Shown here: positions 1-64,000 of the stretch, one piece after another
How the letters are laid out: the number at the start of each line of letters is the position of its first letter
Position numbering within the stretch: position 1 is the stretch's first letter
Assembly (NCBI GenBank): GCA_002359655.1
Contig: DENL01000003.1
Span: 7,418-71,417, forward strand
DNA: 64,000 nt
Direction of reading: 5' to 3'
From: Rickettsiales bacterium UBA2645
GTDB taxonomy: Bacteria; Pseudomonadota; Alphaproteobacteria; Rickettsiales; UBA1997
The notes under the pieces: model-generated
What the model was told of the DNA's origin: nothing
The model's input: the letters and a program-made list of their open reading frames with translations, nothing else
Database searches by the model: none
Made by a program: the position numbers and the translations under genes

Positions 1-585
1 AGTTATCGCTAATCTTACGGCCAGATAGTCAATTTGGTTATTATCATTTTTTGCATCATCACATTTCCACTCGCCAAGATATTTCACATAAGAAGCCCAG
101 CCAGATAAAGTTGTTAGCATTAGCGTGAGCAATTTTTCTTGCTTGTTTTTTTCGACATTTAACTCACTTAGACAGTAAGCTATTGCCTCTTCTGCTAAGT
201 TTGGCAGCAAACTTATTTGTTTAATTTTAGCAGCAGAATTTTTGTGTAATCTGTTATCAAATTGAGCAAGTGGCAACCAAGATCTATAAAATCCTAAATG
301 ACGATTTGGCATTTTGATTGTTGCCTGACCTTGATCAAAAAAAGCCTGACACCATTTGATGGTTTGACGATTTATCTCTTCAATTTCTTTAGGTAAATTT
401 TCTTGTTCAAAATAAGCTGAAGCTTTTTTTAAAGCTTCTTTGAAAGGCAAATTTTCAAACCCTTGTAGAGGATTACAGGCAATCAGATTTTCTAGTGGCC
501 AGAACGGAGCGATATTTTTCCAAGCAGATTTTGATAGCTCTGTGATAACTTGATTTTGCTGTGCAATTTTAAGCGGATTTTCCAT
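1..585 (-). CDS. dabA: DabA-like (DUF2309) inorganic-carbon uptake subunit, N-terminal 195 codons; gene runs off the window start
   Basis: Not in the ORF track because it is open at the window edge. Minus-strand ATG at 585-583 is preceded by AGGAGAG. My translation is MENPLKIAQQNQVITELSKSAWKNIAPFWPLENLIACNPLQGFENLPFKEALKKA... It carries the WPL..xIAxNPLxG N-terminal signature I associate with DUF2309. It lies 7 nt downstream of the NuoL-like gene. Confidence 0.7.
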   Translation of the reverse strand, partial: MENPLKIAQQNQVITELSKSAWKNIAPFWPLENLIACNPLQGFENLPFKEALKKASAYFEQENLPKEIEEINRQTIKWCQAFFDQGQATIKMPNRHLGFYRSWLPLAQFDNRLHKNSAAKIKQISLLPNLAEEAIAYCLSELNVEKNKQEKLLTLMLTTLSGWASYVKYLGEWKCDDAKNDNNQIDYLAVRLAIT

Positions 586-592
586 ATCTCTC

Positions 593-1915
593 CTATAATT
601 TATATTGATTACGATTAGCCGTAATAGTGCTTGAAGCTGGTTGGCTGGCGTTTAGTGCTTTTACATAAAACTTTGTCATCAAGTGTGACATTTTTTGCTT
701 GGGATTGTGAATAAAAAGCCGCCCCAACCACAATGAAATGAAGATGAAAATCGCTAATAGATGAAAGGCATTGAGAGTTTGAGGATTATGGAGTTCAGAT
801 GTTGAAAATTGAGATTCGATTATGCGAATACTACCACCATATAAAATTCCTGCTACTGAGGTTAAGATAATTGCTATTGGTAAATTTATCACAGGCTTTT
901 CTCTTAGGACGTTCAATGCTAAGTGAGTCGCGGCAATAAATGCAGCCGTAAACAGCACGCTGTTGCTATTAGCTAAGAGTAAATTTTTATTTGCGATCGC
1001 AGAAAAACTCAAAATCCCAAATATTCCACAAATTAAAGCTGAGACAAAAGAGGCAAAACTTGGTGGATAACTAAGATCAAATTTCTTTTCTTGCGCCGCC
1101 GCACCAGAAGTTAGAAAGAGATAAGATTTAAAGCAGCCATGCCAAAATAAGTGCGCTATTGCTGCAGGAAATAATCCAAGGCCACATTGCGCCAGCATAA
1201 ATCCCATCTGTCCTATTGTTGAGCAAGCGAGCATGCTTTTAACATTGCTTTGTATTAACTTCCAAAATGTTCCAACCAAAGCTGTCGTGATTCCGATGAC
1301 AAAAATTAGAGTCAGAATTTTTGGCGAGTTAAAATAAAGTGGCGCAAAGCGTGCTAGTAAAATTCCACCACCATTTACAAGGCCAGCATGCATCAATGCT
1401 GATACTGGAGTTGGAGAATTAAGCGAGCTAGTCAACCAAGAATTAAATGGATAGATTGCTGATTGCGTCATCGCTGCAAACAAGATTAACAACAAAGCGA
1501 TTATTGGCTGTATTTGATCTTCATACTCAAAAGCTAGTATAGATTGAATTGAAGTCTGACCTGTTTGATGAGATAGCAAAACTAATCCAAGGCTCAAGAA
1601 GCAAAGTCCAATCAGAAAATTTTTTGCTGCTAATTTTCCAGATGCAAAAGCCGATTTCCAATTTGATTTGTGAATCATCATCACGACCAAGATTGTATTA
1701 CTTAAGGACCAAGAAGTCAGAAAAAGAAAGATGTTGTCAGACGATACGGTTATTATTACCGATATAATAATTAGAGGAAGTGTGAAGAAAAAAAGATTAT
1801 ATCTAGAATCACCTTTTAGATATTGTTTTGCAAAAAGTGCTACAACCAATCCAATAAAAATGATTAGAAATATTATAACTTTTGCCAAACCATCGATGTA
1901 AAAAAGAGAGCTCAT
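593..1915 (-). CDS. dabB: DabB-like proton-conducting membrane subunit (NuoL/MrpD/ND5 family)
   Basis: 440-aa polytopic membrane ORF with ND5/NuoL-type core motifs (..LMHAGLVNGGGILLARF.., ..MLAQCGLGLFPAAIAHLFWHGCFKSYLFL..). Its TAG stop overlaps the ribosome-binding site of the DUF2309 gene. No other nuo genes are nearby. Confidence 0.75.
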   Translation of the reverse strand: MSSLFYIDGLAKVIIFLIIFIGLVVALFAKQYLKGDSRYNLFFFTLPLIIISVIITVSSDNIFLFLTSWSLSNTILVVMMIHKSNWKSAFASGKLAAKNFLIGLCFLSLGLVLLSHQTGQTSIQSILAFEYEDQIQPIIALLLILFAAMTQSAIYPFNSWLTSSLNSPTPVSALMHAGLVNGGGILLARFAPLYFNSPKILTLIFVIGITTALVGTFWKLIQSNVKSMLACSTIGQMGFMLAQCGLGLFPAAIAHLFWHGCFKSYLFLTSGAAAQEKKFDLSYPPSFASFVSALICGIFGILSFSAIANKNLLLANSNSVLFTAAFIAATHLALNVLREKPVINLPIAIILTSVAGILYGGSIRIIESQFSTSELHNPQTLNAFHLLAIFIFISLWLGRLFIHNPKQKMSHLMTKFYVKALNASQPASSTITANRNQYKL

Positions 1916-2030
1916 ACTTTACTTAGCAAATTTAATTATTAGAAAATTTTATATTGACTGTTAATCACATAAGTTTTTCTCGCTATAAAAGTAAAACTCA
2001 TAATTCTTATAACTAATATTAAAAAATCTT

Positions 2031-2870
2031 ATGGCTATCGACACTATATCTGCACAATGTTTTATTGCAGTTGCCGACACTGGAAGTTTTACGAAAGCGG
2101 CAAGTCGCGTTGGCAGAACTCAATCAGCGGTTAGTCAACAAATTGCTAAATTGGAAAACTTTGTTGGAAAGCAGCTTTTTGTGAGAGGAAAAATATTTTC
2201 CTTAACCAATGAAGGTGAGATTTTTTTAGGATATATAAGGCAGATATTTGCTCTGCACCGTGAAGCAATAGATTGCTTTAAAGAGCCTGAGCTGAAAGGA
2301 GAAGTTAGATTTGGTGTGCCAGAAGATTTTGCCAGCGTGTTTCTTTACGATGTTTTACGAGAATTTTCTCAAATACATCCTAAAATTTTGCTTAATATAG
2401 AATGTGATCTGACTCTTAATTTATACGAAAAGTTTAAGCATAAAGAGTTTGATCTGGTGGTTGTTAAAATGAAACCACCACACAAATTTAAAAATGAGTT
2501 AGAATTGCTTTCAGAAAAACTTGAATGGGCAGGAGATTCCAGATTAGTAAAAAAAGGTGAGGCAATTCCTTTAATTCTTTCACCAAAACCTTGCCTTTAC
2601 CGTGAAAAAGCAATAGCTGCTCTTGATAAAAAAAGAATTAAATGGCGTTTAGCTTTTTCCAGCAACAGCTATGCGGGTAAAATAGCAGCCCTGCGAGCTG
2701 GGCTTGGAATTACAGTTTTTCCACACACAATTATTCCGTCAGAAATTAAAATCATTAGATCTCCTATTCTGCCAGAACTAAAAGATAGCCATTTTTCTTT
2801 ACTTAAACATAAAAATGACAAAGCGGCAGTAAATTCGTTTGAAGAGTTCGTCATAAAGAATCTAAAATAA
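2031..2870 (+). CDS. LysR-family transcriptional regulator
   Basis: N-terminal HTH (FIAVADTGSFTKAASRVGRTQSAVSQQIAKLE) plus a LysR substrate-binding domain. Divergent from dabB across a 115-bp intergenic region. Confidence 0.9.
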   Translation: MAIDTISAQCFIAVADTGSFTKAASRVGRTQSAVSQQIAKLENFVGKQLFVRGKIFSLTNEGEIFLGYIRQIFALHREAIDCFKEPELKGEVRFGVPEDFASVFLYDVLREFSQIHPKILLNIECDLTLNLYEKFKHKEFDLVVVKMKPPHKFKNELELLSEKLEWAGDSRLVKKGEAIPLILSPKPCLYREKAIAALDKKRIKWRLAFSSNSYAGKIAALRAGLGITVFPHTIIPSEIKIIRSPILPELKDSHFSLLKHKNDKAAVNSFEEFVIKNLK

Positions 2871-2873
2871 AAA

Positions 2874-2988
2874 CTGATTTTTTGTAATTTTTTAGTGTAA
2901 TTTGCCTATAGGCTTGGCGCCTTGATTTTAAAGGGTTGAAGATAGTTTCTCTGAATTTTGAACACGTGTTCAAAATTCAGTTTTTTTG
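2874..2988 (+). repeat. 115-bp repeat, copy 1 of 2 (family 2); candidate small-RNA or terminator cassette
   Basis: Nearly identical by eye (a handful of mismatches) to 38175-38289, in the same orientation. Sequence: ctgattttttgtaatttt..gtgtaatttgcctataggcttggcgc.ttgatt.taaagggttga...gtttct + palindrome + T7. Confidence 0.85.
2951..2987 (+). terminator. Rho-independent terminator-like hairpin inside repeat copy 1
   Basis: Perfect 30-bp palindrome ctgaattttgaacacgtgttcaaaattcag (2951-2980) followed by TTTTTTT (2981-2987). There is no matching A-tract on the left, so it is unidirectional for the plus strand. It lies 80 nt after the lysR stop. Confidence 0.7.
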
Positions 2989-3042
2989 TCATTAAATTTG
3001 CAATTTAAATCGTTCTTATCCAGCAACTTACGCGTAAAAAAC

Positions 3043-4116
3043 TTAGCCAAATATGTGCTTCATTTTTTCTTCTAAGGCTAGAAAAGAAAATTTTGTTTTC
3101 AGGCGAGAAAAAGAATTTTCAACCAAAGCATCAAGCAATTGTGGATTTTCTGATATTTCAAGGACAACTTCAGCAATCCTTTGATCAAGGCTTTCTACAG
3201 GTTTTAAGGCAATAATTATTCCGTCAACTTTATCGCGTAAAATTTCTTTCGATCCGTCAGTATCGGTGGCAATTATTGGTTTGCGATATTTTATGGCCTC
3301 AAGCAAAACAAGGCCAAAAGTTTCGTTATCAGAAGCGCTGCAAAATATGTCGATTGACTGAAAAAATTCTTTTTTATTTTTAACCCAGCCACAAAATTCG
3401 ATTTGTTTTTCCAGATTTAATTTTTGGGTCAAGATCCGCAAATCTTTTTCGAAAGGCCCAGAGCCAGCAATCCTTAGAATAAATTTTTGTTTCGGATTTT
3501 TATTCGTTGCTATTTTTTGCAACTTCTCGATCGCTTTAATTAGATGATCAAAACCTTTTTTATCGTCAATTCTGGCCATGGCGCCAAGTGTGATCACGGC
3601 TTGTTTTTGTAAATTTACTCTTGGCGCAACTGTGATCGCATCATTCAAATCAACAGCATTTGGAATGACAAAGCTGCTGTCTTCTTTTTGACCAAGATCA
3701 ATAGTGCGATGAAAAATTTCACGATTAACCGAGAAAATTAAATCAGCACCAATTGAGCGCTTAACATTCATGCTGTGATTGACCGCGATGAGAAAAATTT
3801 TGTGATTGGGAAATTTTTTAATCGCTTTTTTTGCCAGAACCACCGATCTGCCAACATGCGCTATTACTGACATTGGGCTGAAATCTTGCAGAATTTTTTT
3901 TAGCTCTTTGATGGCAAAAATGTCGTAATCACCAAAGCGATTTGAGATTTTTTTAACTTCGATTCCAAGAAAGGAGATTTGATCGGCATAAGGCGCATCT
4001 TCTTTGACGATTGCCAGAACTTCGTGGCCTAAATTTTTTAAAACAACAAGGTAATCGACAAAAACTTGCTCAGCACCACCATTTTGCGAAGTAAGAATGA
4101 TGTTGAGGATTTTCAT
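3043..4116 (-). CDS. Glycosyltransferase family 4 (GT-B, RfaG-like)
   Basis: MKILNIILTSQNGGAEQV... N-terminus and the C-terminal E-x7-E region (..SDNETFGLVLLEAIKYRKPIIATD..) typical of GT4. Confidence 0.85.
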   Translation of the reverse strand: MKILNIILTSQNGGAEQVFVDYLVVLKNLGHEVLAIVKEDAPYADQISFLGIEVKKISNRFGDYDIFAIKELKKILQDFSPMSVIAHVGRSVVLAKKAIKKFPNHKIFLIAVNHSMNVKRSIGADLIFSVNREIFHRTIDLGQKEDSSFVIPNAVDLNDAITVAPRVNLQKQAVITLGAMARIDDKKGFDHLIKAIEKLQKIATNKNPKQKFILRIAGSGPFEKDLRILTQKLNLEKQIEFCGWVKNKKEFFQSIDIFCSASDNETFGLVLLEAIKYRKPIIATDTDGSKEILRDKVDGIIIALKPVESLDQRIAEVVLEISENPQLLDALVENSFSRLKTKFSFLALEEKMKHIFG

Positions 4117-4120
4117 TATT

Positions 4121-4876
4121 TTATTTTTTTATTTCATCAGACTTAAGGTCAGAAACTACAGGATAAAGACCACCAAGCACCGCAATCAAAAAACCTAAAG
4201 CGCCTTCTTTGTAACCTCTTTTAAAGAAGAAAGATTTTACGAATCTAAATTTAAAAGAAATTATTGCTTTTAGTAAGTTAGTTGAAGATTTTTTATTTCT
4301 AGCGAGATCATTAGCGCGCCATCTAGTGTAGCGATTAAAGCGGTTGAGTAAATCAGTGATGTCATCATCAACCAAATGAATTATCGGATTTTGTAAATAT
4401 TTTATTTCACAATTAAGATCGGCTGTCGGATGAATTTCTTTATCTTCGTGATATTTCTTTGATCCTAAATAATGAATAGTTTGACGAGCTTTAACGCCGA
4501 GAGTGCGAGGCCAGCCATATTCTACGTGGCGATCTCCAATGTAGTTAGCAATTGGCACAATAAAAGCGCAGGGCTTGCTGTCTTTTGTCGCTTGCATAAT
4601 TTCTGCAGCTAATTCTGGAGAAATTCTTTCATCGGCATCTATTTCTAAAATCCAATCAGATGTTGCAGCTTTATTAGCAACGTTGCGGCGCGCGCCTTCA
4701 AGATTCCACGAACCTTCTATTATTTTGTCGGTAAATTGTTGTACGATTTCTTTTGTTGAATCGGTGCATTTATCAAGCACAACTACGATCTCATCAACAA
4801 AGGAAAGACTCTTCAGGCAATCTTTAATTTTCTTTTCTTCATTATGCGCAACAACTACAGCAGAAATTTTATTCAT
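4121..4876 (-). CDS. Glycosyltransferase family 2 (LPS-core KdtX/WaaE-like)
   Basis: ISAVVVAHNEEKKIKDCLKSL..VVLDKCTDSTKEI ... LEIDADE: GT2 DxD-type fold, 251 aa. Confidence 0.8.
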   Translation of the reverse strand: MNKISAVVVAHNEEKKIKDCLKSLSFVDEIVVVLDKCTDSTKEIVQQFTDKIIEGSWNLEGARRNVANKAATSDWILEIDADERISPELAAEIMQATKDSKPCAFIVPIANYIGDRHVEYGWPRTLGVKARQTIHYLGSKKYHEDKEIHPTADLNCEIKYLQNPIIHLVDDDITDLLNRFNRYTRWRANDLARNKKSSTNLLKAIISFKFRFVKSFFFKRGYKEGALGFLIAVLGGLYPVVSDLKSDEIKK

Positions 4877-4935
4877 GGATATTTGTTAATTTAATTTAGT
4901 GATGAATTGGTCTGGACAGTTATTGGTTTTCAGAA

Positions 4936-4964
4936 TTGACTTGCTATCTTGCGAAAGATAGATT
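4936..4964 (+). promoter_or_regulatory. Candidate sigma70-type promoter of sodB (TTGACT-17 nt-TAGATT)
   Basis: TTGACT at 4936-4941, a 17-nt spacer, TAGATT at 4959-4964. This would place the transcription start at about the A of ATG 4972. Sequence pattern only. Confidence 0.3.
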
Positions 4965-4971
4965 TTTTTCC

Positions 4972-5712
4972 ATGCAATTGTCAAAAAGAAAATTCATCAA
5001 AACTGCTTTACTATCATCAGCTCTATTTTTTAGCGCCTGTAGAACTAGTTTCTCAAGCTTAAGAAAAAACGAGGGCGGTTCTCTATTACCCAAAACTAAC
5101 AATAAAAGAGGTTCATCTATGCCATTTGAATTACCAAAACTACCTTATGAAAGAAACTCCTTAGCACCTCACATCTCTGAGAACACTATAAATTTCCACT
5201 ACGGTAAACATCACCAAGCTTACGTAACCAATCTTAATAACCTTGTAAACGGCACTGATTTAGCCAACAAATCTTTGGAAGAAATCATCAAAATTTCTCA
5301 CTCTGATAAAAGCAAAGCTGGCATATTCAACAATGCAGCACAAGTTTGGAATCATACTTTTTATTGGCACTCAATGAAACCAAATGGTGGCGGTAAACCA
5401 TCAAAAGAAGTTTTAGCAAGAATTGAAGCTGACTTTGGTTCTTACGAAAATTTTGTTACCGAATTTAAAAACGCTGGTGCAACTCAGTTTGGTTCGGGTT
5501 GGGCTTGGTTGGTTCTTGAAAATGGTAAATTAAAAGTTACTAAAACTGGCAATGCCGAAACCCCAATCACAACTTCAGCAAAACCTTTGATGACAATGGA
5601 TGTTTGGGAACATGCTTATTACTTAGACTTTCAAAACGCCCGTCCAACTTACATCGATACCTTCTTGAATCACTTGGTTAATTGGGATTTTGTTGCTCAA
5701 AATTTAAAATAA
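4972..5712 (+). CDS. sodB: Fe/Mn superoxide dismutase with an unusual N-terminal extension; alternative internal start at 5119
   Basis: SOD core: MPFELPKLPYERNSLAPHISENTINFHYGKHHQAYVTNLN ... DVWEHAYYLDFQNARPTY. ATG 5119 has AAGAGG 8 nt upstream. The frame is open upstream to ATG 4972 (MQLSKRKFIKTALLSSALFFSAC...). The track start at 4936 (TTG) coincides with the putative -35 box and is unlikely. Confidence 0.9.
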   Translation: MQLSKRKFIKTALLSSALFFSACRTSFSSLRKNEGGSLLPKTNNKRGSSMPFELPKLPYERNSLAPHISENTINFHYGKHHQAYVTNLNNLVNGTDLANKSLEEIIKISHSDKSKAGIFNNAAQVWNHTFYWHSMKPNGGGKPSKEVLARIEADFGSYENFVTEFKNAGATQFGSGWAWLVLENGKLKVTKTGNAETPITTSAKPLMTMDVWEHAYYLDFQNARPTYIDTFLNHLVNWDFVAQNLK

Positions 5713-5721
5713 TTTGCCCTA

Positions 5722-6309
5722 ATGCGTACAGCTACAATAAAACGCGACACCAAAGAAACTAAAATCAAAGTCGAAGTTAATCTTGATGGAACTGGTAAAT
5801 ATAAGGTTGAAACTGGCATTGGTTTTCTAAATCACATGATCGAACAACTTTCTCACCACAGTTTGATTGATATTCATTTAGAAGTTAAAGGCGATCTACA
5901 CATCGATTTTCATCACACCACTGAAGACTCTGCCTTGGCAGTTGGTGAAGCCATCAAACAAGCTTTGGGTGATAAAAAAGGTATCACGCGTTTTGGTCAT
6001 TCTTACGTTCCAATGGACGAAACACTAAGTCGCGCCGTAATTGATTTATCTGGTCGCGCTTATCCAATTTTTAATTGCGAATTTAAACGCGATAAAATTG
6101 GCGAAATGGACTGTGAACTTTTCCGCGAATGGTTCCACGCTTTTGCCCAAAGCTGTGGATGCAATCTGCATATTGAAAATCTCTACGGTGTTAATAATCA
6201 CCATATTGTCGAATCTTGCTTCAAAGCTTTGGCAAGAGCGCTTCGCGAAGCAATAACAATTGATGAAAGAAAAAAAGATGCCATCAATTCTACAAAAGGT
6301 GTTTTATAA
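5722..6309 (+). CDS. hisB: Imidazoleglycerol-phosphate dehydratase
   Basis: [17 protein letters not shown]...[29 protein letters not shown]: full-length IGPD signature, 195 aa. Confidence 0.95.
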
Positions 6310-6312
6310 ATA

Positions 6313-7272
6313 ATGTCTCTTTTAAAAAAAATCGCGCAGAATACAAAAGCTCGTAAACCAGTAATTTACGGAGTTTCTAGCACTGTTTTAACTGACGAAG
6401 AAAAATATTTCTTTTCTAAAAATGGTGCGCTGGGATTTATTATTTTTGGTCGCAACATTGAAAATAAATCACAGTTAAAAAAATTAACCGACTCGCTTCG
6501 CGAAATTATGGAAGGCGAAGTTTTAATTTTGATCGATCAAGAAGGCGGTCGTGTTGCTCGCCTGAAAGAGCCGCATTGGAAAAAATACCCAGCAGGACAA
6601 TATTTTGCTGATCTTTATCAAACAAACAAAGATCAAGCTGGCGAAGAGTTATTTAAAAATTTCCAAGAGATTGGTCGTGATTTAACAGAAATGGGAATCA
6701 ATGTTGATTGCGCTCCAGTTCTGGATATTTTAACCGATAAAACTCATCGAGTTATTGGTGATCGCGCCTACGGCAAAGACGCTAAACAAGTTGCTGATTT
6801 AGGAAAAAAAGTTTGTGAAGGTTTGTTGTCACAAAATGTTTATCCAGTTATCAAACATATTCCGGGACACGGCCTTGGAACTTCTGACAGCCACTTAGAA
6901 TTACCAATTGTTGACGCTTCTTTGGAAGAATTAAGAGCCAGCGACTTCTTGCCTTTTCAAGAATTACGCCAACAAAAATTCGCCATGACTGCTCATATTT
7001 TATTTAGCGCTATCGACAAAGATAATTGTGCCACGGTTTCTAAAAATGCTGTAAGAATAATCCGCGATGAAATCGGCTTTAAAAATATTTTGATGAGTGA
7101 CGATGTTTCAATGAAGGCCTTAAAAGGCACTTTCTTTGAAAAATCACAAGCCATCTTAGAAGCCGGTTGCGACATTGTTTTGCATTGCAACGGCAAGATG
7201 GAAGAAATGGCAGAAATCAATTCTGCTTTACCAAATTTAAGCGACGATTTTCGTAATAAATTTATAAAATAA
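6313..7272 (+). CDS. nagZ: Beta-N-acetylhexosaminidase (GH3)
   Basis: GFIIFGRNI, LILIDQEGGRVARL, KHIPGHG..SDSHLELP motifs of GH3 NagZ. Confidence 0.9.
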   Translation: MSLLKKIAQNTKARKPVIYGVSSTVLTDEEKYFFSKNGALGFIIFGRNIENKSQLKKLTDSLREIMEGEVLILIDQEGGRVARLKEPHWKKYPAGQYFADLYQTNKDQAGEELFKNFQEIGRDLTEMGINVDCAPVLDILTDKTHRVIGDRAYGKDAKQVADLGKKVCEGLLSQNVYPVIKHIPGHGLGTSDSHLELPIVDASLEELRASDFLPFQELRQQKFAMTAHILFSAIDKDNCATVSKNAVRIIRDEIGFKNILMSDDVSMKALKGTFFEKSQAILEAGCDIVLHCNGKMEEMAEINSALPNLSDDFRNKFIK

Positions 7273-7883
7273 TGACGAACTACTTACATAAAAACGATCT
7301 GCCCTCAGACATTGAAATAGGAAATGTGGTAGCAATTGATTCTGAAACTATGGGTCTGAATATTTTTCGTGATCGTCTGTGCTTAGTGCAAATTTCTTCT
7401 GGTGACGGTAATGCTCATTTAGTAAATTTTGCACAAGGAAATTACAACGCACCAAATCTGCGCAAAATTTTAGCCAACGATAAAATCCAAAAAATATTTC
7501 ACTTTGCCCGCTTTGATTTAGCGGCTTTGCAATTTTATTTAAAAGTGGAAGTGAAGAATATTTATTGCACAAAAATCGCTTCAAAACTTGTACGCACTTA
7601 CACTGATTCACATGGCCTTAAAGCTCTTTGTGAAGAGTTGCTAAGCGTTGAGCTTTCTAAAAAACAACAAACTTCTGATTGGGGAAATTCGCAAATCAGT
7701 GATAAACAGATTGATTATGCCGCTTCTGACGTTTTGCATTTGCACAAATTGAAAGCAAAACTTGATGAAATGCTAATCAGAGAAGACCGTATGAATATTT
7801 TTCAGGCTTGTTTAGAATTTCTGCCAGCTCGCGTCAAACTTGATTTGCAAGGCTTTGGCTCTGCTGATATTTTTGCTCACTAG
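7272..7883 (+). CDS. rnd: Short RNase D-like 3'-5' exonuclease (DEDD)
   Basis: VAIDSETMGLN..DRLCLVQIS, FHFARFDL and YAASDVLHL exonuclease motifs; 203 aa, single domain. Confidence 0.85.
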   Translation: MTNYLHKNDLPSDIEIGNVVAIDSETMGLNIFRDRLCLVQISSGDGNAHLVNFAQGNYNAPNLRKILANDKIQKIFHFARFDLAALQFYLKVEVKNIYCTKIASKLVRTYTDSHGLKALCEELLSVELSKKQQTSDWGNSQISDKQIDYAASDVLHLHKLKAKLDEMLIREDRMNIFQACLEFLPARVKLDLQGFGSADIFAH

Positions 7884-8890
7884 TACATTCTTTCGTGAGA
7901 AGATTTTCCACGAAAAATATAATAAGAATAAATGGTGTAAACCAAAATTACTGGCAAGGTGACGACTAATCCCACAAACAAAAATGATAAAGATTCTGGC
8001 GCAGCAGCAACTTTTGAAAAAGGAACTTCATAAGGCAAGACATAAGGAAATAAAGTCACGGCAATTCCAAAGTAGCACAAAGTAAACAGCAAAATTGTCA
8101 GCACAAAGGGTTGAACTTCTTTTTTATTTAAGAGCGCTTTGATCAAAAAGAAAAAAGTCAACAAGGTTAAAAGCGGAATTGGACTTAAGTAAAAAATATT
8201 GGGCAGCGAAAACCATCTAAACAAAATTTTCTGATTCAAAAGTGGTGTCCAAGCACTGACTAAGAGAATAAAAAATCCAACAAAAACCAAAGCATAAAAT
8301 GCGCTCTGACGTGCCCAATCATGAGTTCTTCCGTGAGTTTTCATAATTAACCAAGTGCTACCAATAAGTGCGTAGCCAAAAATCAGAGCAACTCCTGTCA
8401 TTAAAGCAAAACCGTTAAACCAGCCTAAATAGTTTTTCACACAACATTCTAAACCAGAAACAAAACAGCCAAGCATTACGCCTTGAAAAAAAGTGGCGAT
8501 TAATGAACCGAAGTGAAAAGAATAATCCCAGATTTTTTGCTCGTTTTTTGATGTGGTTTTAAAGCGAAATTCAAAAGCTACGCCACGCAAAATCAATCCT
8601 AAAAGCATCAGAGTAATTGGTATGTAAAGAGCTGGCATAATTATTGAATAAGCGATCGGAAAAGCAGCAAAAAGCGCAGAACCTCCCATCACTAACCAAG
8701 TTTCATTGCCATCCCAAAATGGTGCGACAGAGTTCATCATTTTGCTGCGACATTCATCCGAAGGTGCGAAAGGAAATAAAATGCCAACTCCCAAATCAAA
8801 TCCGTCGAGCAAAACATAAAGAAAAATTGCCAGAGCAATCACCCCAACAAAGACTAAAGGCAAGTCAATAAAGGCAGAAATATTGAACAT
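7880..8890 (-). CDS. cydB: Cytochrome bd ubiquinol oxidase subunit II
   Basis: 336-aa membrane ORF (..LDGFDLGVGILFPF..WDGNETWLV..) immediately downstream of cydA. Confidence 0.93.
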   Translation of the reverse strand: MFNISAFIDLPLVFVGVIALAIFLYVLLDGFDLGVGILFPFAPSDECRSKMMNSVAPFWDGNETWLVMGGSALFAAFPIAYSIIMPALYIPITLMLLGLILRGVAFEFRFKTTSKNEQKIWDYSFHFGSLIATFFQGVMLGCFVSGLECCVKNYLGWFNGFALMTGVALIFGYALIGSTWLIMKTHGRTHDWARQSAFYALVFVGFFILLVSAWTPLLNQKILFRWFSLPNIFYLSPIPLLTLLTFFFLIKALLNKKEVQPFVLTILLFTLCYFGIAVTLFPYVLPYEVPFSKVAAAPESLSFLFVGLVVTLPVILVYTIYSYYIFRGKSSHERMY

Positions 8891-8911
8891 AATTTTATTA
8901 ATTTAACTTGT

Positions 8912-10216
8912 CTAAAAACCTTTTCTGATCAAACGCAAAATATAGAAAGTTGCGGCACCAAAAATTATAAAATAGATAAAAGCAAAGCTGAGCAAAGAAA
9001 AAGTAACTTGCTCTGAAACCACAGGAGAAGCGATGTCTTTTGTGGTAACAAAACCATAAACTACGTAAGGTTGACGACCAATTTCAGTAACAAACCAACC
9101 AGCAAGCAGCGCAATAAAGCCGCTTGGCGTCATTGCCATACACCAAAATTGAAACCATTTGCTGTTAAATAATTTTTTTCTGAAATTGAGAAATACTGCT
9201 AAAACTCCGGTTGTGAGCATCATCATTGCAATTGCAACCATAACGCGGAAGCTGAAAAATACTGGTGCAACTGGCGGTCTTTCGTTTTTTGCAACCGACT
9301 TCAAACCATAAATTTTTGCATTGGCATCGTGTTTTAAAATCAAGCTGGCCAATTTAGGAATTTTTATGGCGTATTTTGTGGCTTCACTTTCTTGATCAGG
9401 AAAGCCGAAAAGAGTCAGCGGTGCACCGACTTCATCTTCCCAGATTCCCTCCATCGCTGCGACTTTCATTGGCTGATATTTTAGCGTGTTCAAGCCATGC
9501 ATATCACCAATCAAAATTTGTAGTGGCGCAAAAATCACGATGAATGATAAAGCCATTTTAAACATTACTTTGGCATGATGAGCCGATTTTTTCTTCCACA
9601 AAAACCAAGCAGAAATTCCGCAGACTACAAAGGCGCAAGTTAAATAAGCTGCAACAACCATGTGAGTGAAGCGATATGGAAAAGAGGGATTGAAAATAGT
9701 TTTTAGCCAATCGGTGGAATAAAAAGTGATGTTGTAAATCATAAAACTCTGCGGCGTTTGCATCCAGCTATTAGCAGCGATAATCCAAAATGCTGAAATC
9801 AGAGTTCCAATCGCCACAATAATTGTTGAAGCAAAATGAATTTTTGGTGAAACGCGATTCCAACCAAATAGCATTATTCCTAAAAATGACGCTTCTAAAA
9901 AAAACGCCGTTAAAACTTCCATGCCAAATAAAGGGCCTAAAACATTGCCCAAACGCAGTGAAAATCCTGACCAGTTAGTACCAATTTCGTAAGAGATAAC
10001 CAGACCAGAAACCACACCCATACCGAAAATAATGGCAAAAATTTTGACCCAGAATTTATAGATTTCTTTGTAAGTTTTATCTTTGGTTTTCAAATAAAGC
10101 GCTTCAACACAGGCTAAATATCCCGCAAGTCCAATGGTAAAGGCAGGGAAAATAATGTGGAAACTCATTGTGAAAGCGAACTGAATTCGCGCTAGAATTA
10201 GCGGATCAAATGTCAT
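8912..10216 (-). CDS. cydA: Cytochrome bd ubiquinol oxidase subunit I (short Q-loop type)
   Basis: LARIQFAFTMSFHIIFPAFTIGLA.. N-terminus and ..GWFVTEIGRQPYVVYG.. near the C-terminus; 434 aa. Confidence 0.93.
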   Translation of the reverse strand: MTFDPLILARIQFAFTMSFHIIFPAFTIGLAGYLACVEALYLKTKDKTYKEIYKFWVKIFAIIFGMGVVSGLVISYEIGTNWSGFSLRLGNVLGPLFGMEVLTAFFLEASFLGIMLFGWNRVSPKIHFASTIIVAIGTLISAFWIIAANSWMQTPQSFMIYNITFYSTDWLKTIFNPSFPYRFTHMVVAAYLTCAFVVCGISAWFLWKKKSAHHAKVMFKMALSFIVIFAPLQILIGDMHGLNTLKYQPMKVAAMEGIWEDEVGAPLTLFGFPDQESEATKYAIKIPKLASLILKHDANAKIYGLKSVAKNERPPVAPVFFSFRVMVAIAMMMLTTGVLAVFLNFRKKLFNSKWFQFWCMAMTPSGFIALLAGWFVTEIGRQPYVVYGFVTTKDIASPVVSEQVTFSLLSFAFIYFIIFGAATFYILRLIRKGF

Positions 10217-10516
10217 AAATAAATTTAATTAAATTAAACTTTTTATTTAAATGTCGCCAAAGGAGTTTTTGAAGTTGAATGTAAAAACTGCCAAAAAAAT
10301 AAGCTCTCGATGCAACATCTAAAAAATGTTAACCAGCTATAACTAGATACTATCAATGAGAAGTTAGTCAAGTCAGATTTATTAGACTTGAGTAGATTAG
10401 TCGATTCAATTTGATTCTAAGATTTTGTCATCGGTAGCGACAACAACAAAATCTCAGAAAAGTTTTTTGATTTATCGGATTATTTTAGAAAATTTTCTAA
10501 AGAAGATAAAAGTTAT

Positions 10517-11101
10517 TTATTTGGCAATATTAGCTTCAACTTCAATTACCAATTCAACATTGTCAGATACTGCAGGAACTGCGTAGTTAATTCCGAATTC
10601 TGAGCGCTTGATTGTTGCAGTTGCAGAAAAGCCAATGGTTGGTTTTTGCGTTACAACGCTAACATCAGATTTATTAAACTTTGCGTTTAAAGTAACTGGC
10701 TTGGTTACACCATGCAAAGTCAACTCACCTTCAATTTTAGCTTTATTTTTGCCAGTAACTTTAATTTTTTTGCTAACAAATTTTGTAGTCGGGAATTTTT
10801 CTGCATCAAAGAAATCAGCACTTTTTAAATGCTTATCAAACTTCGGCAAACCAGTAACCAAGCTGTCAATTTTAATAGTCACATCAACTGAAGAATTTTC
10901 TGGCTTTTTTTCGTCGAAATTAATTTCGCCAGAAACATCAGAAAATTTTCCTGACTGATTTGAAAAGCCAAAATGATTAGCAAACCAAAGCACGTAAGCG
11001 TGATTAGATTCAATTTGATATTTCACAGCTTCAGCAGAAGCATTTTGAGCAATAAAAACAGAGGCAAGAATTGCCAATGAGATTAATTTTAGTTTTTTCA
11101 T
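10517..11101 (-). CDS. YceI-family periplasmic (polyisoprenoid-binding) protein
   Basis: Signal peptide MKKLKLISLAILASVFIAQNASA, then YQIESNHAYVLWFANHFGFSNQSGKF..G.I.FD: YceI pattern. Confidence 0.85.
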   Translation of the reverse strand: MKKLKLISLAILASVFIAQNASAEAVKYQIESNHAYVLWFANHFGFSNQSGKFSDVSGEINFDEKKPENSSVDVTIKIDSLVTGLPKFDKHLKSADFFDAEKFPTTKFVSKKIKVTGKNKAKIEGELTLHGVTKPVTLNAKFNKSDVSVVTQKPTIGFSATATIKRSEFGINYAVPAVSDNVELVIEVEANIAK

Positions 11102-11169
11102 TTTTTAAAATTTTTTAAGTTAGTTGTTAAAGATAGGCAGGCTTTGTGGTGAAGTTCCAAGAAATCTAA

Positions 11170-11802
11170 TTAAGCATTTGCTTTGTAAGTCACTTTTTCA
11201 ATTTCCATCGCTTTTTGATAAGATGGACGCGAAATAACGCGAGTAAAAAATGCTTTTGTTTTAGCTCCAAATTTAATTGGTTCTTTAAAAGCAAATGACC
11301 AATTAGCAATCACGGTAATTAAAATATCGGCAATCGTTATTTTATCACCGCACAAGTAATTTCTAGCGCTCAAACGCTCTTCGATTTCGTCCCAATATTT
11401 TTGGATTGCTGCAATTGAAGGTTTGTAAAGCGGATTATCTTTGGCTGCATCTCCTAAAATACGATGTTGGAAAAAACATCTTGAGTAAGCAGGATGTAGA
11501 GTTGAATTAGCAAAAGATAACCATTCCAAAGCTTCAGCGCGCTCCAAGCCAGAATTTGGCAAAAGATCACTTTTGTGTGAATCAAGAATGTAAGTCAAAA
11601 TTGCTGCGCCTTCACGCAAAATAAAATTATCAATTTTTAAAACCGGCACTGCGCCGCGTGGATTAATTTTTAAAAACTCTGCCGATTTTGTTTGGCCCGC
11701 AGGAACTGAAACATTTTCCAATTCAAACTTAGCACCAACTTCAAGAAGAGCGACATGAACCGCCAAAGAGCAAGCTCCGGGAGAATAATATAATTTATAC
11801 AT
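11170..11802 (-). CDS. Glutathione S-transferase
   Basis: MYKLYYSPGACSLAVHVALLEVG... N-terminal thioredoxin-like GST domain plus a C-terminal helical domain; 210 aa. Confidence 0.85.
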   Translation of the reverse strand: MYKLYYSPGACSLAVHVALLEVGAKFELENVSVPAGQTKSAEFLKINPRGAVPVLKIDNFILREGAAILTYILDSHKSDLLPNSGLERAEALEWLSFANSTLHPAYSRCFFQHRILGDAAKDNPLYKPSIAAIQKYWDEIEERLSARNYLCGDKITIADILITVIANWSFAFKEPIKFGAKTKAFFTRVISRPSYQKAMEIEKVTYKANA

Positions 11803-11871
11803 AAAGTTAGAAATTTGATTTTTGGAGAAAAAAAATGATTAAAAGTAATCGACTTGCAAAGTAAATTCAGA

Positions 11872-11904
11872 GTTACTTTAATCAAGTAGGTACCTTAAAG
11901 TAAC
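11872..11904. promoter_or_regulatory. Candidate HxlR operator: 10-bp perfect inverted repeat GTTACTTTAA-N13-TTAAAGTAAC
   Basis: Seen directly in the gst/hxlR divergent intergenic region. Extra AAAGTAA half-sites lie at about 11842 and about 11858. Confidence 0.35.
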
Positions 11905-11922
11905 CATTAAAAAATAAAAACT

Positions 11923-12282
11923 GTGAGCAAAAAATCAGCCAAAAAAATTGTTAAAAACAATAAAGAAGTCGATGGGAAAATACGCTGCCCAATGCACAGA
12001 TTGCTCAACATATTGAGCGGACCATGGACAAGCTATATCTTATGGCTGATCAAATCACAAGGCTCGCAAAGATTTGGTGAGCTAAAAAAACATCTACCAA
12101 AAATTTCAGCAAAAGTTTTAACACAAAGATTAAGAATGCTGGAAGAAGAAAAAATTATCAGCCGTCATCAGGAAGAAACAATTCCACCAAAAGTGACTTA
12201 CAGCCTTACCAAGCGCGGCAAGCAGCTAGATAATATTCTTGATGAAATAAACAAATTAGCCAAAAAATGGTTCAATTCTTAA
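11923..12282 (+). CDS. HxlR-family winged-helix transcriptional regulator (GTG start)
   Basis: CPMHRLLNILSGPWTSYILWLI..GSQRFGELKK.LP.IS.KVLTQRLR.LEE..II.R: HxlR signature. Confidence 0.88.
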   Translation: MSKKSAKKIVKNNKEVDGKIRCPMHRLLNILSGPWTSYILWLIKSQGSQRFGELKKHLPKISAKVLTQRLRMLEEEKIISRHQEETIPPKVTYSLTKRGKQLDNILDEINKLAKKWFNS

Positions 12283-12304
12283 ACAATTTTTTAGATAAAT
12301 AATA

Positions 12305-12529
12305 ATGAAAAAAATTCGCAACCCTCGCCTATTATTTCCTTTCTTTATGGCGTTGATTATGGCTTTTGTGATGTCGGGATTTATGACTTTAATCAATCGC
12401 GGTTTGATTGAAAATTTCTTTTTCGTATGGATGCACTCATTTGTTTATGCTTTCTTTGTGGCGTTTCCAACTGCTTATTTTGTAGCACCACAAGTACAAA
12501 AATTAGTAAAAAAAATCTGCGAAGCTTAA
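12305..12529 (+). CDS. DUF2798-like small membrane protein
   Basis: 74 aa with two hydrophobic helices (FFMALIMAFVMSGFMTLIN.G ... FFVAFPTAYFVAP). I recall this family as a frequent HxlR neighbour. Confidence 0.6.
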   Translation: MKKIRNPRLLFPFFMALIMAFVMSGFMTLINRGLIENFFFVWMHSFVYAFFVAFPTAYFVAPQVQKLVKKICEA

Positions 12530-15291
12530 ATAATAACTTCAACCAATTTTTCTTCCGCTATCAATTCAATTTTTTTGGCGTTGCAAACATTAGCTAAATC
12601 TTCGACGAATTTTTCAATGCCAACAACCCTTGCAACTCTTACCTTCTCAACAGTTGTTTTCATTGAAATATTTTTTTCTGACTTAAATTTGCGAACTTCA
12701 AAAATCACTTCCAACAATAATTTTCCATCTTCGATTAAACTTTGATCAAAAAATTTCTCATCAAGTTTTGGCCAGTTACCTCTAGCATTTATCGACTGAG
12801 TTTTAGTAAATTCTTCAGCAAAAAGTGCTGAGTAAATTTCGTCACAAATATGCGGAATAAAAGGCGCAAAAAGTTTCAGAATTGTGTTTAAACAAATTTC
12901 TAAAGCTTTGATTGCACTTTGTTGTTTAGCTTGAATTTCTGCTTTTTGTAAATCGCTAAGCTTAGTTCCAACAAGCTTTTCTGCTGCCAAACCGTAAGAG
13001 CGAACTTTGCAAATTTCTAAATAATTGTCGCAAAAATCACGCCAGAAAAATTCTTCAATTGCTTCGCGAGCTTTGGCATATTCAAACTTCTCAAACTCGG
13101 CTGTGGCGCGTTTTACGGTTTCTTGTAAACGACTCAAAATCCAAAGATCTGAAGCTTGCGTAACTTTTGCATCTTCACGCAATAATTCAAAATTCATCGA
13201 AGCAAATTTCGCGGCGTTAAAAAGTTTGGTAATTAATTTTTGGCCGATTTTAAAAACATCTTCAATGTAAGCAGTGTCAGCACCCAAATGCGAAGTTGAA
13301 GCCCAATAGCGCACAATATCTGAACCTTTTTCTTCAATCAGAGAAGTTGGAGTCACCACATTGCCTTTTGATTTACTCATTTTGGTTTTATCGGCAGCTA
13401 AGCACCAGCCCGAGATCATCAAGTTTTTCCACGGCACAGAATTTTGATGCAAAGTCGATTTTACTAAAGTGTAAAAAGCCCAAGTACGAATGATTTCATG
13501 AGCTTGTGGACGAAGATCGGCTGGGAAAAGTTTTTCGTGACGCTGTTGGTCGAAAGAAATTTCAGCAGAAATTCCTTTGCTTGAAAGTTGTGGGCTAATT
13601 GAAGAAGTCGCCCAAGTGTCCATGATGTCAGTTTCAGCTGTAACTTCTGCGCGTGAGTATCCGCGAGGCAAATCAATTGCCGGATCGCAGGGAAGTTGAT
13701 CAACATCTGCAACTAAAATTTTTCCTTCTTCGCCTGCCCGCTTGGAATACCAAACTGGAAAAGCCACACCGAAAAAACGCTGGCGGCTGATACACCAATC
13801 CCATTGCAAACCATCAATCCATTGATCGATGCGCACTTTCATATATTCAGGGAACCAATTGCACTCAGCAGCTTTGGCTTTGAGCAAATCTTTTTTGTCG
13901 AGAATTTTAATAAACCATTGTGGCACTACCAGAATTTCGATTGGCACACCAGAGCGCTCGGCGCATTTCACGGCGCGTTTGATGGTTTCTTGTTTAAGTA
14001 GAATGCTCGAGTTAATACCTTCCCCTTGAGGGAGGGTCGAAGTCGCTTGCGACTTCAAGGCGGGGTTAGATTGCGATGTAACTTCAGATTCGTAACCCCT
14101 CACCGAAGGGCTTAAGCCCTTCGACTCCCCCTCAAGGGGGGAGTGATTAGATCGAGTGTTTTTTAAAGCTTCTATTATTGCTTCTTTAGCTTGTTTAATG
14201 GTTTTGCCAGCTACTAAACTTTCATAAAAATTAAAAAATATTTTCAGATCAACGCATTCGGATTTTTTTAAGTTCCATACTTCAATGATGTTTCCTTTTT
14301 GATAATCATTTGAACCAAATTCTAACTCTGTAAAATCATCAGCAAACTTAAAAGACTGATAGCAAGAAGAAATTCTGCCGTCTTTTTCGATAATTATTCT
14401 TAAATCCAAGTTATGCCTCTTCCACCATCTGATGTCAGTTTCATCACCAAAAGTACAACACATTACCGCGCCAGTTCCTTTATCGAGCTGAACTAAATCG
14501 TCAGGAATAATTTTTACTTTCACGCCAAAAAGTGGCGTGATGGCATTTTGTCCGTGGAGTTTTTTGTAGCGCTCATCTTCCGGGTGAACCATGACAGCAA
14601 CGCAAGCCGGCAATAGCTCGGGACGAGTTGTCATTATTTCAAGTTTTTCGTCTGAACCTTCGATGCCAAATAAGATGTAATTCATTTGGCCTTCAACTTC
14701 TTTGTCTACAAGATCAGCTTGCGCTAGAGCGGTGCGGTCGGAAATGTCCCAGAAAACTGGTTCGAATTTTTTTTCTACTAATTTTTTATTGTAGAGATCA
14801 ACAAAACTCGCTTGCGAAATTTTTTGCGATTCAGGTGAAATCGTTTGATATTTCTGCTTCCAATCAACTGACAAAGCAATTGAGTTAAAGAGAATTTCAA
14901 ATTCTTTTTCCGCGTCATCAACAACTTCGCGACATTTTTTTACAAAAGATCCACGGCCATTTTCTGCCTCAAAAACTCCAGCTTTTTTTTCAATAATTTT
15001 TTCAACTAAACGCTCAGTTGGCAGGCCGTTATCGTCAAAGCCCATCGGGTAGAAAACATCTTTGCCATACATGCGCATGAAACGCGCTACGAAATCAGCC
15101 TGAGAATAAGAGAAAACATGTCCCATATGTAAAACGCCTGAAACTGTAGGAGGCGGAGTGTCGATTACAAAAGTTTGGTTTTTTGGTAAATCGTTTTTGA
15201 AAGCGAAAATTTGTTTTTCTAACCAGTGGTTTTGCCAGAATTTTTCGCGAGCTTTTGGATCATAGCGATCGGGTAGTTTTTTTTCAGACAT
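12526..15291 (-). CDS. valS: Valyl-tRNA synthetase, archaeal/Rickettsia type, carrying an in-frame repeat insertion
   Basis: TPPPTVSGVLHMGHVFSYSQADF, PMGFDDNGLPTE and KMSKSKGNVV class-I motifs; 921 aa. Confidence 0.95.
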   Translation of the reverse strand: MSEKKLPDRYDPKAREKFWQNHWLEKQIFAFKNDLPKNQTFVIDTPPPTVSGVLHMGHVFSYSQADFVARFMRMYGKDVFYPMGFDDNGLPTERLVEKIIEKKAGVFEAENGRGSFVKKCREVVDDAEKEFEILFNSIALSVDWKQKYQTISPESQKISQASFVDLYNKKLVEKKFEPVFWDISDRTALAQADLVDKEVEGQMNYILFGIEGSDEKLEIMTTRPELLPACVAVMVHPEDERYKKLHGQNAITPLFGVKVKIIPDDLVQLDKGTGAVMCCTFGDETDIRWWKRHNLDLRIIIEKDGRISSCYQSFKFADDFTELEFGSNDYQKGNIIEVWNLKKSECVDLKIFFNFYESLVAGKTIKQAKEAIIEALKNTRSNHSPLEGESKGLSPSVRGYESEVTSQSNPALKSQATSTLPQGEGINSSILLKQETIKRAVKCAERSGVPIEILVVPQWFIKILDKKDLLKAKAAECNWFPEYMKVRIDQWIDGLQWDWCISRQRFFGVAFPVWYSKRAGEEGKILVADVDQLPCDPAIDLPRGYSRAEVTAETDIMDTWATSSISPQLSSKGISAEISFDQQRHEKLFPADLRPQAHEIIRTWAFYTLVKSTLHQNSVPWKNLMISGWCLAADKTKMSKSKGNVVTPTSLIEEKGSDIVRYWASTSHLGADTAYIEDVFKIGQKLITKLFNAAKFASMNFELLREDAKVTQASDLWILSRLQETVKRATAEFEKFEYAKAREAIEEFFWRDFCDNYLEICKVRSYGLAAEKLVGTKLSDLQKAEIQAKQQSAIKALEICLNTILKLFAPFIPHICDEIYSALFAEEFTKTQSINARGNWPKLDEKFFDQSLIEDGKLLLEVIFEVRKFKSEKNISMKTTVEKVRVARVVGIEKFVEDLANVCNAKKIELIAEEKLVEVII
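14006..14156. repeat. RPE-like modular palindromic element, copy A (inside valS)
   Basis: GC-rich island with terminal inverted repeats (ctcgagttaataccttccccttgaggg... / ...ccctcaaggggggagtgattagatcgag). It shares modules with 42716-42852, 54380-54527 and 57564-57746. Boundaries are accurate to a few nt. Confidence 0.85.
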
Positions 15292-15329
15292 TTTTGTTTT
15301 GTTTTTAAGAACTGGAAGGAGTCCTTTCG

Positions 15330-16703
15330 TTATTCGACTTCAATCACATCAACCACATATCCACCAAGATTATGGAAGTAAATTTTGCCTTTTATGACGA
15401 TTGGTGCGTGATAAATTCTTTTGCCGATTGATTCGCTTTTTTCAATCTTACCGTCAAATGGCGAGACAATAAAAAGTTGGCCGTCAAAGCGTGAAATCAA
15501 TAGCTTATCGCCGGCCATTATCACGCCATTGTAATTGAATTTACTTTCTGGTTTTTTCTCTTTTTTGAAATTTGGTAATTGTGAAATCCATTTTATACCG
15601 CCAGTTTTTTGGCTTATTGCCAGTATTTTATTGCCATTATCAATCACAAATAAAAATTCTCCCGCTGCCCAAAAATCAGTGATGCCAGCAATTTCTTTGC
15701 GCCATAAATAATTTCCGGTTTTTAAATCTAGCGCCATCATCAAGCCACCATTGCCAATCAGGTAAATCTTATCGCCTTTAATTACTGGAGTTGCATCAAC
15801 ATCGTTTAAGTAGAAATCTGAACTATTAGCTTTGTTTAAGTTTAAATCTTGTGACCAGATTAGCTCGCCAGTTTTTTTATTTATGGCGTAAATTTCTCCA
15901 GAGGAAAATGAAGCGATGATTTGATCTTTATAAAAAACTGGATCGGCCGCGCCAAGAATTGCCGTGTTGCGTAAAATTGCTGATATTGTCCATTGCAGCT
16001 CGCCGTCTTTGGCGCTCAAGGCGTAAAGTTTGTTGTCGTTAGTTGTGACAAAAACCATTTTGCCATCTGAAACTGGCGTTGAGACTGGAATTGAAGCAAT
16101 ATCTTTTGACCACAAAACTTTTCCGTCAGAAGCATTTACAGCAGCAATTTTATTGACTCCGGCAACGGCAAAGATTTTTTCACCAGCTTCAGATTTAGAG
16201 TAATAAATTTTTGGCGAACGATAATTTTTTAAAAACTTTTTTAAAAAGATTTGGTTTTTCCAAAGTTTTTTATGAGTTGTTAAATCGTAAGCTATTAGCT
16301 TTCCCGCGGTGTTTAGAGTATAAATTTTATCGCCATTGATAATTGGCTCAAAAACAAAATCGTCATCACCTATATTGCCAAAACCAGACCAGAAAAGCGT
16401 AGAGTCGTTTAAAGCAATTTTTTTAGTACCGCTAAAAAAACTTTTGCTGACGGAAAAATCTTTGGCAAAATTTTCTATTCTTTGATTTTGTTCGCTACTT
16501 GAGCCGTTCCAAAAGCTATTTGCTTTTTGTTTTGGCAAAATAATTTCTGCCTTCTCAAGTGCTGGATCGATTTTTATCGGATCAATAATAGCAAAGGCTG
16601 AAACCGCTTTTGTTTTGTCGTATTCTTTTTTTTTGTCCGAGCAAGAAAAAACAAAAAGCAAAGAAAAAATGATTAAGCTTTTTTGCAGAGAACAAAAAGA
16701 CAT
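15330..16703 (-). CDS. bamB: Outer-membrane protein assembly factor BamB (PQQ-like beta-propeller lipoprotein)
   Basis: Lipobox LLFVFSC, repeated beta-propeller blades (..G.L.A.D..TG...W..), and a position downstream of the yfgM-like gene. Confidence 0.85.
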   Translation of the reverse strand: MSFCSLQKSLIIFSLLFVFSCSDKKKEYDKTKAVSAFAIIDPIKIDPALEKAEIILPKQKANSFWNGSSSEQNQRIENFAKDFSVSKSFFSGTKKIALNDSTLFWSGFGNIGDDDFVFEPIINGDKIYTLNTAGKLIAYDLTTHKKLWKNQIFLKKFLKNYRSPKIYYSKSEAGEKIFAVAGVNKIAAVNASDGKVLWSKDIASIPVSTPVSDGKMVFVTTNDNKLYALSAKDGELQWTISAILRNTAILGAADPVFYKDQIIASFSSGEIYAINKKTGELIWSQDLNLNKANSSDFYLNDVDATPVIKGDKIYLIGNGGLMMALDLKTGNYLWRKEIAGITDFWAAGEFLFVIDNGNKILAISQKTGGIKWISQLPNFKKEKKPESKFNYNGVIMAGDKLLISRFDGQLFIVSPFDGKIEKSESIGKRIYHAPIVIKGKIYFHNLGGYVVDVIEVE

Positions 16704-16720
16704 TAGAAATTTATTAGTAG

Positions 16721-17452
16721 TTATTTTTCAGCGACATCTTCCGAAGATTGAACAACCTCAGCACTTGGATCATAACCTTTGGCAATAATTATTTTTAAGC
16801 CATCAGAAATTCTGGCTTTAATATTTTGCGGAACATCAGGATTTTTAGAAATTGAATCCAATATTGCGTAAGCTTTAGACAAATCATTTTTTCGAATATG
16901 CAGAAAAGCTTTTTGCTCAGAAATTTGGTATCTTAACTCTTTGCTGTTAGCTTCGATTTTTTCAATTCTTGTAAGAAGATTGTCTTTTTTGATTTCGTTT
17001 TCATCAGACAACCAAGTTTTGACAGCCAATAATCCGCCTAAATCTTTAATGTAAGAATCGCAACCACTGCATTGGCTGATTTTTTGGTAAATGTCTGCCG
17101 CTTCAGATTTTTTATTTTCATTAATAAGTATTGCGGCGTAACGCAAAGAAGCCAGAGACTTCACGCCGCTTGGCGCTGAAGATTGATAAATTTTTGCTAA
17201 ATTTTCTTTGGCTTTATCCATATTGCCCAATTGCTGATCAATCAAAGCTTGATGGAATATTTCAGAAAATTTTGCCTGCTGTGAATTTTGATAAAAATTA
17301 AAAGCCGCAAAGCTAATAAAAGAAACCAAAACAACAGCCGCAATAGCAATAAAAACTTTACTGTTTTTGCTGAAAAATTTTTTAATTGATTCGCTTCTGG
17401 CCTCAGACTTGGCTTGGTTTATTAAGGTGTTTATTTCGTTATTGTTCGACAT
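16721..17452 (-). CDS. YfgM-like TPR membrane protein
   Basis: N-terminal TM (VFIAIAAVVLVSFISFAAFNFY) followed by a TPR-like helical domain. It shows yfgM-bamB synteny. Confidence 0.65.
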   Translation of the reverse strand: MSNNNEINTLINQAKSEARSESIKKFFSKNSKVFIAIAAVVLVSFISFAAFNFYQNSQQAKFSEIFHQALIDQQLGNMDKAKENLAKIYQSSAPSGVKSLASLRYAAILINENKKSEAADIYQKISQCSGCDSYIKDLGGLLAVKTWLSDENEIKKDNLLTRIEKIEANSKELRYQISEQKAFLHIRKNDLSKAYAILDSISKNPDVPQNIKARISDGLKIIIAKGYDPSAEVVQSSEDVAEK

Positions 17453-17482
17453 ATTTATAAGTGAGTTAGATTAAAATAAGTT

Positions 17483-18382
17483 TTAGTTTGCAACACTTCT
17501 CAAACAGCAATCTAAAGTATTCTTAAGCAGATAAGCAATAGTCATTGGCCCTACTCCACCAGGAACTGGCGTTATTGCTTTTGCAATGTTTTTCACATTT
17601 TCAAAATCAACATCGCCGACTAATTTTGTTTTACCATCTTCTAAATTGACGCGGTTAATTCCAACATCAACCACAATTGTATCTTTTTTTATCATATCAG
17701 CTTTGATCAAATTTACCACGCCAGCTGCGGCAATGATGATGTCAGCTTGCAAACATTCTGCCTTTAAATCACGAGTTGAACGATTAGCAATTGTCACAGT
17801 ACAGCTTTCAAGCATCAGCAATCTGGCCAAAGGACGACCAACAATATTTGAAGAGCCAATCACTAAAGTTTTCAATCCGGCCAAATTTTCACCAGCTACT
17901 GATTTAATTAAATGCAGGCAACCTTTTGGAGTGCAAGGAATTAAAGCTCCGTCGCCTCCTTGGATTTCTCCAACTGAAAGCTTGCCGACATTCACCATGT
18001 GAAATCCATCAACATCTTTGTTTGGATCGATAGTACGAATAATTTTTTTAGTATCGATATGTTTTGGCAAAGGCAATTGCACCAAAATTCCATGAATTTT
18101 TTTATCAGCGTTTAGCTCTTCAATTTTTAAAACTAACTCTTCTTCAGAGATATCCGCCGCCAGTTTAAATTGCAGCGAGTTCATGCCCACAGCGTGCGCT
18201 GCCTTTTCTTTATTACTGACATAAACTTCACTAGCCGGATCATTACCAACCAAAATCACCGCCAAACTTGGCGTTACATGATATTTTTTTTTAATCTCTT
18301 CTACTTGCTTGGCAATTTCCAGCTTTAAGGAAGCGGCAATTTCTTTGCCGTTGATGATTTTTGCGGTCATGGGATAAATCAT
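17483..18382 (-). CDS. folD: Bifunctional methylenetetrahydrofolate dehydrogenase/cyclohydrolase
   Basis: ILVGNDPASEVYVSNK, HGILVQLPLP, PCTPKG, VIGSSNIVGRP and TPVPGGVGPMT motifs. Confidence 0.95.
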   Translation of the reverse strand: MIYPMTAKIINGKEIAASLKLEIAKQVEEIKKKYHVTPSLAVILVGNDPASEVYVSNKEKAAHAVGMNSLQFKLAADISEEELVLKIEELNADKKIHGILVQLPLPKHIDTKKIIRTIDPNKDVDGFHMVNVGKLSVGEIQGGDGALIPCTPKGCLHLIKSVAGENLAGLKTLVIGSSNIVGRPLARLLMLESCTVTIANRSTRDLKAECLQADIIIAAAGVVNLIKADMIKKDTIVVDVGINRVNLEDGKTKLVGDVDFENVKNIAKAITPVPGGVGPMTIAYLLKNTLDCCLRSVAN

Positions 18383-18445
18383 TTTGATTTTATTTAAATC
18401 AGATTTTTTTAAACATCTTAAAAATGTTTCTTTGTTGTAAGAGCT

Positions 18446-20191
18446 TTACGTTCTTTTGTAGTTATTAAATTTACTGAGAGAGCAAATTTTTTCTTCAGAA
18501 AGATAGGGGAATTGATCTTGAATTGGCTTTCCCATTTCAAGCTTTGGCTCAATCAAAGTATTTTGATGCAGAATTATTTCTATCACTACCGGTCCCTTGT
18601 AATCAAAAATTTCTTTCGTGATGTTATCAAGAGATTCAACTCTAAAATATTTTATACCGTAAGCCTCAACAACTTTTCTAAAGTCAGGGGTACTATAGCC
18701 TTTTCCAGTGGCTTCATACCTACTTTCAAAATACAAATCTTGAAACTGCTTTATAATCCCATACCCGTCATTATTAAGAATAAAAAGCTTTAGATTTAGG
18801 TTATAAAAATATGCAGTTTGAAGCTCTTGTATATTCATCTGGAATGACCCATCTCCTATGAAAGCAATAACTTCTCTTTGGGGCTTGTGCAATGCTCCAC
18901 CTATTGCAGCTGGAAAAGAATAAGCCATTGGAGAGTTACCTCCAGCAGTGCAAAGGACCTGATTTGTTCTGTGAAATATTTGGAAAACCCAACATAAGCT
19001 TGCCCCAGTATCAGCGATGACCACTGCATCATCGCTAATCATTTTATTAATTTTTTGAACCACCAAATAAGGTGACAAGGTATTGTTATTTTTAGAAAAC
19101 TCACTTGCGTCTTTGCCAAAAAATTCTTTTTTCAAACTAGCTGCGTAATCAATCCAATCTTGGCTTGAATTAATAGAGACTAATAAAATTTCTTTAACAT
19201 GTTTTAAATTTAAGTGGATGGTTTTATAGCCTTCGTGCTTATATTTTTTGAGCTCTTCGCCATCGACATCAATCACACAAACCTTAGCTACCGGAGCAAA
19301 TGATTTAGGATTTCCGGAGCGTTGTCTGTTATCTAATCTACTTCCAAGAACCAACAAAGTATCGCAATTTTGCACTAAAGAATTTGCACCTCTATTGCCA
19401 TAAACTCCTATCTGACCATGATAGTTTTTCATATTGTGATTGAAGTAAGTCATGCCATTCCAACTTGAAACAAAAGGAACTGATGAATTTTCTTGTAACC
19501 ATTTTACCACATCATTTTCGGCACCAGCAAGACCTACGCCAGCACCGAATAGAACAACTGGTCGCTTTGAATCTTTAAAAAAGTGTAAAATTTCTTGAGA
19601 AATTTTTTGTATTTCTTGCACAGATAATTTTTTTTCTACTGGCGCATTATAAATAATCTTATCACCAACTTCTTCTTTCTGCACATTAATCGGAACATCA
19701 ATCAAAACTGGTCCTTTGCGGTCAGAGATCGCAATATTATAAGCTTTTTCCAATTCTATTTTTAGTTCTTCACCGTTTTTAACCTGCACCGCATATTTTG
19801 TAATTGGCTTAACAATATCGACTATATTGGTTTCTTGAAATCCAGCTTGTCTAACTTTTGTACCAATAAAATTTGCACTTTCGCCTTGGTTAACTTGCCC
19901 AGTGATATGAAAAGTTGGTATTGAATCGAAGTAAGAACAAGCAATACCAGTAACAAGATTTGTTGCGCCAGGACCAGAAGTTGCAACCGTGACACCAACT
20001 GTGCGATCAATTCTCCACAAAGAATCTGCAGCCATTGCAGCAGCTTGCTCATGTTGAAAACAAACGTAGTCAGTATTCGGATTTCTTCCAATCGCATCAA
20101 CAATAAAAGCACAGGCTCCACCCGTTACTAGAAAAAATTTATCCGAACCCCTTTGGCGAAAAAATTCCGCGATATACTCTGCCCCAATCAT
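18446..20191 (-). CDS. Thiamine-diphosphate-dependent enzyme, acetolactate-synthase-like (possible YerE-type sugar branching enzyme)
   Basis: 581 aa. The N-terminal Pyr domain has ATSGPGATNL; the C-terminal PP domain has GDGSFQMNIQEL...NNDGYG. It is the last gene of the nucleotide-sugar cluster. Confidence 0.8.
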   Translation of the reverse strand: MIGAEYIAEFFRQRGSDKFFLVTGGACAFIVDAIGRNPNTDYVCFQHEQAAAMAADSLWRIDRTVGVTVATSGPGATNLVTGIACSYFDSIPTFHITGQVNQGESANFIGTKVRQAGFQETNIVDIVKPITKYAVQVKNGEELKIELEKAYNIAISDRKGPVLIDVPINVQKEEVGDKIIYNAPVEKKLSVQEIQKISQEILHFFKDSKRPVVLFGAGVGLAGAENDVVKWLQENSSVPFVSSWNGMTYFNHNMKNYHGQIGVYGNRGANSLVQNCDTLLVLGSRLDNRQRSGNPKSFAPVAKVCVIDVDGEELKKYKHEGYKTIHLNLKHVKEILLVSINSSQDWIDYAASLKKEFFGKDASEFSKNNNTLSPYLVVQKINKMISDDAVVIADTGASLCWVFQIFHRTNQVLCTAGGNSPMAYSFPAAIGGALHKPQREVIAFIGDGSFQMNIQELQTAYFYNLNLKLFILNNDGYGIIKQFQDLYFESRYEATGKGYSTPDFRKVVEAYGIKYFRVESLDNITKEIFDYKGPVVIEIILHQNTLIEPKLEMGKPIQDQFPYLSEEKICSLSKFNNYKRT

Positions 20192-20209
20192 AGTTTTTAT
20201 TGTTTAATG

Positions 20210-20989
20210 TTACCAAATTTTCCAAGGTGCCTTACAGCCATTCCAAAGGCTTTCTAAATGAATCTTATCGCGCTGCGTATCCATCGCATACCAGAAATCT
20301 TCATGCTTGTATGACATTAGCTGATTGGCTGCGGCTAGATTTTTTAAAGGCTGCTGCTCTAGCATCACATCATCACCATCTGGAATGTAATCGAAAATTT
20401 TTTGTGAAAAAACGAAGAATCCACCATTGATGTAATTGCCATCGCCCGAAGGTTTTTCGTGAAAATTTTTTACCGTAGTATCGTCGTCAGAAATTTCTAG
20501 AACTCCAAATCTGCCAGCTGGCTTCACTGCTGTTAGCGTTGCAGCTTTGCCGTGAACTTTGTGAAACTCGATCGTCTTGGCAATATCAACATCACAAACC
20601 CCGTCTCCGTAAGTTAGGCAGAAATTTTCTTCACCCTTTAAATAATCTTTAACTTTTTTAATGCGGGCTCCAGTCATTCTATTTTCACCAGTTTCAACCA
20701 AAGTCACTTTCCATTTTTCAGAATTATTATTGTGAATGGTATGAGTATTATTGGAAAGATCGTAAGTGACATCCGAAGTGTGACGATAGTAATTAGCAAA
20801 ATATTCTTTGATCATGTATCCTTTATAACCAAGACAAATCACGAAATCATTGATGCCATGAGCTGAGTAGATTTTCATAATATGCCACAAAATCGGCTTG
20901 TTACCAACTTCAACCATCGGCTTTGGTTTAAAAGTTGTTTCTTCGCTAAGTCTTGTCCCAAGACCACCGGCCAGAATCACTGCTTTCAT
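20210..20989 (-). CDS. rfbF: Glucose-1-phosphate cytidylyltransferase
   Basis: MKAVILAGGLGTRLSEET..KPKPMVE.G.KPILWHIMK.Y; 259 aa, classic RfbF/DdhA. Confidence 0.9.
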   Translation of the reverse strand: MKAVILAGGLGTRLSEETTFKPKPMVEVGNKPILWHIMKIYSAHGINDFVICLGYKGYMIKEYFANYYRHTSDVTYDLSNNTHTIHNNNSEKWKVTLVETGENRMTGARIKKVKDYLKGEENFCLTYGDGVCDVDIAKTIEFHKVHGKAATLTAVKPAGRFGVLEISDDDTTVKNFHEKPSGDGNYINGGFFVFSQKIFDYIPDGDDVMLEQQPLKNLAAANQLMSYKHEDFWYAMDTQRDKIHLESLWNGCKAPWKIW

Positions 20990-22035
20990 AAACTGTTATT
21001 TTTTTGATACCAAAGAAAGGTACTTTTTATTGCTTTTTCAAGAGAGGTATATTGTTCCAAACCCAACTCCAGCTTAGCTTTCTCATTGCAAGAAATGTAG
21101 CGCGAGCTAGATGAAGTATTAAAACCTTGATTGTCAGAAAAGGCAATTTTTGATTTTGAAGAAAGGGTTTTTACAACTAATCCTGCTAGGTCTTCTATTA
21201 AAATTTCTTGCGAAGAACCAACGTTATAAACGGAATTGTTTGGCGCAGAAATTAAAATTCTCATCAGCCAAATCGCTAAATCAATTGAGTAAAGATAGGA
21301 GCGATAGGTTTTGGATTTAGATTGAAGAATCACATCTTTATTATTTGCAACGTCACGAATAAAATTTCCGATCGCATAGTGACCATCAAAATTCATATAG
21401 GGACCAACAAAACTGAAGCATCTAGCAACACTAGTTTGAACAGCGTAAGAGGAGGAATAAATTGAGCATAAAATCTCGCCCAATCTTTTTGCCTCACCGT
21501 AAACTGAAGATATTTTTTGCAAGTCAGGAGCAGATAGATCGCTTTCCAAACGCAATTTCATATCCAGATTTTGAGCACCATAAATTGCGCCAGAACTCAA
21601 ATAAAGAAATCTACAACCCTTGTTGGATCTAGCAATTTCCAGCATATTTTGAGTGCCTAGGTAATTTTCTTCTAAAAATTTGTGGGGAGAATTTTTAAGT
21701 CTTTCTGAGGAAGTGTCGCAAGCGGCGTGAATTATGTAATCAACTTTGTCGTGAAAATCTTTTAACTGAGAAATGTTAGATTCAATCAAATTGATTTTTG
21801 AAGAACTAAGAATAGGAAATTTCTTTTTAAAAGATTCTAAGTTTCTTGAAACAGCATAAATCTTGATATTCAAACCATGCCTCCAATCAAGATGTAGAAG
21901 ACATTCCAATAAGCATCGACCAAAAAACCCACTAGCACCAGAAACAAGAATTGACTTATCTCTTAATTCTCCAGGCAAGTCAAAGAGCTTGGTTTCAAAA
22001 AGCTCGAGATCAGATTTGTCGATTGAAAAATGCAT
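20986..22035 (-). CDS. NAD-dependent nucleotide-sugar epimerase/reductase (extended SDR)
   Basis: VSGASGFFGRCL Rossmann motif and a Y-x3-K (YGEAKRLGE); 349 aa. Substrate cannot be read from sequence. Confidence 0.75.
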   Translation of the reverse strand: MHFSIDKSDLELFETKLFDLPGELRDKSILVSGASGFFGRCLLECLLHLDWRHGLNIKIYAVSRNLESFKKKFPILSSSKINLIESNISQLKDFHDKVDYIIHAACDTSSERLKNSPHKFLEENYLGTQNMLEIARSNKGCRFLYLSSGAIYGAQNLDMKLRLESDLSAPDLQKISSVYGEAKRLGEILCSIYSSSYAVQTSVARCFSFVGPYMNFDGHYAIGNFIRDVANNKDVILQSKSKTYRSYLYSIDLAIWLMRILISAPNNSVYNVGSSQEILIEDLAGLVVKTLSSKSKIAFSDNQGFNTSSSSRYISCNEKAKLELGLEQYTSLEKAIKSTFLWYQKNNSL

Positions 22036-23240
22036 TAGATTTTAGTCTTCAAAAATTCTTCAATTGTGTTGTGCATATGAGCAATCATTTCTCCATTCAA
22101 CCCGTGATGACAAGCCAGTAAAACGCCACCACGCATAATATTATCAGAATTGTCTAAACTTGCCGCTTTTCTCATTTCAAGATTTTTATAACCTGGTTGG
22201 CGAGTAATATTGCCAGTGAAAACTACACGGGTTTGGATATTTCTTTTTTCTAAATAGATTTGGAAATCACGACGCTCGAAAGGCGCGCTATCTTTGATTA
22301 TAATTGGGAAAGCTAACCAACCAGTTCTGCAATTTGCGGTTTCTTGCGGCAGCGTGAAAAACTCTTCATATTTTTTGAAGAAGTTGGTTTGAGTTTGATA
22401 ATTTTTGCGACGAGTTTCGATATTATGCTCTAAATCTTCTAACTGCTTCAAACCAAAGGCAGCACCGATTTCTGAGCCTTCTAAATTATATCCGATAGTT
22501 TCAAAAACAAATTTCGCGTCATATTTGATGCCATCAATATCAACATTAAAGCGGTTTTCAATCGCTTCTGATTTTTCATCAAAAATTGATGAACTACGGC
22601 CCCAAGAGCGCAGCAATTTAGATTTTCTCAGCTGTTCATCATCATTTATACATAAAGCTCCGCCGTTGCCGGCACAGTTGATAATATGTGAACCATAAAA
22701 GCTGGTAATAGACATATCAGACCAAGTTCCACTTGATTTGCCATTTAAAGTTGCACCCAAAGTGTCGGCCGAGTCTTCGATGACTTTCAGATTATATTTT
22801 TTAGCAATTGCAGCAATTTTGTCCCACTCACAAAGATTGCCCATTAAATTGGGAGCAACGATTGCCACGGTTTTATCCGAAATCATTTCTTCAATTTTTG
22901 TGACATCAATACAGTAATCAGAAACACCGACATCAACAAAAACCGGCACTAAACCATTTTTTACAATACAGCCGACAGTGGTTGAGAATGTTAGAGCTGG
23001 CGTAATTACTTCACTTCCCATTTTAAAACCAAAAGCTTCCATACCGATATAAAGCGCTGAAGAGCCCGAGTTGACATAAAGACAATGTTTTTTGTCAAAA
23101 AGCGCAGCGATTTTTGCTTCAAATTCGCGGGCATATTTACCCATTTGCGTACCTTCTTGCAGGCATTTTACCACGGCGTCAATTTCTTTTTGTCCGTAAA
23201 CAGTTTTTGCATAGGAAACACTAATATCTTGACTAGTCAT
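22035..23240 (-). CDS. rfbH: NDP-4-keto-6-deoxyhexose 3-dehydratase (RfbH/DdhC/ColD branch of the DegT/DnrJ/EryC1 family)
   Basis: DegT-fold aminotransferase-like. At the PLP-lysine position it reads SFYGSH(185)IINCAGNGGAL, with His in place of Lys. That substitution is the hallmark of the PMP-dependent 3-dehydratases E1 and ColD. Confidence 0.75.
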   Translation of the reverse strand: MTSQDISVSYAKTVYGQKEIDAVVKCLQEGTQMGKYAREFEAKIAALFDKKHCLYVNSGSSALYIGMEAFGFKMGSEVITPALTFSTTVGCIVKNGLVPVFVDVGVSDYCIDVTKIEEMISDKTVAIVAPNLMGNLCEWDKIAAIAKKYNLKVIEDSADTLGATLNGKSSGTWSDMSITSFYGSHIINCAGNGGALCINDDEQLRKSKLLRSWGRSSSIFDEKSEAIENRFNVDIDGIKYDAKFVFETIGYNLEGSEIGAAFGLKQLEDLEHNIETRRKNYQTQTNFFKKYEEFFTLPQETANCRTGWLAFPIIIKDSAPFERRDFQIYLEKRNIQTRVVFTGNITRQPGYKNLEMRKAASLDNSDNIMRGGVLLACHHGLNGEMIAHMHNTIEEFLKTKI

Positions 23241-23243
23241 TGT

Positions 23244-24368
23244 TTAACTAATTTTGAGTTTGATCAGGAGAAAATAATCGGTGAGAAAATTCTTAAGCGT
23301 TGTCAGTCTTTTTCTTGAAGAGCTCAAAAATTTTTGCATTGGATTTTTGGGGCATGCTGTTTCAAGATTTTCTTTTTGCAATAAGAAAAACCGCTCTTTT
23401 TTTACTTTCATTTTTTTTGGGTTTAGTGCAACCGAATCATTCTCTATAATATCCGAAATCAGGTTGAATGCATTATATTTGTCCATCACCAAATCTCTTG
23501 CTAAAAATAGTTGCTCAAAATTTTTCTCATAAAAATTTTCAAAAATTAATTTTTCAATTTTAGCAATTGCAGTTTTGGGATATTTAATATCGATCTCTGT
23601 AACTTGAGCATCAGTAAAATAATTGTTAATATTGGTAGCACCACAATAAATTGGATGAGTCAGAACCATCAAAGGATCTATCAATTTTTCAGTCCAATAA
23701 TCCGGTGATTGGGAATTTTCTAAAGCAATGTGATATTTATAAGGCGCGATTCCTTGCCATTTACTATCAATTGGTCTTACTCCAATTCCGAACCAATCGA
23801 TCTTGTCTTTGAAGTGATTTTTTAATTTTTGACAAAAGTTAAAGCGCGCTTTGTGACCTTGAGTAAAGATTTTATTAGAACAAAAAACTGATAAAAGCTT
23901 TTCTTTCTTGATCTGACGCAGGTTTTTAAAATCGTTATAACCAAGTCCATCACCTTGCCATTTTTGAAATTCTTCTTTTGACTTAATTGGACTACCACCG
24001 TCAATCCACCAATTTATTGGGGGCCGACAAGGAAAAGCTCTATTATGTTTGAAATTTTCTTGCGAGCTATAAACGCGACCGAATTGTTTTACAAAATCTG
24101 ACGAATCGTCGTAAGATTTGATAGATCTGGGTTCACCAGTCATTAAAATTATGTTTCGTGGATCAACTTCGCATTCTTCTTCATCAAACTCTATGTCACC
24201 AATTATGATCCAGTGATCAGCTTTTTTTATTGTCGTATCATTCCAAAAAAATTGGCAATTTTTCCAGATATTACTGCGAGATGGTAAGAACTTGAAAACC
24301 ATTGGGTTACTGTGATCAGGCCATGATAAGGTTGATCCAGCACAGCTGATTTTAACAATCTTCATCAA
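23244..24368 (-). CDS. GT10-like glycosyltransferase (alpha-1,3/4-fucosyltransferase family)
   Basis: YKYHIALENSQSPDYWTEKLIDPLMVLTHPIYCGA matches the GT10 motif YKF.L.FENS...GYVTEK..D.....IPIYWG as I remember it from Helicobacter FucT. Confidence 0.7.
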   Translation of the reverse strand: MMKIVKISCAGSTLSWPDHSNPMVFKFLPSRSNIWKNCQFFWNDTTIKKADHWIIIGDIEFDEEECEVDPRNIILMTGEPRSIKSYDDSSDFVKQFGRVYSSQENFKHNRAFPCRPPINWWIDGGSPIKSKEEFQKWQGDGLGYNDFKNLRQIKKEKLLSVFCSNKIFTQGHKARFNFCQKLKNHFKDKIDWFGIGVRPIDSKWQGIAPYKYHIALENSQSPDYWTEKLIDPLMVLTHPIYCGATNINNYFTDAQVTEIDIKYPKTAIAKIEKLIFENFYEKNFEQLFLARDLVMDKYNAFNLISDIIENDSVALNPKKMKVKKERFFLLQKENLETACPKNPMQKFLSSSRKRLTTLKNFLTDYFLLIKLKIS

Positions 24369-24370
24369 AT

Positions 24371-25210
24371 TTAATCTCCGAATCTTTTTCTTAATTTTTT
24401 ACACGCTTTAGCAACTAAAAATATCTTACCAAAAACACCAAAACCGCGCGAACTGCATTTTTTTAAAATATCAATTTGATCAAGCTGCATCTGCTTTCTT
24501 GAAGCATCAATTTTATTTTGAGCATTACCTAAAGATTTTTGCCAAGCCTTAACATGATCAGCATCAGAAAATGATAACTTAGTTTGGCGCCAGTTGTAAA
24601 TTGAGCGAGAAGCGTAAAGTAATCTTCCTTCACGCGCCATATTACAAACAAAAACATGGTCATTACCAAGCATTGCTCTCATCGGATATTTTTGCGCAAT
24701 TTCTGTACGATAAATTCCAAACAAGGCAGAAACATCGTGAAGATGAGCAATCAAACAATAAACGCGTTGAGCTGGAAAGTCTGAAGCTAAACGATCGGCA
24801 TACCAAAAATCATAAATTCCAATTTCTAAATCATCATTATCAACATGACGACAGGCTGGATAACAACCAACAGCATCAGTATTTTCAAGCATGTGAAGTA
24901 TGTGACTAGAATAGCCTTCATCAAGATAATCATGACCTCCGCTCCACATAAAATATTTTGTTTTGGCTTGAGCCAAAACAAAATTAAAATTCCATGTTCC
25001 ACCCTGATTTTCTTGGTGGCGGATATAAATCAAATTTGAGTATTTTTTTGCTAATTCTTCGCAAATTTTTTGCGTATCGTCTGTTGAAGCGTTATCAGAA
25101 ATAATCACTCGCGCTGCCTGATTGATACAACTGTCAATAGTTTTTCTTATATACTTACCCTCGTTATAAGCAGGAATACCAATGGTTAACAACTCTTTGT
25201 AGTATTTCAT
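24371..25210 (-). CDS. Glycosyltransferase family 2
   Basis: LTIGIPAYNEGKYIRKTIDSCINQ...VIISDNASTDDT: GT2 N-terminal signature. Confidence 0.85.
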   Translation of the reverse strand: MKYYKELLTIGIPAYNEGKYIRKTIDSCINQAARVIISDNASTDDTQKICEELAKKYSNLIYIRHQENQGGTWNFNFVLAQAKTKYFMWSGGHDYLDEGYSSHILHMLENTDAVGCYPACRHVDNDDLEIGIYDFWYADRLASDFPAQRVYCLIAHLHDVSALFGIYRTEIAQKYPMRAMLGNDHVFVCNMAREGRLLYASRSIYNWRQTKLSFSDADHVKAWQKSLGNAQNKIDASRKQMQLDQIDILKKCSSRGFGVFGKIFLVAKACKKLRKRFGD

Positions 25211-25212
25211 AG

Positions 25213-26259
25213 CTAAAATAATTTTAATCTTTTTTCCAACTCTTCTAAATCAACGATCATGTCGGTATGAAATTCATTGATATAGAAATTATTTTGATCA
25301 ATCTCACAATGTTGGTAGTCATGCTCTAAACCACAAGCCTGCGATAATTCGCTAAACCATGTACCACCATTTTTATCTCCATATTCCTTTTTAGGATATA
25401 GTTCTAAAACTTTAGTATCCTCTCGGGCAAACATGATATTAGTTAAATTAGATCCGCATTGACTTACAATATAATCAGCATTGTAGACTATCGCTACACC
25501 ATCTTCGAAATTAAAATCTTCCATATTAACAATTGCAAAACCATATCTGAGCAATAGTTGATCAACATCTTTTTGATTAAGAATAATCCTCTTCTTCTGT
25601 CTGCTGCGAGAAATAAATATTTTTTTCCCTAAATTAAAATCTAATTTGTTATGCAACTTACAATAATTCAACATCTCATCCCTTAGATCTATAATAGCTG
25701 AATCATGGGTAGTATTGATTAAACTACCTCCCAAAGCACAAGAAACAAAAAACATTTGGCTTGATTTTACCACCTCTTTTTTATCAATAATAATGAGCTG
25801 ATTCTCTTCTATTCCAAGCATCTTAAGAGATGAGAGACAAAAATTATTCTTATAGTAATTAATAGGAATGACAATTTTAAAATTACTTTTAATGATTTTT
25901 TTAGCCAAAGAAATCCTAACCATCATATCGCATAACCAGTGATAATACATCACATGAAAACTATCATAAACCACCAACACTGGATCTTTCTCGACCTTTA
26001 ACTTTGCCTTCAAATATTTAACTAACCGCTTTTGTTTTTTATAGAAACTAGATTCATGGTCAGAAAGAGTTTCTTTCATCCATCTTAGGCCACGAAATAT
26101 TACTCCATTTGAATCAACCGAAGCTTCACCATAATCAAATAGTTTAATTTCCTTGGTTTTTCCTAAATAAGAAATTTTTTGAGAATAATTTGATGGTAAT
26201 ACCCTCTTAATAGTGACTTCTGGCAGTAAAACTTGCGAACTTGTTCTTCTATTTATCAT
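25213..26259 (-). CDS. GT61/DUF563-like glycosyltransferase
   Basis: MYYHWLCDMMVRI and ..KIFISRSRQKKRIILNQKDV..LL..GF..V.ME... resemble the DUF563 pattern (YyHWl.d.lPRl ... R.i.Ne.ev). Confidence 0.65.
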   Translation of the reverse strand: MINRRTSSQVLLPEVTIKRVLPSNYSQKISYLGKTKEIKLFDYGEASVDSNGVIFRGLRWMKETLSDHESSFYKKQKRLVKYLKAKLKVEKDPVLVVYDSFHVMYYHWLCDMMVRISLAKKIIKSNFKIVIPINYYKNNFCLSSLKMLGIEENQLIIIDKKEVVKSSQMFFVSCALGGSLINTTHDSAIIDLRDEMLNYCKLHNKLDFNLGKKIFISRSRQKKRIILNQKDVDQLLLRYGFAIVNMEDFNFEDGVAIVYNADYIVSQCGSNLTNIMFAREDTKVLELYPKKEYGDKNGGTWFSELSQACGLEHDYQHCEIDQNNFYINEFHTDMIVDLEELEKRLKLF

Positions 26260-27320
26260 TCTTTTATAAAATTTTGGATTTGAGCAATGGTGAAGTTTTT
26301 AACATCGAGAGGAGTTTTTAAGTAATTCTTATACCAATCCGCTGTCCATTTAATTGTTTCTTCAAAAGATAACTTTGGATGCCAATTTAATTCAGATTTA
26401 GCGCGACCATTATCTAGTTTTAAAATTCCCGCTTCATGCAATTTATTCTCATCTTCACTGATTTTGTAAGAACCCGTTTCAAGATTTTGTAATAATAATT
26501 TCGTTAAATTTTCTACATTAACTTCCGCCGCAGAATTTGGGCCAAAATTATAAGCTTTGGCAAAAGCATCTTTTTTTTCGTAAAGATTTTTAGTCAGAAT
26601 TAAATAACCAAAAAGTGGCTCTAAAACATATTGCCAAGGTCTGATTGATTTTGGTGAGCGCAACTCAACTTCTTTTTGATCACGAATTGCTCGAAAAATA
26701 TCGGGAATGATACGATCAACCGAAAAATCGCCGCCGCCAATAACATTGCCGGCCCGAACTGAAGCAATAGCAATGCCTTCTTTTTGAAAAAAAGAACGAC
26801 GATAAGATGAAGTTAAAATTTCAGCGCAAGCCTTACTTGATGAATATGGATCATAGCCGCCAAGTGAATCTTCTTCTTTATAAGAATAATCGATTTCTTT
26901 ATTTTCGTAACATTTATCAGTAGTGATATTGGTGATCACCTTAACGCTACCAGATTTTCTTGCTGCTTCAAAAACATTGAGAGTGCCAATCACGTTGGTT
27001 TCATAAGTTTTACGCGGATCAAAATAAGAGTCGCGTACCAAGGGCTGCGCTGCCATGTGAATAATAATTTCTGGCTGAAAATTTTTTACCACTGAAGCGA
27101 TCTCATCAGCATGACGAATATCACCAATGACAGATTTTTCCAATACTTCACCAACTTTTGCTAAATTAAAAAGACTTTCATAATCCGCCTTCAAAGCAAA
27201 ACCACAAACTTTTGCACCCATGATTTCAAGCCACAAAGAAAGCCATGCGCCTTTGAAACCAGTATGACCAGTCAACAATATTTTTTTACCAGAGTAAAAA
27301 TTTTTAAGATTTATGTTCAT
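26256..27320 (-). CDS. rfbG: CDP-glucose 4,6-dehydratase
   Basis: KKILLTGHTGFKGAWLSLWLEIMGAKV and YSSSKACAE (Y-x3-K); 354 aa. Confidence 0.88.
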   Translation of the reverse strand: MNINLKNFYSGKKILLTGHTGFKGAWLSLWLEIMGAKVCGFALKADYESLFNLAKVGEVLEKSVIGDIRHADEIASVVKNFQPEIIIHMAAQPLVRDSYFDPRKTYETNVIGTLNVFEAARKSGSVKVITNITTDKCYENKEIDYSYKEEDSLGGYDPYSSSKACAEILTSSYRRSFFQKEGIAIASVRAGNVIGGGDFSVDRIIPDIFRAIRDQKEVELRSPKSIRPWQYVLEPLFGYLILTKNLYEKKDAFAKAYNFGPNSAAEVNVENLTKLLLQNLETGSYKISEDENKLHEAGILKLDNGRAKSELNWHPKLSFEETIKWTADWYKNYLKTPLDVKNFTIAQIQNFIKE

Positions 27321-27322
27321 CT

Positions 27323-28252
27323 CTAAGCCTTATTTTGTAGATACCAGCGATAAACAATATTTAAACCATCTTCCAAAGAAGTTTTGGCTTTCCAGCCAAG
27401 GGAATTAATTTTTGAAACGTCTAAACATTTACGTGGAGTGCCGTCAGGCTTGGTTGAATCGAATTTCAACTCTCCAGTGAAGCCGACAGTTTTTTGAACT
27501 AATTCGGCTAATTCGCGAATTGTAGCATCCTCGCCGGTGCCGATATTGGTGAGTCCAGTTACTTCTTTGTTATTCATAATATAAACACAGGCCTCAGCTA
27601 GATCATCAACATAAAGTAGTTCGCGCTTAGGCATACCAGTGCCCCAGACTTCGACAAAATTATCGCCGCGTAGTTTTGCTTCGTGGAATTTACGCATCAA
27701 AGCTGGTAGAACGTGAGATCCGTTTAAATCAAAATTGTCGTTAATGCCATAAAGATTGGTTGGCATAACTGGCACAAAATCGCAATCATATTGAGTGCGA
27801 TACGCTTCGCACATTTTTACGCCAGCAATTTTAGCAATAGCGTAGCCGTAATTTGTCGGTTCAAGTTGACCAGTTAAAAGATATTCTTCTTTAATTGGTT
27901 GCGGCGCCATGCGGGGATAGATGCAGGAGCTACCTAAAAAAATCAGACGCTCAACTTTGTTGAGATATGAGTTGTGAATAACATTGTTTTGAATTTGTAA
28001 ATTCTCGTAAGTGAAAGCGCCAATTTGAGATCTATTAGCTTCAATCCCACCAACTTTTGCTGCAGCTAAAAAAACAAATTCTGGTTTTTCAGATACAAAA
28101 AAATCAGTAACTTCTTTTTGATTAAGCAAATCTAATTCAGAACGATTTTTGGTGATAATGTTGTTATATCCTTGTTTTTTAAGCTCGCGTACAATTGCTG
28201 ATCCAACCATTCCGCGGTGACCAGCGACGTAAATTTTAGAATTTTTTTGCAT
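27323..28252 (-). CDS. fcl: GDP-L-fucose synthase-type 3,5-epimerase/4-reductase (Fcl/ColC family)
   Basis: IYVAGHRGMVGSAI, FLAAAKVGGI.AN, FLGSSCIYP, EPTN..YAIAKIAG.K.CE.Y..QY and MPTNLYG align closely with E. coli Fcl as I recall it. Confidence 0.9.
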   Translation of the reverse strand: MQKNSKIYVAGHRGMVGSAIVRELKKQGYNNIITKNRSELDLLNQKEVTDFFVSEKPEFVFLAAAKVGGIEANRSQIGAFTYENLQIQNNVIHNSYLNKVERLIFLGSSCIYPRMAPQPIKEEYLLTGQLEPTNYGYAIAKIAGVKMCEAYRTQYDCDFVPVMPTNLYGINDNFDLNGSHVLPALMRKFHEAKLRGDNFVEVWGTGMPKRELLYVDDLAEACVYIMNNKEVTGLTNIGTGEDATIRELAELVQKTVGFTGELKFDSTKPDGTPRKCLDVSKINSLGWKAKTSLEDGLNIVYRWYLQNKA

Positions 28253-28968
28253 TATATTGCCCTAATTTCTTTTAAAAATGCCTTGTCCAAACTGTCTTCT
28301 TGATGCTTGTCTTTAAATGCTTTTGGAGTTCCTTCGAAAACGATTTTGGTTTCGTTTAAAACTGCAATTGCGTCGCAAATTTCGTCCATGTCGGATAAAA
28401 TGTGCGAGCTAAAAAAAATAGTTTTGCCTAAGTTTTTGTATGCAATTAATTCTTTTTTTAAAGCGATGCGAGCTTTTGGATCTAGGCCAGACATTGGTTC
28501 ATCTAAAATTATTAAATCAGCTTCTGATAAAAAAACCGCCAAAAGGCCAAGTTTTTGCATCATGCCTTTAGAATATTTTGTGACTTTTTGTTTTAAAACT
28601 TCAAAGCGCAAATCAAGATTTTCACAAATTTTTTGCGCTCTCTTAGCATCATATTTTTTAGCGTAAAAATCTAAAACGAATTTAATAAATTCTTCGCCTT
28701 TTAGATGCTGACTTGGCTGGAATTTTTCTGGCAAGTAGCAAATTTTTTTACGACTTTCCGGCAAAACTCGAGATATTCCAAAAATCTCAATCTCACCGTT
28801 TTCTTGGTCGAGAAGATCAAGAGCAATTTTAATCAGGGTAGTTTTACCAACTCCATTTAAGCCAATAAAACCAAAAATATCATTTTGCTTAACTTCAAAA
28901 CTGACTTGATCGAGAACTGGCTTATTATTAAAAGATTTTGAAATTTCAGAAATTTTTAAGGGCAGCAT
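28252..28968 (-). CDS. ABC transporter ATP-binding protein (no adjacent permease)
   Basis: Walker A GLNGVGKTT, signature YSKGMMQKLGL, Walker B LIILDEP. Its stop overlaps the fcl start. Confidence 0.85.
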   Translation of the reverse strand: MLPLKISEISKSFNNKPVLDQVSFEVKQNDIFGFIGLNGVGKTTLIKIALDLLDQENGEIEIFGISRVLPESRKKICYLPEKFQPSQHLKGEEFIKFVLDFYAKKYDAKRAQKICENLDLRFEVLKQKVTKYSKGMMQKLGLLAVFLSEADLIILDEPMSGLDPKARIALKKELIAYKNLGKTIFFSSHILSDMDEICDAIAVLNETKIVFEGTPKAFKDKHQEDSLDKAFLKEIRAI

Positions 28969-28973
28969 TTTAA

Positions 28974-29417
28974 CTATTTTTTAGGTAAGAGATTGTTGAT
29001 CGCGAATAAAGAAATTGTGTAACCATCAACCCCCAAGCCAGAAATTACTGCGGTTACTACATCGCTTAAATAAGAATTTTGTCTGAACTCTTCGCGTTTA
29101 AAAATATTGGAAATATGCAACTCAATTTTTGGTTTGTTGAAAATTTCAAGTGCATCACGAATCGCAACCGAAGTATGCGTGTAAGCAGCGGCGTTGATGA
29201 TTATGCCGTCAAATTTGTCAACAGCTTCTTGGATTAAATCAACCAAAATGCCTTCATTATTTGATTGTTTAAATTCAATTTCCAAACCCAACTCTTTTGC
29301 CAAAACTCGACAATCATCTTCGATTTTTTTTAAAGAAGAATCGCCGTAAATTTCTTTGTCCCTTTTGTGCAAAAGATTTAGATTTGGACCATTCAAAATA
29401 AGAACTTTTTTAGACAT
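28974..29417 (-). CDS. aroQ: Type II 3-dehydroquinate dehydratase
   Basis: VLILNGPNLNLL..R...IYG, IINAAAYTHTSVAIRDA and E.HISNI motifs. Confidence 0.93.
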   Translation of the reverse strand: MSKKVLILNGPNLNLLHKRDKEIYGDSSLKKIEDDCRVLAKELGLEIEFKQSNNEGILVDLIQEAVDKFDGIIINAAAYTHTSVAIRDALEIFNKPKIELHISNIFKREEFRQNSYLSDVVTAVISGLGVDGYTISLFAINNLLPKK

Positions 29418-30276
29418 TGAGACTTCCAGATTTTTTGGCGGCTAATTCAATTTTTACAAATATAAAAATTGTAACGGGAATTGATAAAAAGTAAGTTATG
29501 CCAATCACCGCTAAAGCAAGCCAAGGCTCAACTAAAAGGCCAATGATTATTGATCCCAAAATCAATAGCGTGACATAAGCATATTCATTTTTGATGGGAA
29601 TTTTTTTAATCGAAATTGTCGGAATACGGCTGGCCATCAAAACGGCTATGATTGATGTGTAGGTAATTACCAAGAATGGATCGACATAAAAACCGTCACC
29701 GAATTCATAAAATAAAACCATTGGTAACATTGCCATTGCTGCTCCACAAGGTGCTGGAATTCCTTTGAAAAAATATTTTTCTAAAATTGGATTGACCGTC
29801 GCCTTGCCCAAATCAACATTAAAACGCGCTAAGCGAATCGCACTGCAAACAGCAAAAAATAAAACTAAAGCCCAATTTAAACCACCAACATTGGCATAAG
29901 AGCCAACCCAAATATAGATAACAAAACCGGGGACAATTCCAAAATTTACGAAATCAGCCAATGAATCTAGCTGAGCTCCAAAGTCGCTCGATGAATTGAA
30001 AAAACGCGCTAACCTGCCGTCAATTCCATCCATAAATCCTGCCAAAAGTAAGAATGAAGTAGCGCGCATAAATTCACCATTTATCGAATAGCGAATTGCA
30101 GTTAAACCAATACAAAGGCTGGCAAGCGTTATTATGTTTGGCAGTAGCTTTATTAGCGGAAAATATCCGCCCTCGCCACTTCTAATTTTTTGAATAATTC
30201 TTGTGGGCATTTTTTTAGCTTTGCGTTTTGAGAAATTGTAAAATTTTTCGCGGGGATTTTGATTTGCATTAATCAA
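29410..30276 (-). CDS. pssA: CDP-diacylglycerol--serine O-phosphatidyltransferase
   Basis: CDP-alcohol phosphatidyltransferase motif DGIDGRLARFFNSSSDFGAQLDSLADFV in a multi-TM protein. The true start may be the internal MPTRII (about 30210). Confidence 0.88.
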   Translation of the reverse strand: MINANQNPREKFYNFSKRKAKKMPTRIIQKIRSGEGGYFPLIKLLPNIITLASLCIGLTAIRYSINGEFMRATSFLLLAGFMDGIDGRLARFFNSSSDFGAQLDSLADFVNFGIVPGFVIYIWVGSYANVGGLNWALVLFFAVCSAIRLARFNVDLGKATVNPILEKYFFKGIPAPCGAAMAMLPMVLFYEFGDGFYVDPFLVITYTSIIAVLMASRIPTISIKKIPIKNEYAYVTLLILGSIIIGLLVEPWLALAVIGITYFLSIPVTIFIFVKIELAAKKSGSLNV

Positions 30277-30351
30277 AATGTACGATTAATTTTTGTTTTC
30301 AACCTGTTTGCTTTAAAATCAGGATTTCCCTCATTCAAGTCTCACAAAAAC

Positions 30352-32346
30352 ATGACACAAAACGATCACCAATTAGCCAGAGAAATGGCTAATTGTATAA
30401 GATTTTTATCAATTGATGCTGTTGAAAAAGCTGCTTCTGGACATCCGGGAATGCCAATGGGAATGGCCGATGTCGCCACAATTCTTTTTACTGAATTTCT
30501 GAAATTCGACGCTAACAATCCAAACTGGCTTGATCGTGATCGTTTCGTTTTATCTGTTGGTCACGGATCAATGCTGATCTACTCTTTGCTTTACTTAACT
30601 GGATATCAAGACATCACAATTGAAGACATAAAAAATTTTCGCCAATTAGGTTCGAAATGCGCCGGACACCCAGAATATGGTCACATCGAGGGAATCGAAA
30701 CCACAACTGGACCTTTAGGACAAGGTGTTGCTAATGCAGTTGGCATGGCTTTAGCTGAAGAAATTCTGGCTGCAAGACTTGGCAGAAATTTTATCAATCA
30801 CAAAACTTACTGTATTGTTGGTGACGGTTGCTTGATGGAAGGCATCAGCCAAGAAGCAATTTCAATTGCCGGAAATTTGGCACTAAAAAACCTAATTTTA
30901 CTTTGGGATAATAACTCAATCTCAATTGATGGCGACACTTCGCTAACCACTTGCGAAAATATGAAGCTGCGCTTCGAAGCTTGTAATTGGAAGGTTTTAC
31001 AAATTGATGGACATAATTTTGACGAGATTCGCGCTGCACTTAACGAAGCACAAAATTCAGATCGTCCTGTGATGATTGATTGCAAAACTACCATCGCTTT
31101 TGGCTCACCAAATAAAGCTGGATCAGAAAAATCTCACGGCTCTCCACTTGGCACTGAAGAAGTTAAAAAAACTCGCGAAGCTTTAAATTGGCCACATGCC
31201 GCCTTTGAAATTCCTCAACATTTAAAAAATAATTGGCAAGCCGCTGGAAAAAGATCGGCAGAAATTGCAAAAAATTGGCAAGCTAAATTTGATAAGCTCG
31301 ATACTTCTAAAAAAGACGAACTCGAAAGAATTTTAAATCACGATTTACCAAAAGATTTTGATGAAAAATTAAATTCCCTGATCGAGAAAATTGCTGCTGA
31401 AAAAACCACACAAGCAACCAGAAAATCCTCGCAAGTTGCGCTAGAATTTTTAACCGCAGAATTGCCAGAATTAATTGGCGGTTCAGCGGATTTAACTGGC
31501 TCGGTTTTAACCAAAACGACTTTAACAAAAGCCATTAACAAAAATAATTTTTCTGAACGCTACATTCACTACGGAATCAGAGAACACGCGATGTCAGCCT
31601 TGATGAATGGCCTGACACTTCACGGCGGATTTTTGCCTTATGCTGGAACTTTCTTGGTTTTTTCTGATTATTTAAAACCCGCAATTCGCCTTTCCGCTTT
31701 AATGAAATTGCGCAATATTTATGTTTTAACTCACGACTCAATTGGTGTTGGTGAAGATGGTCCAACTCACCAACCAGTTGAACATTTGGCAATGTTGCGC
31801 GCGATTCCAAATTTAAATGTCTTTCGTCCTTGCGATACTAAAGAAACTATCGAGGCCTACGAAGCCGCTTTGAAATCTAAAACAACACCTTCAGCAATTG
31901 TTTTGACCAGACAAAATCTGCCTTATTTAAGCCAAGCCAATAATCCAAATTCCAAAAAAGGCGCTTACATAATTTCCAAAAGCAAGTCCGAGAAACCAGA
32001 CGTGATAATTATCGCCACTGGTTCTGAAGTGCACGTTGCAGTTGAAACTCAAACAAAACTTGCCGCAAAAAATATTGATGCTCGTGTAATTTCAATGCCT
32101 TGCCAAGAAATTTTTGATGCTCAAGACGAGTCCTACAAAACAGAAATTTTAGGTGATAACTCAACTCTACGCGTTGCAATAGAAGCTGCCATTTCTCAAG
32201 GTTGGGAGCGATATATTGGAAATAACGGAATCTTCATCGGAATGAATTCTTTCGGTGCTTCTGGCAAAGCCGAAGATTTATTCAAACATTTCCAAATCAC
32301 TTCTGAAAACGCTTGCGAGCAAATTGCTAAAAGATTGAAACGATAG
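30352..32346 (+). CDS. tkt: Transketolase
   Basis: ANCIRFLSIDAVEKAASGHPGMPMGMADVA, GDGCLMEGIS and HDSIGVGEDGPTHQPVEHL motifs. Start set at MTQNDH (ATG 30352). The track start at 30259 overlaps pssA and adds non-homologous residues. Confidence 0.95.
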   Translation: MTQNDHQLAREMANCIRFLSIDAVEKAASGHPGMPMGMADVATILFTEFLKFDANNPNWLDRDRFVLSVGHGSMLIYSLLYLTGYQDITIEDIKNFRQLGSKCAGHPEYGHIEGIETTTGPLGQGVANAVGMALAEEILAARLGRNFINHKTYCIVGDGCLMEGISQEAISIAGNLALKNLILLWDNNSISIDGDTSLTTCENMKLRFEACNWKVLQIDGHNFDEIRAALNEAQNSDRPVMIDCKTTIAFGSPNKAGSEKSHGSPLGTEEVKKTREALNWPHAAFEIPQHLKNNWQAAGKRSAEIAKNWQAKFDKLDTSKKDELERILNHDLPKDFDEKLNSLIEKIAAEKTTQATRKSSQVALEFLTAELPELIGGSADLTGSVLTKTTLTKAINKNNFSERYIHYGIREHAMSALMNGLTLHGGFLPYAGTFLVFSDYLKPAIRLSALMKLRNIYVLTHDSIGVGEDGPTHQPVEHLAMLRAIPNLNVFRPCDTKETIEAYEAALKSKTTPSAIVLTRQNLPYLSQANNPNSKKGAYIISKSKSEKPDVIIIATGSEVHVAVETQTKLAAKNIDARVISMPCQEIFDAQDESYKTEILGDNSTLRVAIEAAISQGWERYIGNNGIFIGMNSFGASGKAEDLFKHFQITSENACEQIAKRLKR

Positions 32347-32347
32347 A

Positions 32348-33238
32348 TTACTTTTGATCAGTAATTTTATTTTCCATACAGCTCGATATATCCGCAGAGA
32401 TTTTTAGTAATAAATCCGCATAGCCAGAATTTTGTCCAATCAGATCTAGGCTAACAAATTTAATTTTATAATTCTGCGCTAGTTTTTGTGCGGTGTTTTT
32501 TTTGTCCCATTTTTCGCCTAAAACGCATTTGATTTTTCCTTGTTTAGCTAAAGCATCAATTTTTCTTAAGTCTTTGATGCTGAGCTCTTGATCGTGATTT
32601 GAAAAAATAGTTTTTAGCGGTTTCAAACCAAAATAATTTTCAAAATATTGATATCCATCGTGAAAGAAAAGATAGTTTGAAGCTTTACTTTGAAAGAGTT
32701 GCGACTTGATAGTTTTTTTAGTTAAGAAGATTTCTTTTTTAAATTTCTGCAGATTTCTTTGATATGTTGAAGAATTTTTTTGATCAATTTCTGCAATTTT
32801 TTGCATCACAAATTCAGCAATTTTTATAGCATTTTCTGGATCAAGCCAAATATGTGGATCAATTTTTTTTGGATTTTTTTTGTTTTGTAAAAGCTTTAAA
32901 TCTTTTATCTTTATTAGCTCAAAGCTTTGTGGTTTTTTATTTTGACTTGCAACCAACTTAGAAAAATTCTTTTCCAAATCTTCGCTAACATAAAAAATTA
33001 AATCAGCTTCACTTACCGCTCGAGCATCTTGTTTTTTAAGGAAATAATCATGCTCTGATAAAGAAGGATTAACCACTAAAATATTGTTGGTTTGACTTTG
33101 AGTAATTGCAGAAATTATTTGATAAATTGGGTTTATCGATACTACAATCAGTGGTTTTCTTTGACTAAAATCCTGCGAGAAAGCAGTTTTAGTAACTAAC
33201 AAAAGCAGTAAAAAAGCTTTAAGAAAAATTTTCGTCAC
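32348..33238 (-). CDS. znuA: Zinc/manganese ABC transporter substrate-binding protein (ZnuA/TroA family)
   Basis: Signal-like VTKIFLKAFLLLLLVTKTAFS from GTG 33238, then ..SLSEHDY...DPHIWLDP..FHDGYQYF.. family motifs. The longer track ORF is an antisense shadow of znuC. Confidence 0.8.
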   Translation of the reverse strand: MTKIFLKAFLLLLLVTKTAFSQDFSQRKPLIVVSINPIYQIISAITQSQTNNILVVNPSLSEHDYFLKKQDARAVSEADLIFYVSEDLEKNFSKLVASQNKKPQSFELIKIKDLKLLQNKKNPKKIDPHIWLDPENAIKIAEFVMQKIAEIDQKNSSTYQRNLQKFKKEIFLTKKTIKSQLFQSKASNYLFFHDGYQYFENYFGLKPLKTIFSNHDQELSIKDLRKIDALAKQGKIKCVLGEKWDKKNTAQKLAQNYKIKFVSLDLIGQNSGYADLLLKISADISSCMENKITDQK

Positions 33239-33254
33239 AAAAAATAAATTGTTT

Positions 33255-33962
33255 ATGTCAGTTGCAAGTCTGAAAAATATTGGCCTTAAAATAAACGGCC
33301 AAAAGATTATTGATAAGATTTCATTAGATTTAAACAAGGGCGAAATCACAACTTTAATTGGGCCAAATGGCGGTGGCAAAACTTCAATTGCTCGTATTTT
33401 GCTTGGTGTTTTACGCCCTAGTTCTGGCCTGATCAAAAAAGATTTTAATATTAAAATTGGCTACATGCCCCAAAAAATCGTAATTGACAAAACTATTCCT
33501 CTGACAGTTAAAGATTTTTTAACCCTATCGAAAAATAAGATAATTTTTGATGAGCGAGTAACTATCCTGATTGAAAGATTGAAGCTAGAAAAAATTTTAA
33601 GCGCACAAATACACGAGCTATCTGGTGGACAAATACAAAAAGTTTTATTTTTGCGCTCAATCATTAACAAGCCTGATTTATTAGTGCTTGATGAGCCAAC
33701 TCAATATATGGATATCAGCGCTACTGAAGAATTTTATCAAATTATTGATGAGATTAGAAAAGATCAGAAATGCGCTATTTTATTAGTTTCGCACGACTTG
33801 CACATGGTGATGCAAAAAACCGATTTTGTGTTTTGTGTGAATCATCATATTTGTTGTCATGGCTCACCAGAGTCGGTAAATCAACATCCAGAATATTTAT
33901 CGCTATTTGGCAATAAAGGCTCGCTAGCAATTTATCAACATCATCACGATCACAAACATTGA
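33255..33962 (+). CDS. znuC: Zinc ABC transporter ATP-binding protein
   Basis: Walker A GPNGGGKTS, signature LSGGQIQKV, Walker B LLVLDEP, and a His-rich tail YQHHHDHKH typical of ZnuC. Confidence 0.88.
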   Translation: MSVASLKNIGLKINGQKIIDKISLDLNKGEITTLIGPNGGGKTSIARILLGVLRPSSGLIKKDFNIKIGYMPQKIVIDKTIPLTVKDFLTLSKNKIIFDERVTILIERLKLEKILSAQIHELSGGQIQKVLFLRSIINKPDLLVLDEPTQYMDISATEEFYQIIDEIRKDQKCAILLVSHDLHMVMQKTDFVFCVNHHICCHGSPESVNQHPEYLSLFGNKGSLAIYQHHHDHKH

Positions 33963-34720
33963 ATAATTTTTTTAGAAATTTCTGCTAATTCTGAGTTGGA
34001 ATTTTTTTCTAAAAATAAAACTCTTTTTTCCGTTGAATCAGATATTTCCTGCATGATTGGCACTTCGCCTAAAAATTTTATCCCTGATTTTTCTGCCAGT
34101 TTTTTAGCGCCATCACGACCAAATAAATATTTTTTTTCACCAGCGATTTCTAAGTAAGACATATTTTGTATTAAGCCCAAAACCGGCACTTGCAACTTGG
34201 CAAAACAATCAATCGATTTTACCACATCAATAACTGAAAGACTTTGTGGCGTTGAAACAATCACCACTCCCGTAAGTGGAAATTTCTCGGCCATACTTAA
34301 ATAAACATCTCCTGTCCCAGGGGGCATATCGATAACCATCAAATCAACTTCTTTGCCGTCAAAAGTCCAATTCACACTTCTGATCAATTGATGCAAAATT
34401 TTAGTAACCATCGGACCACGCCAAACACCAGCGGAATTTTCACTTACCAGAGATCCAATCGAAATACATTTTATATCGTGCGATAACATCGGCAAGATCA
34501 GGCCTTCAGATATTTTTGGCGCTCCACTTAAATTCATCAAATATGGAATTGATGGGCCATAAATATCAGCATCAACTAAAGCCACAGCAATTCCAGCTTG
34601 TTTAAAAGCCAAAGCCAGATTACAGGCGATTGTTGATTTACCAACTCCTCCCTTAGCCGAAGCGATGGCGATAATTTTTTTCACGCCATTAACTGGCATT
34701 ATTTTAATTTTTTCTTTCAT
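33950..34720 (-). CDS. mrp: Mrp/ApbC-family Fe-S cluster carrier ATPase
   Basis: IAIASAKGGVGKST deviant Walker A, MVIDMPPGTGD; 256 aa. Confidence 0.88.
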   Translation of the reverse strand: MKEKIKIMPVNGVKKIIAIASAKGGVGKSTIACNLALAFKQAGIAVALVDADIYGPSIPYLMNLSGAPKISEGLILPMLSHDIKCISIGSLVSENSAGVWRGPMVTKILHQLIRSVNWTFDGKEVDLMVIDMPPGTGDVYLSMAEKFPLTGVVIVSTPQSLSVIDVVKSIDCFAKLQVPVLGLIQNMSYLEIAGEKKYLFGRDGAKKLAEKSGIKFLGEVPIMQEISDSTEKRVLFLEKNSNSELAEISKKIIQCL

Positions 34721-34793
34721 ATCTTATATTGGTTTCTTAACTTTAGAGCTAATCTAACTTGAATGATTCAAACCTATAAACTACCAAATTACC

Positions 34794-36287
34794 ATGAAAA
34801 AAGTTTTACCTCTTGCCTATTTTTTTGTCGCAGTTTTTGCTCTGCAAAATCAAGCGCTGGCGCAAAAGAAAAACACAATACCAACAAAAGAAATTACAGC
34901 TTCTCCAAAACAACTAGCCAGCGAAGGCTTTGCCGACATAGTTGAAGATCTTCTTCCCGCTGTTGTCAATATTTCTGCAATGCAAGATTTGGGATCTAAC
35001 AATAGCAATGCAATTGATTCTAATTTGCTTGCTGATTTGCCGAAGAGTCCGCTGTTTGAAGAATTTAAAAATCAGCTTGAGGAGCAATTTCGTAATCAGC
35101 CAAATTTGAAGCGAAAAGTTTCATCAATTGGTTCGGGATTTATTATTTCGAAAGACGGCTACATCGTTACCAATAGCCATGTAATCGAAGATTCAGACGA
35201 AATTAAAGTTAGCCTTAACGACTCTTCAAAATATAAAGCCAAAGTGATTGGTATCGATAAGAGAACTGATTTGGCTTTGATCAAAATTAATGCCGAAAAA
35301 GAATTAAAATTTGTTAAATTCGGCGATTCTAACAAAGCCAGAATTGGTGATTGGGTGATCGTAATTGGCAATCCTTATGGTTTAGGTGGATCAGTTTCAG
35401 TCGGTATCGTTTCGGCGCGTAGTCGCGATATCAATAATGGCCAGTCTGATGAGTTTATTCAAACTGACGCCGCCATCAATAAAGGCAACTCCGGCGGTCC
35501 TTTGTTTAATATGAGAGGTGAAGTAATCGGAGTTAGCACCGCAATATTTTCGCCATCTGGTGGAAATGTCGGAATTGGCTTTGCAACTCCGTCAACCAAT
35601 GCCGCGCAAGTTATCAAACAATTGCGCGAACAAGGCGAAGTGACTCGCGGTTGGCTTGGGGTTTCGGTGCAAGACATCACTGATGAAATTGCCGAATCGA
35701 TAAAAATGGAAAAAGCCAAAGGTGCTTTTGTAAATGATGTAACAAAAAATGGACCAGCTGATAAAGCAGGAATTTTACCAACCGACATCATTATTAAATT
35801 CGACAACCAAGATATTAGCGAGATGAAAATTCTACCAAAAGCAGTGGCTCAAACAGCTGTCGGTAGGGTTGTTAACGTTACTTTGATCAGACGCGGCAAA
35901 ATAAAAAATCTCAAAGTTAAAATTGAGAAAATGCAAGATGAGGAAGTAAAAAAATCTGAAAACAAACCAATCAATAAAAAACTATCAAAACCACTGGCTC
36001 AAATTCTTAAACTAGGAGTTGTCGAACTTGGCACTAAAATTAAAAAAGAAAGAAATATCGAATCCAACATTGAAGGCTTACTTGTTGTTGAAGTTGACGC
36101 AAAATCAGAAGCTGCTGAAAAAGGTGTCATGTCGGGAGATATTATTTTATCCGTAAATCAGTCTCCGATCAAAACTATTTCTGATCTGCAAAAAATTATC
36201 GAAGATAGTAAAAAATCGACGAAAAAACTTTTTCTCTTCTTAAAGAGAGGAAACACAAATTACGCTATCGTTTTGTCAACTAACTAA
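34794..36287 (+). CDS. htrA: Periplasmic serine endoprotease DegP/HtrA (Do family, two PDZ domains)
   Basis: Signal peptide, catalytic TNSHV / D..LAL.K / GNSGGPL, followed by two PDZ-like segments. Confidence 0.92.
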   Translation: MKKVLPLAYFFVAVFALQNQALAQKKNTIPTKEITASPKQLASEGFADIVEDLLPAVVNISAMQDLGSNNSNAIDSNLLADLPKSPLFEEFKNQLEEQFRNQPNLKRKVSSIGSGFIISKDGYIVTNSHVIEDSDEIKVSLNDSSKYKAKVIGIDKRTDLALIKINAEKELKFVKFGDSNKARIGDWVIVIGNPYGLGGSVSVGIVSARSRDINNGQSDEFIQTDAAINKGNSGGPLFNMRGEVIGVSTAIFSPSGGNVGIGFATPSTNAAQVIKQLREQGEVTRGWLGVSVQDITDEIAESIKMEKAKGAFVNDVTKNGPADKAGILPTDIIIKFDNQDISEMKILPKAVAQTAVGRVVNVTLIRRGKIKNLKVKIEKMQDEEVKKSENKPINKKLSKPLAQILKLGVVELGTKIKKERNIESNIEGLLVVEVDAKSEAAEKGVMSGDIILSVNQSPIKTISDLQKIIEDSKKSTKKLFLFLKRGNTNYAIVLSTN

Positions 36288-36295
36288 TCTTTTAA

Positions 36296-37195
36296 ATGAA
36301 AATCGCAGTTATATTTGGCGGCTCCGGCTTCGTTGGCAAGAGCGTCATTAGAAAATTACTTAAACAAAAGTTTCGTATCAAAGTTATCACTCGCGATAAA
36401 GAAAAATCTGCAGCTTTAAAAACTTTTGCCGCTCCAGATTTTTTATCATTAATTGAGTGGAATTATCAAAATTATAACAAGCTAGATTCTTTTATTTCTG
36501 GTGCCGATTTAGTTGTAAATTTAGTTGGCATTTTGGCTGAAGAAAAAAATGGCGACTTCATTAAAATTCACACTGATCTAGCAAAAATTATCGCCGAAAA
36601 ATGCCAAGAGTTTAATGTTAAAAATTTAGTTCATCTTTCAGCTTTAGGAGTTGAAAAACCTTCAAAAGCCAAATATGCCGCTTCTAAAATGGAAGCCGAA
36701 AAACAAGTTTTAGCAAGCTTTTCTAATGTCACAATTTTACGTCCTTCAATTATTTTTGGTGCTAATGATAACTTCTTCAACAAGTTTGCCAAAATGGCTA
36801 AACAGAAAAGAATTTTACCTTTGATCAATAATGGCATGACAAAATTCCAACCAATTTATGTCGAAGATTTAGGCGAAATTATCGCAAAAATTCCGCAAAC
36901 AAAAAAAGCAATTGGCAAAATTTATGAAATTGGTGGTGATAAAATATACAGCTTCCAAAGCTTGATGAAGCTAGTTGAAAACTATTGCAACTGTCGAGTT
37001 TTATTTATCAATTTACCTTTTTTTGCTGCAAATATTTTAGCATTTTTTTTGGAGTTTTTTACCAAAAAAATTATCACTCGCGATCAAGTTAAAATGCTAA
37101 AAATAGACAGCGTTTTAAGTGAAAATAATTTCAAAACTGATTTTGCTATTAACCCAAAATCAATTGAAGAAATTGTTCCCAATTATCTTCGCTAA
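36296..37195 (+). CDS. NAD(P)-binding atypical SDR, NDUFA9 (complex I 39-kDa)-like
   Basis: MKIAVIFGGSGFVGKSVIRKL Rossmann motif; 299 aa. Resembles the NDUFA9-like proteins common in alphaproteobacteria. Confidence 0.65.
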   Translation: MKIAVIFGGSGFVGKSVIRKLLKQKFRIKVITRDKEKSAALKTFAAPDFLSLIEWNYQNYNKLDSFISGADLVVNLVGILAEEKNGDFIKIHTDLAKIIAEKCQEFNVKNLVHLSALGVEKPSKAKYAASKMEAEKQVLASFSNVTILRPSIIFGANDNFFNKFAKMAKQKRILPLINNGMTKFQPIYVEDLGEIIAKIPQTKKAIGKIYEIGGDKIYSFQSLMKLVENYCNCRVLFINLPFFAANILAFFLEFFTKKIITRDQVKMLKIDSVLSENNFKTDFAINPKSIEEIVPNYLR

Positions 37196-38073
37196 TGTTT
37201 TTTTCACTCTGCCCTGCCAAGATTAATCTCTTTTTGAAGATAACAGGCAAAAGGTCTGATGGTTATCATGAGTTAGAATCACTTTTTGCTTTTTTGGATT
37301 TATCTGACGAGCTATTCGTAAAAAAAGGTGATCAATTTAAATTAGAAATCAGCGGCGAATTTGCCGACAAAATTGATTTAAAAAATAACCTCTTCGTAAA
37401 AATTTTAGATTTTTTTGCTAGTGAATTTCAAATCTCAAAAAATCTTGAAATTAAAATAATAAAAAACATTCCCGTTGCTGCCGGACTTGGCGGCGGCTCA
37501 TCTGACGCGGCTTACTTTCTGCATGCTTTAAATAAAATTTTTACACTCAATTTAAGTCTTGCCGAACTACAAAAAATTTCACTAAACTTTGGCTCAGACA
37601 TTGCTTTTCTTCTGCAAAATAAAGCTGCAATTGTGCGAGGTCGCGGCGAAAAAATTACAGAATTTCCAGCTTTTAAAGAAATTTCAGCATTGCTGATTAA
37701 TCCAAAAATTGCAGTTTCAACAAAAGAAATTTTTACTAATTTTGACAGCAATTTTTCTGCCAAAACTTCAGATGAGGCATTACTAAAAAAAGATGTTTTT
37801 GACTTAATAAAAAACTTTCCAAATGACATGGAAAAACCAGCAAAATCAAGCTTTCCTATTATTGCTGAAATTTTACAAGAGCTGAAAAATCACAAATCTG
37901 AAATCGCTAAAATGTCAGGAAGTGGTGCAACTTGTTTTGCAATTTTTAAAAACGAAAAAACTCTACAATCCACCCAAGATTTTTTCACAAAAAACTTCTC
38001 GAATTATTTCGTAAAAAAAGTTAAGATTTTAGGAGAAGTTAGTAAAAAAATTTCTCTCCAGAAAGCTCTCTGA
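37195..38073 (+). CDS. ispE: 4-diphosphocytidyl-2-C-methyl-D-erythritol kinase
   Basis: PAKINLFLKITGKR.DGYHELESLF and the GHMP motif PVAAGLGGGSSDAA. Confidence 0.92.
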   Translation: MFFSLCPAKINLFLKITGKRSDGYHELESLFAFLDLSDELFVKKGDQFKLEISGEFADKIDLKNNLFVKILDFFASEFQISKNLEIKIIKNIPVAAGLGGGSSDAAYFLHALNKIFTLNLSLAELQKISLNFGSDIAFLLQNKAAIVRGRGEKITEFPAFKEISALLINPKIAVSTKEIFTNFDSNFSAKTSDEALLKKDVFDLIKNFPNDMEKPAKSSFPIIAEILQELKNHKSEIAKMSGSGATCFAIFKNEKTLQSTQDFFTKNFSNYFVKKVKILGEVSKKISLQKAL

Positions 38074-38174
38074 GCAAACTTATTACTTCGCTTAGTGACC
38101 TTCTCAATTTTATTTTTTTAAATTTTTCCTCTGAATTTTTTAAAAAAAATGCCGCAATCTTGCTCAAATAAAAG

Positions 38175-38289
38175 CTGATTTTTTGTAATTTTTGAGTGTA
38201 ATTTGCCTATAGGCTTGGCGCTTTGATTCTAAAGGGTTGAGGACCGTTTCTCTGAATTTTGAACACGTGTTCAAAATTCAGTTTTTTTG
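38175..38289 (+). repeat. 115-bp repeat, copy 2 of 2 (family 2); candidate small-RNA or terminator cassette
   Basis: Same orientation and near-identical sequence to 2874-2988. It lies 100 nt after the ispE stop and 44 nt before the DUF721 gene. Confidence 0.85.
38252..38288 (+). terminator. Rho-independent terminator-like hairpin inside repeat copy 2
   Basis: Identical 30-bp perfect palindrome ctgaattttgaacacgtgttcaaaattcag (38252-38281) followed by TTTTTTT. Confidence 0.7.
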
Positions 38290-38332
38290 TAAAGAATTTT
38301 TGTGAATTAATGCAAACCAATAAAATTAATTT

Positions 38333-38803
38333 ATGAAATCTTACGGATTACAATCAATTGAACAAAAACTATCTGACTTTTTAAAACCAATATTCCAAGG
38401 CAGTAAGAAAGAATTTATCTTAATCAATAATTTGGTAAAGAATTGGCAAGAAGTGGTTGGCGTGAAATATTTTAATTTTTGCTATCCAAAATCAGTTAAT
38501 TTTAATAAAGACAAATCAGTTGGTGGCAAGTTGACAATAGCGGTTTACAACTCTTCTGTAGGATTTTTTTTAGAAAATAATTCAGAACTAATTATTGAAA
38601 GAATCGCCCGCTTTTATGGCTTTAAAGCAATTTCTAAAATCATTATTAAACAAGAACCAAAAACCACTAACTCTGTACAGACTTCAGAAATAAAGCTTCC
38701 TGAGCTTGAAGAAAAATTTCTGCAAGAAAGAGTTTCTCAAATTACAGACCCAGATTTGAGCAAAACTTTACAAAAATTAGGACGCGAAATTTTAAAGAAA
38801 TAA
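38333..38803 (+). CDS. DUF721/DciA-like protein
   Basis: 156 aa. The pattern ..L..W..VVG......C.P..........L.I.V.NS..G..L......II.RI....G resembles DUF721. Assignment is from memory of the family profile only. Confidence 0.5.
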   Translation: MKSYGLQSIEQKLSDFLKPIFQGSKKEFILINNLVKNWQEVVGVKYFNFCYPKSVNFNKDKSVGGKLTIAVYNSSVGFFLENNSELIIERIARFYGFKAISKIIIKQEPKTTNSVQTSEIKLPELEEKFLQERVSQITDPDLSKTLQKLGREILKK

Positions 38804-38808
38804 TTTTT

Positions 38809-39702
38809 ATGAACAGCTTCGAAGAAAATCATCAAGGTCATTTTCAAAAATATCGCGCCGCTAAAAATAGCACTTTAGTAAGTGTGGCAGTGAATATTGT
38901 TTTGAGCGCCGCACAAATTATCACCGGACTTTTTTGCGCTTCTCAAGCTTTGGTTGCTGATGGAATTCACTCTCTATCCGATTTGCTTTCAGACTTCGTG
39001 GTTTTGATCGCTAATCATCAAAGCCGAAAAGATGCTGACGAAGATCATCATTACGGACATCAACGTTTCGAAAATGGTGCTTCACTATTTCTAGGCGCTT
39101 CTTTATTGGCTGTTGGCTTGGCTATTTTATGGAATGCTTGTCATAAAATTATTTTTCCAGTCGCGATACAGCAAGTTCAAATTCAAGCTTTGTGGGTGGC
39201 TTTGGTTACTTTATTTTCAAAAGAAATTCTGTTTCGCTACATGATTGCAGTGGCTAAAAAAACGAAATCTTCAATGCTGATCGCTAACGCTTGGCACGCG
39301 CGCTCCGACGCTGCATCTTCTTTAGTTGTAGTGATTGGAATTATCGGCGCTTTAATGGGTTATAAAATTTTAGATACAATTGGCGCTTTAATTGTCGGAT
39401 CAATCATTGCTAAAACTGGTTGGGATTTTGCTTGGGAAGCACTGCATGATTTAATGGATCGCTCAGTTTCTGCGGAAGAAACTTCACAAATTATTGAAAT
39501 TGTAAAAAACACCAGCGGCGTAATTGGCTGCCATGATCTGCGCACCAGAAAAATGGGCGACATGATTGTGATGGATATTCACATCGAAGTCGCTGGCGAT
39601 ATTACAGTGAAAGAAAGTTACAACATTGTCTTAGATGTGAAAAACCGCGTGATGTCTGCAATGCAGGTTCTAGACGTGATGGTGCATGTTGATCCAGTCT
39701 AA
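38809..39702 (+). CDS. Cation diffusion facilitator family transporter (FieF/CzcD-like)
   Basis: Six TM helices with ALVADGIHSLSDL and AWHARSDA metal-site motifs, plus a C-terminal cytoplasmic domain. Confidence 0.88.
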   Translation: MNSFEENHQGHFQKYRAAKNSTLVSVAVNIVLSAAQIITGLFCASQALVADGIHSLSDLLSDFVVLIANHQSRKDADEDHHYGHQRFENGASLFLGASLLAVGLAILWNACHKIIFPVAIQQVQIQALWVALVTLFSKEILFRYMIAVAKKTKSSMLIANAWHARSDAASSLVVVIGIIGALMGYKILDTIGALIVGSIIAKTGWDFAWEALHDLMDRSVSAEETSQIIEIVKNTSGVIGCHDLRTRKMGDMIVMDIHIEVAGDITVKESYNIVLDVKNRVMSAMQVLDVMVHVDPV

Positions 39703-39703
39703 A

Positions 39704-41540
<1,837 letters not shown>

Positions 41541-41584
41541 CTACGCACGAAGTAAATTCATGCCTTCGCAACTAGTTAATATTT

Positions 41585-42280
41585 CTAATTGCTTACAATA
41601 ATTTTTGTTTCTTCTTCAATAATTTTGCCGCCGGCTTCTTTTGCTAAAAGAGTAAATGGTTTATAAAGCTCATAATTTTGATTTTTAAAAATTGCTTTTT
41701 CTAAACGCGAAGAAGCAACATAAGCCAGTTCTAAAGTACGACAGCCGTAAGAGCGCAGCGATTGATTTTTTTCAGTAAGCAAAGATGGTTCTTCGCTAGC
41801 AATCAAAAGTTCACCGCTATTTCTTCTAGAAACGCGAATGCGGCGATTATTAGCATAAGCGCCAAAACCTTTTTCACAGTAGAAAGCTTCACCACCAAAA
41901 ACTTTGCTGATCGCGGCTGAAATTGATTCTTTCTGGCCATTTATAGCGCGATGTTGTAAGGCAACAGCAACTGTAAAATCAGGGTTAGCACGAATTAAAT
42001 TATCGAAACCATCAACTGGGTGAATGATGTAGGAGTATTCAGCATCTTGACTGCGAATTAGATTTTTCTCATCCGAAAAAATTAAGTTATATTCGGGACG
42101 CAATTTTGAAAATTCGTCTGCTAAAACTTGCTTGACACGATTATAACAAGCTGCAGCAAATTTTACGGCAGAAGTTGGATTTGATTGCAAATTTTCTAGT
42201 TCAATAAAATCACGCGGCATGTGAGACGTGGCTTTTTCTATGGCTTTTAGAATGATATTTAGGTTGGCACTATAGCGCAT
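41585..42280 (-). CDS. Inositol monophosphatase-family protein (short)
   Basis: ..YIIHPVDGFDNLIR.. (the DP.DGT.NF-like motif) and overall IMPase-like layout; 231 aa. Confidence 0.7.
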   Translation of the reverse strand: MRYSANLNIILKAIEKATSHMPRDFIELENLQSNPTSAVKFAAACYNRVKQVLADEFSKLRPEYNLIFSDEKNLIRSQDAEYSYIIHPVDGFDNLIRANPDFTVAVALQHRAINGQKESISAAISKVFGGEAFYCEKGFGAYANNRRIRVSRRNSGELLIASEEPSLLTEKNQSLRSYGCRTLELAYVASSRLEKAIFKNQNYELYKPFTLLAKEAGGKIIEEETKIIVSN

Positions 42281-44205
42281 TAGTATTTTCTTGATTGAAG
42301 AGTTAAATTAAGATCAGGAATTGCAGATATGTTTCTCACAGCTTTGAGCGAAAATTCCAGCTTATTTTCTGAAGCATCAGAAATTTTAACCAAACTATGA
42401 GCATGAAAATTTTGATCATCACGATTTTTAAAATCCGAGCGATAGTGAGCCCCACGACTCTCACGACGATTCAAAGCTGCAAAATTTGTTGCTAGAGAAT
42501 TCAAAAAAAGATTTTTCAATTCAAAGTAAGCAACCAACTCTTCATTCCAAATCAGATTTTTATTTTGGATTTTATAGTTTTTAAAAATTGCAAAAAGTTC
42601 TTTGGTTTTTTCAATTCCGCTTTTCAATAATTTTTCTTCGCGAAAAACGCCTAAGTTTTTTTCGTTATTTTCTTGCAAAAGTTTTTTTAGTGTTGGCAAA
42701 ACAGAGATTTTTTCGGCGTAGTAATCCTCTCCTTGAGAGAGGATCGAAGAGCGCAGCGATTCGAGTGGGGGTGTAACTGAAAGTTTTTCACCCCTCACCG
42801 ACTCAGGCAAGCTTAGTCGACTCTCCCTCAAGGGGAGAGTGATCAGATCGAATTTAGTTTTATCTGCATGAGAAAAAATATTTTTCAGTTTTTCAATTTT
42901 TTCAGAAGCGATTTTATCTGAATTTTTAATTGCTTGCTGGGCTATTTTTTCTGCCGCTTTTTTGCCAGCGATCTTACCAAAAACAATTAAATCAAGCAGT
43001 GAGTTGCAACCAAGTCGATTAGCACCATGCACTGAAACACAAGCTGCTTCGCCAATTGCCATCAATCCAGAAATTTCTTTTTCGCCATCAATAACAATAC
43101 AATCAAGATTAGTTGGAATGCCGCCCATTGTGTAATGCGCTGAAGGGCTGACAGGAATCAGATCTTTTTCGACATCAAGACGAGAGAATTTTTTTACCAA
43201 CTCAACAACTCCGGGAAGTTTATTATTTAGGACTTCAGAGCCTAAATGACGTAGATCGAGATTAAGAAAATTTTTATTAACACCAGCTCCACGACCTTCA
43301 AAAATTTCTGTTGCCATGGCTTGCGAAATAACATCGCGCGAAGCCAGCTCCATCATTTTTGGTGCATATCTTTGCATAAAGCGCTCGCCTTCAGAGTTAA
43401 GCAAGTAGCCACCCTCACCTCTTGCAGCTTCTGTTATCAAAAATCCGTAACCATGAATTCCAGTTGGATGAAATTGCACAAACTCCATATCTTGCAAAGC
43501 CAACCCTTCTTCAAAAATAAAAGCTGAACCATCGCCACTACAGATTAAAGATGAGGTAGTATTTTGATAAATTTGGCTGTAGCCACCAGTTGCGAGAATC
43601 ACTATTTTACTTTCAAAAATTATTAACTCGCCAGAATTTAAATCGACTGCTACACAGCCGTGACAACTTGATTTATCTTCAATCAATAGATCGGTGATAA
43701 AAAATTCTGAGAAAAATTTTACGCCATTTTTCAAAGCTTGTTCATACAAAGTGTGCAGAATTGTATGACCTGTTTTATCTTTTGAGTAGCAAGCGCGATA
43801 GGCTATTTCGCCTTGTCCGAAGTTAGTAGTTTGACCGCCATAAGCGCGTTGTGAAATTTTGCCGTCATGACTGCGCGAAAAAACCACGCCCATTTTTTCT
43901 AAATCTAGAATTGATGCTTCAGCTTCACGACAGAGAATTTCAACTGCATCGTTGTCGGCCAAATAATCAGCACCCTTCAAGGTGTCGTAAGCATGCCATT
44001 GCCAATTATCGTTTTTAACATTGCTAAGCGCTGCGTTGATTCCGCCTTTAGCTGAAACTGTGTGACTATTGGTTGGAATGACTTTGCTAATTACAGCAAT
44101 ATTTTTTGCACCAGAATTAATTGCTGAAATCGCTGCCATCAAACCAGCGCCGCCAGATCCAACAATTATTATGTCGAATTGTTTTTTTGAGATTGAAAAA
44201 TCCAC
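42280..44205 (-). CDS. sdhA: Succinate dehydrogenase/fumarate reductase-type flavoprotein subunit, orphan, carrying an in-frame repeat insertion
   Basis: [31 protein letters not shown] (covalent-FAD His context), [38 protein letters not shown]. No sdhB, sdhC or sdhD nearby. Confidence 0.8.
42716..42852. repeat. RPE-like modular palindromic element, copy B (inside the sdhA-like gene)
   Basis: ..taatcctctccttgagagaggatcgaagagcgcagcgattcgag...cccctcaccgactcaggcaagcttagtcgactctccctcaaggggagagtgatcagatcgaa. It shares its left module with copy D and its right module with copies A and D. Confidence 0.85.
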
Positions 44206-44290
44206 TCGTAAGAAATTTGGTTTAGATTTGAGATTTAAAACTTAAAAATAAAATCATGATCAGATCTTAAATCCTAAATCTTAAATAAAA

Positions 44291-45037
44291 TTGATAAAAA
44301 TTATTTTCTGCGCCTTCAATGAGGAGCGAAGTCTCAAAAAACTTCTAGTTGATATTAGCCACGAGATGCAAAGCTTAAACACTGACTTTGAAATCATTGC
44401 CTGCATTGACGGCACAACCGATAACTCTATTGACTTACTTGAAGCTTTTAAAAAATTTCACCAAGTTAAAATCTTGCCACCACAAAATTCCAGAGGACTG
44501 GGACTGGCTTACAAAAGAATTTTTTTAGATGTAGTAAGTAATTGCGCTGATGATGATTTAGTAATTTCTTTAGACGCTGATAATACTCACAAACCTGAGC
44601 AAATTTCTGAAATGTTAGAACATTTCAAAAAAAATAATCTCGATGTTTTAGTGGCTTCAAGATTTTGCGATAAAAGTGTGATGGCTGAATTTCCACTTTA
44701 TCGAAAATTCATTAGCAAATTTACTTCAATTTTATTGCAAAATTTATTTTCAGTACGCCGAATTTCTGGCGAAAAATTGCAAGATTTTACCAGCGGATAT
44801 CGCATTTATAAAGTTAAGAAATTAAAAAAACTTTTTGCGCTACAAAAAAATGATTTTATTTGCGAGCCTGAATTTACCTATACTTGTGAGCTATTGATAA
44901 AATTATCGCGCATTGATTGTCGTATTGACGAAATTCCAATTTCTTATGATTACGGCAAAAAAGTTGGCGCCAGTAAATTAAGAATAATACGTAATTTTTA
45001 TCGTCTAATAATTTTGCTAATTCGCTTAAAATTCTAA
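44291..45037 (+). CDS. GT2 polyprenol-phosphate glycosyltransferase (DPM1-like), TTG start
   Basis: IIFCAFNEERSL...IACIDGTTDNS...ISLDADNTHKPEQI..M: Dpm1/GtrB-like GT2. Confidence 0.8.
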   Translation: MIKIIFCAFNEERSLKKLLVDISHEMQSLNTDFEIIACIDGTTDNSIDLLEAFKKFHQVKILPPQNSRGLGLAYKRIFLDVVSNCADDDLVISLDADNTHKPEQISEMLEHFKKNNLDVLVASRFCDKSVMAEFPLYRKFISKFTSILLQNLFSVRRISGEKLQDFTSGYRIYKVKKLKKLFALQKNDFICEPEFTYTCELLIKLSRIDCRIDEIPISYDYGKKVGASKLRIIRNFYRLIILLIRLKF

Positions 45038-45143
45038 ATTCAGCTTTAAAGCAAAAATCAAAAAACTTCCAAAATATTTTTTTGTATCTAGAAAGCAGTT
45101 CTTCTCCTAAATAAATTTCCAACCTTTCGAAAATCCCTTAAAT

Positions 45144-46409
45144 ATGAATCAAAAAAGACGCGTAGTAGTAACTGGCATTGGCGCTGTCACGCCTTTATCA
45201 GCAAACGCTGAAGGCACTTGGAAAAAACTAGTTAATGGCCAGTCTGGCATTGGCTATATTTCTCTTTTCGACGCTGCTGAATCTCCATGCAAAATTGCTG
45301 GCGAAGTAAAATCTGGCACTGAAGGCGATTTGTTCAACCTCGATAAATTTGTTGAAGTAAAAGAACAAAAAAAGATGGATCGCTTTATTCACTTTGCAAT
45401 CGCTGCTGCTGAAGAGGCAATCTCTGACTCGGGCTGGAAAGCAGAAAGCGAAGAAGAAAAATACCGAACTGGCGTGATGATCGGCTCTGGTATCGGCGGA
45501 CTTCCTTCAATCGAAAAAACAACTCTCTTCATCAAAGAAAAAGGCGTTAAAAAAATCAGTCCGTTTTTTATTCCAGCAAGTTTAATCAACTTAGCTTCAG
45601 GACAAGTTTCAATTAAATATGGCTTTATGGGCCCTAATCATGCCGTTGTCACCGCCTGTGCAACTGGAGCTCACGCTATTGGCGATTCTACTCGCATGAT
45701 CGAATATGGCGATGTTGATGTAATGATTGCTGGTGGCGCTGAGTCAACTGTTTGCGAAACTGGCATCGGCGGCTTTGCTGCACTAAGAGCACTTTCAACC
45801 AATTTTAACGACAATCCAAACGCCGCTTCAAGACCTTGGGATAAAGACCGCGACGGTTTCGTCATGGGCGAAGGCGCTGGTATAGTTGTTTTAGAAGAAT
45901 ATGAACACGCTAAAAAACGCGGCGCTAAAATTTATGCTGAAGTTGTTGGTTACGGATTATCTGGTGACGCTTATCACATCACAGCCCCTGAAGGCTCTGG
46001 ACGTGGCGCTACTTATGCTATGAAGATTGCTTTAAAACACGCTCAAATCAACAACGACCAGATCGACTACATCAATGCTCATGGAACTTCAACTCCTTTG
46101 GGCGACGAAATCGAAGTTAACTCAGTAAAAAAAGTATTTGGTGATCACGCCTATAAACTTTCAATGTCTTCAACAAAATCAGCAACTGGTCATTTACTTG
46201 GTGCTGCTGGTGCGGTTGAAGCAATATTTTCTGCCTTAGCAATAAGAGATAATATCGCTCCACCAACCTTGAATTTAGAAAACCCTTCCGAAGGTTGCGA
46301 TATTGATTTGGTCGCTAAAACAGCCAAAGCAAAAAAAATTGACTATGTAATGTCAAACTCATTTGGCTTTGGTGGAACCAATGCCTGCCTGATTTTAAAA
46401 AGAATTTAA
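45144..46409 (+). CDS. fabF: Beta-ketoacyl-ACP synthase II
   Basis: RRVVVTGIGAVTPL, active-site ACATGAHAIG, INAHGTSTP.GD, SNSFGFGGTNA. Confidence 0.95.
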   Translation: MNQKRRVVVTGIGAVTPLSANAEGTWKKLVNGQSGIGYISLFDAAESPCKIAGEVKSGTEGDLFNLDKFVEVKEQKKMDRFIHFAIAAAEEAISDSGWKAESEEEKYRTGVMIGSGIGGLPSIEKTTLFIKEKGVKKISPFFIPASLINLASGQVSIKYGFMGPNHAVVTACATGAHAIGDSTRMIEYGDVDVMIAGGAESTVCETGIGGFAALRALSTNFNDNPNAASRPWDKDRDGFVMGEGAGIVVLEEYEHAKKRGAKIYAEVVGYGLSGDAYHITAPEGSGRGATYAMKIALKHAQINNDQIDYINAHGTSTPLGDEIEVNSVKKVFGDHAYKLSMSSTKSATGHLLGAAGAVEAIFSALAIRDNIAPPTLNLENPSEGCDIDLVAKTAKAKKIDYVMSNSFGFGGTNACLILKRI

Positions 46410-46415
46410 AGTTGA

Positions 46416-47450
46416 ATGCGTAAAAAAATTATCACCAATATCTGTGCTGGATTTTCGGTTCTAGTGTTTTGTTACATCGTAACAATACTCAGCATCATCA
46501 TGTATTTTAACGCTCCAAACAGCTATCATACTCAAGATAAAAAATTTATCATTGAGAGCGGCTTAACTTTTCGTCAGGTAGTTGAAAAACTTAACCAAGA
46601 AAAAATTGTTAAGAACCCTGATGTATTTTTGCATCTTTCTCAACTTATCAAAGGTGTCGATCTTAAAGTTCGTTACGGCGAATATTTTTTCGAAAAAAAT
46701 ACTTCTTACTATAAAATTTTGCACAAAATGGTGCGCGGTAACATCTTTTTCCGTAAAGTAACTGTTGCCGAAGGTCTTAGTACAAAAAGTATTTTAAAAA
46801 TTATTGAAACATCTCCCGGTCTTATTGGCCAGCTTCCAGAAGGCATCAAAGAAGGCTCTTTATTGCCTGAAACATATTTTTATTCCTATAACGACACTAA
46901 GCTAAGTATCGTCAAAAGAATGCGCAGCGCCATGGAAAAAGCTATTGATGATCTATGGGAAAAGCGCGATCTAACCATTCCAGTTAAAACAAAAGAACAA
47001 GCTTTGATTTTGGCCTCAATTGTTGAAAAAGAAACTGGCATAGATTCAGAACGCCCAAAAGTTGCATCTGTTTTTGTTAATCGTTTGAAAAAAGGCATGA
47101 AGCTGCAATCCGACCCAACCATAATTTATTCTTTCAGCAAAGGTGATAAAAACTTGGAAAGACCAATCAGAATGAGTGATATCAGAAATAGCTCTGTCTA
47201 TAACACTTATTATATTTACGGCTTGCCACCAACTCCAATTTGCAATCCAGGGCTTGCAGCAATCAAAGCTGTTTTAAATCCACCGCAAACTGATTATATT
47301 TATTTTGTGGCAAATGGTCGTGGTGAGCATCACTTCTCAACCACAATTAGTGAACACAATGAATATGTCGCAAAATATCGTAGCTTCGTTGCTCAACCAA
47401 AACCAGTGGATTCGAAAACTGCTACAACTCAATCTGAAGCAGCACAATAA
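46416..47450 (+). CDS. mltG: Endolytic murein transglycosylase MltG (YceG-like)
   Basis: N-terminal TM, ..LASIVEKETG...ERPKVASVFVNRL..GM.LQSDPT..Y motif, and fabF-mltG synteny. Confidence 0.9.
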   Translation: MRKKIITNICAGFSVLVFCYIVTILSIIMYFNAPNSYHTQDKKFIIESGLTFRQVVEKLNQEKIVKNPDVFLHLSQLIKGVDLKVRYGEYFFEKNTSYYKILHKMVRGNIFFRKVTVAEGLSTKSILKIIETSPGLIGQLPEGIKEGSLLPETYFYSYNDTKLSIVKRMRSAMEKAIDDLWEKRDLTIPVKTKEQALILASIVEKETGIDSERPKVASVFVNRLKKGMKLQSDPTIIYSFSKGDKNLERPIRMSDIRNSSVYNTYYIYGLPPTPICNPGLAAIKAVLNPPQTDYIYFVANGRGEHHFSTTISEHNEYVAKYRSFVAQPKPVDSKTATTQSEAAQ

Positions 47451-47468
47451 ATTATAGGCTGAATCATT

Positions 47469-50400
47469 GTGACGAACAACCTCGCACAAACAATCAATCT
47501 CCAACAATTTGCTTCTAGCCCAGACATATCGTGCTGGGTTTTTGCTTCGGCTGGCTCAGGAAAAACCAGAGTTTTGACTAATCGAGTTTTAAGATTACTT
47601 CTAAGGGGAGTTGCACCAGATAAAATTCTTTGCCTCACCTTCACAAAAGTTGCAGCAAGCGAAATGCAAAGTCGCATCAATGCAGAATTAGCCAACTGGG
47701 TTTTGGTTGATGAAGCTAATCTAGCAAAAAAATTATTCGAATTAACCGGTAATATCGCCAGCAAAGCCGATCTTAAAAAAGCCCGCATTTTATTTGCCGA
47801 AGTTTTAGACGCAGAGTCAAAAATAAAAATCCAAACCATTCACTCATTTTGCCAAAGCTTGGTAAAAATATTTCCCTTTGAAGCTGGAGTTAAACCTAAT
47901 TTTGAAGTTTTGGAAGAAGCGCAAGAAAAGTTATTATTACAAAAAGCCCAAAAAGAAGTTCTAAAAAAAGCTGTTAAAAACTCTGAGTTAAAAAATCTGG
48001 TTGTTAAAATTAACTCTCGCTTACATGAAGCAAGCTTCTCTGAGTTGGTTTCTGATCTTCTAGCAAAAAAAGAGCAGCTAACAATTTTAAAAGAAAATTT
48101 TTTTGGAATTGACGGCGTAATTGACGAGATTTTCAAAAATTTTTCTGTAAATAAAAATAGTAACGCAGCAGAAATTTGTGACGAATTTTTTAAATCAATA
48201 AATAAGCAAGAAGTTGATAAGCTCTTGATAGCTCTGGAAGAAAGCGGCTTGATAAGCAATAAAAATATTGCTGAAAAAGTCAGAAAATTTTTACAAAATC
48301 CAAGCGAAGAAAAATTTTTAATTTACCAGTCAGCTTTTTTTACCGACAAAAATGAAATCAGAAAAATCAATGGCAAAGTTCTGCAAAACCCTGATTTAGA
48401 AAGAATTGCAACGGATCAAATAAATCTGATTTCTAGTTTTTGTGATCAAATAAATTCTTACAAAATCTGCAATTCCAGCGCTTTGCTTTTAAAATTTACC
48501 GACGCAATTTTAGAAATTTATGCCGTACTTAAAAAACAAAATGCCTTTTTAGATTATAACGATCTGATCATCGAAACCAACAGATTGCTGGCTAATCCAA
48601 ATTTTTCTGATTGGGTAAAAATGAAAATGGATGGTTTATTCGACCATATTTTGATCGACGAATCGCAAGATACCAACCACCAACAATGGAATATTATTAA
48701 AGCTCTGACCGAAGATTTTTTCTCAGGAATTAGCGCTGCAAATAAAAACCGAACAATTTTTATTGTTGGCGATGAAAAGCAGTCGATCTATTCATTTCAA
48801 GGCGCTGAGCCTCACATTAGTGGTGAGATTTTTTTTTACTTTGACGAGAAACTAAAAAATCACCCAAATAAATTTCACAAGATTGATCTAAATAATTCTT
48901 TTCGTTCACTTAGCGAAATTCTAGGCGTTGTTGATGCAACTTTTAGTGGCGAAAAAGAGAAAGCGGCGATTGCTAAAATCTCTGATTTTAAAGGTCACAG
49001 CGCAATTCGCCAAGGAGTTGGACATTTTGAAATTTGGCCACAAATCAAAATCAAAAAAGAAGAAAAAACTAAAAATGCAGATAAAGATTACAGTTGGAAA
49101 ATAGATTTTGTGCCACGAGAAAATTATCACGAACAAGAATTTTTGGCCGAATTAATTGCAATTAAAATCAAAGATTGGGTAGAAAATAAAAGAGTTTTAC
49201 AAAGCCGTATAGAGACTCTGAAATACAGCGATTTCATGATTTTACTGCGTAAAAGAACTGATGGTTTTGATCAAATTTTGAGCCGCTTTTTTTATCAATA
49301 TCAAATTCCCTTTGGTGGCAAAAATAAAATAAAATTCGACGACAACATAATTATTCAAGATCTGCTTGCTGCAGCTAGATTTGCGCTTTCTCCATTTGAC
49401 GATTTGAATCTGGCTGCACTTTTAAAATCACCAATTTTCAACATCAATGAAGAAGAGTTGTTAGAAATTTGTCTTTTTAAAAACAATAATCAAACCAGCA
49501 TTTACAAGGCTTTGAAGCAAATTCCAAAATTTGCTAACATCAGTATTTATTTAGAAGTTTTAGAAAAAAAAGCAGTGCAAACAAATTGTTTTGAGTTTTT
49601 TTATTTTTTATTAAGTCAAGAAAACCGTCAAAAAATTATTAGTCGCTTTAACTCGGAAAGCTCTGAAATATTGGATAAATTCGTTTTAAAAGTTTTTGAT
49701 TTTGCTAATAATTTTTCAGCAAGTTTACAAAAATTTTTAGAATTTATCGAAAGCTTTAATCCAGAAATTTCAGTTACAACAGAAAATAATAATCAGGTTT
49801 TAATCACTACAATCCATTCTGCCAAAGGCTTGCAAGCACCAATTGTTATTATTCCAGATTGTTGTTTTGATACCGACAGATTGCGCAGCACTAAAGAAAA
49901 AATTTCTTGGATTGAATTCGCAGAAAATAAATTACCAATTTGGTGCGCCGCAAAAAATGAAGAAAATAAATTATTAAAAACCAATCGTGAATTAAAAAAA
50001 CAACAAGCTAAAGATGAATATTTACGCCTACTTTATGTTGCCATGACCAGAGCTGAAGACGAGCTTTATATCGCGGGAAGCGGCAATTTTAATGACTCAG
50101 AATCTTGGTATGATTTAATCAAAAAATCTGTCGCTGATAAATGTTGGCAGAAAGAATTTTTTGACGAAAAAACCAAAAAACTAAACTCAGATAAATTTGA
50201 AATTAGCAACGAGATTTTAGGAATTGGGGAGAAAAAATATCAATATGCGGAGAATAATCTTTTTATAAACAACTCGATCGTTTTTGATGAAAAACCTCAA
50301 ATATCTTTTAAGACTAAAGAGAAAAAACTAAATAAATCTTCAGTGCCACTAGCAAAAGATGATAATATTTTTACCGAGATAAAAAGCTCACAAAATCAAA

Positions 50401-50873
50401 TAAATCAATCCCAAATAAAAGGTAAATTGATTCACAAAATTTTAGAAATTTTTGGTAAAAATTCTGCCGCAGAAAAAAAATGGTTAGGCGAAATTTCTAA
50501 AAAAATTATTGCTCGAGAAGAATTTTTATCAGTAGTAGAAAAAAATAAAATTAATGACGAGATCAATGAATTTTTGGCTTCAGAGCAATTCAAAGAAATA
50601 TTTTCCGGTCAAATAAAATGTGAAGTTGAGATCGCTGGCAATATTAAAAATGAAAAATTTCTTAAACGAATTGATCTGCTAATCGAGAAAGAAAACGAGG
50701 TTTTAATTGTTGATTATAAATCAGACGAGACTTTGCCAGAAGCGGCTCCCAAGCATTATTTTGACCAACTAAAAACTTACGCAGAATTAGTAAAAAAACT
50801 TTATCCAAACAAAAAAATTTCTTGTGCAATTTTATGGATTAAGTTTTTGAAGTTAGAATTTTTAAATCTCTAA
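47469..50873 (+). CDS. addA: Double-strand-break repair helicase-nuclease AddA (UvrD-like helicase plus C-terminal PD-(D/E)xK nuclease), GTG start
   Basis: VFASAGSGKTRVLT Walker A, LIDESQDTN, VGDEKQSIYSFQGA, TIHSAKGLQAP, YVAMTRAEDEL, and the C-terminal nuclease motif IDLLIEKENEVLIVDYKSD. Confidence 0.88.
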   Translation: MTNNLAQTINLQQFASSPDISCWVFASAGSGKTRVLTNRVLRLLLRGVAPDKILCLTFTKVAASEMQSRINAELANWVLVDEANLAKKLFELTGNIASKADLKKARILFAEVLDAESKIKIQTIHSFCQSLVKIFPFEAGVKPNFEVLEEAQEKLLLQKAQKEVLKKAVKNSELKNLVVKINSRLHEASFSELVSDLLAKKEQLTILKENFFGIDGVIDEIFKNFSVNKNSNAAEICDEFFKSINKQEVDKLLIALEESGLISNKNIAEKVRKFLQNPSEEKFLIYQSAFFTDKNEIRKINGKVLQNPDLERIATDQINLISSFCDQINSYKICNSSALLLKFTDAILEIYAVLKKQNAFLDYNDLIIETNRLLANPNFSDWVKMKMDGLFDHILIDESQDTNHQQWNIIKALTEDFFSGISAANKNRTIFIVGDEKQSIYSFQGAEPHISGEIFFYFDEKLKNHPNKFHKIDLNNSFRSLSEILGVVDATFSGEKEKAAIAKISDFKGHSAIRQGVGHFEIWPQIKIKKEEKTKNADKDYSWKIDFVPRENYHEQEFLAELIAIKIKDWVENKRVLQSRIETLKYSDFMILLRKRTDGFDQILSRFFYQYQIPFGGKNKIKFDDNIIIQDLLAAARFALSPFDDLNLAALLKSPIFNINEEELLEICLFKNNNQTSIYKALKQIPKFANISIYLEVLEKKAVQTNCFEFFYFLLSQENRQKIISRFNSESSEILDKFVLKVFDFANNFSASLQKFLEFIESFNPEISVTTENNNQVLITTIHSAKGLQAPIVIIPDCCFDTDRLRSTKEKISWIEFAENKLPIWCAAKNEENKLLKTNRELKKQQAKDEYLRLLYVAMTRAEDELYIAGSGNFNDSESWYDLIKKSVADKCWQKEFFDEKTKKLNSDKFEISNEILGIGEKKYQYAENNLFINNSIVFDEKPQISFKTKEKKLNKSSVPLAKDDNIFTEIKSSQNQINQSQIKGKLIHKILEIFGKNSAAEKKWLGEISKKIIAREEFLSVVEKNKINDEINEFLASEQFKEIFSGQIKCEVEIAGNIKNEKFLKRIDLLIEKENEVLIVDYKSDETLPEAAPKHYFDQLKTYAELVKKLYPNKKISCAILWIKFLKLEFLNL

Positions 50874-52121
50874 ATGCAGCATTTCTTCAAAGCTTGGGCG
50901 GCGGCGAATCACACTGAATTTTTCACCATCAACCAAAACTTCTGGAATCATCGGACGACAATTATACTCATTAGACATTGAAGAACCATAAGCTCCGGCA
51001 GAGCAAAATACTAATAAATCTTCTGGTTGTAGATTAATCAATTCGCGATTTTGTCCTAAAATATCAGTAGTTTCGCAAACAGGACCTGCAAGATCATAAA
51101 CCACTTTTGTGCCAATTTTTTTTCTTACCTCTAAAACTTCGTGATAAGATCCATAAAGTCCGGGACGCATTAAGTCGTTCATCGCGGCGTCAATAATTGC
51201 AAAATTTTTTGCTCCCGTTTCTTTTAATAAAATTATTTTTGTGACTAATATTCCTGCATTACCAACCAATGCTCTTCCGGGAGCGATGGTAATTTTAACA
51301 TCCAAGTCTTGAGTAATTTTTTTGATCAAGTTTACATAATCGTTGATCAAAAGCGTGTTTTCATCTTTGTAGAAAATGCCAATTCCACCGCCAAAGTCTA
51401 GAGCAGAAATTTTATGACCCTGCAAGCGCAGATCTAGACAAAGTTGACGCATTTTGTTAAAAGCCAATCTGAAAGGTTCAATCGTAGTAATTTGTGAACC
51501 GATATGCATAGCAATTCCATAAACTTCCAATCCGGGAAGTTGGCTAGCTTTTTGATATACTGCATGAGCTTGCTCAATATCAACGCCAAATTTGTCGCCT
51601 TTACGACCTGTTGAAATTTTATTGTGAGTTTTGGCATCAACATTTGGATTAACACGCAAAGAAAATTTTGCCCTTTTGTTCAAGTTAGAAGCAACTTCAT
51701 TGAGCAAATACATTTCAGCAACTGACTCAACCGAAAATTCTTCTACACCATTTAATAGAGCGAATTTTATTTCTTCACGAGTTTTACCAACGCCAGCAAA
51801 AACGATTTTTTTTGGATCAACTTTAGCTTTAATGGCACGAAAAACTTCACCAGCTGAAACCGCGTCAATTCCAGCTTGAAGCTTGCTCAAAGTTTCAACC
51901 AAATGAATATTGTAGTTGGCTTTGATGGCGTAACAAATTTTGTAATCAGAAATTTTTGCTTGCGCAAAAGCATCAACAAAATTTTGAAAATTTTCGCTCA
52001 AAGTTTTTTTAGAATAGCAATAAAACGGAGTACCAACAGCAGCAGCAATTTCAATGATCGCAACATTTTCAATAAAAAGTTCATCACGATTTTTTACATT
52101 TTTGTAAGAGAGATATTTCAT
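50862..52121 (-). CDS. lysA: Diaminopimelate decarboxylase
   Basis: TPFYCYS, YAIKAN (PLP lysine), GGGIGI, CETTD and GAYG.SMS..YN motifs. Confidence 0.93.
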   Translation of the reverse strand: MKYLSYKNVKNRDELFIENVAIIEIAAAVGTPFYCYSKKTLSENFQNFVDAFAQAKISDYKICYAIKANYNIHLVETLSKLQAGIDAVSAGEVFRAIKAKVDPKKIVFAGVGKTREEIKFALLNGVEEFSVESVAEMYLLNEVASNLNKRAKFSLRVNPNVDAKTHNKISTGRKGDKFGVDIEQAHAVYQKASQLPGLEVYGIAMHIGSQITTIEPFRLAFNKMRQLCLDLRLQGHKISALDFGGGIGIFYKDENTLLINDYVNLIKKITQDLDVKITIAPGRALVGNAGILVTKIILLKETGAKNFAIIDAAMNDLMRPGLYGSYHEVLEVRKKIGTKVVYDLAGPVCETTDILGQNRELINLQPEDLLVFCSAGAYGSSMSNEYNCRPMIPEVLVDGEKFSVIRRRPSFEEMLHLEI

Positions 52122-52130
52122 GAAGATATT

Positions 52131-53783
52131 TTAACTTTCATAACTTGAGTACATGTAAGGAGTCACCGAATCAAACTCCGCCGCGCAAGAATCAACTCTT
52201 TTGTAAGATGGATTAACACCAAGATCACAGCGCAATTGACGAACCTCTTTTTCTGTCAATCCACTTAATTTTGCCAAACGCTTATCAGAAAAACCCATGC
52301 GTTTTAGATTGAAAAAATCTTGGGCATTTTTTGGCAAGCCTTCTTTTTTAACTTTAGTTTCAACATCCAAAGCGCCTTTAATTTGTTCTAAAAACCATTT
52401 ATCATATTTTGTGATTGAGGCTACTTCCTGAACTGACATGCCTTCACGCAAAGCTTGTGCAATCAGCAATAATCTGTTTGGAGCTTGAATTTTTAATTTT
52501 TCAGTAATGATTTTGATACGCTGTTCTGGATCTTCCGAAGCAATCGTAACATCATCCATGCCGCTTAAATTTGATTCCATTGAGCGCAAAGCTTTTTGAA
52601 AACTTTCAATAAATGAGCGACCAATTCCCATAACTTCGCCAACTGATTTCATCGAACTAGAAAGCGCGGTTTCAGAACCTTTGAATTTTTCGAAAGTAAA
52701 TCGCGGAATTTTAGTAATAACGTAATCGATAGTTGGTTCAAACGAAGCCGGAGTCACACCGCCAGTGATGTCATTTCTGATTTCATCAAGCGTGTAACCA
52801 ATTGCCAATTTTGCTGCAACTTTAGCAATTGGAAAACCAGTAGCTTTCGAGGCCAGAGCCGAAGATCTTGAAACTCTAGGGTTCATCTCAATAACTACCA
52901 AACTGCCATCTTTTGGATTAACCGCGAATTGCACATTTGATCCGCCAGTTTCAACACCAATTTCACGCAATACGGCAATTGAAGCATTGCGCATTTGCTG
53001 ATATTCTTTGTCAGTTAAAGTTAGAGCTGGCGCAACTGTGATTGAATCTCCAGTATGCACGCCCATCGGATCAACATTTTCGATTGAGCAAATAATAATT
53101 GTGTTGTCGTTTTTGTCGCGCACCACTTCCATCTCATATTCTTTCCAGCCAATGATTGACTCGTCGATTAGCACTTCGTTGGTTGGTGAGATTGTTAAAC
53201 CATATTCAACAATTTGGCGATATTCTTCCGCCGTATAAGCCACACCGCCACCAGCGCCACCCATTGTAAATGAAGGACGAATGATTGCCGGCAAACCAAT
53301 TTTTGACAAAGCCGCCATGGCATCTTCCAAGGTTTTTACGATAGCGTTTTTCGGAGTTTTAAGTCCGATTTTATTCATGGCTTGTTGAAAAAGTGCGCGA
53401 TCTTCAGCTTTGTGAATTGCCTCAATTGAAGCGCCGATCAACTCAACATTATATTTTTCAAGCACACCATTTTTTGCTAAAGCGATCGCACAGTTCAAAG
53501 CGGTTTGTCCGCCAACAGTTGGCAGAATTGCGTCGGGACGTTCTTTGGCGATGATGCGTTCAACAATATCAGGATTGATTGGTTCGATGTAAGTGCGATC
53601 AGCCAGATTAGGATCAGTCATGATCGTGGCTGGATTGGAGTTGATCAGAATAACTTTGTAACCTTCTTCTTTCAAAGCTTTGCAAGCTTGCGTGCCAGAA
53701 TAATCAAACTCACAAGCTTGGCCGATAACAATTGGCCCAGCCCCGATAATCAGGACTGATTTAATGTCTGTTCTTTTTGGCAT
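52131..53783 (-). CDS. carB: Carbamoyl-phosphate synthase large subunit, N-terminal half only (carboxyphosphate and oligomerisation domains)
   Basis: Collinear with E. coli CarB residues 1 to about 553 ([38 protein letters not shown] ... YKRVD.CAAEF......YMYS.YE) and then stops. Total 550 aa against about 1070 aa for normal CarB. Confidence 0.9.
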
Positions 53784-53883
53784 GGAAGGAGGAAATGAAA
53801 TGAAAACTAGCGAAAAAATTTCCGCTAATTAAAAAGCGCGCCTTGCAAAATGTCAACGCAGCGGAATTAAAAAAATTAATAAA

Positions 53884-54417
53884 ATGCAGAAAAAATCAAA
53901 ACCAAAACCAACCTATCGCAAGCGCACTTTAAGCCGACTTATTGCCATTCAAATTTTTTACCAATTTGAGTTTTACGAAAAAAAAATTCCTCTCGCAGAA
54001 GTCAAAAATAATGTCATCGATAATTATGTTCTCGAGCAAGAAGAAACTGTTAGCTCTTATCGCAAAAAAATTGATCTCAATCTTTTAGAAACTTTGCTTG
54101 CTGGCATCAATCTTGGAGTCGAAGAAATTGATCACGATATTTTTGGCCTACTGAAAAGTGGTTGGGATTTAGAAAAACTGCCAGACGTGATGCTATATAT
54201 TCTGCGCCTTGGCGCTTTCGAATTGAAATTTATGCACGACGTTCCGCTGAAAGTTGTTTTGGACGAATATGTCGATATTTCCGCCAGTTTTTTTGAAACA
54301 AAAAAAGTTACCTTCTTAAACGCAACGCTAGAAAATTTAGCCAAACATTATCGCGCTGCAGAATTTGAAAAAGTAAAGAGTCGATCCAATCACTCCCCCC
54401 TTGAGGGGAGAAAATAG
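53884..54417 (+). CDS. nusB: Transcription antitermination factor NusB (C-terminal 10 aa and stop supplied by repeat copy C)
   Basis: RLIAIQIFYQFEF... and ..ILRLGAFEL......P.KVVLDEYV.I...F: NusB fold. The tail RSNHSPLEGRK* is identical to the first residues of the valS insert. Confidence 0.85.
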   Translation: MQKKSKPKPTYRKRTLSRLIAIQIFYQFEFYEKKIPLAEVKNNVIDNYVLEQEETVSSYRKKIDLNLLETLLAGINLGVEEIDHDIFGLLKSGWDLEKLPDVMLYILRLGAFELKFMHDVPLKVVLDEYVDISASFFETKKVTFLNATLENLAKHYRAAEFEKVKSRSNHSPLEGRK

Positions 54418-54527
54418 CCTAAACGGCTATTTTCGGCTTTTAAGATACTCGAGGGTTTTGTAATAAACCCCTCCTCGAATCGCTGCGCTCTTCGATCCTC
54501 CCTCAGGGGGAGGATAATTAGATCGAG
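54380..54527. repeat. RPE-like modular palindromic element, copy C (nusB 3' end and nusB-rimM spacer)
   Basis: tcgatccaatcactccccccttgaggggag + hairpin aaaatagcc-taaac-ggctatttt + ...cccctcctcgaatcgctgcgctcttcgatcctccctcagggggaggataattagatcgag. Its reverse complement matches 57564 to about 57685. Confidence 0.85.
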
Positions 54528-54560
54528 CATATTATTACAAATTAGAAAACAGGATAAAAA

Positions 54561-55121
54561 ATGTCTAAAAAAATTCTTATCGCTAAAGTTATTTCTGCCT
54601 TTGGAATTAAAGGCGAAGTCAAAATTGTTGCTTATTGCCAAGATATTTTACAAATCGAAAAATATCCGCTTTTCGATGCCAAAGGCAATTTAGTAAAAAT
54701 CAAAATCAGCAATAAAAACAAAACAATAGTTGGCAAAAGTGGCTCGAATGATCCGATTCTGATTGTAAAAATTTCAGGAGTTGAAGAACGCAATCGTGCT
54801 GAAGAAATTCGCGGCGCTGAATTTTTTGTCAGTCGTGAGAATTTCAAAGAAACCAAAAAAGATGAATTTTATTATGTTGATCTAATCGGCCTAAAAGTGA
54901 TTAACGAAACGAAGAAAGAAATTGGCCAAGTTTTGAATGTGCAAGATTTTGGCGCTGGCGGAATGTTAGAAATCAAATTCAATAAAGAATTTTTAAAAAG
55001 TAAGGCAGGCAAAGATTTTACAGAAATCGAAAATCTACCCTTCACCGGCAAAATCTTTCCTGAAGTAAATCTTGAAGAAGGATTTATCAGGATTGATTTG
55101 CCGGAGGTCATTAAAAAATAA
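54561..55121 (+). CDS. rimM: 16S rRNA processing protein RimM
   Basis: ILIAKVISAFGIKGEVKI...F.., ..EFYYVDLIGL.V.......G.V..V.DFGAG..LEI: RimM and PRC-barrel pattern. Confidence 0.88.
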   Translation: MSKKILIAKVISAFGIKGEVKIVAYCQDILQIEKYPLFDAKGNLVKIKISNKNKTIVGKSGSNDPILIVKISGVEERNRAEEIRGAEFFVSRENFKETKKDEFYYVDLIGLKVINETKKEIGQVLNVQDFGAGGMLEIKFNKEFLKSKAGKDFTEIENLPFTGKIFPEVNLEEGFIRIDLPEVIKK

Positions 55122-55186
55122 AAGAATAATGGTACGTAAAGTCTCAATTTTGTATTTTTTTTGAGAATTTTATAATATCTACACTC

Positions 55187-56686
55187 CTATAATTGTGCTG
55201 CTTCTATGTTTTCTTCTTCTATGTTGTTCCGTAGAATATATCCACGGGCCATTCGAACAAGGCTAGAAGGCTTATAGTTTTGAGGAGCAAGATATTCAGC
55301 AGCCCCAATTCCAGCTACTAGTGCAAGAAAACCTCCAATTGCAATTCCAGAAATCGCTCCATCATTTGAAGGATTATCCTTATAAAATGCGTTATTATTC
55401 TCATACACACTAATCACGCTACTTGGTTCATTGGTAGGCTTTCCATAGTCTGGGTTATAAATCTCAGGACTTGGAAAAGCGCTAGGTTTAGATGTCGGAT
55501 TTCCAGAAGGAAAAGAAGTTGGGTAGGGATTAGGTTGGCTAGTTGGAGTTGCGCTTGGCTGAGAAGTTGGTTGACCAGTTGGTCTTAGCGAATATCTGAT
55601 TGGAGAATTTGTTGGAATAGATGTCGGCCTTAAAGTTGGGAAAAAAGATATTGTTGGAGTCACAGTTGGGCCAGTTGGACTTAAAGTAGGATCAACAGAT
55701 GGATACTGAGATGGGTTTATAGTAGGAAAATCAGATGGATTACTAGTTGGGAAGTTTGATGGACTTTGGGTTGGCGCAGTTGGAACTAGAGTTGGATTTT
55801 GAGATGGATTGGAAGATGGATTGCTAGTTGGAAAATTTGAAGGGTTTGCGGTTGAAGGCTGTGATGTTGGACTTTCTGTTGAAGCGGAGGTTGGAAATCT
55901 TGTTCCTCTTCCACCCTGAGCAAAAGCCGAGCTCACCACAAAACTCATTCCAAGAAACAACTTACTCAAGCCAGCATTTGTTATTGAGAGTATGCCATTT
56001 GTTAGTTCACTTACAGAAGTGTTAGCATAAATACTTTTTGCAGAACCTTTAATTCTGCTTTTGGTGTATTCTATTTCTTCTAAAAGTCTTTTTTCGCCCT
56101 CTTTACTTTCTAAAATATACCAACTTATTTCAGTTTCTTGATTATCGGTTAGGTCTTCTCTGTTTAAATATTCTTGAACAAGAGAGTTCTTTTCTAAACC
56201 CTTTAAGCTAGACCAATATTCTTTTGCTTCTTTTTTGTTGGGTGATTTTTCTTGTAAGAAACTTTTGAAGAATTCTGGGAACTTAACTTCAGTGGTTTTT
56301 TCATCTCTAAAATTTCTATCAAATCCTATTGGTTGTTCTGATTCTCTTGGAAGGGTTAGATAATCTTTATATTCAAGAAGAATTTCAACTTTATCTTCAA
56401 TTCTGGTGTTGTTCCAAGTTTCTTCTACGAATGAGATTTTTGCTTTGTTTATTTCTTGGTTATCTTCTAAATTTATGTGACTAATTCTCTTGGTGATTCC
56501 TACTAAATTTCCCTCTTCAATTTGTCTGGAAATTATCTCAGCAGCTTCTTTGTCATCTTCTTCACTGGTTTGAAATGGTCTTTTAGAGTTGTTCACTAAA
56601 AATGCGGCGAACCTATCTGTGAAAGATCCTGCTAGAGGGTTTGTTTCTATTAACTTATTTATTGGGAAAGACAGATCTGGTTTCAT
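55187..56686 (-). CDS. Hypothetical membrane protein with a Pro/Ser/Thr-rich low-complexity domain of about 170 aa
   Basis: 499 aa. An acidic/lysine-rich N-domain is followed by an internal signal-like hydrophobic segment (GLSKLFLGMSFVVSSAFAQGG). Then come degenerate P-T-S/N-P-S repeats (aa about 258-430; nt about 55400-55915), a TM (AISGIAIGGFLALVAGIGAA) and a short tail. I recognise no family. Confidence 0.6.
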   Translation of the reverse strand: MKPDLSFPINKLIETNPLAGSFTDRFAAFLVNNSKRPFQTSEEDDKEAAEIISRQIEEGNLVGITKRISHINLEDNQEINKAKISFVEETWNNTRIEDKVEILLEYKDYLTLPRESEQPIGFDRNFRDEKTTEVKFPEFFKSFLQEKSPNKKEAKEYWSSLKGLEKNSLVQEYLNREDLTDNQETEISWYILESKEGEKRLLEEIEYTKSRIKGSAKSIYANTSVSELTNGILSITNAGLSKLFLGMSFVVSSAFAQGGRGTRFPTSASTESPTSQPSTANPSNFPTSNPSSNPSQNPTLVPTAPTQSPSNFPTSNPSDFPTINPSQYPSVDPTLSPTGPTVTPTISFFPTLRPTSIPTNSPIRYSLRPTGQPTSQPSATPTSQPNPYPTSFPSGNPTSKPSAFPSPEIYNPDYGKPTNEPSSVISVYENNNAFYKDNPSNDGAISGIAIGGFLALVAGIGAAEYLAPQNYKPSSLVRMARGYILRNNIEEENIEAAQL

Positions 56687-56730
56687 AAGATTTTTCTATT
56701 AAAATTATAAGATAATTAAATTAAAAATTT

Positions 56731-57396
56731 TTAAAATCTGTAAGAGTAGCCAACTTTTACTACATCTAGTCGAGTTTGATATCTCGCGCTGAGATTAAGA
56801 TAAGAGTTTATAATTTTTGTCTTTGCTGAGAAATTCTGTGTATTGAATTCAAGATTGACAGAGCTTGTTTTGTCACAATCAATTTTTATCCCCGCGCCAT
56901 AAAACCAACTACCCCCAATTCCATTTTTTATACCTGTCACTTTTCCGTCTAGGTCAGAGTAGTCTTTGGTACGATAAGATATGTAGGCATATCCACCAGT
57001 GGCATAAACTGAAAATTTATCCGTAAAATCATATCCAATGTCAGACTTTATACCGTAACGATTTTTGATTTGTAGTCTTTGCGAGTCGATATCAATAGTA
57101 TTGTTACTATATCCGTTAACTTTAACATTATTCTGCTCTAGTAAAACTCCCGGAGAAATGAACAAACCACCAAAATTTATAGCATAGTTATAATGCAAAC
57201 CCGCTCCATAACCACTATTTGAATGATGGGGGGTATTACTAGCTTCGTTTTTGTTATTATCATTAGTATACTTCTCAACAAACTTTGCTTTTGAATTTAA
57301 AAGATCAATACCAATATAAGACCCTTCAGTCTTAGCCAAAGCAGAATTTTGAATTGCAAAAAAAGAAAGTGCCGCGATCAGGAAAGCTTTTTTCAT
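56731..57396 (-). CDS. Small outer-membrane beta-barrel protein (OmpA-like/opacity-porin family)
   Basis: Signal peptide MKKAFLIAALSFFAIQNSALA, alternating amphipathic strands, aromatic girdle residues, and a C-terminal ..VGYSYRF ending in Phe. Confidence 0.75.
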   Translation of the reverse strand: MKKAFLIAALSFFAIQNSALAKTEGSYIGIDLLNSKAKFVEKYTNDNNKNEASNTPHHSNSGYGAGLHYNYAINFGGLFISPGVLLEQNNVKVNGYSNNTIDIDSQRLQIKNRYGIKSDIGYDFTDKFSVYATGGYAYISYRTKDYSDLDGKVTGIKNGIGGSWFYGAGIKIDCDKTSSVNLEFNTQNFSAKTKIINSYLNLSARYQTRLDVVKVGYSYRF

Positions 57397-57563
57397 GATA
57401 AGAATTTATTTTTGATTTTGTAGGGCGAGAAGTGGTTTTATTTCTTTAGTCTAGTCGCCGCAAAAAAGATTATCTTATTTTTTTTTGCAAGAAATTTTTA
57501 CTGCGGAATTTTTGAGAAATGACGAGGGAGTTTTGCATAGCCTGCATATGAAAAATAAGAAAG

Positions 57564-57746
57564 CTCGATCTAATCATCCTCCCCCTGAGGGAGGATCGAA
57601 GAGCGCAGCGATTCGAGGAGGGGTTTATTACAAAAGCCTCGAGTACCTTAAAGGACGAAAATAGCCGTTTAGGCTATTTTCTCCCCTCACCGACTCAACC
57701 GAAGGTTTCGTCGACTCTCCCTCAAGGGGAGAGTGATTAGATCTAG
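57564..57746. repeat. RPE-like modular palindromic element, copy D (intergenic, composite L+M+R)
   Basis: ctcgatctaatcatcctccccctgagggaggatcgaagagcgcagcgattcgaggaggggt...gaaaatagccgtttaggctattttctcccctcaccgactcaaccgaaggtttcgtcgactctccctcaaggggagagtgattagatctag. Confidence 0.85.
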
Positions 57747-57872
57747 TTTTGTTATTTTTAATGAAAGACCTAGGGAGTTTTGCAGAATTTAAAAACTTTT
57801 AATCTCAATCAAGCTTTTGATTTAGGCCGTTTTTAAAAATCACCTTGCAAAAATACTACGAGACAACAATTT

Positions 57873-58373
57873 TTAAATCTGCTTGCGTTTTATGATGTCT
57901 TGTTGATCGATTTCTAAGGCATCAGCTAGAGCAGAAATTATGTGATCTGGAAGAGAATTATTTTTTAAAGCAGGTAAACCATCAACATCACCCTCTTTTT
58001 TAGATCCAAAAAAAGTTCTAGTTATTGCACCAAAAATTCCAGACTGCTTCTCCTCTTCAACAAATGTTGTGCCCATTGGATCAAAATAAGATACTCTGAT
58101 CTTTCCCGTTTGATCTTTTTCTAAATGTAAACCTGCAAAGTGATTATTGCTGATATTAATCGGCATAACCAGCTGCTCCACTTCAGTTGAAGTTTTAAAG
58201 TCTTTTAAAATATCCACCAAACCTTCTTGATGAGTTTTGTGAGAGAGTTCGGTTTTAATCAGAGCAGCATTTGCTGGCAAAGATAACTCTGTCAGAAGAT
58301 CAATCTCATCATTTTGATAATAAGATTGAGAAGATATTCTCTGAGCAGATTCTGATGGAGAAGTGATTGGCAT
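57873..58373 (-). CDS. Hypothetical protein with Ulp1/CE-clan peptidase-like motifs but no cysteine
   Basis: 166 aa. YYQNDEIDLL (cf. WLND.II), MPINISNNHFAGLHLEKDQTGKIRVSYFDPMG (cf. Ulp1 PINLNQSHWALGIIDLKKKTIGYVDSL) and KNNSLPDHII at the position of Q.N..DCG. The protein contains no Cys at all. Confidence 0.4.
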   Translation of the reverse strand: MPITSPSESAQRISSQSYYQNDEIDLLTELSLPANAALIKTELSHKTHQEGLVDILKDFKTSTEVEQLVMPINISNNHFAGLHLEKDQTGKIRVSYFDPMGTTFVEEEKQSGIFGAITRTFFGSKKEGDVDGLPALKNNSLPDHIISALADALEIDQQDIIKRKQI

Positions 58374-58554
58374 AATTAAGAGTTCGGGTTAATTTGTAAC
58401 AGCTTTTCAAATACGAAAACAATTAGAATAAAGTAAAAACAATTAACCCACGTAATTCTAACTATTTTTTATTCGCAATAATCAAAACTATTTATTCTAA
58501 TTTTTGGATAAAATCTACTTTTGCAGTTAAGTTTTTTAATAAAATTTTCTTCCT

Positions 58555-64000: not shown

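Follow-up and report, generated by a model that had tools for sequence, protein, structure and literature searches.

A 115-bp repeat that occurs twice in the window (the whole 64,000-nucleotide stretch of DNA analysed here) is shown, by comparison with related copies in the same and sister genomes, to be a gene-less copy of the region that precedes a multi-copy nuclease gene restricted to one genus of uncultured Rickettsiales. The account of these repeats that we regard as probable, taken as a whole, has three parts: they would be solo copies of the gene's leader, they would carry a palindrome that is specific to each paralog of the gene and acts at the level of DNA, and they would present a terminator on their plus strand. 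Throughout, G000 is the source genome of the window (1.76 Mb, 36% G+C, in 55 contigs), C-numbers are contigs of G000, and G001, G120 and G134 are sister genomes. We call an element copy without a gene a solo, and give the limits of the element with a minus or plus sign relative to the centre of the palindrome.

The two repeats in the window (2874-2988, copy A, and 38175-38289, copy B) have the same orientation, and BLAST gives a gap-free alignment with 95% identity over 115 nt. Both are intergenic and follow plus-strand genes, as an earlier note on this DNA had stated: copy A is flanked by lysR (2031-2870, plus strand) and a convergent GT4 glycosyltransferase gene (3043-4116, minus strand), and copy B by ispE (37195-38073, plus strand) and a DUF721-like gene (38333-38803, plus strand). 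The palindrome followed by a run of seven Ts that had been reported in both copies is there (Table 1), and so are the short sequence boxes described in copy A (TGTAAT at 2896-2901, CTGATT at 2874-2879 with a 16-nt spacer between them, and gcctataggc at 2904-2913). Homology between copy A and the other copies sets in approximately 103 nt to the left of the palindrome centre, right at the lysR stop codon, and wanes about 45 nt to its right. The C-terminus of lysR (KNLK*) is native, with the same ending in sister genomes.

Although the two repeats are both real, they are not a pair. By BLAST searches and with a covariance model built from the copies, we found approximately 21 copies of the element on 19 contigs of G000, consisting of 3 intact genes and about 18 solos; this is a minimum count, because several copies sit less than 250 nt from contig ends. 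The unit is thus multi-copy, as had been proposed, and with so many dispersed copies on so many contigs it is not a segmental duplication, a possibility that had been raised. Every copy in G000 is intergenic, in the sense of lying between open reading frames (ORFs) of at least 90 aa. The homology common to all copies extends from -87 to +23, and about half of the copies contain a unit longer than 115 bp, with a span of up to -160 to +45: approximately 10 copies reach to between -130 and -160 on the left and to about +45 on the right, where a second small hairpin lies. Identity tapers off gradually at both edges, the boundaries vary by copy (from -35 to -182 on the left; from +12 to +65, and once +91, on the right), and subfamilies diverge in upstream sequence from -87 outward. 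The left extension of the long-form solos (38126-38174 in the window) consists of a copy of a palindrome half-arm and then runs of T and A (TTCCTCTGAATTTTTTAAAAAAAA), and is possibly what is left of a second palindrome that collapsed. We rejected the idea that this extension is the 3' end of the nuclease gene, which would make the long solos internal-deletion derivatives, since it has no convincing similarity to any gene 3' end.

The origin of the element became apparent from its full-length matches in sister genomes, which the covariance model also returned. In most of the best-scoring sister-genome matches that we read, the DNA to the left of the element is conserved and is protein-coding on the opposite strand. 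Read on the minus strand, the element has the order A-tract, palindrome, leader of approximately 55 nt, ATG, and the codons M-Q-I-x-L-K-N-Y-K-K-L. In intact copies, which are present in sister genomes and on contigs C30 and C3 of G000, it runs on into an ORF of 325-340 aa that begins MQIxLKNYKKLL. All three G000 genes have a palindrome that begins 69-71 nt ahead of the ATG; in the general layout of the element it is a perfect palindrome of 24-30 bp with its centre about 55 nt before the start codon. Copy A has the identical palindrome to the one upstream of the intact gene on C30. In the solos, including copies A and B, the ATG has decayed to AGG (at 2905-2907 in copy A) and homology to the gene ends after codon 11. 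Conservation of the 75 nt upstream of the hairpin is therefore accounted for by descent from a leader and first 11 codons on the opposite strand. Two 'TGTAAT' boxes in copy A fall inside this codon remnant and correspond, in reverse complement, to the conserved codons AAT TAC AAA AAA (N-Y-K-K). As a sigma-70 promoter for the nuclease gene itself, the interval between palindrome and ATG offers only TTCAGA-N19-TAAAAT, which is unconserved across the family.

Table 1. Element copies A and B in the window, with their parts, and the intact nuclease genes of the source genome (G000).
Feature	Position	Strand	Evidence or remark
Copy A, solo, short form	2863-3010	+	homology to other copies; native lysR end
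Start codon and first 11 codons remnant (x-Q-I-T-L-K-N-Y-K-K) of DUF1016_N-SNase gene, copy A	2875-2907	-	
Nuclease-gene 5' leader remnant, copy A	2908-2950	-	includes conserved block CCCTTTAAAATCAAGG (minus-strand reading)
Palindrome of copy A, 30 bp, perfect, CTGAATTTTGAACACGTGTTCAAAATTCAG	2951-2980	.	20-mer core invariant in 19 genomic copies
T7 run, copy A; with palindrome intrinsic-terminator-like, after lysR	2981-2987	+	terminator scan, folding
Copy B, solo, long form, inserted between ispE and DUF721 gene	38126-38320	+	
Left extension of copy B, common to ~10 copies	38126-38174	+	opens with palindrome half-arm copy TTCCTCTGAATTTT
Leader remnant, decayed start codon and first 11 codons, copy B	38176-38251	-	offset 35301 from copy A
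Palindrome of copy B, 30 bp, perfect, same as copy A	38252-38281	.	
T7 run, copy B, terminator-like, after ispE	38282-38288	+	
Intact nuclease gene	G000 C30:3055-4062		same palindrome as solos
Intact nuclease gene	G000 C3:9903-10889		palindrome TTTTCCGCTCGAGCGGAAAA
Intact nuclease gene	G000 C37:30220-31212		palindrome GATTTTGGCGATATCGCCAAAATC

All three G000 genes match the Pfam domain DUF1016_N (PF17761) with E-values of 1e-15 to 1e-20, above the curated cut-off. We found no Pfam match to PF06250 (YhcG_C, PD-(D/E)XK) in these DUF1016_N-SNase proteins, whose C-terminus has a staphylococcal nuclease (SNase) fold instead: the SNase match there is weak in Pfam, and a PDB sequence search returns thermonuclease. 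In an AlphaFold (AF2) model built from 78 homologs (pLDDT 87), a helical N-domain is accompanied by a small beta domain, and the C-terminal domain can be superposed on staphylococcal nuclease (TM 0.68, rmsd 1.9 A). As modelled, then, the protein of approximately 330 aa is a DUF1016_N helical domain followed by a small beta domain and a staphylococcal-nuclease fold. The catalytic and Ca2+-binding residues of SNase are D21, R35, D40, E43 and R87. Equivalents of its DGD, RL, E and YGR motifs are invariant in the 78 homologs, but the position of the calcium ligand D40 is mostly occupied by N in the family (RLAKINAAE), so the catalytic activity of the protein is uncertain. There are about 500 homologs, those with a name being called thermonuclease-like, YncB-like or hypothetical, and their NCBI records come from Rickettsiales MAGs. 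In a set of 251 Rickettsiales genomes, we found the full-length fusion gene in this genus alone, and one other genus has a weak match to the C-terminal part of the nuclease only. The gene is present in 26 of the 44 genomes of the genus, with 1-14 matches each, and 240 genomes from elsewhere in the order are essentially free of it. Element and gene co-occur: the gene is found in all 20 of the element-bearing genomes, and 15 genomes that lack the gene have no element matches.

Each paralog of the gene has its own palindrome, set between conserved outer arms (G)AATTTT...AAAATT(C). We read 4 to 5 genes and 6 solos in G001, and 6 intact genes with 11 solos in G120. In these two genomes, as in G000, solos match an intact gene of their own genome exactly over its 22-26-nt palindrome, and in diverged solo/gene groups the adjoining 70-nt leader is only 50-73% identical despite the identical palindrome. 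Some groups of solos lack a cognate intact gene among the copies that we read (those with GAGCTACGTAGCTC in G120 and with GAACACGTGTTC in G134); in G134, the partner copy of the solos is without an intact ORF in the stretch that we read. Palindrome and gene can also be separated, because two genes with approximately 98% identity between -27 and +165 have palindromes that are unrelated to each other. The N-terminal 55 or so residues therefore do not set the palindrome, which is a swappable module, and as far as sequence comparison can tell this pair shows that recombination shuffles palindrome and coding modules.

The earlier note held that the 75 nt upstream of the hairpin are conserved just as well as the hairpin, which is not what the larger set of copies reveals. 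In 19 G000 copies the upstream part departs from the consensus at 14.7% of sites, whereas the central 20-mer of the palindrome has no changes in 380 sites, compared to 56 expected at the leader rate. How this constraint arises is the point on which the two leading explanations differ. One, which we think unlikely but which has to be taken seriously, is that the solos are passive relics: fragments of the 5' ends of nuclease genes would have been scattered by illegitimate recombination, with the palindrome, read by no protein, being kept by selection for a terminator in combination with template switching. Template switching during replication can keep perfect inverted repeats symmetric without any protein, and symmetric drift variants do exist (for example, CTACACGTGTAG at locus L132 of G134 versus GAACACGTGTTC, and locus L130 versus L127). 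The ragged edges of the copies, the lack of clear terminal inverted repeats or target duplications, and the separability of the palindrome module from the N-terminal coding region are further points in favor of this explanation.

Several properties of the palindrome argue against passive relics. The four central bases, which would be free to vary as the loop of a hairpin, are unchanged in the 19 copies although approximately 11 changes are expected, and 27 of 34 distinct cores are palindromic, hence self-complementary, through the centre (chance 1 in 16 each). Among 72 distinct sequences the palindrome stem is 97% paired, with double (compensatory) changes in all 10 pairs, and one-sided changes of the G-U type, to which an RNA hairpin would be tolerant, occupy only 2 cells. 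An imperfect palindrome, TTGTCCGTACGGTCAA, is identically imperfect in one gene and two solos even though their flanks are only 45-64% identical. The covariation across copies that had been suggested as a check is thus present in the palindrome helix (10 of 10 pairs), but not in the helices outside it, which are 74-86% paired and have many one-sided changes. Because strict Watson-Crick symmetry, a constrained centre and identity across dispersed copies go beyond what an RNA terminator needs, they point to the palindrome being a site recognized at the DNA level, and not only an RNA hairpin.

Our preferred reading is that the palindrome would be a dyad-symmetric site in double-stranded DNA, specific to each paralog. 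The cognate nuclease would bind it as a dimer through its DUF1016_N part, for autoregulation, for cutting, or for both. Binding of this kind, as proposed, would be the reason why a gene and its solos share the exact palindrome, centre included, while their flanks decay. We put forward this paralog-specific DNA-level site tentatively, with the cognate nuclease dimer, acting via DUF1016_N, as the most likely protein to bind it.

The movement of the element can be seen at the site of copy B. The gap between ispE and the DUF721 gene is 262 nt in G000, where it is filled by copy B, versus 3-30 nt in approximately 19 of 29 sister genomes, and this comparison of gene junctions shows copy B to be an insertion. 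In other species the same junction holds unrelated GC-rich hairpin repeats (for example, cctcctttttcaaaggagg; loci L087, L088, L098, L110 and L111), so insertions of several repeat families recur at this junction. The idea of a mobile terminator cassette is plausible and agrees with the insertion of copy B and with the terminator shape, but it captures only one face of the element. Signs of conventional transposition were sought in several ways. The terminal inverted repeats are only weak and of low complexity, with a 9-nt half-arm pair (CTGAATTTT/AAAATTCAG) in the long forms; we did not find a target-site duplication at the G000 copies, a second palindrome on the 3' side of the intact nuclease genes (as in REP-like flanking), or a Y1 transposase (PF01797, IS200/RAYT) in G000, whereas control genomes respond to the Y1 search. 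The ragged edges fit recombination or repair-mediated copying better than cut-and-paste transposition.

One way in which such copying might work, which we offer as an improbable speculation, is a 'self-addressed' nuclease that needs no recombinase. Each paralog would use DUF1016_N to recognize its own palindrome, irrespective of the nuclease domain joined to it, and would cut or nick this site, perhaps while it is extruded as a hairpin or cruciform. With the gene-linked copy as repair template, the palindrome would then be spread and homogenized together with variable lengths of leader, giving rise to ragged-edged solos, and hairpin opening and fill-in would create new centres that are still perfectly symmetric. 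The host would use the resulting copies as terminators and 5' leaders.

It is very unlikely, by contrast, that the element is an ordinary MITE moved in trans by a transposase encoded elsewhere, its similarity to the nuclease leader being an incidental capture. The long form does open with CTGAATTTT, an inverted counterpart of the 3' arm AAAATTCAG that lies 133 nt from it, and there are approximately 20 dispersed copies, several of them at contig ends. However, boundaries differ from copy to copy, we saw no target-site duplication and found no Y1 transposase in the genome, and the element is limited to genomes that have the nuclease family, with a palindrome that is the one of a resident nuclease gene.

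On the plus strand, both copies in the window have the textbook shape of an intrinsic terminator that had been attributed to them. A simple scan scored both as terminator-like, compared to 0.2-0.4 expected from shuffled sequences, and the hairpin (a stem of 13 pairs, of which only 4 are G-C, with a 4-nt loop and the T7 tail) dominates the fold. We judge it rather more credible than otherwise that the palindrome with its T7 run works as an intrinsic terminator on this strand. Terminator action, if correctly deduced, would explain why solos survive mainly just downstream of same-strand genes such as lysR and ispE: 13 of the 16 solos that have an upstream neighbor lie after a gene on the same strand (binomial p ~0.01), and 10 copies have a convergent gene next to them on the downstream side. 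This bias in orientation is modest, and could be a matter of tolerance instead of function. In the opposite orientation, some solos contribute a 5' leader, or even a start codon, to host genes (xseA in G000; a TonB-like gene and others in G001). For example, the start codon of xseA comes directly after a solo remnant ending in ...AAAAATTACAAAA (G000 C48:118195-118296), from which this gene appears to take its 5' untranslated region. A compact, endosymbiont-like genome may in this way gain both terminators and 5' leaders from selfish DNA.

A self-contained, multi-copy small RNA gene, as suggested in the earlier note, is highly improbable: a plus-strand RNA of approximately 80-90 nt ending at the hairpin and T7, with its own promoter (CTGATT-N16-TGTAAT, or TTGCTC-N18-TGTAAT in long copies), would agree with the terminator-like 3' end, with a 117-nt plus strand that folds better than shuffles (z = -3.8) and with the TTGCTC found 18 nt upstream of TGTAAT in long-form copies, but the conserved block is a protein gene's leader and 11 codons in reverse complement, the supposed promoter boxes derive from codons, the -10 candidates have no A at position 2 and there are zero sigma-70-like promoter calls inside the element on the plus strand, the helices beyond the palindrome lack the covariation of the palindrome itself, and upstream sequence varies between subfamilies. 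The repeat had not been recognized as a known RNA family, and this holds, with no Rfam match at gathering thresholds in the 64-kb window and only a chance-level hit to mir-83 (E 0.67) in a relaxed search of copy B. A tempting annotation as a multi-copy small RNA is thereby replaced with a testable one.

The closest known parallel is the REP/REPIN-RAYT system, in which short dispersed extragenic palindromes are tied to one protein gene (Bertels & Rainey 2011, PMC3116915; PMC3337134). Like that system, the element comprises tens of dispersed extragenic palindromes with the same palindrome beside a resident protein gene, is inherited mainly vertically in its lineage, and often has its palindromes at gene 3' ends. 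Unlike RAYT, which is a HUH/Y1 transposase, the partner is a DUF1016_N protein with an SNase-fold nuclease domain; its gene is multi-copy, and each paralog has a private palindrome, a single, perfect one found solely 5' of the gene, while the solos hold leader and codon remnants instead of REP doublets. The repeat family is thus REP/RAYT-like in having private palindromes, but with a nuclease from an uncharacterized family as its partner, not a transposase. We found no paper in the literature that ties DUF1016 or thermonuclease genes to dispersed palindromes.

Canonical DUF1016/YhcG genes, which code for PD-(D/E)XK nucleases (PF17761 plus PF06250), occur on mobile elements (PMC4316617). One is present in G000, outside the window, on the minus strand at C30:1990-3021, approximately 30 nt downstream of the C30 nuclease gene, and within its ORF, at codon 96, there is a near-perfect palindrome of 31 nt (GAATTTGTGCAGCAG[G]CTGCTGCACAAATTC). 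The two kinds of gene share the DUF1016_N domain, and the palindromes of the two neighbors have the same outer arms, GAATTT...AAATTC. They differ in that the SNase fold replaces the C-terminal PD-(D/E)XK domain, in that the palindrome of the SNase-fused gene is approximately 70 nt upstream of the ORF, not inside it, and in that the SNase-fused family has spawned many gene-less copies; we found no internal palindrome in the three SNase-fused genes of G000. Since palindromes accompany both types of nuclease, their association follows DUF1016_N and not the catalytic domain, which suggests from these gene comparisons that the link to palindromes belongs to DUF1016_N. This natural domain swap, in which DUF1016_N is joined to a catalytic domain other than that of YhcG, gives a handle on the role of a widespread and unstudied domain.

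Other families of bacterial repeats share some features of the element. The Correia elements of Neisseria and the ERIC/IRU repeats of enterobacteria are MITE-type intergenic repeats that bring terminators or promoters with them, and Correia elements have defined terminal inverted repeats and a target duplication of TA. Paired DNA uptake sequences (DUS) of Neisseria act as terminators (PMC2397512). Our element resembles these three groups as a 100-200-bp intergenic repeat with terminator-like hairpins after genes and donation of 5' leaders or promoters, but unlike Correia and ERIC, with their terminal inverted repeats and target duplications, or DUS, with its uptake machinery, it is ragged-ended and comes from the 5' end of a resident gene. 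The element is, like the Rickettsia palindromic elements (RPE), a family of palindromic repeats in a Rickettsiales lineage. RPE are GC-rich, in-frame insertions inside protein genes, whereas the element is AT-rich and strictly intergenic by the ORF definition given above.

Other palindromes turned up in the course of the searches. An isolated 33-nt copy of the C3-gene palindrome (AAATTTTCCGCTCGAGCGGAAAATTCAAA) lies in unrelated intergenic DNA at C20:17376-17399 in G000, with flanks that have no element homology; a folP-like gene begins about 25 nt downstream of it. G000 also has a separate family of 32-bp perfect palindromes, with two copies of AAGCCCCGATCGTAAATTTACGATCGGGGCTT and a related sequence, AAGCCCCGAAAAACTTAAGTTTTTCGGGGCTT (C22:3763-3794, C47:24-55 and C20:31021-31052). 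We considered a LexA/Cheo-box (GAAC-N4-GTTC) as the identity of the element's palindrome and rejected it, because the hairpin persists although its inner arms are wholly different from paralog to paralog and from one sister genome to the next. The 20-mer of the element's palindrome, TTTTGAACACGTGTTCAAAA, also occurs twice within approximately 9 kb in Candidatus Deianiraea vastatrix (locus L031, 3128-3147, and locus L032, 4007-4026). We do not count these sites as element copies, since the palindrome alone matches, near a gene for a large serine recombinase, and there is no element homology. Among the matches to that 20-mer in other MAGs, those in 'Rickettsiales bacterium NGIII-112018-84' are from G134, a sister genome of the same genus.

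The LysR protein encoded at 2031-2870 in the window is 90-95% identical in six sister genomes, versus 58-71% for the DUF721 protein, and the downstream neighbors of lysR are different in every genome. This pattern suggests recent horizontal exchange of lysR within the genus.

Follow-up and report, generated by a model that had tools for sequence, protein, structure and literature searches.

An in-frame palindromic element in valS of a Rickettsiales bacterium and its probable relation to a DUF559 nuclease element

The valS gene of the Rickettsiales bacterium UBA2645 contains a 151-bp block, GC-rich and hairpin-rich, which is translated as part of the protein and belongs to a palindromic element here termed family A; its two ends are homologous at the DNA level to those of a longer element that carries a DUF559 endonuclease gene inside valS of related lineages. 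The block is best explained as the translated-through shell of a DUF559-associated, homing-like mobile element, a reading given a probability of about 0.65, in which mobility would be driven by the nuclease. The window referred to throughout is the whole 64-kb stretch of DNA that was analyzed.

The insertion in valS and its terminal modules

The host gene, the element and its parts are as follows.

12526–15291, minus strand: valS, archaeal-type valine–tRNA ligase, the host gene; intact ORF of 921 aa
14006–14156, minus strand: family-A palindromic element, short nuclease-less form, in frame in valS
14094–14156, minus strand: gene-sense 5' terminal module (nhmmer E 5.6e-17; inverted repeats), with outer sequence CTCGATCTAATCAC, hairpin 1 (14124–14131 paired with 14137–14144), hairpin 2 (14104–14113 paired with 14114–14123) and G-box GTGAGGGGTT at 14094–14103
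14006–14064, plus strand: gene-sense 3' terminal module, which repeats the 5' module in inverted orientation (nhmmer E 8e-13; inverted repeat), with hairpin 2 at 14039–14046 paired with 14049–14056

The original prediction of a GC-rich block of about 150 bp, in frame in an intact archaeal-type valS, is borne out by these coordinates, by the 921-aa ORF and by its score of 1000 bits against PRK13208 (valine–tRNA ligase), for which the curated cut-off is 738. The GC content of the block is 51–54%, against a mean of 35.7% for the window; it encodes T+...STLPQGEGINSS, and the insert peptide as first quoted matches ValS residues 380–429 (50 residues) exactly. Close ValS orthologues of ~820 aa have an uninterrupted site (...DLKAKN/LLLKQE...) while other orthologues are filled, and the block is therefore an insertion. 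Relative to the empty site it consists of the element plus 2 nt, without a repeat, and so measures 153 nt or 51 codons; since two codons differ just upstream, ValS gains 49 codons net, in agreement with the ~50 added residues that had been proposed. The alignment of ValS orthologues suggested with that proposal supports the extra residues being lineage-specific, given the empty site in close orthologues. That valS might be a pseudogene had been named as a point against the prediction; dN/dS of 0.078–0.120 demonstrates purifying selection, and valS is not a pseudogene. The ORF is continuous in every valS orthologue, at any insert length.

The insertion falls in the turn following a helix, where the CP1 editing domain has its C-terminal end, and alignment to 1gax suggests a surface-exposed position for the insert; the AT-rich ValS segment adjoining it ranges from 0 to ~70 aa across the clade, which marks a length-variable region. 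The AlphaFold2 model of the window ValS, computed from a 66-sequence alignment, is poor (mean pLDDT 63.6) and displays the insert as a low-confidence coil. The valS codon is a hotspot, with at least three unrelated palindrome families found at the same position in orthologues.

Each end of the element is a ~60-nt module made of the outer sequence, the conserved hairpin 1 (CCCC-TTGA-GGGG), a hairpin 2 that varies in sequence yet is always palindromic, and a G-rich box. The terminal inverted repeats of the valS element are 21 nt long and 90% complementary, and each terminus has small hairpins of its own, just as had been described. Folding of the element yields -36.9 kcal/mol as DNA (z -5.8) and -75.3 kcal/mol as RNA (z -7.3), with 0 of 200 shuffles as good in either case. 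Across 50 unique termini, hairpin 1 occurs in 14 arm variants, almost all with perfect 8-bp stems; hairpin 2 occurs in 30, with perfect stems of at least 7 bp in 64% as opposed to 0.2% of shuffles. The termini have dN/dS of ~0.4–1.4 with pS of only 0.10–0.35, and the left terminus of the window element is 97% identical to that of its L001 orthologue at a pS of 0.00, compared with 0.48 for the flanks. The termini are constrained as nucleic acid, with synonymous sites conserved and stems kept by compensatory change; two of the three reading frames are open in each.

Copies in the window and in relatives

BLASTN and nhmmer searches of the window bear on the three related copies reported in the original prediction, and all three are recovered (BLASTN E 2e-10 to 4e-7); nhmmer finds exactly eight termini, corresponding to four elements of 139–183 bp. 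The terminal 23-mer, with up to 3 mismatches allowed, has 6 matches in the window where 0.00 are expected. The additional copies are listed with the methods that support them.

42713–42851, minus strand: second copy, in frame in sdhA (ORF 42280–44205, minus strand); nhmmer
54381–54527, plus strand: third copy, overlapping the 3' end of nusB (53884–54417, plus strand); alignment and nhmmer
57564–57746, minus strand: fourth copy, intergenic, 183 bp; alignment and nhmmer

The sdhA copy is read in the other open frame than the valS copy and adds ~47 residues between the FAD-binding and C-terminal domains, at an interdomain linker; the match to the SdhA profile breaks at residues 460/509, and the excess over solved SdhA is ~48 aa. 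The copy at nusB lacks one inner hairpin module and supplies ...SRSNHSPLEGRK, the C-terminus and the stop codon of a 177-residue product in which the NusB profile ends at residue 155. The fourth copy has an extra central hairpin and stops in the frames used by the other copies. No DUF559 gene and no member of palindrome families B, C or D lies within the window, and Rfam at gathering thresholds has no matches in it.

In relatives, in-frame copies are present in a type IIG R-M-like gene and an IleRS-like gene. Of 57 catalogued copies, 39 lie between genes or are solo half-elements, at unrelated sites whose flanks are not shared, and both solo half-modules and tandem arrays of terminal modules exist. 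The flanks of the catalogued copies display no consistent target-site duplication and no clear target motif. The exact terminal 23-mer, searched in 185,579 species genomes by a match that can miss diverged copies, is confined to 5 uncultured Rickettsiales MAGs, two of them under wrong record titles; the same exact scan finds none in named Rickettsia, Wolbachia and Orientia reference genomes. The valS element has no match in PLSDB plasmids and the terminal motif none in viral contigs, and a profile of five short insert peptides yields six weak matches, to tiny ORFs only, in a collection of 5.8 billion proteins.

The long form and its DUF559 nuclease

At least seven independent assemblies have valS orthologues in which a complete endonuclease of the DUF559 family (Vsr-fold, PD-(D/E)XK) sits, still in frame, between the same two termini. 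In the L002 long element the domain lies between ...GAGGGGT and ACCCC... and matches PF04480 at E 4.6e-44 over profile positions 3–108 of 109, as well as PDB 3hrl at 2.5e-34. The long form adds ~165 residues to ValS, in comparison to 45–55 for short copies. Hairpin 2 of the 3' module in the window reads GAAGTCGC-tt-GCGACTTC, exactly as hairpin 2 does at either terminus of the L017 long form, and the hairpin-2 stem of the 5' module equals that of the L006 long form; short and long valS forms share these hypervariable sequences and are therefore one element lineage, in which the window block is the nuclease-less form of the larger DUF559-carrying element. While embedded in ValS, the DUF559 core evolves under purifying selection at the protein level (dN/dS 0.06–0.15 with pS 0.51–0.70, the same as host valS), and residues D79, E90, D92 and H96 are invariant in the long forms. 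Nuclease activity, a target and a role in mobility are candidate properties of this DUF559 clade.

The inner right boundary reads N-P-[SA] in all valS short forms and D-P-[SA] in all long forms, so that short forms may spread as such. Short forms could have originated by deletion from long forms; alternatively, the DUF559 gene could have invaded resident short elements. All long forms with these exact termini sit in valS, a distribution that a single ancient fusion with later recombination would also fit. Empty, filled and replaced states are scattered on the ValS tree. The loci L017 (long form) and L018 are 97–99% identical and differ by the element and ~300 nt of divergent upstream valS; there are 0 mismatches in the 1,835 nt downstream, and mismatches are clustered in ~95 nt adjoining the block. 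The comparison of this one strain pair shows co-replacement of flanks, and the element moves between valS alleles together with flanking sequence.

The CCCC-TTGA-GGGG hairpin recurs with DUF559 genes of distant Proteobacteria. In a 54%-GC bacterium, DUF559 ORFs are bracketed by an identical 23-nt hairpin, CACTCCCCCCTTGAGGGGGAGTC, plus a G-box, and translated hairpin-1 motifs are found in 60 of the 120 top DUF559 homologues, including 48 of the 64 with at least 150 aa. One DUF559 ORF at L045 is flanked by modules in direct, not inverted, orientation; E. coli genomes contain no match to the L045 hairpin module. The original prediction had been made without this shared hairpin, and likewise without the in-frame state of the sdhA copy, the stop supplied to nusB, the DUF559 long form and the multi-family hotspot in valS. 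DUF559 genes adjoin restriction-modification genes (hsdM/hsdS, type IIG R-M); no transposase-like gene lies next to any copy in ~430 kb of loci, and no Y1 transposase is among the neighbor genes of the examined loci. One Vsr-fold nuclease is a homing endonuclease, and the Vsr/DUF559 clade includes I-Bth0305I (PMC3239194, PMC3424549). In vivo, DNA damage results from a DUF559 protein, and the DUF559 protein VsrA of Caulobacter is read as a mismatch-repair or VSP-repair nuclease (PMC12907096); given this repair reading and the adjacent R-M genes, the nuclease could be cargo or have a host function.

Proposed mechanism, alternatives and known systems

The long form carries the DUF559 nuclease gene between two terminal modules, and it is proposed that the element is translated through, without splicing; with two of three frames open in each terminus, in-frame copies in a permissive surface loop would persist as 45–55 extra residues. 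The nuclease may recognize or nick the hairpin modules or the empty site and trigger recombinational copying, which would give a homing-like cycle from the empty state to a nuclease-plus element, then to a nuclease-minus shell, and back to the empty state. Most copies are at unrelated sites without shared flanks, so homology-dependent homing cannot explain these copies; the nuclease might also mobilize short shells in trans to new sites.

It is also conceivable, if unlikely, that another, unseen enzyme moves the hairpin modules as a REP-like or MITE-like repeat family in its own right. DUF559 would then be cargo or would have invaded secondarily: a free-standing homing endonuclease gene, or an accessory gene of Vsr-type repair or of R-M, might for example land preferentially in these palindromes. 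Most copies are without DUF559, as are all four in the window, and the solo half-modules, the tandem arrays, the direct-orientation modules at one L045 ORF and the short-versus-long difference at the inner boundary all suit such a family, while the hsdM/hsdS and type IIG R-M neighbors and the VSP-repair interpretation of a DUF559 protein (PMC12907096) suit an accessory gene. The tight association with conserved junctions in distant bacteria (60/120, and 48/64 at or above 150 aa), however, speaks against this reading, as do the dN/dS of ~0.1 within ValS with its invariant catalytic-type residues and the ~430 kb of loci free of transposase-like genes beside the copies.

The likeness to Rickettsia palindromic elements (RPEs) drawn in the original prediction stands as regards behavior, with copies in frame in the essential genes valS and sdhA; family membership does not, as no model matches and the motif is restricted to uncultured Rickettsiales MAGs. 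A diverged true member of RPE-1 to RPE-10 or of the Wolbachia palindromic elements (WPEs) is very improbable: size, palindromic fold, the in-frame position in essential genes, an aminoacyl-tRNA synthetase among them, and the Rickettsiales host all agree (PMC10969869; PMC1779305), and RPE-4, -6 and -7 also show different families at nearby orthologue positions (PMC3767692), but the insert peptides in either reading frame have no match in NCBIfam (E up to 10) or Pfam (E up to 1), in a family test that uses peptide models rather than the RPE DNA consensus and an NCBIfam release that may lack RPE-domain models. By exact match, none of the named Rickettsia, Wolbachia and Orientia reference genomes contains the terminal motif; it is on no PLSDB plasmid either, and its CCCC-TTGA-GGGG hairpin is shared instead with DUF559 genes of distant Proteobacteria. 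That the insert is no mobile repeat at all, being a vertically inherited ValS expansion segment or else an intein or intron, is barely credible. The site does lie in a region already length-variable in the clade, next to the segment of 0 to ~70 aa; related copies within sdhA, over the 3' end of nusB and between genes nonetheless speak against vertical expansion, as do empty sites in sister lineages, including the 97–99% identical strain pair, and this polymorphism together with the copies elsewhere led to the rejection of both the expansion-segment and the intron readings. An intein was likewise rejected, as the insert starts T-R-S-N-H, ends ...INSS/I and has no Hint/intein domain (Pfam); there are no splice-junction residues, no Rfam intron match, and a continuous ORF in every orthologue whatever the insert length.

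The DUF559-associated, homing-like element proposed here has features of several known systems. Palindromic repeats that sit in frame in Rickettsia genes have been on record since 2000. RPEs and WPEs are interspersed palindromic repeats of ~100–150 bp in Rickettsiales; the window copies, at 139–183 bp, are interspersed palindromic repeats as well, and those in valS and sdhA are in frame without disrupting the gene. A sizeable fraction of RPEs is in frame in essential genes, tRNA synthetases included, with solvent-exposed peptides (PMC10969869, PMC3767692, PMC1779305), and RPE orthologues can carry different families at nearby positions (PMC3767692). In contrast to RPEs, the valS element has no detectable sequence or HMM similarity to them, its motif is absent from Rickettsia and Wolbachia genomes by exact scan, and its termini are GC-rich two-hairpin modules; its long form includes a nuclease of the DUF559 family and its inner hairpin extends far outside Rickettsiales, whereas the RPE literature cited describes no nuclease, transposase or parent element (PMC10969869, PMC3767692, PMC1779305).

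Like MITEs (Correia, ERIC, Nezha), the element is small, non-autonomous and multicopy with terminal inverted repeats, and MITEs occasionally fuse in frame with host ORFs (PMC10969869). The valS-type element differs in being without a target-site duplication and in that the same-ended long form encodes a DUF559/Vsr-fold nuclease and no recognized transposase. The DUF559/Vsr fold is, to our knowledge, not a known transposase fold. REP/RAYT systems share the multicopy short hairpins, the single nuclease gene bracketed by repeats and the stems kept by compensatory change. RAYT belongs to the HUH/Y1 enzymes, with IS200/IS605 TnpA as a relative, and REPs are extragenic; the gene bracketed here is a PD-(D/E)XK DUF559 and the elements are frequently intragenic and in frame. 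Homing endonucleases of the EDxHD type (I-Bth0305I) resemble the long-form nuclease in its Vsr-like fold (PMC3239194, PMC3424549); further likenesses are the same essential-gene codon occupied across diverged lineages, the empty sites and nuclease-less remnants, and flanks that were replaced together with the element in one pair. The differences are the many short copies at unrelated, non-homologous sites and the lack of a self-splicing intron or intein; the nuclease in valS is also not free-standing between genes but part of a continuous ORF, and the hairpin-module carrier would stay in the mRNA and be translated.

More tentatively, the valS element may represent a widespread and apparently undescribed selfish class in which a Vsr-fold DUF559 homing-type nuclease is placed between hairpin modules, translation-through replaces splicing, insertion is in frame in essential genes even with a whole nuclease domain, and nuclease-less shells become RPE-like protein-coding palindromes; if true, this would provide a candidate mechanism for the origin and movement of RPE-type in-frame palindromes. 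The element can be considered a sister-lineage counterpart of the RPE phenomenon with a candidate enzyme, since the same termini carry a selectively maintained DUF559 nuclease, and its long form is a rare example of an essential aminoacyl-tRNA synthetase that keeps an entire endonuclease domain in its reading frame. The 23-nt hairpin, variable palindrome and G-box would be a testable substrate for DUF559, a large family of unknown function, and the insertions provide a natural map of tolerant positions in ValS, SdhA and IleRS.

The valS element and its companion copies

The insertion described in the original prediction as a GC-rich, in-frame block of about 150 bp lies in an intact valS ORF, and the insert peptide quoted for it is exact (residues 380–429). 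The features concerned are:

12526–15291, minus strand: valS host ORF, intact, 921 aa
14006–14156, in the minus-strand gene valS: element of family A, 151 bp
42713–42851: copy 2, in frame inside sdhA (ORF 42280–44205), the frame differing from that of the valS copy
54381–54527: copy 3, overlapping the 3' end of nusB and giving the last NusB residues (…SRSNHSPLEGRK) and the stop codon
Copy 4: intergenic, with stop codons in the frames used by copies elsewhere

GC content is 51–54% across 14006–14156 against a window mean of 35.7%. The host is an archaeal-type valine–tRNA ligase, as had been proposed, scoring 1000 bits against PRK13208 (curated cut-off 738); its homologues number in the thousands. 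The terminal inverted repeats and small hairpins are likewise present, the repeats being 21 nt long with a perfect hairpin in each arm; against shuffled sequence the fold of the element has a z of −5.8 (DNA) or −7.3 (RNA), a level that none of 200 shuffles reaches. All three further copies are real: a profile of the termini gives exactly eight hits in the window, making four elements, and the terminal 23-mer has 6 window matches against 0.00 expected. The in-frame position of copy 2 in sdhA and the contribution of copy 3 to the end of nusB had been overlooked. Alignments to SdhA profiles and to solved structures run to about residue 422–460 and resume at about 506, an excess of ~48 residues located between the FAD-binding and C-terminal domains; the NusB profile match stops 22 residues before the protein end. 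Of the three frames of the terminal repeat, two are open, and each of them is used by copies; TAA or TGA occurs in the third.

Among 120 close ValS homologues the site is uninterrupted (…IKQFKEKVIEDLKAKN/LLLKQETIKRAVKCAERSG…) in many ~820-aa proteins, and it is also empty in the DNA of the related loci L003 and L018, as expected of a lineage-specific insert; relative to empty sites, the window gene is longer by 153 nt, or 51 codons. Its dN/dS against three orthologues is 0.12, 0.084 and 0.078, and valS is therefore not a pseudogene. The reading frame is kept in every ValS orthologue whatever the insert length, which argues against removal of the segment from the mRNA, as this would make frame-keeping pointless. 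By alignment, the insertion point falls between residues 301 and 331 of T. thermophilus ValRS (1gax), in the turn following a helix at the C-terminal end of the CP1 editing domain; in an AlphaFold2 model the insert comes out as coil of low confidence, flanked by a helix and a strand predicted with confidence, but the model is poor overall (mean pLDDT 63.6) and is given little weight. Directly upstream of the element lies an AT-rich hypervariable segment of the CP1 editing domain (window 14157–14400, residues about 308–362), which spans 0 to ~70 residues among close orthologues, has unrelated sequences between lineages, and is swapped along with the element between the long-form locus L017 and the empty-site locus L018.

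A recurrent insertion site

The contents of the valS site vary among orthologues and comprise three palindrome families, short D-type inserts and compound B+A inserts, all of which start directly after AAAAAYA. The families at the valS site are:

Family A: RSNH[SP]PLEG…STLPQGEG; the family of the window
Family B: PSQTGFVTPSEGSL…NPVLRS; 96-nt near-perfect palindrome, ΔG −54 kcal/mol (locus L043, 6001–8697)
Family C: CHPERSEGSQ…; palindrome, ΔG −44 kcal/mol (locus L044, 10001–12760)

Families B and C are unrelated palindromes at exactly one and the same valS position, and the insert states are scattered over the ValS tree. Rickettsia orthologues are reported to carry differing RPE families (RPE-4, -6 and -7) at nearby positions, where insertion hotspots could not be excluded (PMC3767692); the pattern at the valS site is similar. 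Outermost CTCGA…/…CTCGAG-like ends are common to families A and B; family C contains an ATGAC/GTCAT motif, given as typical of RPE-4, -6 and -7 (PMC3767692).

Solo half-elements (single terminal modules) are tolerated in frame too, one at a second ValS site (…NEIEF/SVYNPPLEGGSKSESDSGRG/QDTIVIMTTRPE…; L016, 4212–4271) and two in an IleRS-like ORF, ~190 residues from one another (L007, 7369–7425 and 7882–7943). In the empty-site genome of L003, a 95-aa GIY-YIG nuclease ORF (4427–4714) lies directly downstream of valS.

The nuclease-bearing form and its termini

At least seven independent assemblies (P0002, P0048, P0056/L017, P0064/L015, P0071/L016, P0103/L002 and L006) have a valS in which the same two termini enclose, in frame, a complete DUF559 domain of ~110 residues, giving ValS proteins of 1019–1059 aa. 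At the DNA level both ends of the window element align with both ends of the L002 element, with the nuclease ORF between …GAGGGGT and ACCCC…. The long insert matches PF04480 (E 4.6e-44, profile positions 3–108 of 109) and the solved DUF559 protein 3hrl (2.5e-34); residues D79, E90, D92 and H96 do not vary. In a survey of the PD-(D/E)XK superfamily, Vsr, DUF559 and DUF2726 fall into a single clade (PMC3424549), among whose members is I-Bth0305I, a group I intron homing endonuclease (PMC3239194).

The right-end hairpin 2 of the window element (GAAGTCGC-tt-GCGACTTC) recurs at both ends of the long form in L017, and its left-end stem (CGAAGGGC…GCCCTTCG) is the L006 long-form stem; the hairpin-2 sequences of the other three window copies differ from the valS copy, and the peptide …KSQATSTLPQGEG is common to short and long forms at the valS site. 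Since hairpin 2 is hypervariable and yet common to these forms, the valS short element and the nuclease-bearing form share descent at this site: either a long form lost its nuclease ORF, or the ORF invaded a resident short element. The inner right boundary is N-P-[SA] in all short forms versus D-P-[SA] in all long forms, a split which hints that short forms also spread as short forms.

Across five valS long forms, the nuclease core has a dN/dS of 0.06–0.15 with near-saturated synonymous sites (pS 0.51–0.70), indistinguishable from host valS, whereas the two termini have a dN/dS of about 0.4–1.4 and a pS of merely 0.10–0.35; the core is therefore maintained as protein and the termini as nucleic acid. 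The window short element behaves as the long-form termini do: its left terminus is 97% identical to that of the L001 orthologue, with a pS of 0.00 compared with ~0.48 in flanking valS. Fifty unique termini taken from the loci are built alike, with an outer CTCGATCTAATCAC followed by hairpins 1 and 2 and a G-rich box. The 5' arm of hairpin 1 occurs in 14 versions, nearly all in perfect 8-bp Watson-Crick stems (e.g. ACCCTCCC/GGGAGGGT, ACTCCCCC/GGGGGAGT, ACCCGCCC/GGGCGGGT and GCTCCCCC/GGGGGAGC); hairpin 2 has 30 different arms, with perfect stems of at least 7 bp in 64% of termini versus 0.2% of shuffles. The pairs of the terminal stems are strictly Watson-Crick, which suggests a DNA-level palindrome (hairpin, cruciform or symmetric protein site) rather than an RNA-only structure.

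The genomes of L017 and L018 are 97–99% identical over the locus; 15 of 17 upstream valS mismatches fall within ~95 nt just before the replaced block (739 nt versus 67 nt), and there are 0 mismatches in the 1,835 nt after the element. In this single pair the element was therefore gained or lost together with ~300 nt of diverged upstream valS, a pattern that fits recombinational copying from a diverged allele, by homing with co-conversion or by plain allelic recombination. Cut-and-paste insertion would not produce the co-replaced ~300 nt in this pair.

Copies beyond the window, whose presence in other Rickettsiales had been proposed as a check, were found in uncultured MAGs and metagenomes: of 185,579 species genomes, just five, all MAGs of uncultured Rickettsiales, have an exact match to the terminal 23-mer, which is also present in 24 metagenome stretches, and none of the viral contigs scanned has it. 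The closest match to the window is L001 (82–87% nucleotide identity), and the window's own genome is not among the motif-bearing sequences. The titles of two of the five MAGs look wrong, namely 'uncultured Rhizobium sp.' for L004/L013 (CAZDLU01) and 'Rickettsia typhi' for L007 (CAMDOL01); gene content and synteny in both are as in the window's uncultured Rickettsiales clade. The catalogue holds 26 paired elements and 31 solo half-elements. Internal in-frame copies occur in valS, sdhA, a type IIG R-M/PglX-like ORF of ~1150 aa in two metagenomes (L038, 817–987; L041, 4731–4902), the IleRS-like ORF of L007 (two solo halves) and the second ValS site of L016; with ValS-fetched loci excluded, about 6 of 23 pairs lie within genes and in frame, and the others are found between genes or at their ends. 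The catalogued copies show no evident target-site duplication. Solo 5' modules in the same orientation also form tandem arrays, ~150–200 nt apart (L012, 6720–7173; L032, 390–750; L038, 1589–1852; L039, 12087–12194), which create spurious ORFs of repeated units.

A profile of the long inserts retrieved stand-alone DUF559 ORFs of many bacteria, which are extended at the N- and C-terminus by peptides that correspond to the same hairpin translated in three frames, read forward (NHSPLEGES and TPPLRGSR) or in reverse (TPPQGGSD, DSPSRGE and LRLPLKGGV); exact hairpin motifs occur in 60 of the 120 top matches and in 48 of the 64 matches of at least 150 aa. Several DUF559 homologues are fused in frame to HsdS, a GTPase, or an IspE-like or HsdR-like protein. 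In L045, on a 2.7-Mb contig of a 54%-GC bacterium, the identical hairpin CACTCCCCCCTTGAGGGGGAGTC with a variable palindrome and GGTGGGGGG behind it occurs five to six times in 8.6 kb, and these hairpin modules bracket two DUF559 ORFs; in this region (4001–8597) DUF559 ORFs adjoin hsdM and hsdS or are fused to them. In L046, from the AT-rich lineage, a fragmented type IIG (Eco57I-like) methylase gene precedes a DUF559 ORF with terminus arrays (region 5584–10885). Elements and DUF559 genes recur in or beside restriction-modification genes (L038, L041, L046, L045). In stand-alone genes the G-rich box at the inner edge of the 5' module (translated …RWGE) directly precedes the Met of shorter ORF calls (MKRSY…/MARSY…; proteins P0135, P0152, P0165 and P0172 compared with P0124–P0126), and the box may thus serve the nuclease as a ribosome-binding site as well; this Met is missing from the valS long forms.

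Comparison with known systems, and other window genes

The RPE-like reading of the original prediction is correct on behaviour, in which the valS element is like a Rickettsia palindromic element (PMC10969869, PMC3767692, PMC1779305), and wrong, or at least unsupported, on family. No NCBIfam or Pfam model matched the insert peptides, and an exact terminal 23-mer scan of named Rickettsia, Wolbachia and Orientia genomes found no copies; in this model search and exact-motif scan the element shows no sign of belonging to a described RPE family. It has features of a MITE, but lacks a target-site duplication and a transposase partner, and the long form has features of a homing endonuclease, but lacks an intron or intein. 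In REP/RAYT systems a nuclease gene is bracketed by structured repeats, which from general knowledge is an architecture similar to that of the long form; the enzyme fold of DUF559 differs, however. In the open-access papers searched that mention DUF559, no hairpin-flanked mobile unit is described.

The best-supported reading takes the valS block for a shell of a DUF559-associated hairpin element, lacking the nuclease and translated through, that would cycle by recombination at a permissive loop of ValS. The chances that the nuclease itself drives this movement are rated as about even; in the main rival reading the palindrome is mobile in its own right, and the nuclease is its cargo or invaded it secondarily. 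Elsewhere, DUF559 genes are enriched among predicted inversion targets (PMC9881135), repeats that contain DUF559 act as hotspots of recombination in Legionella (PMC12308824), and in Caulobacter the DUF559 protein VsrA damages DNA in vivo (PMC12907096).

Among other window genes, carB is represented by its N-terminal half (52131–53783, minus strand, 550 aa, ending …YMYSSYES), directly followed by a lysA-like gene (50862–52121), and is either split or truncated. A 499-aa ORF (55187–56686, minus strand) combines a long stretch of low complexity, rich in Pro, Thr and Ser (…PTSQPSTANPSNFPTSNPS…), with a hydrophobic segment at the C-terminal end, and may encode a surface or secreted protein.

Follow-up and report, generated by a model that had tools for sequence, protein, structure and literature searches.

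The ten-gene operon described here probably directs the synthesis of a surface glycan that carries a yersiniose-type sugar, namely, a CDP-activated 3,6-dideoxyhexose branched at C4; L-fucose is probably a further constituent. A branched, yersiniose-like sugar had been proposed in an earlier note on this DNA, a proposal which is supported by the phylogenetic grouping of the thiamine-diphosphate (ThDP) enzyme, by that of the 3-dehydratase and by the recurrence of the gene set in relatives. Biosynthesis is believed to be initiated by RfbF, which would form CDP-D-glucose, and continued by RfbG, which would yield CDP-4-keto-6-deoxy-D-glucose. The 3-hydroxyl would then be taken off by the His185 enzyme (401 aa) via a PMP Schiff base, with hydrolysis of the enamine giving CDP-4-keto-3,6-dideoxy-D-glucose and ammonia, and with glutamate or another amino donor restoring PMP. 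The ThDP enzyme is presumed to decarboxylate a 2-oxo acid and to attack the ketone at C4 with the resulting acyl anion, so that C4 becomes a tertiary alcohol bearing an acyl branch, the carbonyl of which would be reduced by the 349-aa short-chain dehydrogenase/reductase (SDR) to a 1-hydroxyethyl branch; the sugars would be installed by the GT61, GT2 and GT10 glycosyltransferases. The first two predicted steps rest on equivalog-level HMM matches above their cut-offs, and the following three are proposed on the basis of phylogeny, motifs and conserved gene neighbourhood.

Organization of the operon

The window, i.e., the whole 64-kb stretch of DNA that was analysed, derives from an uncultured Rickettsiales-like bacterium. 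A packed run of ten genes occupies its minus strand from position 28968 to position 18446, encoding, in that order, an ABC ATPase, Fcl, RfbG, the GT61, GT2 and GT10 glycosyltransferases, a DegT-fold protein, the SDR, RfbF and the ThDP enzyme, with a co-directional folD located 63 nt past the last of these genes. Because adjacent genes overlap by 1 to 4 nt or lie 2 to 18 nt apart, the translational coupling previously claimed for the cluster is a fair description. The five genes named in the earlier note are intact ORFs with correctly assigned coordinates, but the three glycosyltransferase genes between rfbG and the dehydratase gene had not been listed, and the operon starts further upstream than had been described, thus adding the Fcl and ABC ATPase genes. 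As had been noted for the reductase, neither an E3/DdhD-like ORF nor gmd was found across the 64 kb, which likewise contain no SDR or DegT gene beyond those of the operon.

Sugar activation and glycan assembly genes

The products of rfbF/ddhA (positions 20210 to 20989, minus strand, as for all genes below) and rfbG/ddhB (26256 to 27320) match the equivalog models for glucose-1-phosphate cytidylyltransferase (TIGR02623, 405 bits, cut-off 300) and CDP-glucose 4,6-dehydratase (TIGR02622, 463 bits, cut-off 278), respectively. The GDP-L-fucose synthase, Fcl (27323 to 28252), represents a separate GDP-sugar branch within the same glycan operon; its score is slightly below the cut-off of the NCBIfam model GDPFucSynFcl (479.8 versus 500 bits), and it matches the E. 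coli GDP-fucose synthetase 1BSV over residues 5 to 308 with 354 bits (E 4e-105). The ABC-transporter ATPase gene (28252 to 28968; Pfam ABC_tran), which is the first of the packed run and overlaps the Fcl gene by 1 nt, has no permease gene adjacent to it, and orthologues with 78 to 86% identity occupy the same position in loci L006, L089, L090 and L171 of related genomes. It is regarded as a gene that is conserved alongside the glycan island, in which any role it has is putative.

The glycosyltransferases belong to families GT61 (25213 to 26259; PF04577, E 3e-20), GT2 (24371 to 25210; PF00535, E 5e-28) and GT10 (23244 to 24368; PF00852, E 4e-10), the last being fucosyltransferase-like. Loci L006, L171 and L172 retain the GT2 gene at 65 to 76% identity, as well as a GT10 gene adjoining that of the dehydratase.

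A third lineage of predicted His-type sugar 3-dehydratases

The DegT-fold protein (22035 to 23240; 401 aa) is assigned as a PMP-dependent sugar 3-dehydratase on the basis of its motif, clade and genomic slot. The earlier observation that the PLP-binding lysine is replaced by histidine was confirmed: the motif SFYGSH185 is present, and in the alignment its histidine matches His220, the catalytic residue of E1 (AscC/DdhC/RfbH, PDB 3BCX), the CDP-4-keto-6-deoxy-D-glucose 3-dehydrase. This Lys-to-His change is a hallmark common to all three characterised 3-dehydratases (PMC8987622). Among solved structures, E1 gives the best match along the whole protein (E 1.5e-66), and it shares the slot after rfbF-rfbG. 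However, the window dehydratase is about 35 residues shorter at its N-terminus, has one extra residue between the histidine and the G(N/E)GG motif, scores 332 against a cut-off of 423 for the RfbH model, and lacks all four [2Fe-2S] cysteine ligands of E1, in that EDCCDALG of E1 reads EDSADTLG and WGRDCYCAPGCDNTC reads WGRSSSIFDEKSEAI. None of these ligands was present in any of 120 homologues (120/120).

In the tree, His-type proteins are split from the Lys-type aminotransferases with a support of 100, and within the former the window dehydratase falls into a clade of its own (support 100), sister to ColD plus E1 and comprising 200 metagenomic members with 66 to 97% identity. It is, therefore, a third His-type lineage, neither E1 nor ColD, as judged from sequence comparison, and is predicted to act as an E3-independent CDP-4-keto-6-deoxy-D-glucose 3-dehydratase. 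As had been noted, its length is about that of ColD, and it has no Fe-S site either. [quoted passage not shown] A ColD-like completion of the reaction is most likely, given that both the iron-sulfur site and an E3 partner are missing. Three scattered cysteines are near-invariant in the clade (C26, 98%; C137, 99%; C189, 100%), so that a non-canonical metal site remains conceivable.

Comparison of 80 loci, retrieved with the dehydratase protein alone, indicated that the dehydratase takes the slot of rfbH. Of the 44 loci spanning 7 kb or more, 42 carried rfbF and 39 carried rfbG. The order is rfbF-rfbG-dehydratase followed by tailoring genes of the AscE/AscF-like, abequose-synthase-like, YerE-like or split-transketolase kind. 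No E3 gene was found in any of the 80 loci; E3 was detected by both tests in two positive-control clusters and, outside these, nowhere in about 1 Mb. In a classical Sphingomonas cluster, the same slot is held by an Fe-S rfbH with E3 adjoining. The missing E3, raised previously as a caveat, is accounted for by a dehydratase without the Fe-S ligands that E3 would serve, belonging to a clade that is E3-free across these loci. The DegT-SDR-rfbF-ThDP core has a counterpart with 77 to 87% identity in a sister metagenome-assembled genome (L171), where its chromosomal location is the same, and L004 carries the same five-gene set.

A YerE-like carboligase and its candidate partner reductase

The last gene of the operon (18446 to 20191) encodes a 581-aa protein with three TPP_enzyme domains, the HEQ motif (Glu48) and the GDG(446-448)...NN(473-474) motif. 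Its top two solved relatives are PpYerE (5AHK, 1.4e-86) and JanthE (8RPH, 8.6e-81), the latter having been identified via a CDG motif (PMC12247030). A maximum-likelihood analysis under a site-heterogeneous model separated the family, together with YerE-like enzymes, from 16 acetolactate synthases (ALS) with 100/100 support, and a quick tree likewise placed the protein with YerE-like enzymes rather than with IlvB/IlvG. Insertions absent from ALS (TGQVN...RQxGFQE and RxDxRQ) are common to this protein and PpYerE. As some ALS resemble it as much as PpYerE does in pairwise identity (33 and 34%, respectively), the YerE-like assignment rests on the tree, the shared indels and the genomic context; in all contexts that were inspected, its relatives lie within CDP-sugar clusters. 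By these measures the protein is a YerE-like carboligase, the predicted reaction of which is the attachment of an acyl branch at C4 of a CDP-4-keto-3,6-dideoxyhexose. It belongs to a tight subfamily (at least 57% identity within), known from sequence alone, that is 31 to 34% identical to PpYerE and JanthE.

The extended SDR (20986 to 22035), present as previously reported, contains GASGFFG and YGEAK motifs, and the Asp/Glu-Lys dehydratase pair is absent from the aligned position. It is assigned as an NAD(P)H ketoreductase. [quoted passage not shown] The match includes the unusual N-terminal helix ahead of the Rossmann fold, but it is a weak one (E 8e-25), and the two substrates would differ. 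Of the 19 loci with a ThDP enzyme, 6 carry a homologue of the SDR with 30% identity or more, compared with 0 of the 61 loci lacking such an enzyme (p = 9e-5). The SDR is thus a candidate YerF-type reductase of the branch carbonyl.

Alternative interpretations

The branch is most likely an acetyl group derived from pyruvate, the operon harbouring no donor-making aldolase or PanB-like gene. A rather less probable version of the same pathway, although one worth bearing in mind, would employ a different 2-oxo acid (2-oxobutyrate, hydroxypyruvate or 4-hydroxy-2-oxobutanoate, for example) produced elsewhere in the cell, to give a longer or hydroxylated branch. YerE/YerF chemistry has known variants (ErwE, MMAR_2332 and MygE), the donor range of YerE-like enzymes differs widely, and ErwE refuses pyruvate (PMC9306805). 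The closest relatives of the ThDP enzyme (70 to 86% identity; L001, L003 and L172) are translationally coupled to a PanB-like hydroxymethyltransferase which could make or extend the donor, and the nearest homologue of all (P0002, 86% identity) has a PanB-like gene and an aminotransferase-acetyltransferase fusion in place of the SDR. Close family members therefore appear to serve different branch chemistries, which renders the donor, and hence the branch length, uncertain here. On the other hand, no aldolase, PanB-like or DmpFG-like gene was found in the operon or the window, sister locus L171 is likewise devoid of them, and YerE by default uses pyruvate as its donor (PMC12247030).

It is unlikely that the DegT-fold protein is instead an atypical aminotransferase or isomerase, the ThDP acceptor then keeping its 3-hydroxyl or bearing an amino group. 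Its clade has been described from predicted proteins only, its His185-to-GNGG spacing is that of Lys-type aminotransferases, unlike E1 or ColD, and ColD itself carries out a transamination half-reaction (PMC8987622); yet the clade bears the hallmark substitution, branches within the His-type dehydratases and occupies the place of rfbH immediately before genes of the AscE/AscF-like and abequose-synthase-like types, the known substrates of which are 3,6-dideoxy-4-keto sugars. The GDP-colitose pathway raised in the earlier note, in which the dehydratase would be ColD, with GDP-4-keto-6-deoxymannose as its substrate, and the Fcl-like protein would be ColC, is very improbable and was rejected. The length of the dehydratase, its lack of an Fe-S site and the Fcl-like gene would fit, and in Deianiraea an Fcl-like gene (63% identical) adjoins a true ColD-like gene, but ColD and that ColD-like protein form a separate clade (support 100), the window dehydratase family is linked to rfbF/rfbG in about 90% of long loci, a ColD-like gene, where present (L109, L127 and L162), is an additional gene, manC, like gmd, was not found in the window, and the Fcl-like protein closely matches GDP-fucose synthetase. 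Least probable of all is an ordinary anabolic ALS (IlvB/IlvG) that simply lies beside glycan genes. The top NCBIfam names are indeed ALS models, and homologues are annotated as acetolactate synthase in their sources; this reading was rejected because the protein falls below every NCBIfam ALS equivalog cut-off (best, 375 bits versus 538), is split from ALS in the tree, has neither an ALS small-subunit gene nor other ilv genes nearby and belongs to a family whose examined members lie within CDP-sugar clusters.

Relation to known branched-sugar pathways

The erwiniose cluster of Pectobacterium atrosepticum (ErwE, ErwF, the aldolase ErwI and the dehydrogenase ErwJ) likewise directs a ThDP enzyme and a reductase to CDP-4-keto-3,6-dideoxyglucose. 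Its architecture recurs with the Fe-S-free dehydratase in L008, L127 and L141, and L168 combines the dehydratase with a DmpF/DmpG-like pair, no ThDP gene being detected within its 6.9 kb. In contrast, the window lacks the aldolase/dehydrogenase pair, so that a short, pyruvate-derived branch is expected.

The yersiniose A pathway of Yersinia pseudotuberculosis O:VI (DdhA, DdhB, DdhC/E1, DdhD/E3, YerE and YerF) shares with the window operon its logic and its first two enzymes, proceeding through 3-deoxygenation of a CDP-4-keto-6-deoxyhexose to acylation at C4 by a ThDP enzyme and, lastly, to reduction of the branch. The window operon differs in its host, in the absence of E3, in a ThDP enzyme that is approximately 34% identical to a characterised YerE homologue and in an SDR whose equivalence to YerF is presumed. 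The kind of pathway is already known, except for the dehydratase lineage, which would remove the 3-hydroxyl with neither an iron-sulfur site nor a helper reductase.

Organization of the operon

The ORF map of the window shows that the minus strand is filled by co-directional genes from position 30276 to 12526, within which ten genes (28968 to 18446) are separated by junctions consisting of overlaps of 1 to 4 nt or gaps of 2 to 18 nt. Based on Pfam and NCBIfam scans, these minus-strand genes encode, in order, an ABC ATPase (28252-28968; Pfam ABC_tran), a GDP-fucose synthase designated Fcl (27323-28252; 479.8 bits, cut-off 500), the CDP-glucose 4,6-dehydratase RfbG (26256-27320; TIGR02622, 463 bits, cut-off 278), three glycosyltransferases assigned by Pfam to GT61 (25213-26259), GT2 (24371-25210) and a GT10-like type (23244-24368), a 401-aa DegT-fold protein of the His type and related to E1 (22035-23240), a 349-aa extended SDR with GxxGxxG and YxxxK motifs (20986-22035), the Glc-1-P cytidylyltransferase RfbF (20210-20989; TIGR02623, 405 bits, cut-off 300) and a three-domain, 581-aa thiamine diphosphate (ThDP) enzyme (18446-20191; Pfam TPP_enzyme_N, TPP_enzyme_M and TPP_enzyme_C). 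The five sugar-pathway genes named in the earlier note, and the His185 of the DegT-fold protein (here termed the dehydratase), are thus borne out, although its gene list had left out the three glycosyltransferases located between rfbG and the dehydratase gene.

The operon is bordered by housekeeping genes, with folD, a BamB-like gene and valS downstream and aroQ, a CDP-alcohol phosphatidyltransferase gene and tkt upstream, and the G+C content of the region is not unusual. The ABC ATPase gene (28252-28968), which lacks an adjacent permease gene, lies between aroQ and the glycan genes and is retained in the related loci L006, L089, L090 and L171. A role for folD, located directly 3' of the ThDP gene, as a feeder of PanB-type hydroxymethylation was considered and rejected, because the window harbors no PanB-like gene and folD is not kept at this position in L006, L171 and L172.

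The ThDP enzyme is a predicted YerE-like carboligase

The sequence of the ThDP enzyme contains the catalytic Glu48 of the HEQ motif, G446-D447-G448 and N473-N474. All acetolactate synthase (ALS) equivalog models scored below their cut-offs, the best being TIGR00118 with 375 bits (cut-off 538), and neither ilv genes nor a small regulatory subunit was present among the ORFs around the ThDP gene, whose neighbors are rfbF and folD. The top two solved relatives were 5AHK (E value of 1.4e-86), which we take to be PpYerE, and 8RPH (8.6e-81; JanthE), in which the CDG cofactor motif is present, followed by E. coli IlvB (9e-72). A structure of PpYerE exists, and JanthE has been described as having the CDG cofactor motif (PMC12247030); both 5AHK and 8RPH are YerE-like, ketone-accepting carboligases.

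As plain identity does not discriminate between YerE-like enzymes and ALS (34% to PpYerE versus 33% to an Enterococcus ALS), trees were constructed from 14 family members, the ThDP enzymes of related loci, PpYerE, JanthE and 16 genuine ALS sequences. The latter were obtained by a contig profile search with the ThDP family alignment, the listed matches of which were almost exclusively ALS, at approximately 32% identity. A quick tree (SH-aLRT 100) and a more careful one, computed with a site-heterogeneous model, gave the same result: all 16 ALS proteins fall on one side of a split supported at 100/100, and the window family, PpYerE, JanthE and an ErwE-type enzyme on the other, with approximately 1 change per site along the branch between the two sides. 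Furthermore, the segments TGQVN...RQxGFQE and RxDxRQ are common to the ThDP enzyme and PpYerE and are deleted in ALS. Since both the trees and these shared segments set the ThDP enzyme apart, the grouping with anabolic IlvB/IlvG that the earlier note had named as the outcome speaking against its proposal was not observed, and an identity as anabolic ALS (IlvB/IlvG/IlvI) is rejected in view of the scores below cut-off, the position outside the ALS clade and the absence of ilv neighbors. The ThDP gene shares its operon with rfbF, rfbG, the 3-dehydratase gene and the SDR gene, an arrangement which recurs in L004, L171 and other loci. The ThDP enzyme is, therefore, predicted to be a YerE-like carboligase, as it passes the in silico membership tests for such enzymes. 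A tblastn search of plasmids with the ThDP protein returned matches to ilvB and ilvG only, and no named YerE/YerF pair.

The SDR is a candidate CDP-sugar ketoreductase

The best solved relative of the SDR was 8V4G (E value of 8e-25), the match starting within the N-terminal extension of the SDR. [quoted passage not shown] Where dehydratases carry their acid/base pair, the SDR has Gly-Ala, which speaks for a simple reductase, and it is plausible that it represents a CDP-sugar ketoreductase. Among the 80 loci collected with the dehydratase (see below), SDR homologues with at least 30% identity were detected in 6 of the 19 with a ThDP enzyme versus none of the 61 without (Fisher p = 9e-5), a distribution which fits a putative YerF-type reduction of the branch carbonyl.

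A His-type dehydratase lacking the E1 iron-sulfur motif

At the sequence level, the similarity of the dehydratase to E1 (AscC/DdhC/RfbH) is unambiguous. Its best solved relative by far is Yersinia E1 (3BCX; E value of 1.5e-66, versus 7e-42 for ColD), and His185, conserved without exception in 200 family members, corresponds in the alignment to the catalytic His220 that replaces the PLP-binding Lys in E1. The protein nevertheless falls below the cut-off of the RfbH equivalog NF011936 (332 bits, cut-off 423), and none of the four positions of the E1 [2Fe-2S] motif, C-X57-C-X1-C-X7-C, is occupied by Cys, either in the window protein or in any of the 120 homologues retrieved. The first ligand region reads EDCCDALG in E1 and EDSADTLG in the window protein, while the remaining ligands lie within WGRDCYCAPGCDNTC in E1, corresponding to WGRSSSIFDEKSEAI in the window protein. 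The four Cys ligands are retained by the classical E1 proteins of L001, L003, L004, L169 and L170, which include those encoded beside related ThDP genes (L001, L003 and L004) and those of two control clusters from Salmonella and Sphingomonas. The loop replacing the E1 ligands is almost invariant throughout the dehydratase family, and it is therefore under selection rather than a decayed relic.

In a dehydratase tree comprising few sequences, from which SpnQ was left out, three lineages were resolved, namely, ColD, Fe-S E1 and the window family, the last with 100 support and a branch of 0.66. In the same small tree, the His-type enzymes were set apart from Lys-type aminotransferases with 100 support, which upholds the assignment of the protein as a His-type dehydratase. 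A 2022 review lists only E1, ColD and SpnQ as characterized nucleotide-sugar 3-dehydratases, of which only ColD lacks a cluster (PMC8987622), and no report of a CDP-hexose 3-dehydratase without an iron-sulfur cluster was found in the open-access literature.

Genomic context of the dehydratase family

A metagenome scan with the family alignment yielded 80 loci picked by the dehydratase alone, which were annotated by tblastn with a panel of window, context and control genes. Among the 44 loci of at least 7 kb, rfbF was present in 42 and rfbG in 39, the usual gene order being rfbF-rfbG-dehydratase. As the classical Sphingomonas cluster displays the matching order E3-rfbF-rfbG-rfbH-AscE-like-AscF-like, the window family occupies the exact slot of the Fe-S-containing rfbH. 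Tailoring genes, detected anywhere in the locus, were counted in the 45 loci that extend 2.5 kb or more downstream of the dehydratase gene: an AscE-like epimerase, usually accompanied by an AscF-like reductase, was present in 16, a YerE-like ThDP enzyme in 10, a split transketolase in 8 (plus 1 which also carries an AscE-like gene) and a reductase only in 3, with nothing recognized in 7. The known substrate of AscE/AscF-type tailoring enzymes is a 3,6-dideoxy-4-keto sugar.

E3 (AscD/DdhD) was sought both by its plant-type ferredoxin motif and by tblastn with two E3 sequences of 37% mutual identity, using as positive controls the two classical clusters of Salmonella and Sphingomonas, which had been obtained by plasmid tblastn with E1. 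Both methods detected E3 in both controls, and the window and 88 related loci (approximately 1 Mb) yielded no E3 by either method, in agreement with the earlier note, which had reported no E3/DdhD-type reductase in the window. Three loci with a classical E1 gene beside a related ThDP gene also have no E3 nearby, and the lack of E3 therefore carries weight only when considered together with the missing ligands.

Assignment and proposed mechanism of the dehydratase

The dehydratase thus departs from E1 in lacking the Fe-S motif, an E3 partner within the window and related loci and a score above the RfbH cut-off, while it resembles ColD in being a His-type, Fe-S-free enzyme and differs from it in clade membership. 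Even a ddhD gene at another place in the genome would not bring back E1-type catalysis, as the cluster motif is missing from the dehydratase. The earlier note had described the length of the protein (401 aa, His at 185) as closer to that of ColD than to that of E1 and had raised, as an alternative, a GDP-colitose pathway employing the adjacent Fcl/ColC-like gene. This alternative is not sustained by the present analysis: the dehydratase forms its own clade apart from ColD, E1 is the better solved match, and a full-length match (354 bits) links the Fcl-like protein to E. coli GDP-fucose synthetase. Fcl-like genes located beside true ColD-like genes (L109, L127 and L162) are only 34 to 40% identical to that of the window, and neither gmd, manC nor a second DegT gene is present in the 64-kb window. 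The GDP-colitose reading is consequently rejected on the basis of the separate clade, the rfbF/rfbG context and the absence of gmd and manC from the window. The GDP-fucose synthetase match, coupled with the lack of gmd, manC and a second DegT gene, instead suggests that, within this glycan, Fcl and the GT10-like glycosyltransferase serve a fucose branch of their own, the Gmd for which must be encoded outside the window or be missing.

ColD is the only precedent for an enzyme in which His replaces Lys and which operates with neither a cluster nor a reductase. The ColD route proceeds via a PMP Schiff base, proton abstraction by His with loss of the 3-OH, and enamine hydrolysis, with PMP being supplied from glutamate (PMC8987622). 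By analogy, the dehydratase would form a Schiff base between PMP and the sugar, His would abstract a proton with expulsion of the 3-OH, hydrolysis of the enamine would release the 3-deoxy-4-keto sugar and ammonia, and glutamate would regenerate PMP. Caution as to such a ColD-type mechanism is warranted because the spacing from His185 to GNGG is that of aminotransferases, unlike that of E1 or ColD, and because three scattered cysteines are near-invariant in 200 clade members (C26, 98%; C137, 99%; C189, 100%); as judged from the sequences, these three cysteines are specific to the Fe-S-free dehydratase clade.

On balance, it is considered slightly more probable than not that the dehydratase represents a third mechanistic lineage, which performs the CDP-dependent task of E1 by ColD-type chemistry without Fe-S or E3, and that it forms part of a widespread module feeding interchangeable cassettes. 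Its scaffold would have been derived independently, and its substrate would be CDP-4-keto-6-deoxyglucose, converted with neither an iron-sulfur cluster nor E3. The enzyme would constitute the standard 3-deoxygenation module of the CDP-3,6-dideoxyhexose clusters of many aquatic bacteria, feeding AscE/AscF-like, abequose-synthase-like, YerE-like or split-transketolase genes, and in the lineage of the window bacterium these cassettes would be exchanged at one fixed chromosomal site.

Variation at the chromosomal site and among ThDP gene neighborhoods

The site in question is flanked by tkt, the CDP-alcohol phosphatidyltransferase gene, aroQ and the ABC ATPase gene in the window (18446-30276), L006, L089, L090 and L171. 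In L171, from a sister MAG, the tkt-pssA-aroQ-ABC flank is as in the window and is followed by rfbG-GT2-GT10-dehydratase-SDR-rfbF-ThDP-GT61, with 76 to 87% identity to the window genes except for the GT10-like (53%) and GT61 (51%) products. At the same site, L006 has the same dehydratase-SDR-rfbF core followed by a split transketolase and a HAD phosphatase which replace the ALS-like enzyme, while L089 and L090 harbor an abequose-synthase-like reductase only. Because the tailoring genes vary among relatives in this manner, the site looks like a cassette-swapping surface-glycan island, in which the ThDP slot is a sugar-tailoring slot. A PhdYeFM/YoeB toxin-antitoxin pair is located between the phosphatidyltransferase gene and aroQ in L171 (1177-1690) and is absent from the window.

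Homologues of the ThDP enzyme with 57 to 86% identity are numerous in metagenomes, and also occur in Candidatus Deianiraea and an "Alphaproteobacteria bacterium" MAG, in keeping with a Rickettsiales host; each context examined was a sugar cluster. L004 carries rfbF-rfbG-E1-ThDP-SDR, its SDR being 40% identical to that of the window. L172, which encodes the closest ThDP homologue, shares the rfbG-GT2-GT10-dehydratase core but has a different upstream flank (a threonyl-tRNA synthetase-like gene), the dehydratase gene being accompanied by an aminotransferase/N-acetyltransferase fusion, rfbF, the ThDP gene and a PanB-like gene. In L008, the ThDP gene occurs with DmpF/DmpG-like genes, which corresponds to the ErwE/ErwI/ErwJ architecture described for erwiniose (PMC9306805).

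Several further arrangements were observed. A PanB-like gene (ketopantoate hydroxymethyltransferase family) is paired with the genes for the closest ThDP homologues, with translational coupling at their 3' ends, in L001 (Candidatus Deianiraea vastatrix; 11747-12598), L003 (11778-12728) and L172 (11749-12588). Its product might either generate a hydroxymethylated 2-oxo acid for use as the donor or lengthen the acetyl branch, and no description of this pairing was found in the literature consulted. In L006 (12980-15322), the slot of the ALS-like enzyme behind the Fe-S-free dehydratase is taken by the split transketolase (approximately 277 plus 304 aa). The same arrangement occurs in L108, L109, L115, L118, L124, L125, L137 and L162, and an aminotransferase/N-acetyltransferase fusion is often present as well. 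These loci suggest that a second ThDP superfamily branches the same CDP-sugar. In the Deianiraea locus (CP029077.1, 1123710-1145443), a ColD-like gene adjoining an Fcl-like gene, a gene for a classical E1 of the Fe-S type and a ThDP gene, the product of which shares 70% identity with the window enzyme, lie within 20 kb, with no E3 near these genes.

Comparison with known pathways and significance

Branched 3,6-dideoxy sugars act as strong antigens at the cell surface, and there is a demand for YerE-like enzymes as biocatalysts for chiral tertiary alcohols. The operon is predicted to work in a manner similar to that of the yersiniose pathway, with a YerE-like ThDP enzyme, whereas the 3-deoxygenation step is the variant part. 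As the ThDP enzyme passes the tests for YerE-like enzymes and predicted clusters of this kind number more than 200 (PMC12247030), the branching part is already of a known type, and the operon by itself represents a further YerE-like cluster, carried by a Rickettsiales-like bacterium, which is an unusual host.

The synthesis of CDP-dideoxyhexoses is, by textbook account, a function of the E1/E3 iron-sulfur pair, a requirement which a very widespread and highly conserved clade of dehydratases without the Fe-S motif of E1 appears to circumvent. If true, this would allow for a simpler enzymatic synthesis of CDP-3,6-dideoxy sugars, and thousands of genes currently named "E1", "RfbH" or "aminotransferase" would receive a corrected annotation.

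Follow-up and report, generated by a model that had tools for sequence, protein, structure and literature searches.

In a 64-kb stretch of DNA (the window), the gene for the succinate dehydrogenase flavoprotein, sdhA, carries an insert that belongs to a family of palindromic repeats. The window holds four copies of the repeat, 135 to 185 nt in length: in valS (copy A), in sdhA (copy B), at the 3' end of nusB (copy C) and between genes (copy D); their positions and hosts are collected in Table 1. SdhA matches its homologues in the PDB at E ~1e-160, the alignment of ValS to 1GAX picks up directly after the copy A insert, and the NusB Pfam domain is complete before the tail that derives from copy C, which gives the gene its last ~12 codons (SRSNHSPLEGRK) and a TAG stop at 54415-54417. 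That sdhA contains an in-frame copy of this family, adding 45 residues inside the ORF, had been proposed in a sequence-only reading of the same DNA, and DNA homology to the three other window copies confirms it. The homology of the terminal modules is not spurious: their pattern has five matches in the window, as against zero expected from shuffles, and the arms of copy B are 86-89% identical to those of intergenic copy D. Copy B has a GC content of 52%, compared with 35.7% for the window, and folds at -57 to -61 kcal/mol (MFE; z = -4.9 / -5.7). The length of the insert is a multiple of three.

Table 1. Copies of the palindromic repeat in the window, their parts and their host genes
Feature	Position	Strand	Remarks
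sdhA, succinate dehydrogenase flavoprotein, host of B	42280..44205	-	641 aa; Pfam FAD_binding_2 and Succ_DH_flav_C
Copy B, decayed palindromic element	42716..42852	-	in frame in sdhA; 45 codons, SdhA residues 452-496
Left arm of B	42791..42852	-	terminal repeat, hairpin 1, hairpin 2, G-box
Variable centre of B ('cargo' slot, short)	42775..42790	-	from nucleotide alignment of the copies
Right arm of B	42716..42774	-	C-box, hairpin 2', hairpin 1', degenerate terminal repeat; 86% to copy D
valS, class I aminoacyl-tRNA synthetase, host of A	12526..15291	-	921 aa; Pfam tRNA-synt_1 and Anticodon_1; best PDB match ValRS 1GAX
Copy A, in valS	14003..14157	-	ValS residues ~379-430; open in frame 0 only
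nusB, host of C	53884..54417	+	177 aa; Pfam NusB at residues 17-154, profile positions 3-133 of 133
Copy C, overlapping the nusB 3' end	54379..54533	+	96% identical to D over 127 nt
Copy D, full-length, intergenic	57563..57747	-	55-nt inverted terminal arms; stops in six frames

The arms of the repeat have a conserved order: a terminal repeat (inverted motif CTCGATCTAATCA / TGATTAGATCGAG), hairpin 1 (CYCYCCCC-TTGA-GGGRGRG), hairpin 2 and a G-box, which pairs with the C-box of the other arm. Between the arms lies a variable centre, which differs among copies A, B and C/D. In the left arm of B these parts read TTCGATCTGATCA (terminal repeat), CACTCTCCCC-TTGA-GGGAGAGTG (hairpin 1), GTCGACT...AGTCGG (hairpin 2) and GTGAGGGG (G-box); its right terminal repeat has GGATTACTAC in place of GGATGATTAGATC, which turns TAG into TAC. 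The 55-nt arms of copy D are 82% complementary. Across 160 distinct half-modules hairpin 1 is 97-100% paired, with compensatory changes at four of its eight pairs; at pair 10-26, 123 of the half-modules have T-A and 32 have C-G, and at pair 12-24, 115 have C-G and 42 have T-A. The junction of hairpins 1 and 2 bears GAGTC or GAATC. No Rfam family matches the repeat; sub-threshold matches of its long hairpins to plant and animal miRNA models were judged spurious. An intrinsic terminator role was considered for the central hairpin of C/D, and the terminator scan made no such call.

How is such an element read by its hosts? In valS and nusB the left module is translated as TCT AAT CAC TCC CCC CTT GAG GGG (SNHSPLEG), and in sdhA as GAT CTG ATC ACT CTC CCC TTG AGG (DLITLPLR, in the peptide DLITLPLRE), exactly as first described. 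The broader claim that sdhA uses a different frame is correct for one part of the element. When codon phase is mapped on the nucleotide alignment, the sdhA copy is offset by one nucleotide from its left end to the loop of hairpin 2, a stretch of ~60 nt; in that loop the valS and sdhA copies differ in length by 1 nt, and this brings them into a common phase, which runs from TCGGTGAGGGG (SVRG) to the right end (SVRG ... S(T/I)L(P/S)QGE(G/D)) and covers the remaining ~55%. The right arm accordingly gives LSQGED in sdhA and LPQGEG in valS. Aligning A with B, which was suggested as a comparison that could refute the claim, splits it: the left ~60 nt differ in frame, and from SVRG onward the phase is identical.

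The proposal that the element is stop-free in at least two frames likewise narrows, to the ~27-nt terminal module, in which the third frame contains TAA and TGA. No whole copy behaves in this way: A, as listed, has its single open frame, B is open in frame 1 only, the reading of C ends after SNHSPLEGRK, and D has no open frame among its six. We collected 25 complete short copies from the window and related contigs and tabulated their six frames: 14 are closed in all six and nine are open in exactly one, frequencies that are not genome-wide rates since the loci were picked by arm pattern. Every intragenic copy is open in the frame used by its host, and most intergenic ones are closed in all frames. 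The sdhA copy lacks both consensus stops on its reading path: the TGA of GGTGAGGGG (frame 1) is bypassed through the 1-nt length difference just upstream, and the TAG of the right terminal repeat, here changed to TAC, has been removed differently in each other gene examined.

Since each intragenic copy has one open frame and the stops have been lost, a survival filter explains the pattern, and the suggestion that only ORF-compatible insertions survive is well supported by the frame counts, the mapping of codon phase and the loss of stops. Copy B provides a nucleotide-level example of an insert becoming ORF-compatible, with a 1-nt phase switch ahead of the TGA and loss of the terminal TAG; for the short forms, these two changes favour a selection filter over 'designed' translatability. 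The left ~60 nt may be out of phase because the element landed in another codon phase, or because a compensating pair of indels arose later; in either case the difference in the hairpin-2 loop would restore the family's usual phase before the TGA is reached. Given this return of phase and the loss of the TAG, purifying selection on an essential gene probably kept only the ORF-compatible version. The other possibility raised at the outset, that the element has evolved to be translation-tolerant, fails for the youngest copies in this genome, as the nearly identical C and D are closed in all frames. It finds support at the level of the superfamily: the arms, as hairpins of a C-run and a G-run, are inherently open in two frames, and long forms that carry a DUF559 domain are read in frame straight through both arms inside four different host genes.

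Copy B lies where the helical domain of SdhA begins, in a loop of variable length; across 120 homologues the segment between reference residues 440 and 506 spans 15-108 aa, with a median of 20. Modelling of the flavoprotein with its insert, which had been proposed as a check, gave an AF2 model with pLDDT 78.9 and pTM 0.83 on an alignment of 120 sequences (an alignment of 25 had given pLDDT 53), and the model superimposes on complex II flavoproteins with TM 0.78-0.86. Residues 449-499 are modelled as coil with pLDDT <50, between confident helices 430-441 and 493-500, so that the encoded segment is predicted to lie at the protein surface and to be compatible with the fold. From the integrity of the ORF and the predicted structure, copy B would be translated as a disordered surface loop of ~45 residues, probably a tolerated passenger and not a functional module.

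Copy B is an RPE/MITE-like element, a 'coding palindrome' in the style of Rickettsia. The survival of palindromic repeats inside protein genes has been known since 2000, and the case as first described is an ordinary one. Judged from the published descriptions, it resembles RPE-1 to RPE-10 (Ogata et al. 2000, 2002; summarised in PMC2229807 and PMC10969869) in several ways. Both are palindromic, measure 100-190 nt, end in terminal inverted repeats and live in an AT-rich alphaproteobacterium whose genome is probably small; they occur both between genes and in frame in conserved housekeeping genes (here sdhA and valS, with the 3' end of nusB fused); the encoded segment occupies a tolerant surface position, here in the predicted model; and gene-borne copies use one dominant reading frame. 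There are also differences. The host here is outside the genus Rickettsia, in an uncultured freshwater lineage ('Proteobacteria/Rickettsiales bacterium') whose nearest relatives are freshwater MAGs labelled Rickettsiales bacterium. PMC2229807 and PMC10969869 name no mobilising gene for the RPE coding palindromes, and the arms here are common to many phyla, in which they bracket a DUF559 gene.

Among other small non-autonomous repeats with long stem-loops, the 107-bp form of Correia/NEMIS, ERIC/IRU and YPAL are comparable (Delihas 2008, PMC2229807), and use of two frames by one family has already been described for the 107-bp Correia form (PMC2229807). In ORF-bearing MITEs, short forms open in one or two frames fuse to ORFs and longer forms with stops in all frames are intergenic (PMC2229807), a contrast that is repeated here by A/B and C/D. 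Those MITEs, however, depend on transposition of the IS type, have TA duplications and come with known or candidate transposase partners, whereas in the loci examined here we find no consistent duplication and no transposase, and the recurrent cargo is a Vsr-like endonuclease. By description, the CcrM-associated intergenic repeats (CIR) of Caulobacter and Brucella share an alphaproteobacterial host and conserved, exposed GANTC sites in stem-loops, but they are reportedly strictly intergenic, carry stops in all frames and have no pairing of 5' and 3' ends (PMC2229807). REP/BIME elements are imperfect palindromes of 20-40 bp with a GTAG/CGTC head, strictly extragenic and associated with a RAYT transposase; membership of that class was rejected for the present elements, which are 135-185 nt long, composite and intragenic in two of four cases.

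The link to DUF559 emerges outside the window, which itself contains no DUF559 gene. In relatives and in other phyla, the arms bracket a gene for a DUF559 (Vsr-like) endonuclease: six of the seven tblastn matches to DUF559 in the fetched loci fall between arms or within ~100 nt of them, and always, where the domain is enclosed, exactly between G-box and C-box. Pfam finds the arrangement arm-DUF559-arm in frame in ValS, HsdS, PrmA and Peptidase_M14, and free-standing DUF559 genes are bracketed by such hairpins likewise. In the tails of the top 120 DUF559 homologues there are 0.91 arm-type peptides per 100 aa; the rate is 0.00 both in the cores of these homologues and in a total of 71,864 aa from SdhA. 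A scan of genome contigs with the arm pattern shows the arms to span many phyla, with mostly sponge-symbiont MAGs among the matches listed. In ValS the long, DUF559-bearing form sits at the same codon as copy A, a position that is common to the ValS of two of the fetched loci (L146 and L131); of the lineages compared at this orthologous codon, two carry the short form and one the long. DUF559 has been grouped with Vsr and the EDxHD homing endonuclease I-Bth0305I (PMC3424549, PMC3384342). Its core matches 3HRL at E 1e-28 and I-Bth0305I (3R3P) weakly, at E 0.6. Our literature search returned no earlier report linking DUF559 to repeats or to in-frame insertion, and the association with these arms appears to be undescribed so far in the literature searched.

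Vsr-like/EDxHD homing endonucleases of the I-Bth0305I type and inteins (PMC3239194, PMC3384342) offer a parallel, in that a gene of Vsr fold lies in a host gene whose frame is kept and one site is occupied or empty in related lineages. Here, however, the flanks are nucleic-acid hairpins. Rfam detects no intron in the five loci searched (L093, L060, L113, L033, L045), Pfam reports only DUF559/MTES_1575 and host domains with no Hint/intein domain among them, and the residues at the junctions are not intein-like. With neither intron nor Hint domain, the nuclease would stay within the host protein as one of its domains.

Taken as a whole, we think the following reading probable: copy B, a dispersed hairpin repeat, is carried in SdhA as an ORF-filtered passenger and may represent the short form of a DUF559 cassette. 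With less confidence, the sequence comparisons suggest that the family as such is a short version, lacking cargo, of a cassette that in relatives and other phyla has DUF559 (Vsr-like, PD-(D/E)xK) between its hairpins; with lower confidence too, the putative nuclease would be the most likely agent of spread, through cleavage and repair-mediated copying. We advance tentatively the more far-reaching idea that the inserts in sdhA, valS and nusB are empty shells of an undescribed cross-phylum selfish element, with DUF559 between composite hairpin arms and a reading frame open through both. Were this so, a DUF559 cassette could live in frame in essential proteins without intein or intron, its decay would leave 'protein-coding palindromes', and RPE-like coding repeats would gain a concrete parent and a mobilising enzyme. 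DUF559 is a candidate mobilising gene; how coding palindromes arise and spread can thereby be framed as a testable hypothesis, which also bears on the function of this very common, uncharacterised family.

The order of events could also be the reverse. The short repeat may be primary, and DUF559 a homing endonuclease gene that invaded its centre later; repeat copies would then be multiple homing sites and the long forms 'occupied' alleles instead of parents. The distribution of short and long forms at the ValS codon and the unvarying position of DUF559 between the two boxes fit such an invasion, and Vsr-like EDxHD enzymes are known homing endonucleases (PMC3384342). We detect no remnant of DUF559 in the centre of valS copy A, which agrees with invasion of a short form and equally with deletion from a long one. 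An invasion, however, does not account for how the short repeat reaches further sites, sdhA among them, and we regard invasion as a serious if somewhat doubtful alternative.

Less is to be said for a classical MITE, a deletion derivative of an IS moved in trans by the transposase of that IS, with DUF559 as an occasional cargo or neighbour. The repeats do have the properties by which MITEs are recognized: they are shorter than ~300 bp, encode no transposase, have inverted terminal arms of 30-55 nt and exist in many dispersed copies with a variable centre, including non-coding forms of 290-380 bp. Some copies (L056) are flanked by TA-like dinucleotides. Against this, no transposase lies between or beside the arms in ~160 fetched loci, nor do these yield an autonomous IS with the same terminal repeats; the sole recurrent cargo is DUF559, with which the arms co-occur in many phyla. 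Inspection of the flanks of A-D, L056, L060 and L115 revealed no consistent target-site duplication, and for copy B no empty site came to light. An origin of this kind is in our view unlikely.

Could the insert instead have been recruited for SdhA function, through binding of an assembly factor or partner or through regulation by an mRNA hairpin, and be kept because selection, positive or purifying, acts on its sequence? In-frame retention in an essential gene would be expected, the valS insert has stayed at one codon across lineages of 77-85% ValS identity, and an RPE-bearing guanylate kinase of Rickettsia is active with altered affinity (PMC2229807). However, among the 120 nearest homologues copy B is confined to the exact-species SdhA cluster, all other orthologues having unrelated sequence or nothing at the site; the insert is predicted to be disordered; and covariation maintains the hairpin of the nucleic acid, not the peptide, which makes recruitment quite improbable. 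That the insert escapes translation, being cut from the mRNA or bypassed by the ribosome, would suit its very stable hairpin, which joins the two host junctions. The GC-rich 'byp' palindromes in the mitochondria of Magnusiomyces are inserts that are bypassed or removed. If the insert were skipped, its frame would have no need to be open. Instead, each intragenic copy is open in precisely the frame of its host and most copies between genes are closed in all frames, the consensus stops have specifically been lost and the insert keeps the length of whole codons; skipping is thus very improbable. An error of assembly or binning that joined a repeat into sdhA is hardly credible, even though the DNA comes from a MAG and repeats are notorious for misassembly, since the identical 641-aa SdhA is found on six contigs from separate sources (NCBI, ENA and Logan assemblies), the ORF is unbroken and keeps its frame on either side of the insert, and valS has a similar insert in three independent assemblies.

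The SdhA loop is a hot spot in its own right. Syntenic orthologues carry unrelated hairpin inserts at the site of copy B (z = -5.3, -12.9 and -4.3), at least three in all, so that one loop has taken up at least four unrelated hairpin elements independently in related lineages. The 29-aa insert of the nearest orthologue (P0002/L166, 77% identity) was considered as a decayed copy B and rejected, as it has no nucleotide homology. A distant analogy, and an analogy only, is provided by yeast mitochondria, whose mobile GC-rich palindromic clusters can lie in frame within var1: these too form GC-rich hairpins against an AT-rich background, recur at preferred sites and sometimes lengthen a protein, although they are shorter and belong to another compartment. 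The loop serves as a natural map of where complex II tolerates insertions.

Copy B, the palindromic element under study, lies in a minus-strand ORF of 641 aa (42280-44205) that carries FAD_binding_2 and Succ_DH_flav_C domains (Pfam) and matches complex II flavoproteins (E ~1e-160). Its 135 nt translate exactly into the peptide quoted in the sequence-only reading; its G+C content is 52% versus 35.7% for the window, and it has a fold of -61 kcal/mol (z = -4.9). Since the exact 641-aa protein is present on six independently assembled contigs, the insert is not a misassembly. The closest relatives of the source genome are freshwater MAGs labelled Rickettsiales.

Using repeat finding, alignment and pattern searches, we defined four copies in the window (see the table). 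The terminal modules are homologous as proposed, the terminal pattern having five matches in the window versus none expected from shuffles. Copies C and D are 96% identical across 127 nt, the arms of B and D 86-89%, and A is the most diverged. Two inverted arms flank a variable centre. Each arm contains two hairpins, the first being CYCYCCCC-TTGA-GGGRGRG (hairpin 1), together with a terminal repeat CTCGATCTAATCA and a G-box GGTGAGGGG whose pairing partner is the C-box of the opposite arm. In 160 distinct half-modules drawn from all the DNA fetched, hairpin 1 pairs at 97-100%, with compensatory changes at four of its eight pairs; it is therefore the nucleic-acid hairpin that is conserved, not the peptide. 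We found no consistent target-site duplication in the flanks of A-D or of the related loci L056, L060 and L115. At the hairpin 1/hairpin 2 junction most arms, in all lineages, carry GANTC (GAGTC or GAATC, a CcrM/HinfI-type motif; 42816-42822 and 57711-57717 in the window), replaced by GATC in some variants.

Features discussed in the text (A-D, window positions; L-numbers, fetched related loci)
Feature	Location	Strand	Context
Copy A	14003-14157	-	within 921-aa ValRS gene
Copy B	42716-42852	-	within sdhA
Copy C	54379-54533	+	nusB 3' end
Copy D	57563-57747	-	intergenic
ValS long form	L131:853-4122	-	freshwater metagenome contig, no label
HsdS long form	L031:6263-7999	-	MAG label Nitrospira
PrmA long form	L115:1737-3197	-	MAG label Melainabacteria
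M14 peptidase long form	L105:4487-5596	-	MAG label rumen
Orthologous sdhA genes	L160:1501-3525, L161:1501-3492, L162:1501-3369		unrelated GC-rich hairpin elements

Within a hypervariable SdhA loop, copy B is a decayed member of this dispersed hairpin family that remains compatible with the ORF. In function and anatomy the element resembles ORF-bearing MITEs and the Rickettsia palindromic elements, although its host is not a Rickettsia. It is a known kind of element, and the headline claim of the sequence-only reading, that B is read in a different frame, is correct only in part. At the left terminal module the frames do differ, with valS and nusB giving SNHSPLEG where sdhA gives DLITLPLR. However, mapping codon phase onto the aligned nucleotides confines the offset to the ~60 nt from the left end to the hairpin 2 loop, where a 1-nt length difference restores B to the phase of A. 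Both proteins then have SVRG at TCGGTGAGGGG, and A and B are read identically from this point as far as the right end, which yields LPQGEG in A and LSQGED in B. Likewise, the element had been described as stop-free in at least two frames, which applies to the terminal module alone (two frames intrinsically open, the third with TAA and TGA) but to no whole copy in the window. On six-frame translation the sole open frame is 0 in A and 1 in B, while C ends NusB after SNHSPLEGRK* and D has stops in all six. Consensus frame 1 meets the TGA of GGTGAGGGG, and the usual exit frame is stopped by TAG (GAT TAG ATC) in the right terminal repeat. The former is bypassed in B via the 1-nt difference; the latter is TAC in B and ATT AAC in A. 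B probably owes its different left-arm frame to the phase in which it inserted or to compensating indels, the frame being put right before the first in-frame stop.

Scanning metagenome contigs with a strict pattern yielded 39 freshwater loci. Among 25 complete short elements (arms plus variable centre) from the window and relatives, 14 have no open frame, nine have one, one has two and one has three. Long-ORF copies in relatives, whose hosts include ValS (L146, L131), Eco57I-like methylase/restriction ORFs (L121, L152, L157) and others, all enter in frame 0 (SNH[S/P]PLEG...) and exit as STLPQGEG; B is the sole long-ORF short copy with frame 1 entry. The TAG is replaced differently in each long-ORF copy (DGTE, DLKF, NTPS, DLDR, DLVP, DKIE). 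This frame pattern and the varied TAG losses are what a survival filter predicts, in support of the suggestion that only ORF-compatible insertions survive. Use of one MITE family in two frames has already been described for the Correia 107-bp element (PMC2229807). A near-consensus copy directly upstream of an RluB-like pseudouridine synthase gene (L128:950-1124) has frame 1 open over its entire length (...SLKGRVIRS), so a fully open path is present in some unmutated copies.

The ValS proteins of the window, L146 and L131 are 77-85% identical and have the insert at the same codon (...EALKNTR/SNH...), so the insertion is an old one that has been stably tolerated. Immediately after the insert, the alignment with T. 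thermophilus ValRS resumes. The NusB Pfam domain is complete by residue 154, and copy C contributes a ~12-residue tail and stop codon, nothing else.

Insert-free proteins among the nearest SdhA homologues are 590-592 aa long, and many relatives carry unrelated extra sequence at precisely the position of B. The stretch bounded by reference residues 440 and 506 varies in length from 15 to 108 aa (median 20) among 120 homologues, with recurring peptide signatures of at least three other palindromic families: VQDD...RHPEL (13 proteins), SFDGVT...PSNDGV (8) and LDPRLRGDD (4). Three orthologues sharing the synteny fabF-GT2-sdhA-suhB-obg have GC-rich inserts of 72, 67 and 28 codons (fold z = -5.3, -12.9 and -4.3). 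The nearest orthologue (77% identity) bears another insert, lacking nucleotide homology to B; B is therefore specific to its lineage and the SdhA site is a hot spot. In an AlphaFold2 model from a 120-sequence alignment (pLDDT 78.9, pTM 0.83; TM 0.78-0.86 to complex II flavoproteins), the helical domain, where the insert had been placed, has helices 430-441 and 493-500 on either side of a low-confidence coil spanning residues 449-499. ORF integrity and predicted structure indicate that B is probably translated as a disordered loop, a tolerated passenger.

This hot spot and an association with DUF559 are what make the element worth following up. In L131 the ValS insert is a long form, with a DUF559 domain (PF04480, E 1e-39) between the arms and in frame with ValS. 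Searching ~160 fetched loci with this domain (tblastn) gave seven hits, six of them between arms or at most ~100 nt away; the same search found no DUF559 gene in the window. Pfam confirmed arm-DUF559-arm in frame within four host genes. Entry is in frame 0 (YPPLEGGSK) for the long forms in L115, L105 and L131, and in frame 1 (ITPPLRGSRQ), like that of B, for L031 and for many DUF559 proteins of sponge symbionts; all exit in the (L/P)PQG(E/G) frame. In the N- and C-terminal tails of the top 120 DUF559 homologues, found by searching 5.8 billion proteins, arm-type peptides have a frequency of 0.91 per 100 aa; the figure is 0.00 both for the domain cores and across 71,864 aa of SdhA. Two free-standing DUF559 genes of other lineages are bracketed by like hairpins.

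DUF559 has a Vsr-like PD-(D/E)xK fold and is grouped with the EDxHD homing endonuclease I-Bth0305I (PMC3424549, PMC3384342). The L131 domain matches 3HRL (E 1e-28) and, weakly, 3R3P; Pfam and Rfam detected no Hint or intron signature alongside DUF559. Our literature search found no paper tying DUF559 to palindromic repeats or in-frame residence. Together these data suggest that the family is a cargo-less form of a hairpin-bracketed DUF559 cassette, with the nuclease as the mobilising activity. Short forms may have arisen by DUF559 deletion, or DUF559 may have homed into them; the centre of copy A holds no detectable DUF559 remnant.

The right arm of the L131 long form contains three tandem 48-nt units (PQGEGDLKFALQADAR), duplications of that arm; arms are therefore able to amplify locally. 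In a free-standing DUF559 cassette (L163:1170-1590) the 3' arms of the flanking hairpins supply GGAGG a few bases upstream of the ATG of both DUF559 and the downstream gene, and these hairpins may double as ribosome-binding sites.

Among the matches listed from a contig scan (L002-L120), sponge-symbiont MAGs, including at least Versatilivorator, Poriferihabitaceae, Latescibacterota, Nitrospirales and Acidobacteria, are rich in the arm ATCACTCCCCCCTTGAGGGGGAGTCG-[hairpin]-CGGTGGGGGG, which occurs in Afipia, Methylocystis and others too; a loose arm pattern is present, among the matches listed, in MAGs bearing the labels of many phyla. The arm's actual range goes beyond these matches. Lake MAGs titled 'Rickettsia typhi isolate ...' (L027, L060, L079) carry the element family as well as DUF559 cassettes; they appear to be freshwater Rickettsiales-like bacteria given the wrong taxonomic name.

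The window holds other repeats. Two intergenic 138-nt sequences (2862-2999 and 38163-38300; 91% identical) each have a T run behind a perfect 30-nt palindrome, CTGAATTTTGAACACGTGTTCAAAATTCAG, and may act as a terminator or operator, or be one more small mobile element. A repeat protein with 33-residue units (..LAKSWLEKQGNNLDLDSLKEVLxLINGDxEKYF..) is encoded by at least six tandem 99-nt units at 62006-62785; its plus-strand ORF of >680 aa runs from ~61781 past the window end.

Follow-up and report, generated by a model that had tools for sequence, protein, structure and literature searches.

A palindromic repeat at the nusB-rimM junction of an uncultured freshwater Rickettsiales bacterium: probable displacement of a native gene end and a stop-associated hairpin module of the genus

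Introduction

The nusB and rimM genes analyzed here lie side by side in the 1.76-Mb MAG (36% G+C) of an uncultured lake bacterium of the freshwater Rickettsiales. They fall within a stretch of 64,000 nt, hereafter the window, that corresponds to positions 7418-71417 of contig C17 of this host MAG (genome label G000); database records for related genomes carry the labels freshwater Rickettsiales or Alphaproteobacteria. In its present form, nusB occupies positions 53884-54417 on the plus strand and, according to the open reading frame (ORF) list, Pfam and an orthologue alignment, encodes a protein of 177 aa in which the Pfam NusB match spans residues 17-154 (E=7e-21). The rimM gene (54561-55121, plus strand; 186 aa) is intact, its ATG lies 143 nt 3′ of the present nusB stop, and an identical RimM protein is found in other metagenome assemblies. 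The end of nusB and most of the spacer are made up of a 148-nt repeat, copy C (54380-54527, plus strand), which comparison with other copies and in silico excision identify as an internally deleted element of nested palindromes, similar to MITEs and Rickettsia palindromic elements (RPE) and carrying at its center a hairpin module, M, that defines the M-type of the family. In this work we analyze how this element came to form the end of nusB, and how its hairpin is distributed across the genus.

Results

Copy C starts with GTCGATCCAATCA and ends with TAATTAGATCGAG, with boundaries that are precise to about ±1 nt. Reading along the plus strand, the element opens with the left terminal inverted repeat and a first arm hairpin, CTCCCC-CTTGA-GGGGAG (54380-54409), which ends at the junction of a 35-nt deletion. 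This is followed by the M hairpin module, GAAAATAGCC-TAAAC-GGCTATTTTC-GG (54410-54436), with the nusB TAG within its 5′ arm, and by a 3′ extension of the M unit (CTTTTAAGATACTCGAGGGTTTTGTAATAAA; 54437-54467) containing an ACTCGAG motif that recurs after stand-alone M units. The right arm (54468-54527) comprises CCCCTCC, the hairpins TCGAATCGCTGCGCTCTTCGA and TCCTCCCTCAGGGGGAGGA, and the terminal inverted repeat already given as the end of the element; this right-arm module is common to many genomes of the genus. Folded as RNA, the whole element has a predicted free energy of -63.9 kcal/mol (z = -5).

An initial sequence-only reading of this locus had described the element as a repeat, and its repeat nature is borne out both within the window and in the genome at large. 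The window holds a further copy, copy D (57564-57746, minus strand), a full-length, inverted M-type element of 183 nt that serves as reference for the undeleted form; it matches copy C with 96% identity over 127 nt (matched stretch 57563-57689), and a 30-nt core pattern yields two matches in the window against zero expected. BLAST searches with four window copies locate the family at approximately 33 loci of the host genome, with about ten copies bearing an M-type center like that of copy C. The consensus is a nested palindrome that comprises, in order, CTCGATCTAATCA as terminal inverted repeat, CTCTCCCCTTGAGGGAGAG as arm hairpin, the second hairpin TCGACGAAACCTTCGGTTGAGTCG, GTGAGGGG, an exchangeable center, CCCCTCC, the hairpin TCGAATCGCTGCGCTCTTCGA, a further hairpin TCCTCCCTCAAGGGGAGGA and TGATTAGATCGAG as the opposite terminal repeat. 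The terminal inverted repeats CTCGATCTAATCA...TGATTAGATCGAG are present in most copies and reach about 35 nt in some. Among the family copies, only copy C shows the 35-nt deletion, located between two TGAGGG repeats; at the corresponding point, AGAGTCGACGAAACCTTCGGTTGAGTCGGTGAGGG is present in copy D and in about ten further full copies. Several intergenic copies (for example C37:33067-33236 and window 57525-57784) show an additional layer of inverted repeats approximately 25 nt past the core (CGCATGAAAATTATTCTAAAACTCG...CGAGTTTTAGAATAATTTTTATGCG), which is missing from the copies within nusB, valS and sdhA.

Members of the family also lie in frame within valS, sdhA, ileS, mnmG and recJ. The resemblance noted in the initial reading between the nusB tail and the start of the valS insert is exact, the residues RSNHSPLEG being identical in both. 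In recJ (C31:31709-33985), two inverted arm modules (C31:32385-32448 and 32821-32884), which include the right-arm module described above, bracket an in-frame DUF559/Vsr-like endonuclease (residues 259-364; PF04480, 2e-41); this endonuclease between related arms is not a transposase. Five genes of the host genome, nusB and four others (an MFS transporter, RmlD, an HlyD-like protein and a DUF6680 protein), take their ends from repeat sequence, and in the RmlD and HlyD-like genes the TAA lies within the terminal repeat. Gene ends are a main tolerated landing zone of this repeat family.

According to the sequence-only reading, the last 10 codons of nusB and its stop belong to the element. The tail and the TAG do lie inside copy C, and the codon count requires correction: the element begins in codon 166, so that 11 full codons and one hybrid codon (residues 166-177, SRSNHSPLEGRK), together with the TAG at 54415-54417, are element sequence, and residues 1-165 are native. 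The same reading suggested that the native 3′ end had been displaced by an insertion, and the alignment of NusB orthologues from 15 species of the genus upholds this view. Similarity among the orthologues stops exactly at ...EFEKV(K), and none of the 15 carries the element tail. Removing exactly positions 54380-54527 in silico generates a 178-aa NusB that ends ...EFEKVK-TYYYKLENRIKNV and terminates at a TAA (54566-54568) overlapping the rimM ATG within ATGTCTAA. In three related species (G018, G004 and G002) nusB ends ...KNV, with its TAA inside ATGTCTAA at the rimM start. The excision joins a and ca into a Thr codon, and Thr is likewise seen in G003 (...EFEKVGTHKAK..., reading on) and in G017 (...EFAKVSTHKK, then stop). 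Since excision restores a tail ending in KNV that overlaps the rimM ATG, nothing appears to have been deleted, and a clean insertion into nusB that displaced its native 3′ end is supported by these comparisons. The insertion at this site is absent from all other sampled species, and the pre-insertion sequence is a reconstruction, because the NusB of the nearest species with an empty site is only 71% identical.

The remainder of the native tail, (T)YYYKLENRIKNV and its stop, can be traced at 54528-54568 on the plus strand from the excision reconstruction and from the ...KNV ends of the relatives. It is now untranslated, and it contains, by sequence reading, an AGGA Shine-Dalgarno-like motif (54551-54554, plus strand) located 6 nt before the rimM ATG, which itself lies 34 nt beyond the end of the element, as the initial reading had stated. 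The insertion thus changes the length of NusB from 178 to 177 aa and replaces the nusB-rimM overlap with a 143-nt spacer of strongly folding RNA. An undeleted copy inserted in the nusB phase would add approximately 39 residues, ending ...LL; with the deletion, nusB reads ...PLEGRK before its stop, and all three plus-strand frames are closed. The NusB tail is poorly conserved, and both the alignment of orthologues and the end of the Pfam match put it outside the NusB fold, which we infer to be the reason why its replacement was tolerated. No target-site duplication was found at copy C, where the Thr codon and the frame return only when exactly 148 nt are removed. A 1-nt (G) target duplication was considered and rejected, as the flanks would go out of frame. 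The converse proposition, of a native nusB tail as the source of the repeat, is rejected because the 15 orthologues lack the tail and about 30 copies lie elsewhere.

At the left junction, between nusB and copy C, the MAG and three independent assemblies are identical, deletion and TAG included, and the right junction between copy C and rimM is seen in three assemblies. With both junctions present in the assemblies of three other samples, the insertion is real and apparently fixed; the DNA assemblies containing this organism derive from samples SRR5323351, SRR949847 and JGI 3300008962. One contig from JGI 3300008962 (Ga0104242_1001284; L021, 3200-3600) runs from nusB into the left part of copy C, with C-type SNPs, and from there into the right end of copy D and an OMP beta-barrel gene. 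A flip of the 3-kb segment that the inverted copies C and D enclose (54380-57746), with rimM, a gene for a PT-repeat protein and the OMP gene, would produce this layout, and an assembly chimera is equally possible; the identical stretch shared at the join measures only about 55 nt. In view of this contig, the right-hand neighbor of nusB may be polymorphic in the population, or the contig may be chimeric.

Unrelated palindromic sequences, assigned as repeats by form only, are found at the nusB 3′ end or in the nusB-rimM spacer of at least six other species (G003, G015, G011, G008, G009 and G012; loci L004, L007, L008, L009, L012 and L013). In G011 the nusB TAG lies in a repeat (TGTAGGGGACGGCCTTGTGC...) that is encountered again 100 nt later, before a 38-codon ORF remnant. 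A connection with RAYT was considered and rejected, since this ORF, although RAYT-like by eye, is only a 38-codon remnant and carries a different REP-like repeat. In G012, an element with inverted ends of approximately 45 nt (CCCCAATAACGCTTAAGG...) seems to give the last ~16 residues of NusB. G015 possesses two nusB loci (C12:4249-4731 and C54:8098-8598), one with an internal TAG followed by repeats and the other followed by a rimM that ends in an M hairpin; this duplicity of loci could reflect a paralogue, a mixture of strains in the MAG, or a copy in decay.

The M stem of copy C consists of 10 bp, formed by 54410-54419 and 54425-54434 around the loop TAAAC and closed by a G-C pair, with only three to four G-C pairs out of ten and a ΔG of about -12 to -13 kcal/mol. 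The hairpin proposed in the sequence-only reading is therefore real, but the T-rich run said to follow it reduces to a TTTT located within the stem, CGGC and a second TTTT. As a unit, M comprises a 30-nt hairpin, GAGAAAATAGCC-TAAAC-GGCTATTTTCGGC, and a tail of 10-35 nt, and it carries stop codons in two of three frames. An Rfam search in E-value mode with positions 54300-54620 returned only chance-level matches. A scan of positions 53600-55300 for promoter and terminator consensus sequences detected nothing on the plus strand between nusB and rimM, including no sigma-70-like site.

When the genus was searched with the 127-nt core, the right arm and the hairpin region were matched separately, and the composite of M and repeat was found in no other genome sampled. 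The M pattern GAAAANAGCCTAAACGGCTNTTTTCGG is present in 17 of the 41 genomes of the genus, at 1-10 copies each, and is missing from the 159 other genera of the order that were searched. Across the full set of GTDB species representatives, the exact pattern retrieves 28 stretches, all of them from lake MAGs; their labels are Rickettsiales or Alphaproteobacteria, two Rhizobium sp. and two Rickettsia typhi. M also forms the center of other palindromic elements in G042, G048 and G003, and 10 of the 12 copies in the host genome sit within M-type repeats. The most economical reading of this distribution is that the loop of the repeat took up an M unit, and that amplification of the repeat then multiplied both.

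M units of the relatives are for the most part free-standing, and outside the repeats M is closely associated with the ends of genes. Considering ORFs of at least 100 aa, 17 of 24 stand-alone sites have a same-strand gene end between -60 and +12 nt from the hairpin start, 15 of these with the stop at -6 to +10 nt, and a single site (1/24) has an antisense gene end alone. Seven of the eight directionally informative M-type copies of the host are also in sense and downstream of a gene, and host M copies occur, too, between tightly spaced co-directional genes. Lone sense M units of the relatives lie on, or within 6 nt of, the stops of at least 11 unrelated genes, using four stop positions. The stop may be a TAG 4-6 nt 5′ of M (tig, pheT, ftsW/rodA, an aminotransferase and exbD, named by eye) or a TGA 3 nt 5′ of M; it may fall within M, read as AGA AAA TAG to give a terminal RK (HflC/K-like, arginase-family, AtpA and the RimM of G015); or M may be read as GAG AAA ATA GCC TAA to give a terminal EKIA (ornithine carbamoyltransferase). 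Relative to the empty orthologous sites of the host, M replaces or abuts a native Lys-rich end, for example turning ...HDTK into ...HDKRK and ...NRKK into ...NKRK before the stop, and adds a semi-conserved tail of 10-35 nt.

Sequence variation within M is concentrated at one stem position. Pair 8-22 covaries (UA 11, CG 3, GC 2, UG 2, AU 1), and the rest of the module, loop included, is nearly invariant. At orthologous sites (argF, exbD, the aminotransferase and a gene ending ...GGMW), different species carry different compensated variants of the stem.

Not all M units abut protein-coding ends. In G011, an M unit occupies the atpA-atpG spacer, 30 nt before atpG. In G009 and G037 it lies within the permuted alpha_tmRNA gene, right after the acceptor piece (...CTCCACCGA; loci L058 1168-1659 and L062 1386-1808), in the segment that is removed at maturation, and with a stem variant that is also present in G011. 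The tmRNA gene of the host (C13:9803-10284) has a different intervening segment, without M. The notion that M marks RNA genes in the host was examined with ARAGORN and Rfam and discarded, as no tRNA or tmRNA lies beside the stand-alone copy at C13:32039 and the host tmRNA lacks M. M units are also seen just upstream of tRNA-Arg(CCT) in G036 (L069, about 1440-1650) and G045 (L037). The unit of G036 is flanked by a direct duplication, 28 nt long, of the 5′ end of the tRNA with its leader, and that of G045 by a shorter, imperfect duplication of about 17 nt; by their sequence, these duplications look like the footprint of an insertion that rebuilt the start of the tRNA.

Discussion

The account that we favor, and hold with good confidence as a whole, is that of a clean MITE insertion which exchanged the tail of NusB and brought along a captured M hairpin that is not a strong terminator. 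A non-autonomous mobile repeat of nested palindromes, with the behavior of RPE and MITEs, would have entered the Thr166 codon of nusB. The entry would have been clean and located 13 codons before a native stop that overlapped the start of rimM. Translation would now run 12 codons into the element and halt at the TAG in the 5′ arm of the M hairpin, in a frame set by the 35-nt internal deletion particular to copy C. The dispensable NusB tail was thereby exchanged, and the former tail persists as a spacer that still supplies the AGGA motif for rimM. The hairpin, or the element, would at most act as a leaky attenuator, a 3′-end stabilizer or a processing site, rather than as an efficient terminator, and M itself would be an independent, genus-specific module that was captured and amplified by the MITE of the host species.

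Compatible with this insertion history is the possibility, which we regard as tentative, that M and the element act on RNA in the manner of REP sequences. They might form a barrier to 3′ exonucleases, provide a site of endonuclease processing that affects the stability of the upstream cistron, or damp translation termination, with the stop placed in the stem. In E. coli, REP elements stabilize upstream mRNA and, when located within about 15 nt of the stop, lower expression. RNase R and PNPase have been found to act on REP-containing mRNAs (PMC12320835). Several features speak for a significance of the hairpin at the RNA level: the sense bias of M, the compensatory changes and the two U-G pairs at its sole variable stem position, and the fact that orthologous sites are kept by species whose stem variants differ. 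Its location within operons and, in tmRNA genes, at the 3′ end of the acceptor piece points in the same direction. On the other hand, 1-12 copies per genome is a low number, and an invariant loop and invariant flanks would be needless for a mere block to exonucleases. Moreover, M is missing from the orthologous sites of most species, the host included, and it is therefore not required by those genes. As an alternative to a role in RNA, the insertion mechanism may read the sense strand of Lys-rich gene ends.

A bolder proposal, to which we assign a rather low probability, sees in M an undescribed, genus-specific mobile gene-end cassette that homes to, or is kept only at, exact 3′ boundaries and acts as RNA punctuation. 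For proteins such a boundary would be the stop codon, for tmRNA the CCA end of its acceptor piece, and the punctuation would consist of a processing or 3′-end protection site, a bacterial counterpart of the tRNA punctuation of organelles. Capture of M in the loop of a palindromic MITE would then spread it, the nusB insertion being one instance of such spread. We found no description of a stop-hugging module of this kind, and M belongs to no Rfam family.

The suggestion of the sequence-only reading that the hairpin could terminate or attenuate transcription between nusB and rimM finds no support in that form, and we consider it improbable that the two genes are now split transcriptionally by efficient intrinsic termination or attenuation, be it at the hairpin or at the folded element as a whole. 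A stable stem, the presence of M in sense directly behind the stops of many genes of the genus, the orientation of the host M-type copies and the second TTTT that follows CGGC in the MITE form could all be taken as signs of such a function. Against this, the consensus scan was negative, and M departs from an intrinsic terminator in both composition and placement. Instead of a G+C-rich stem with an immediate U-tract, it has its UUUU base-paired, a G-C pair closing the stem beyond the U's and then CGGC; and instead of marking the ends of transcription units, it occurs in the atpA-atpG spacer and in permuted tmRNA genes, where it parts the two pieces. In Caulobacter, the permuted tmRNA pieces arise from one precursor, and a strong terminator in such a gene is unlikely, because the coding piece would be cut off. 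Furthermore, no promoter was detected for rimM or for the genes that lie approximately 20 nt 3′ of three other sense copies, and yet all of these genes are intact. From sequence evidence, M is probably not a strong transcription terminator, and we infer that transcription reads through from nusB into rimM. A REP-like role in RNA, or a purely selfish element, is more likely than a terminator. The strong sense orientation of M and its association with stops would also fit a true function at RNA 3′ ends, partial termination included, and the milder idea of M as possible punctuation is strengthened by its conservation, orientation and proximity to stop codons across the genus.

That the junction is an artefact of repeat-induced mis-joining is hardly credible: short-read contigs from three samples do break within the repeat, and in one contig copy C is followed by the flank of copy D, but both junctions recur among assemblies, and the flanks join into the ancestral frame, as those of a chimera would not.

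The nusB locus provides what appears to be an unusually clean, base-resolved case of a selfish palindromic repeat remodeling a gene end. Nothing would have been deleted in the process; the old tail was cut off, a new tail and stop were given, and the overlap of a ribosome-biogenesis pair was broken. In the relatives rimM is translationally coupled to nusB, and the coupling overlap is lost in the host. The stop-carrying M hairpin is of greater interest, as a separate module conserved across a genus of uncultured freshwater Rickettsiales. A function at RNA 3′ ends would make M a novel type of portable gene punctuation; should M be purely selfish, a mechanism is needed for its precise tropism for stop codons.

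Because repeats that rewrite 3′ ends have been documented, as in Coxiella, the nusB case belongs to a known phenomenon, of which it is a very clean further example. The classic example of coding palindromes is provided by the Rickettsia palindromic elements (Ogata et al. 2000 Science; 2002 Genome Res, PMC186582; as cited in PMC5896051). The copy-C family resembles them in being made of many palindromic repeats of approximately 100-200 bp in Rickettsiales, in lying in frame within essential genes (valS, sdhA, ileS, mnmG, recJ) as well as between genes, and in lacking an obvious target duplication. The likeness seen here is one of size, palindromy and placement. Unlike RPE, the family is modular, with arms and an exchangeable center, and its arms also flank the DUF559 endonuclease; furthermore, the nusB case is the replacement of a gene end with a stop provided by the element, and not an internal in-frame insert. 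With classical MITEs the family shares terminal inverted repeats; target-site duplication is lacking at copy C.

The closest parallel to the event at nusB comes from the QMITE1 and QMITE2 elements of Coxiella burnetii, where every functional gene affected has the MITE at its 3′ end and the encoded protein changes little in size (Wachter et al. 2018, PMC5896051). In the EnhC protein of the Dugway strain, the last 33 residues derive from QMITE2, and the QMITE stem has been discussed as a substrate of RNase III (PMC5896051). The nusB gene similarly carries a MITE at its 3′ end with little net change in protein size. It differs in that copy C resides in another organism and belongs to another sequence family, in that the pre-insertion frame can be reconstructed to the base, in that the stop stems from a separate hairpin module nested in the MITE, and in that the overlap with the next gene was destroyed.

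M can be compared with the REP sequences of gamma-proteobacteria, since it is likewise a palindrome of approximately 30 nt found at gene 3′ ends, also within operons, and could plausibly act on mRNA 3′ ends. In contrast to the high-copy REP, it is confined to one genus with only 1-12 copies per genome, and it lies strictly in sense, touching or overlapping the stop. A GTAG-type 5′ tetranucleotide and an associated RAYT transposase are further traits of REP. The Correia elements of Neisseria and the enterobacterial ERIC and YPAL MITEs carry terminators, promoters and RNase III sites. By analogy with them, copy C is a small palindromic mobile repeat that would be co-transcribed with its neighbors and could alter mRNA structure between cistrons, but, in the scan performed here, it differs from them in showing neither a promoter-like nor a terminator-like consensus. 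What takes nusB beyond these known cases is the base-exact pre-insertion frame, the lost overlap with the next gene, and the stop-hugging M module.
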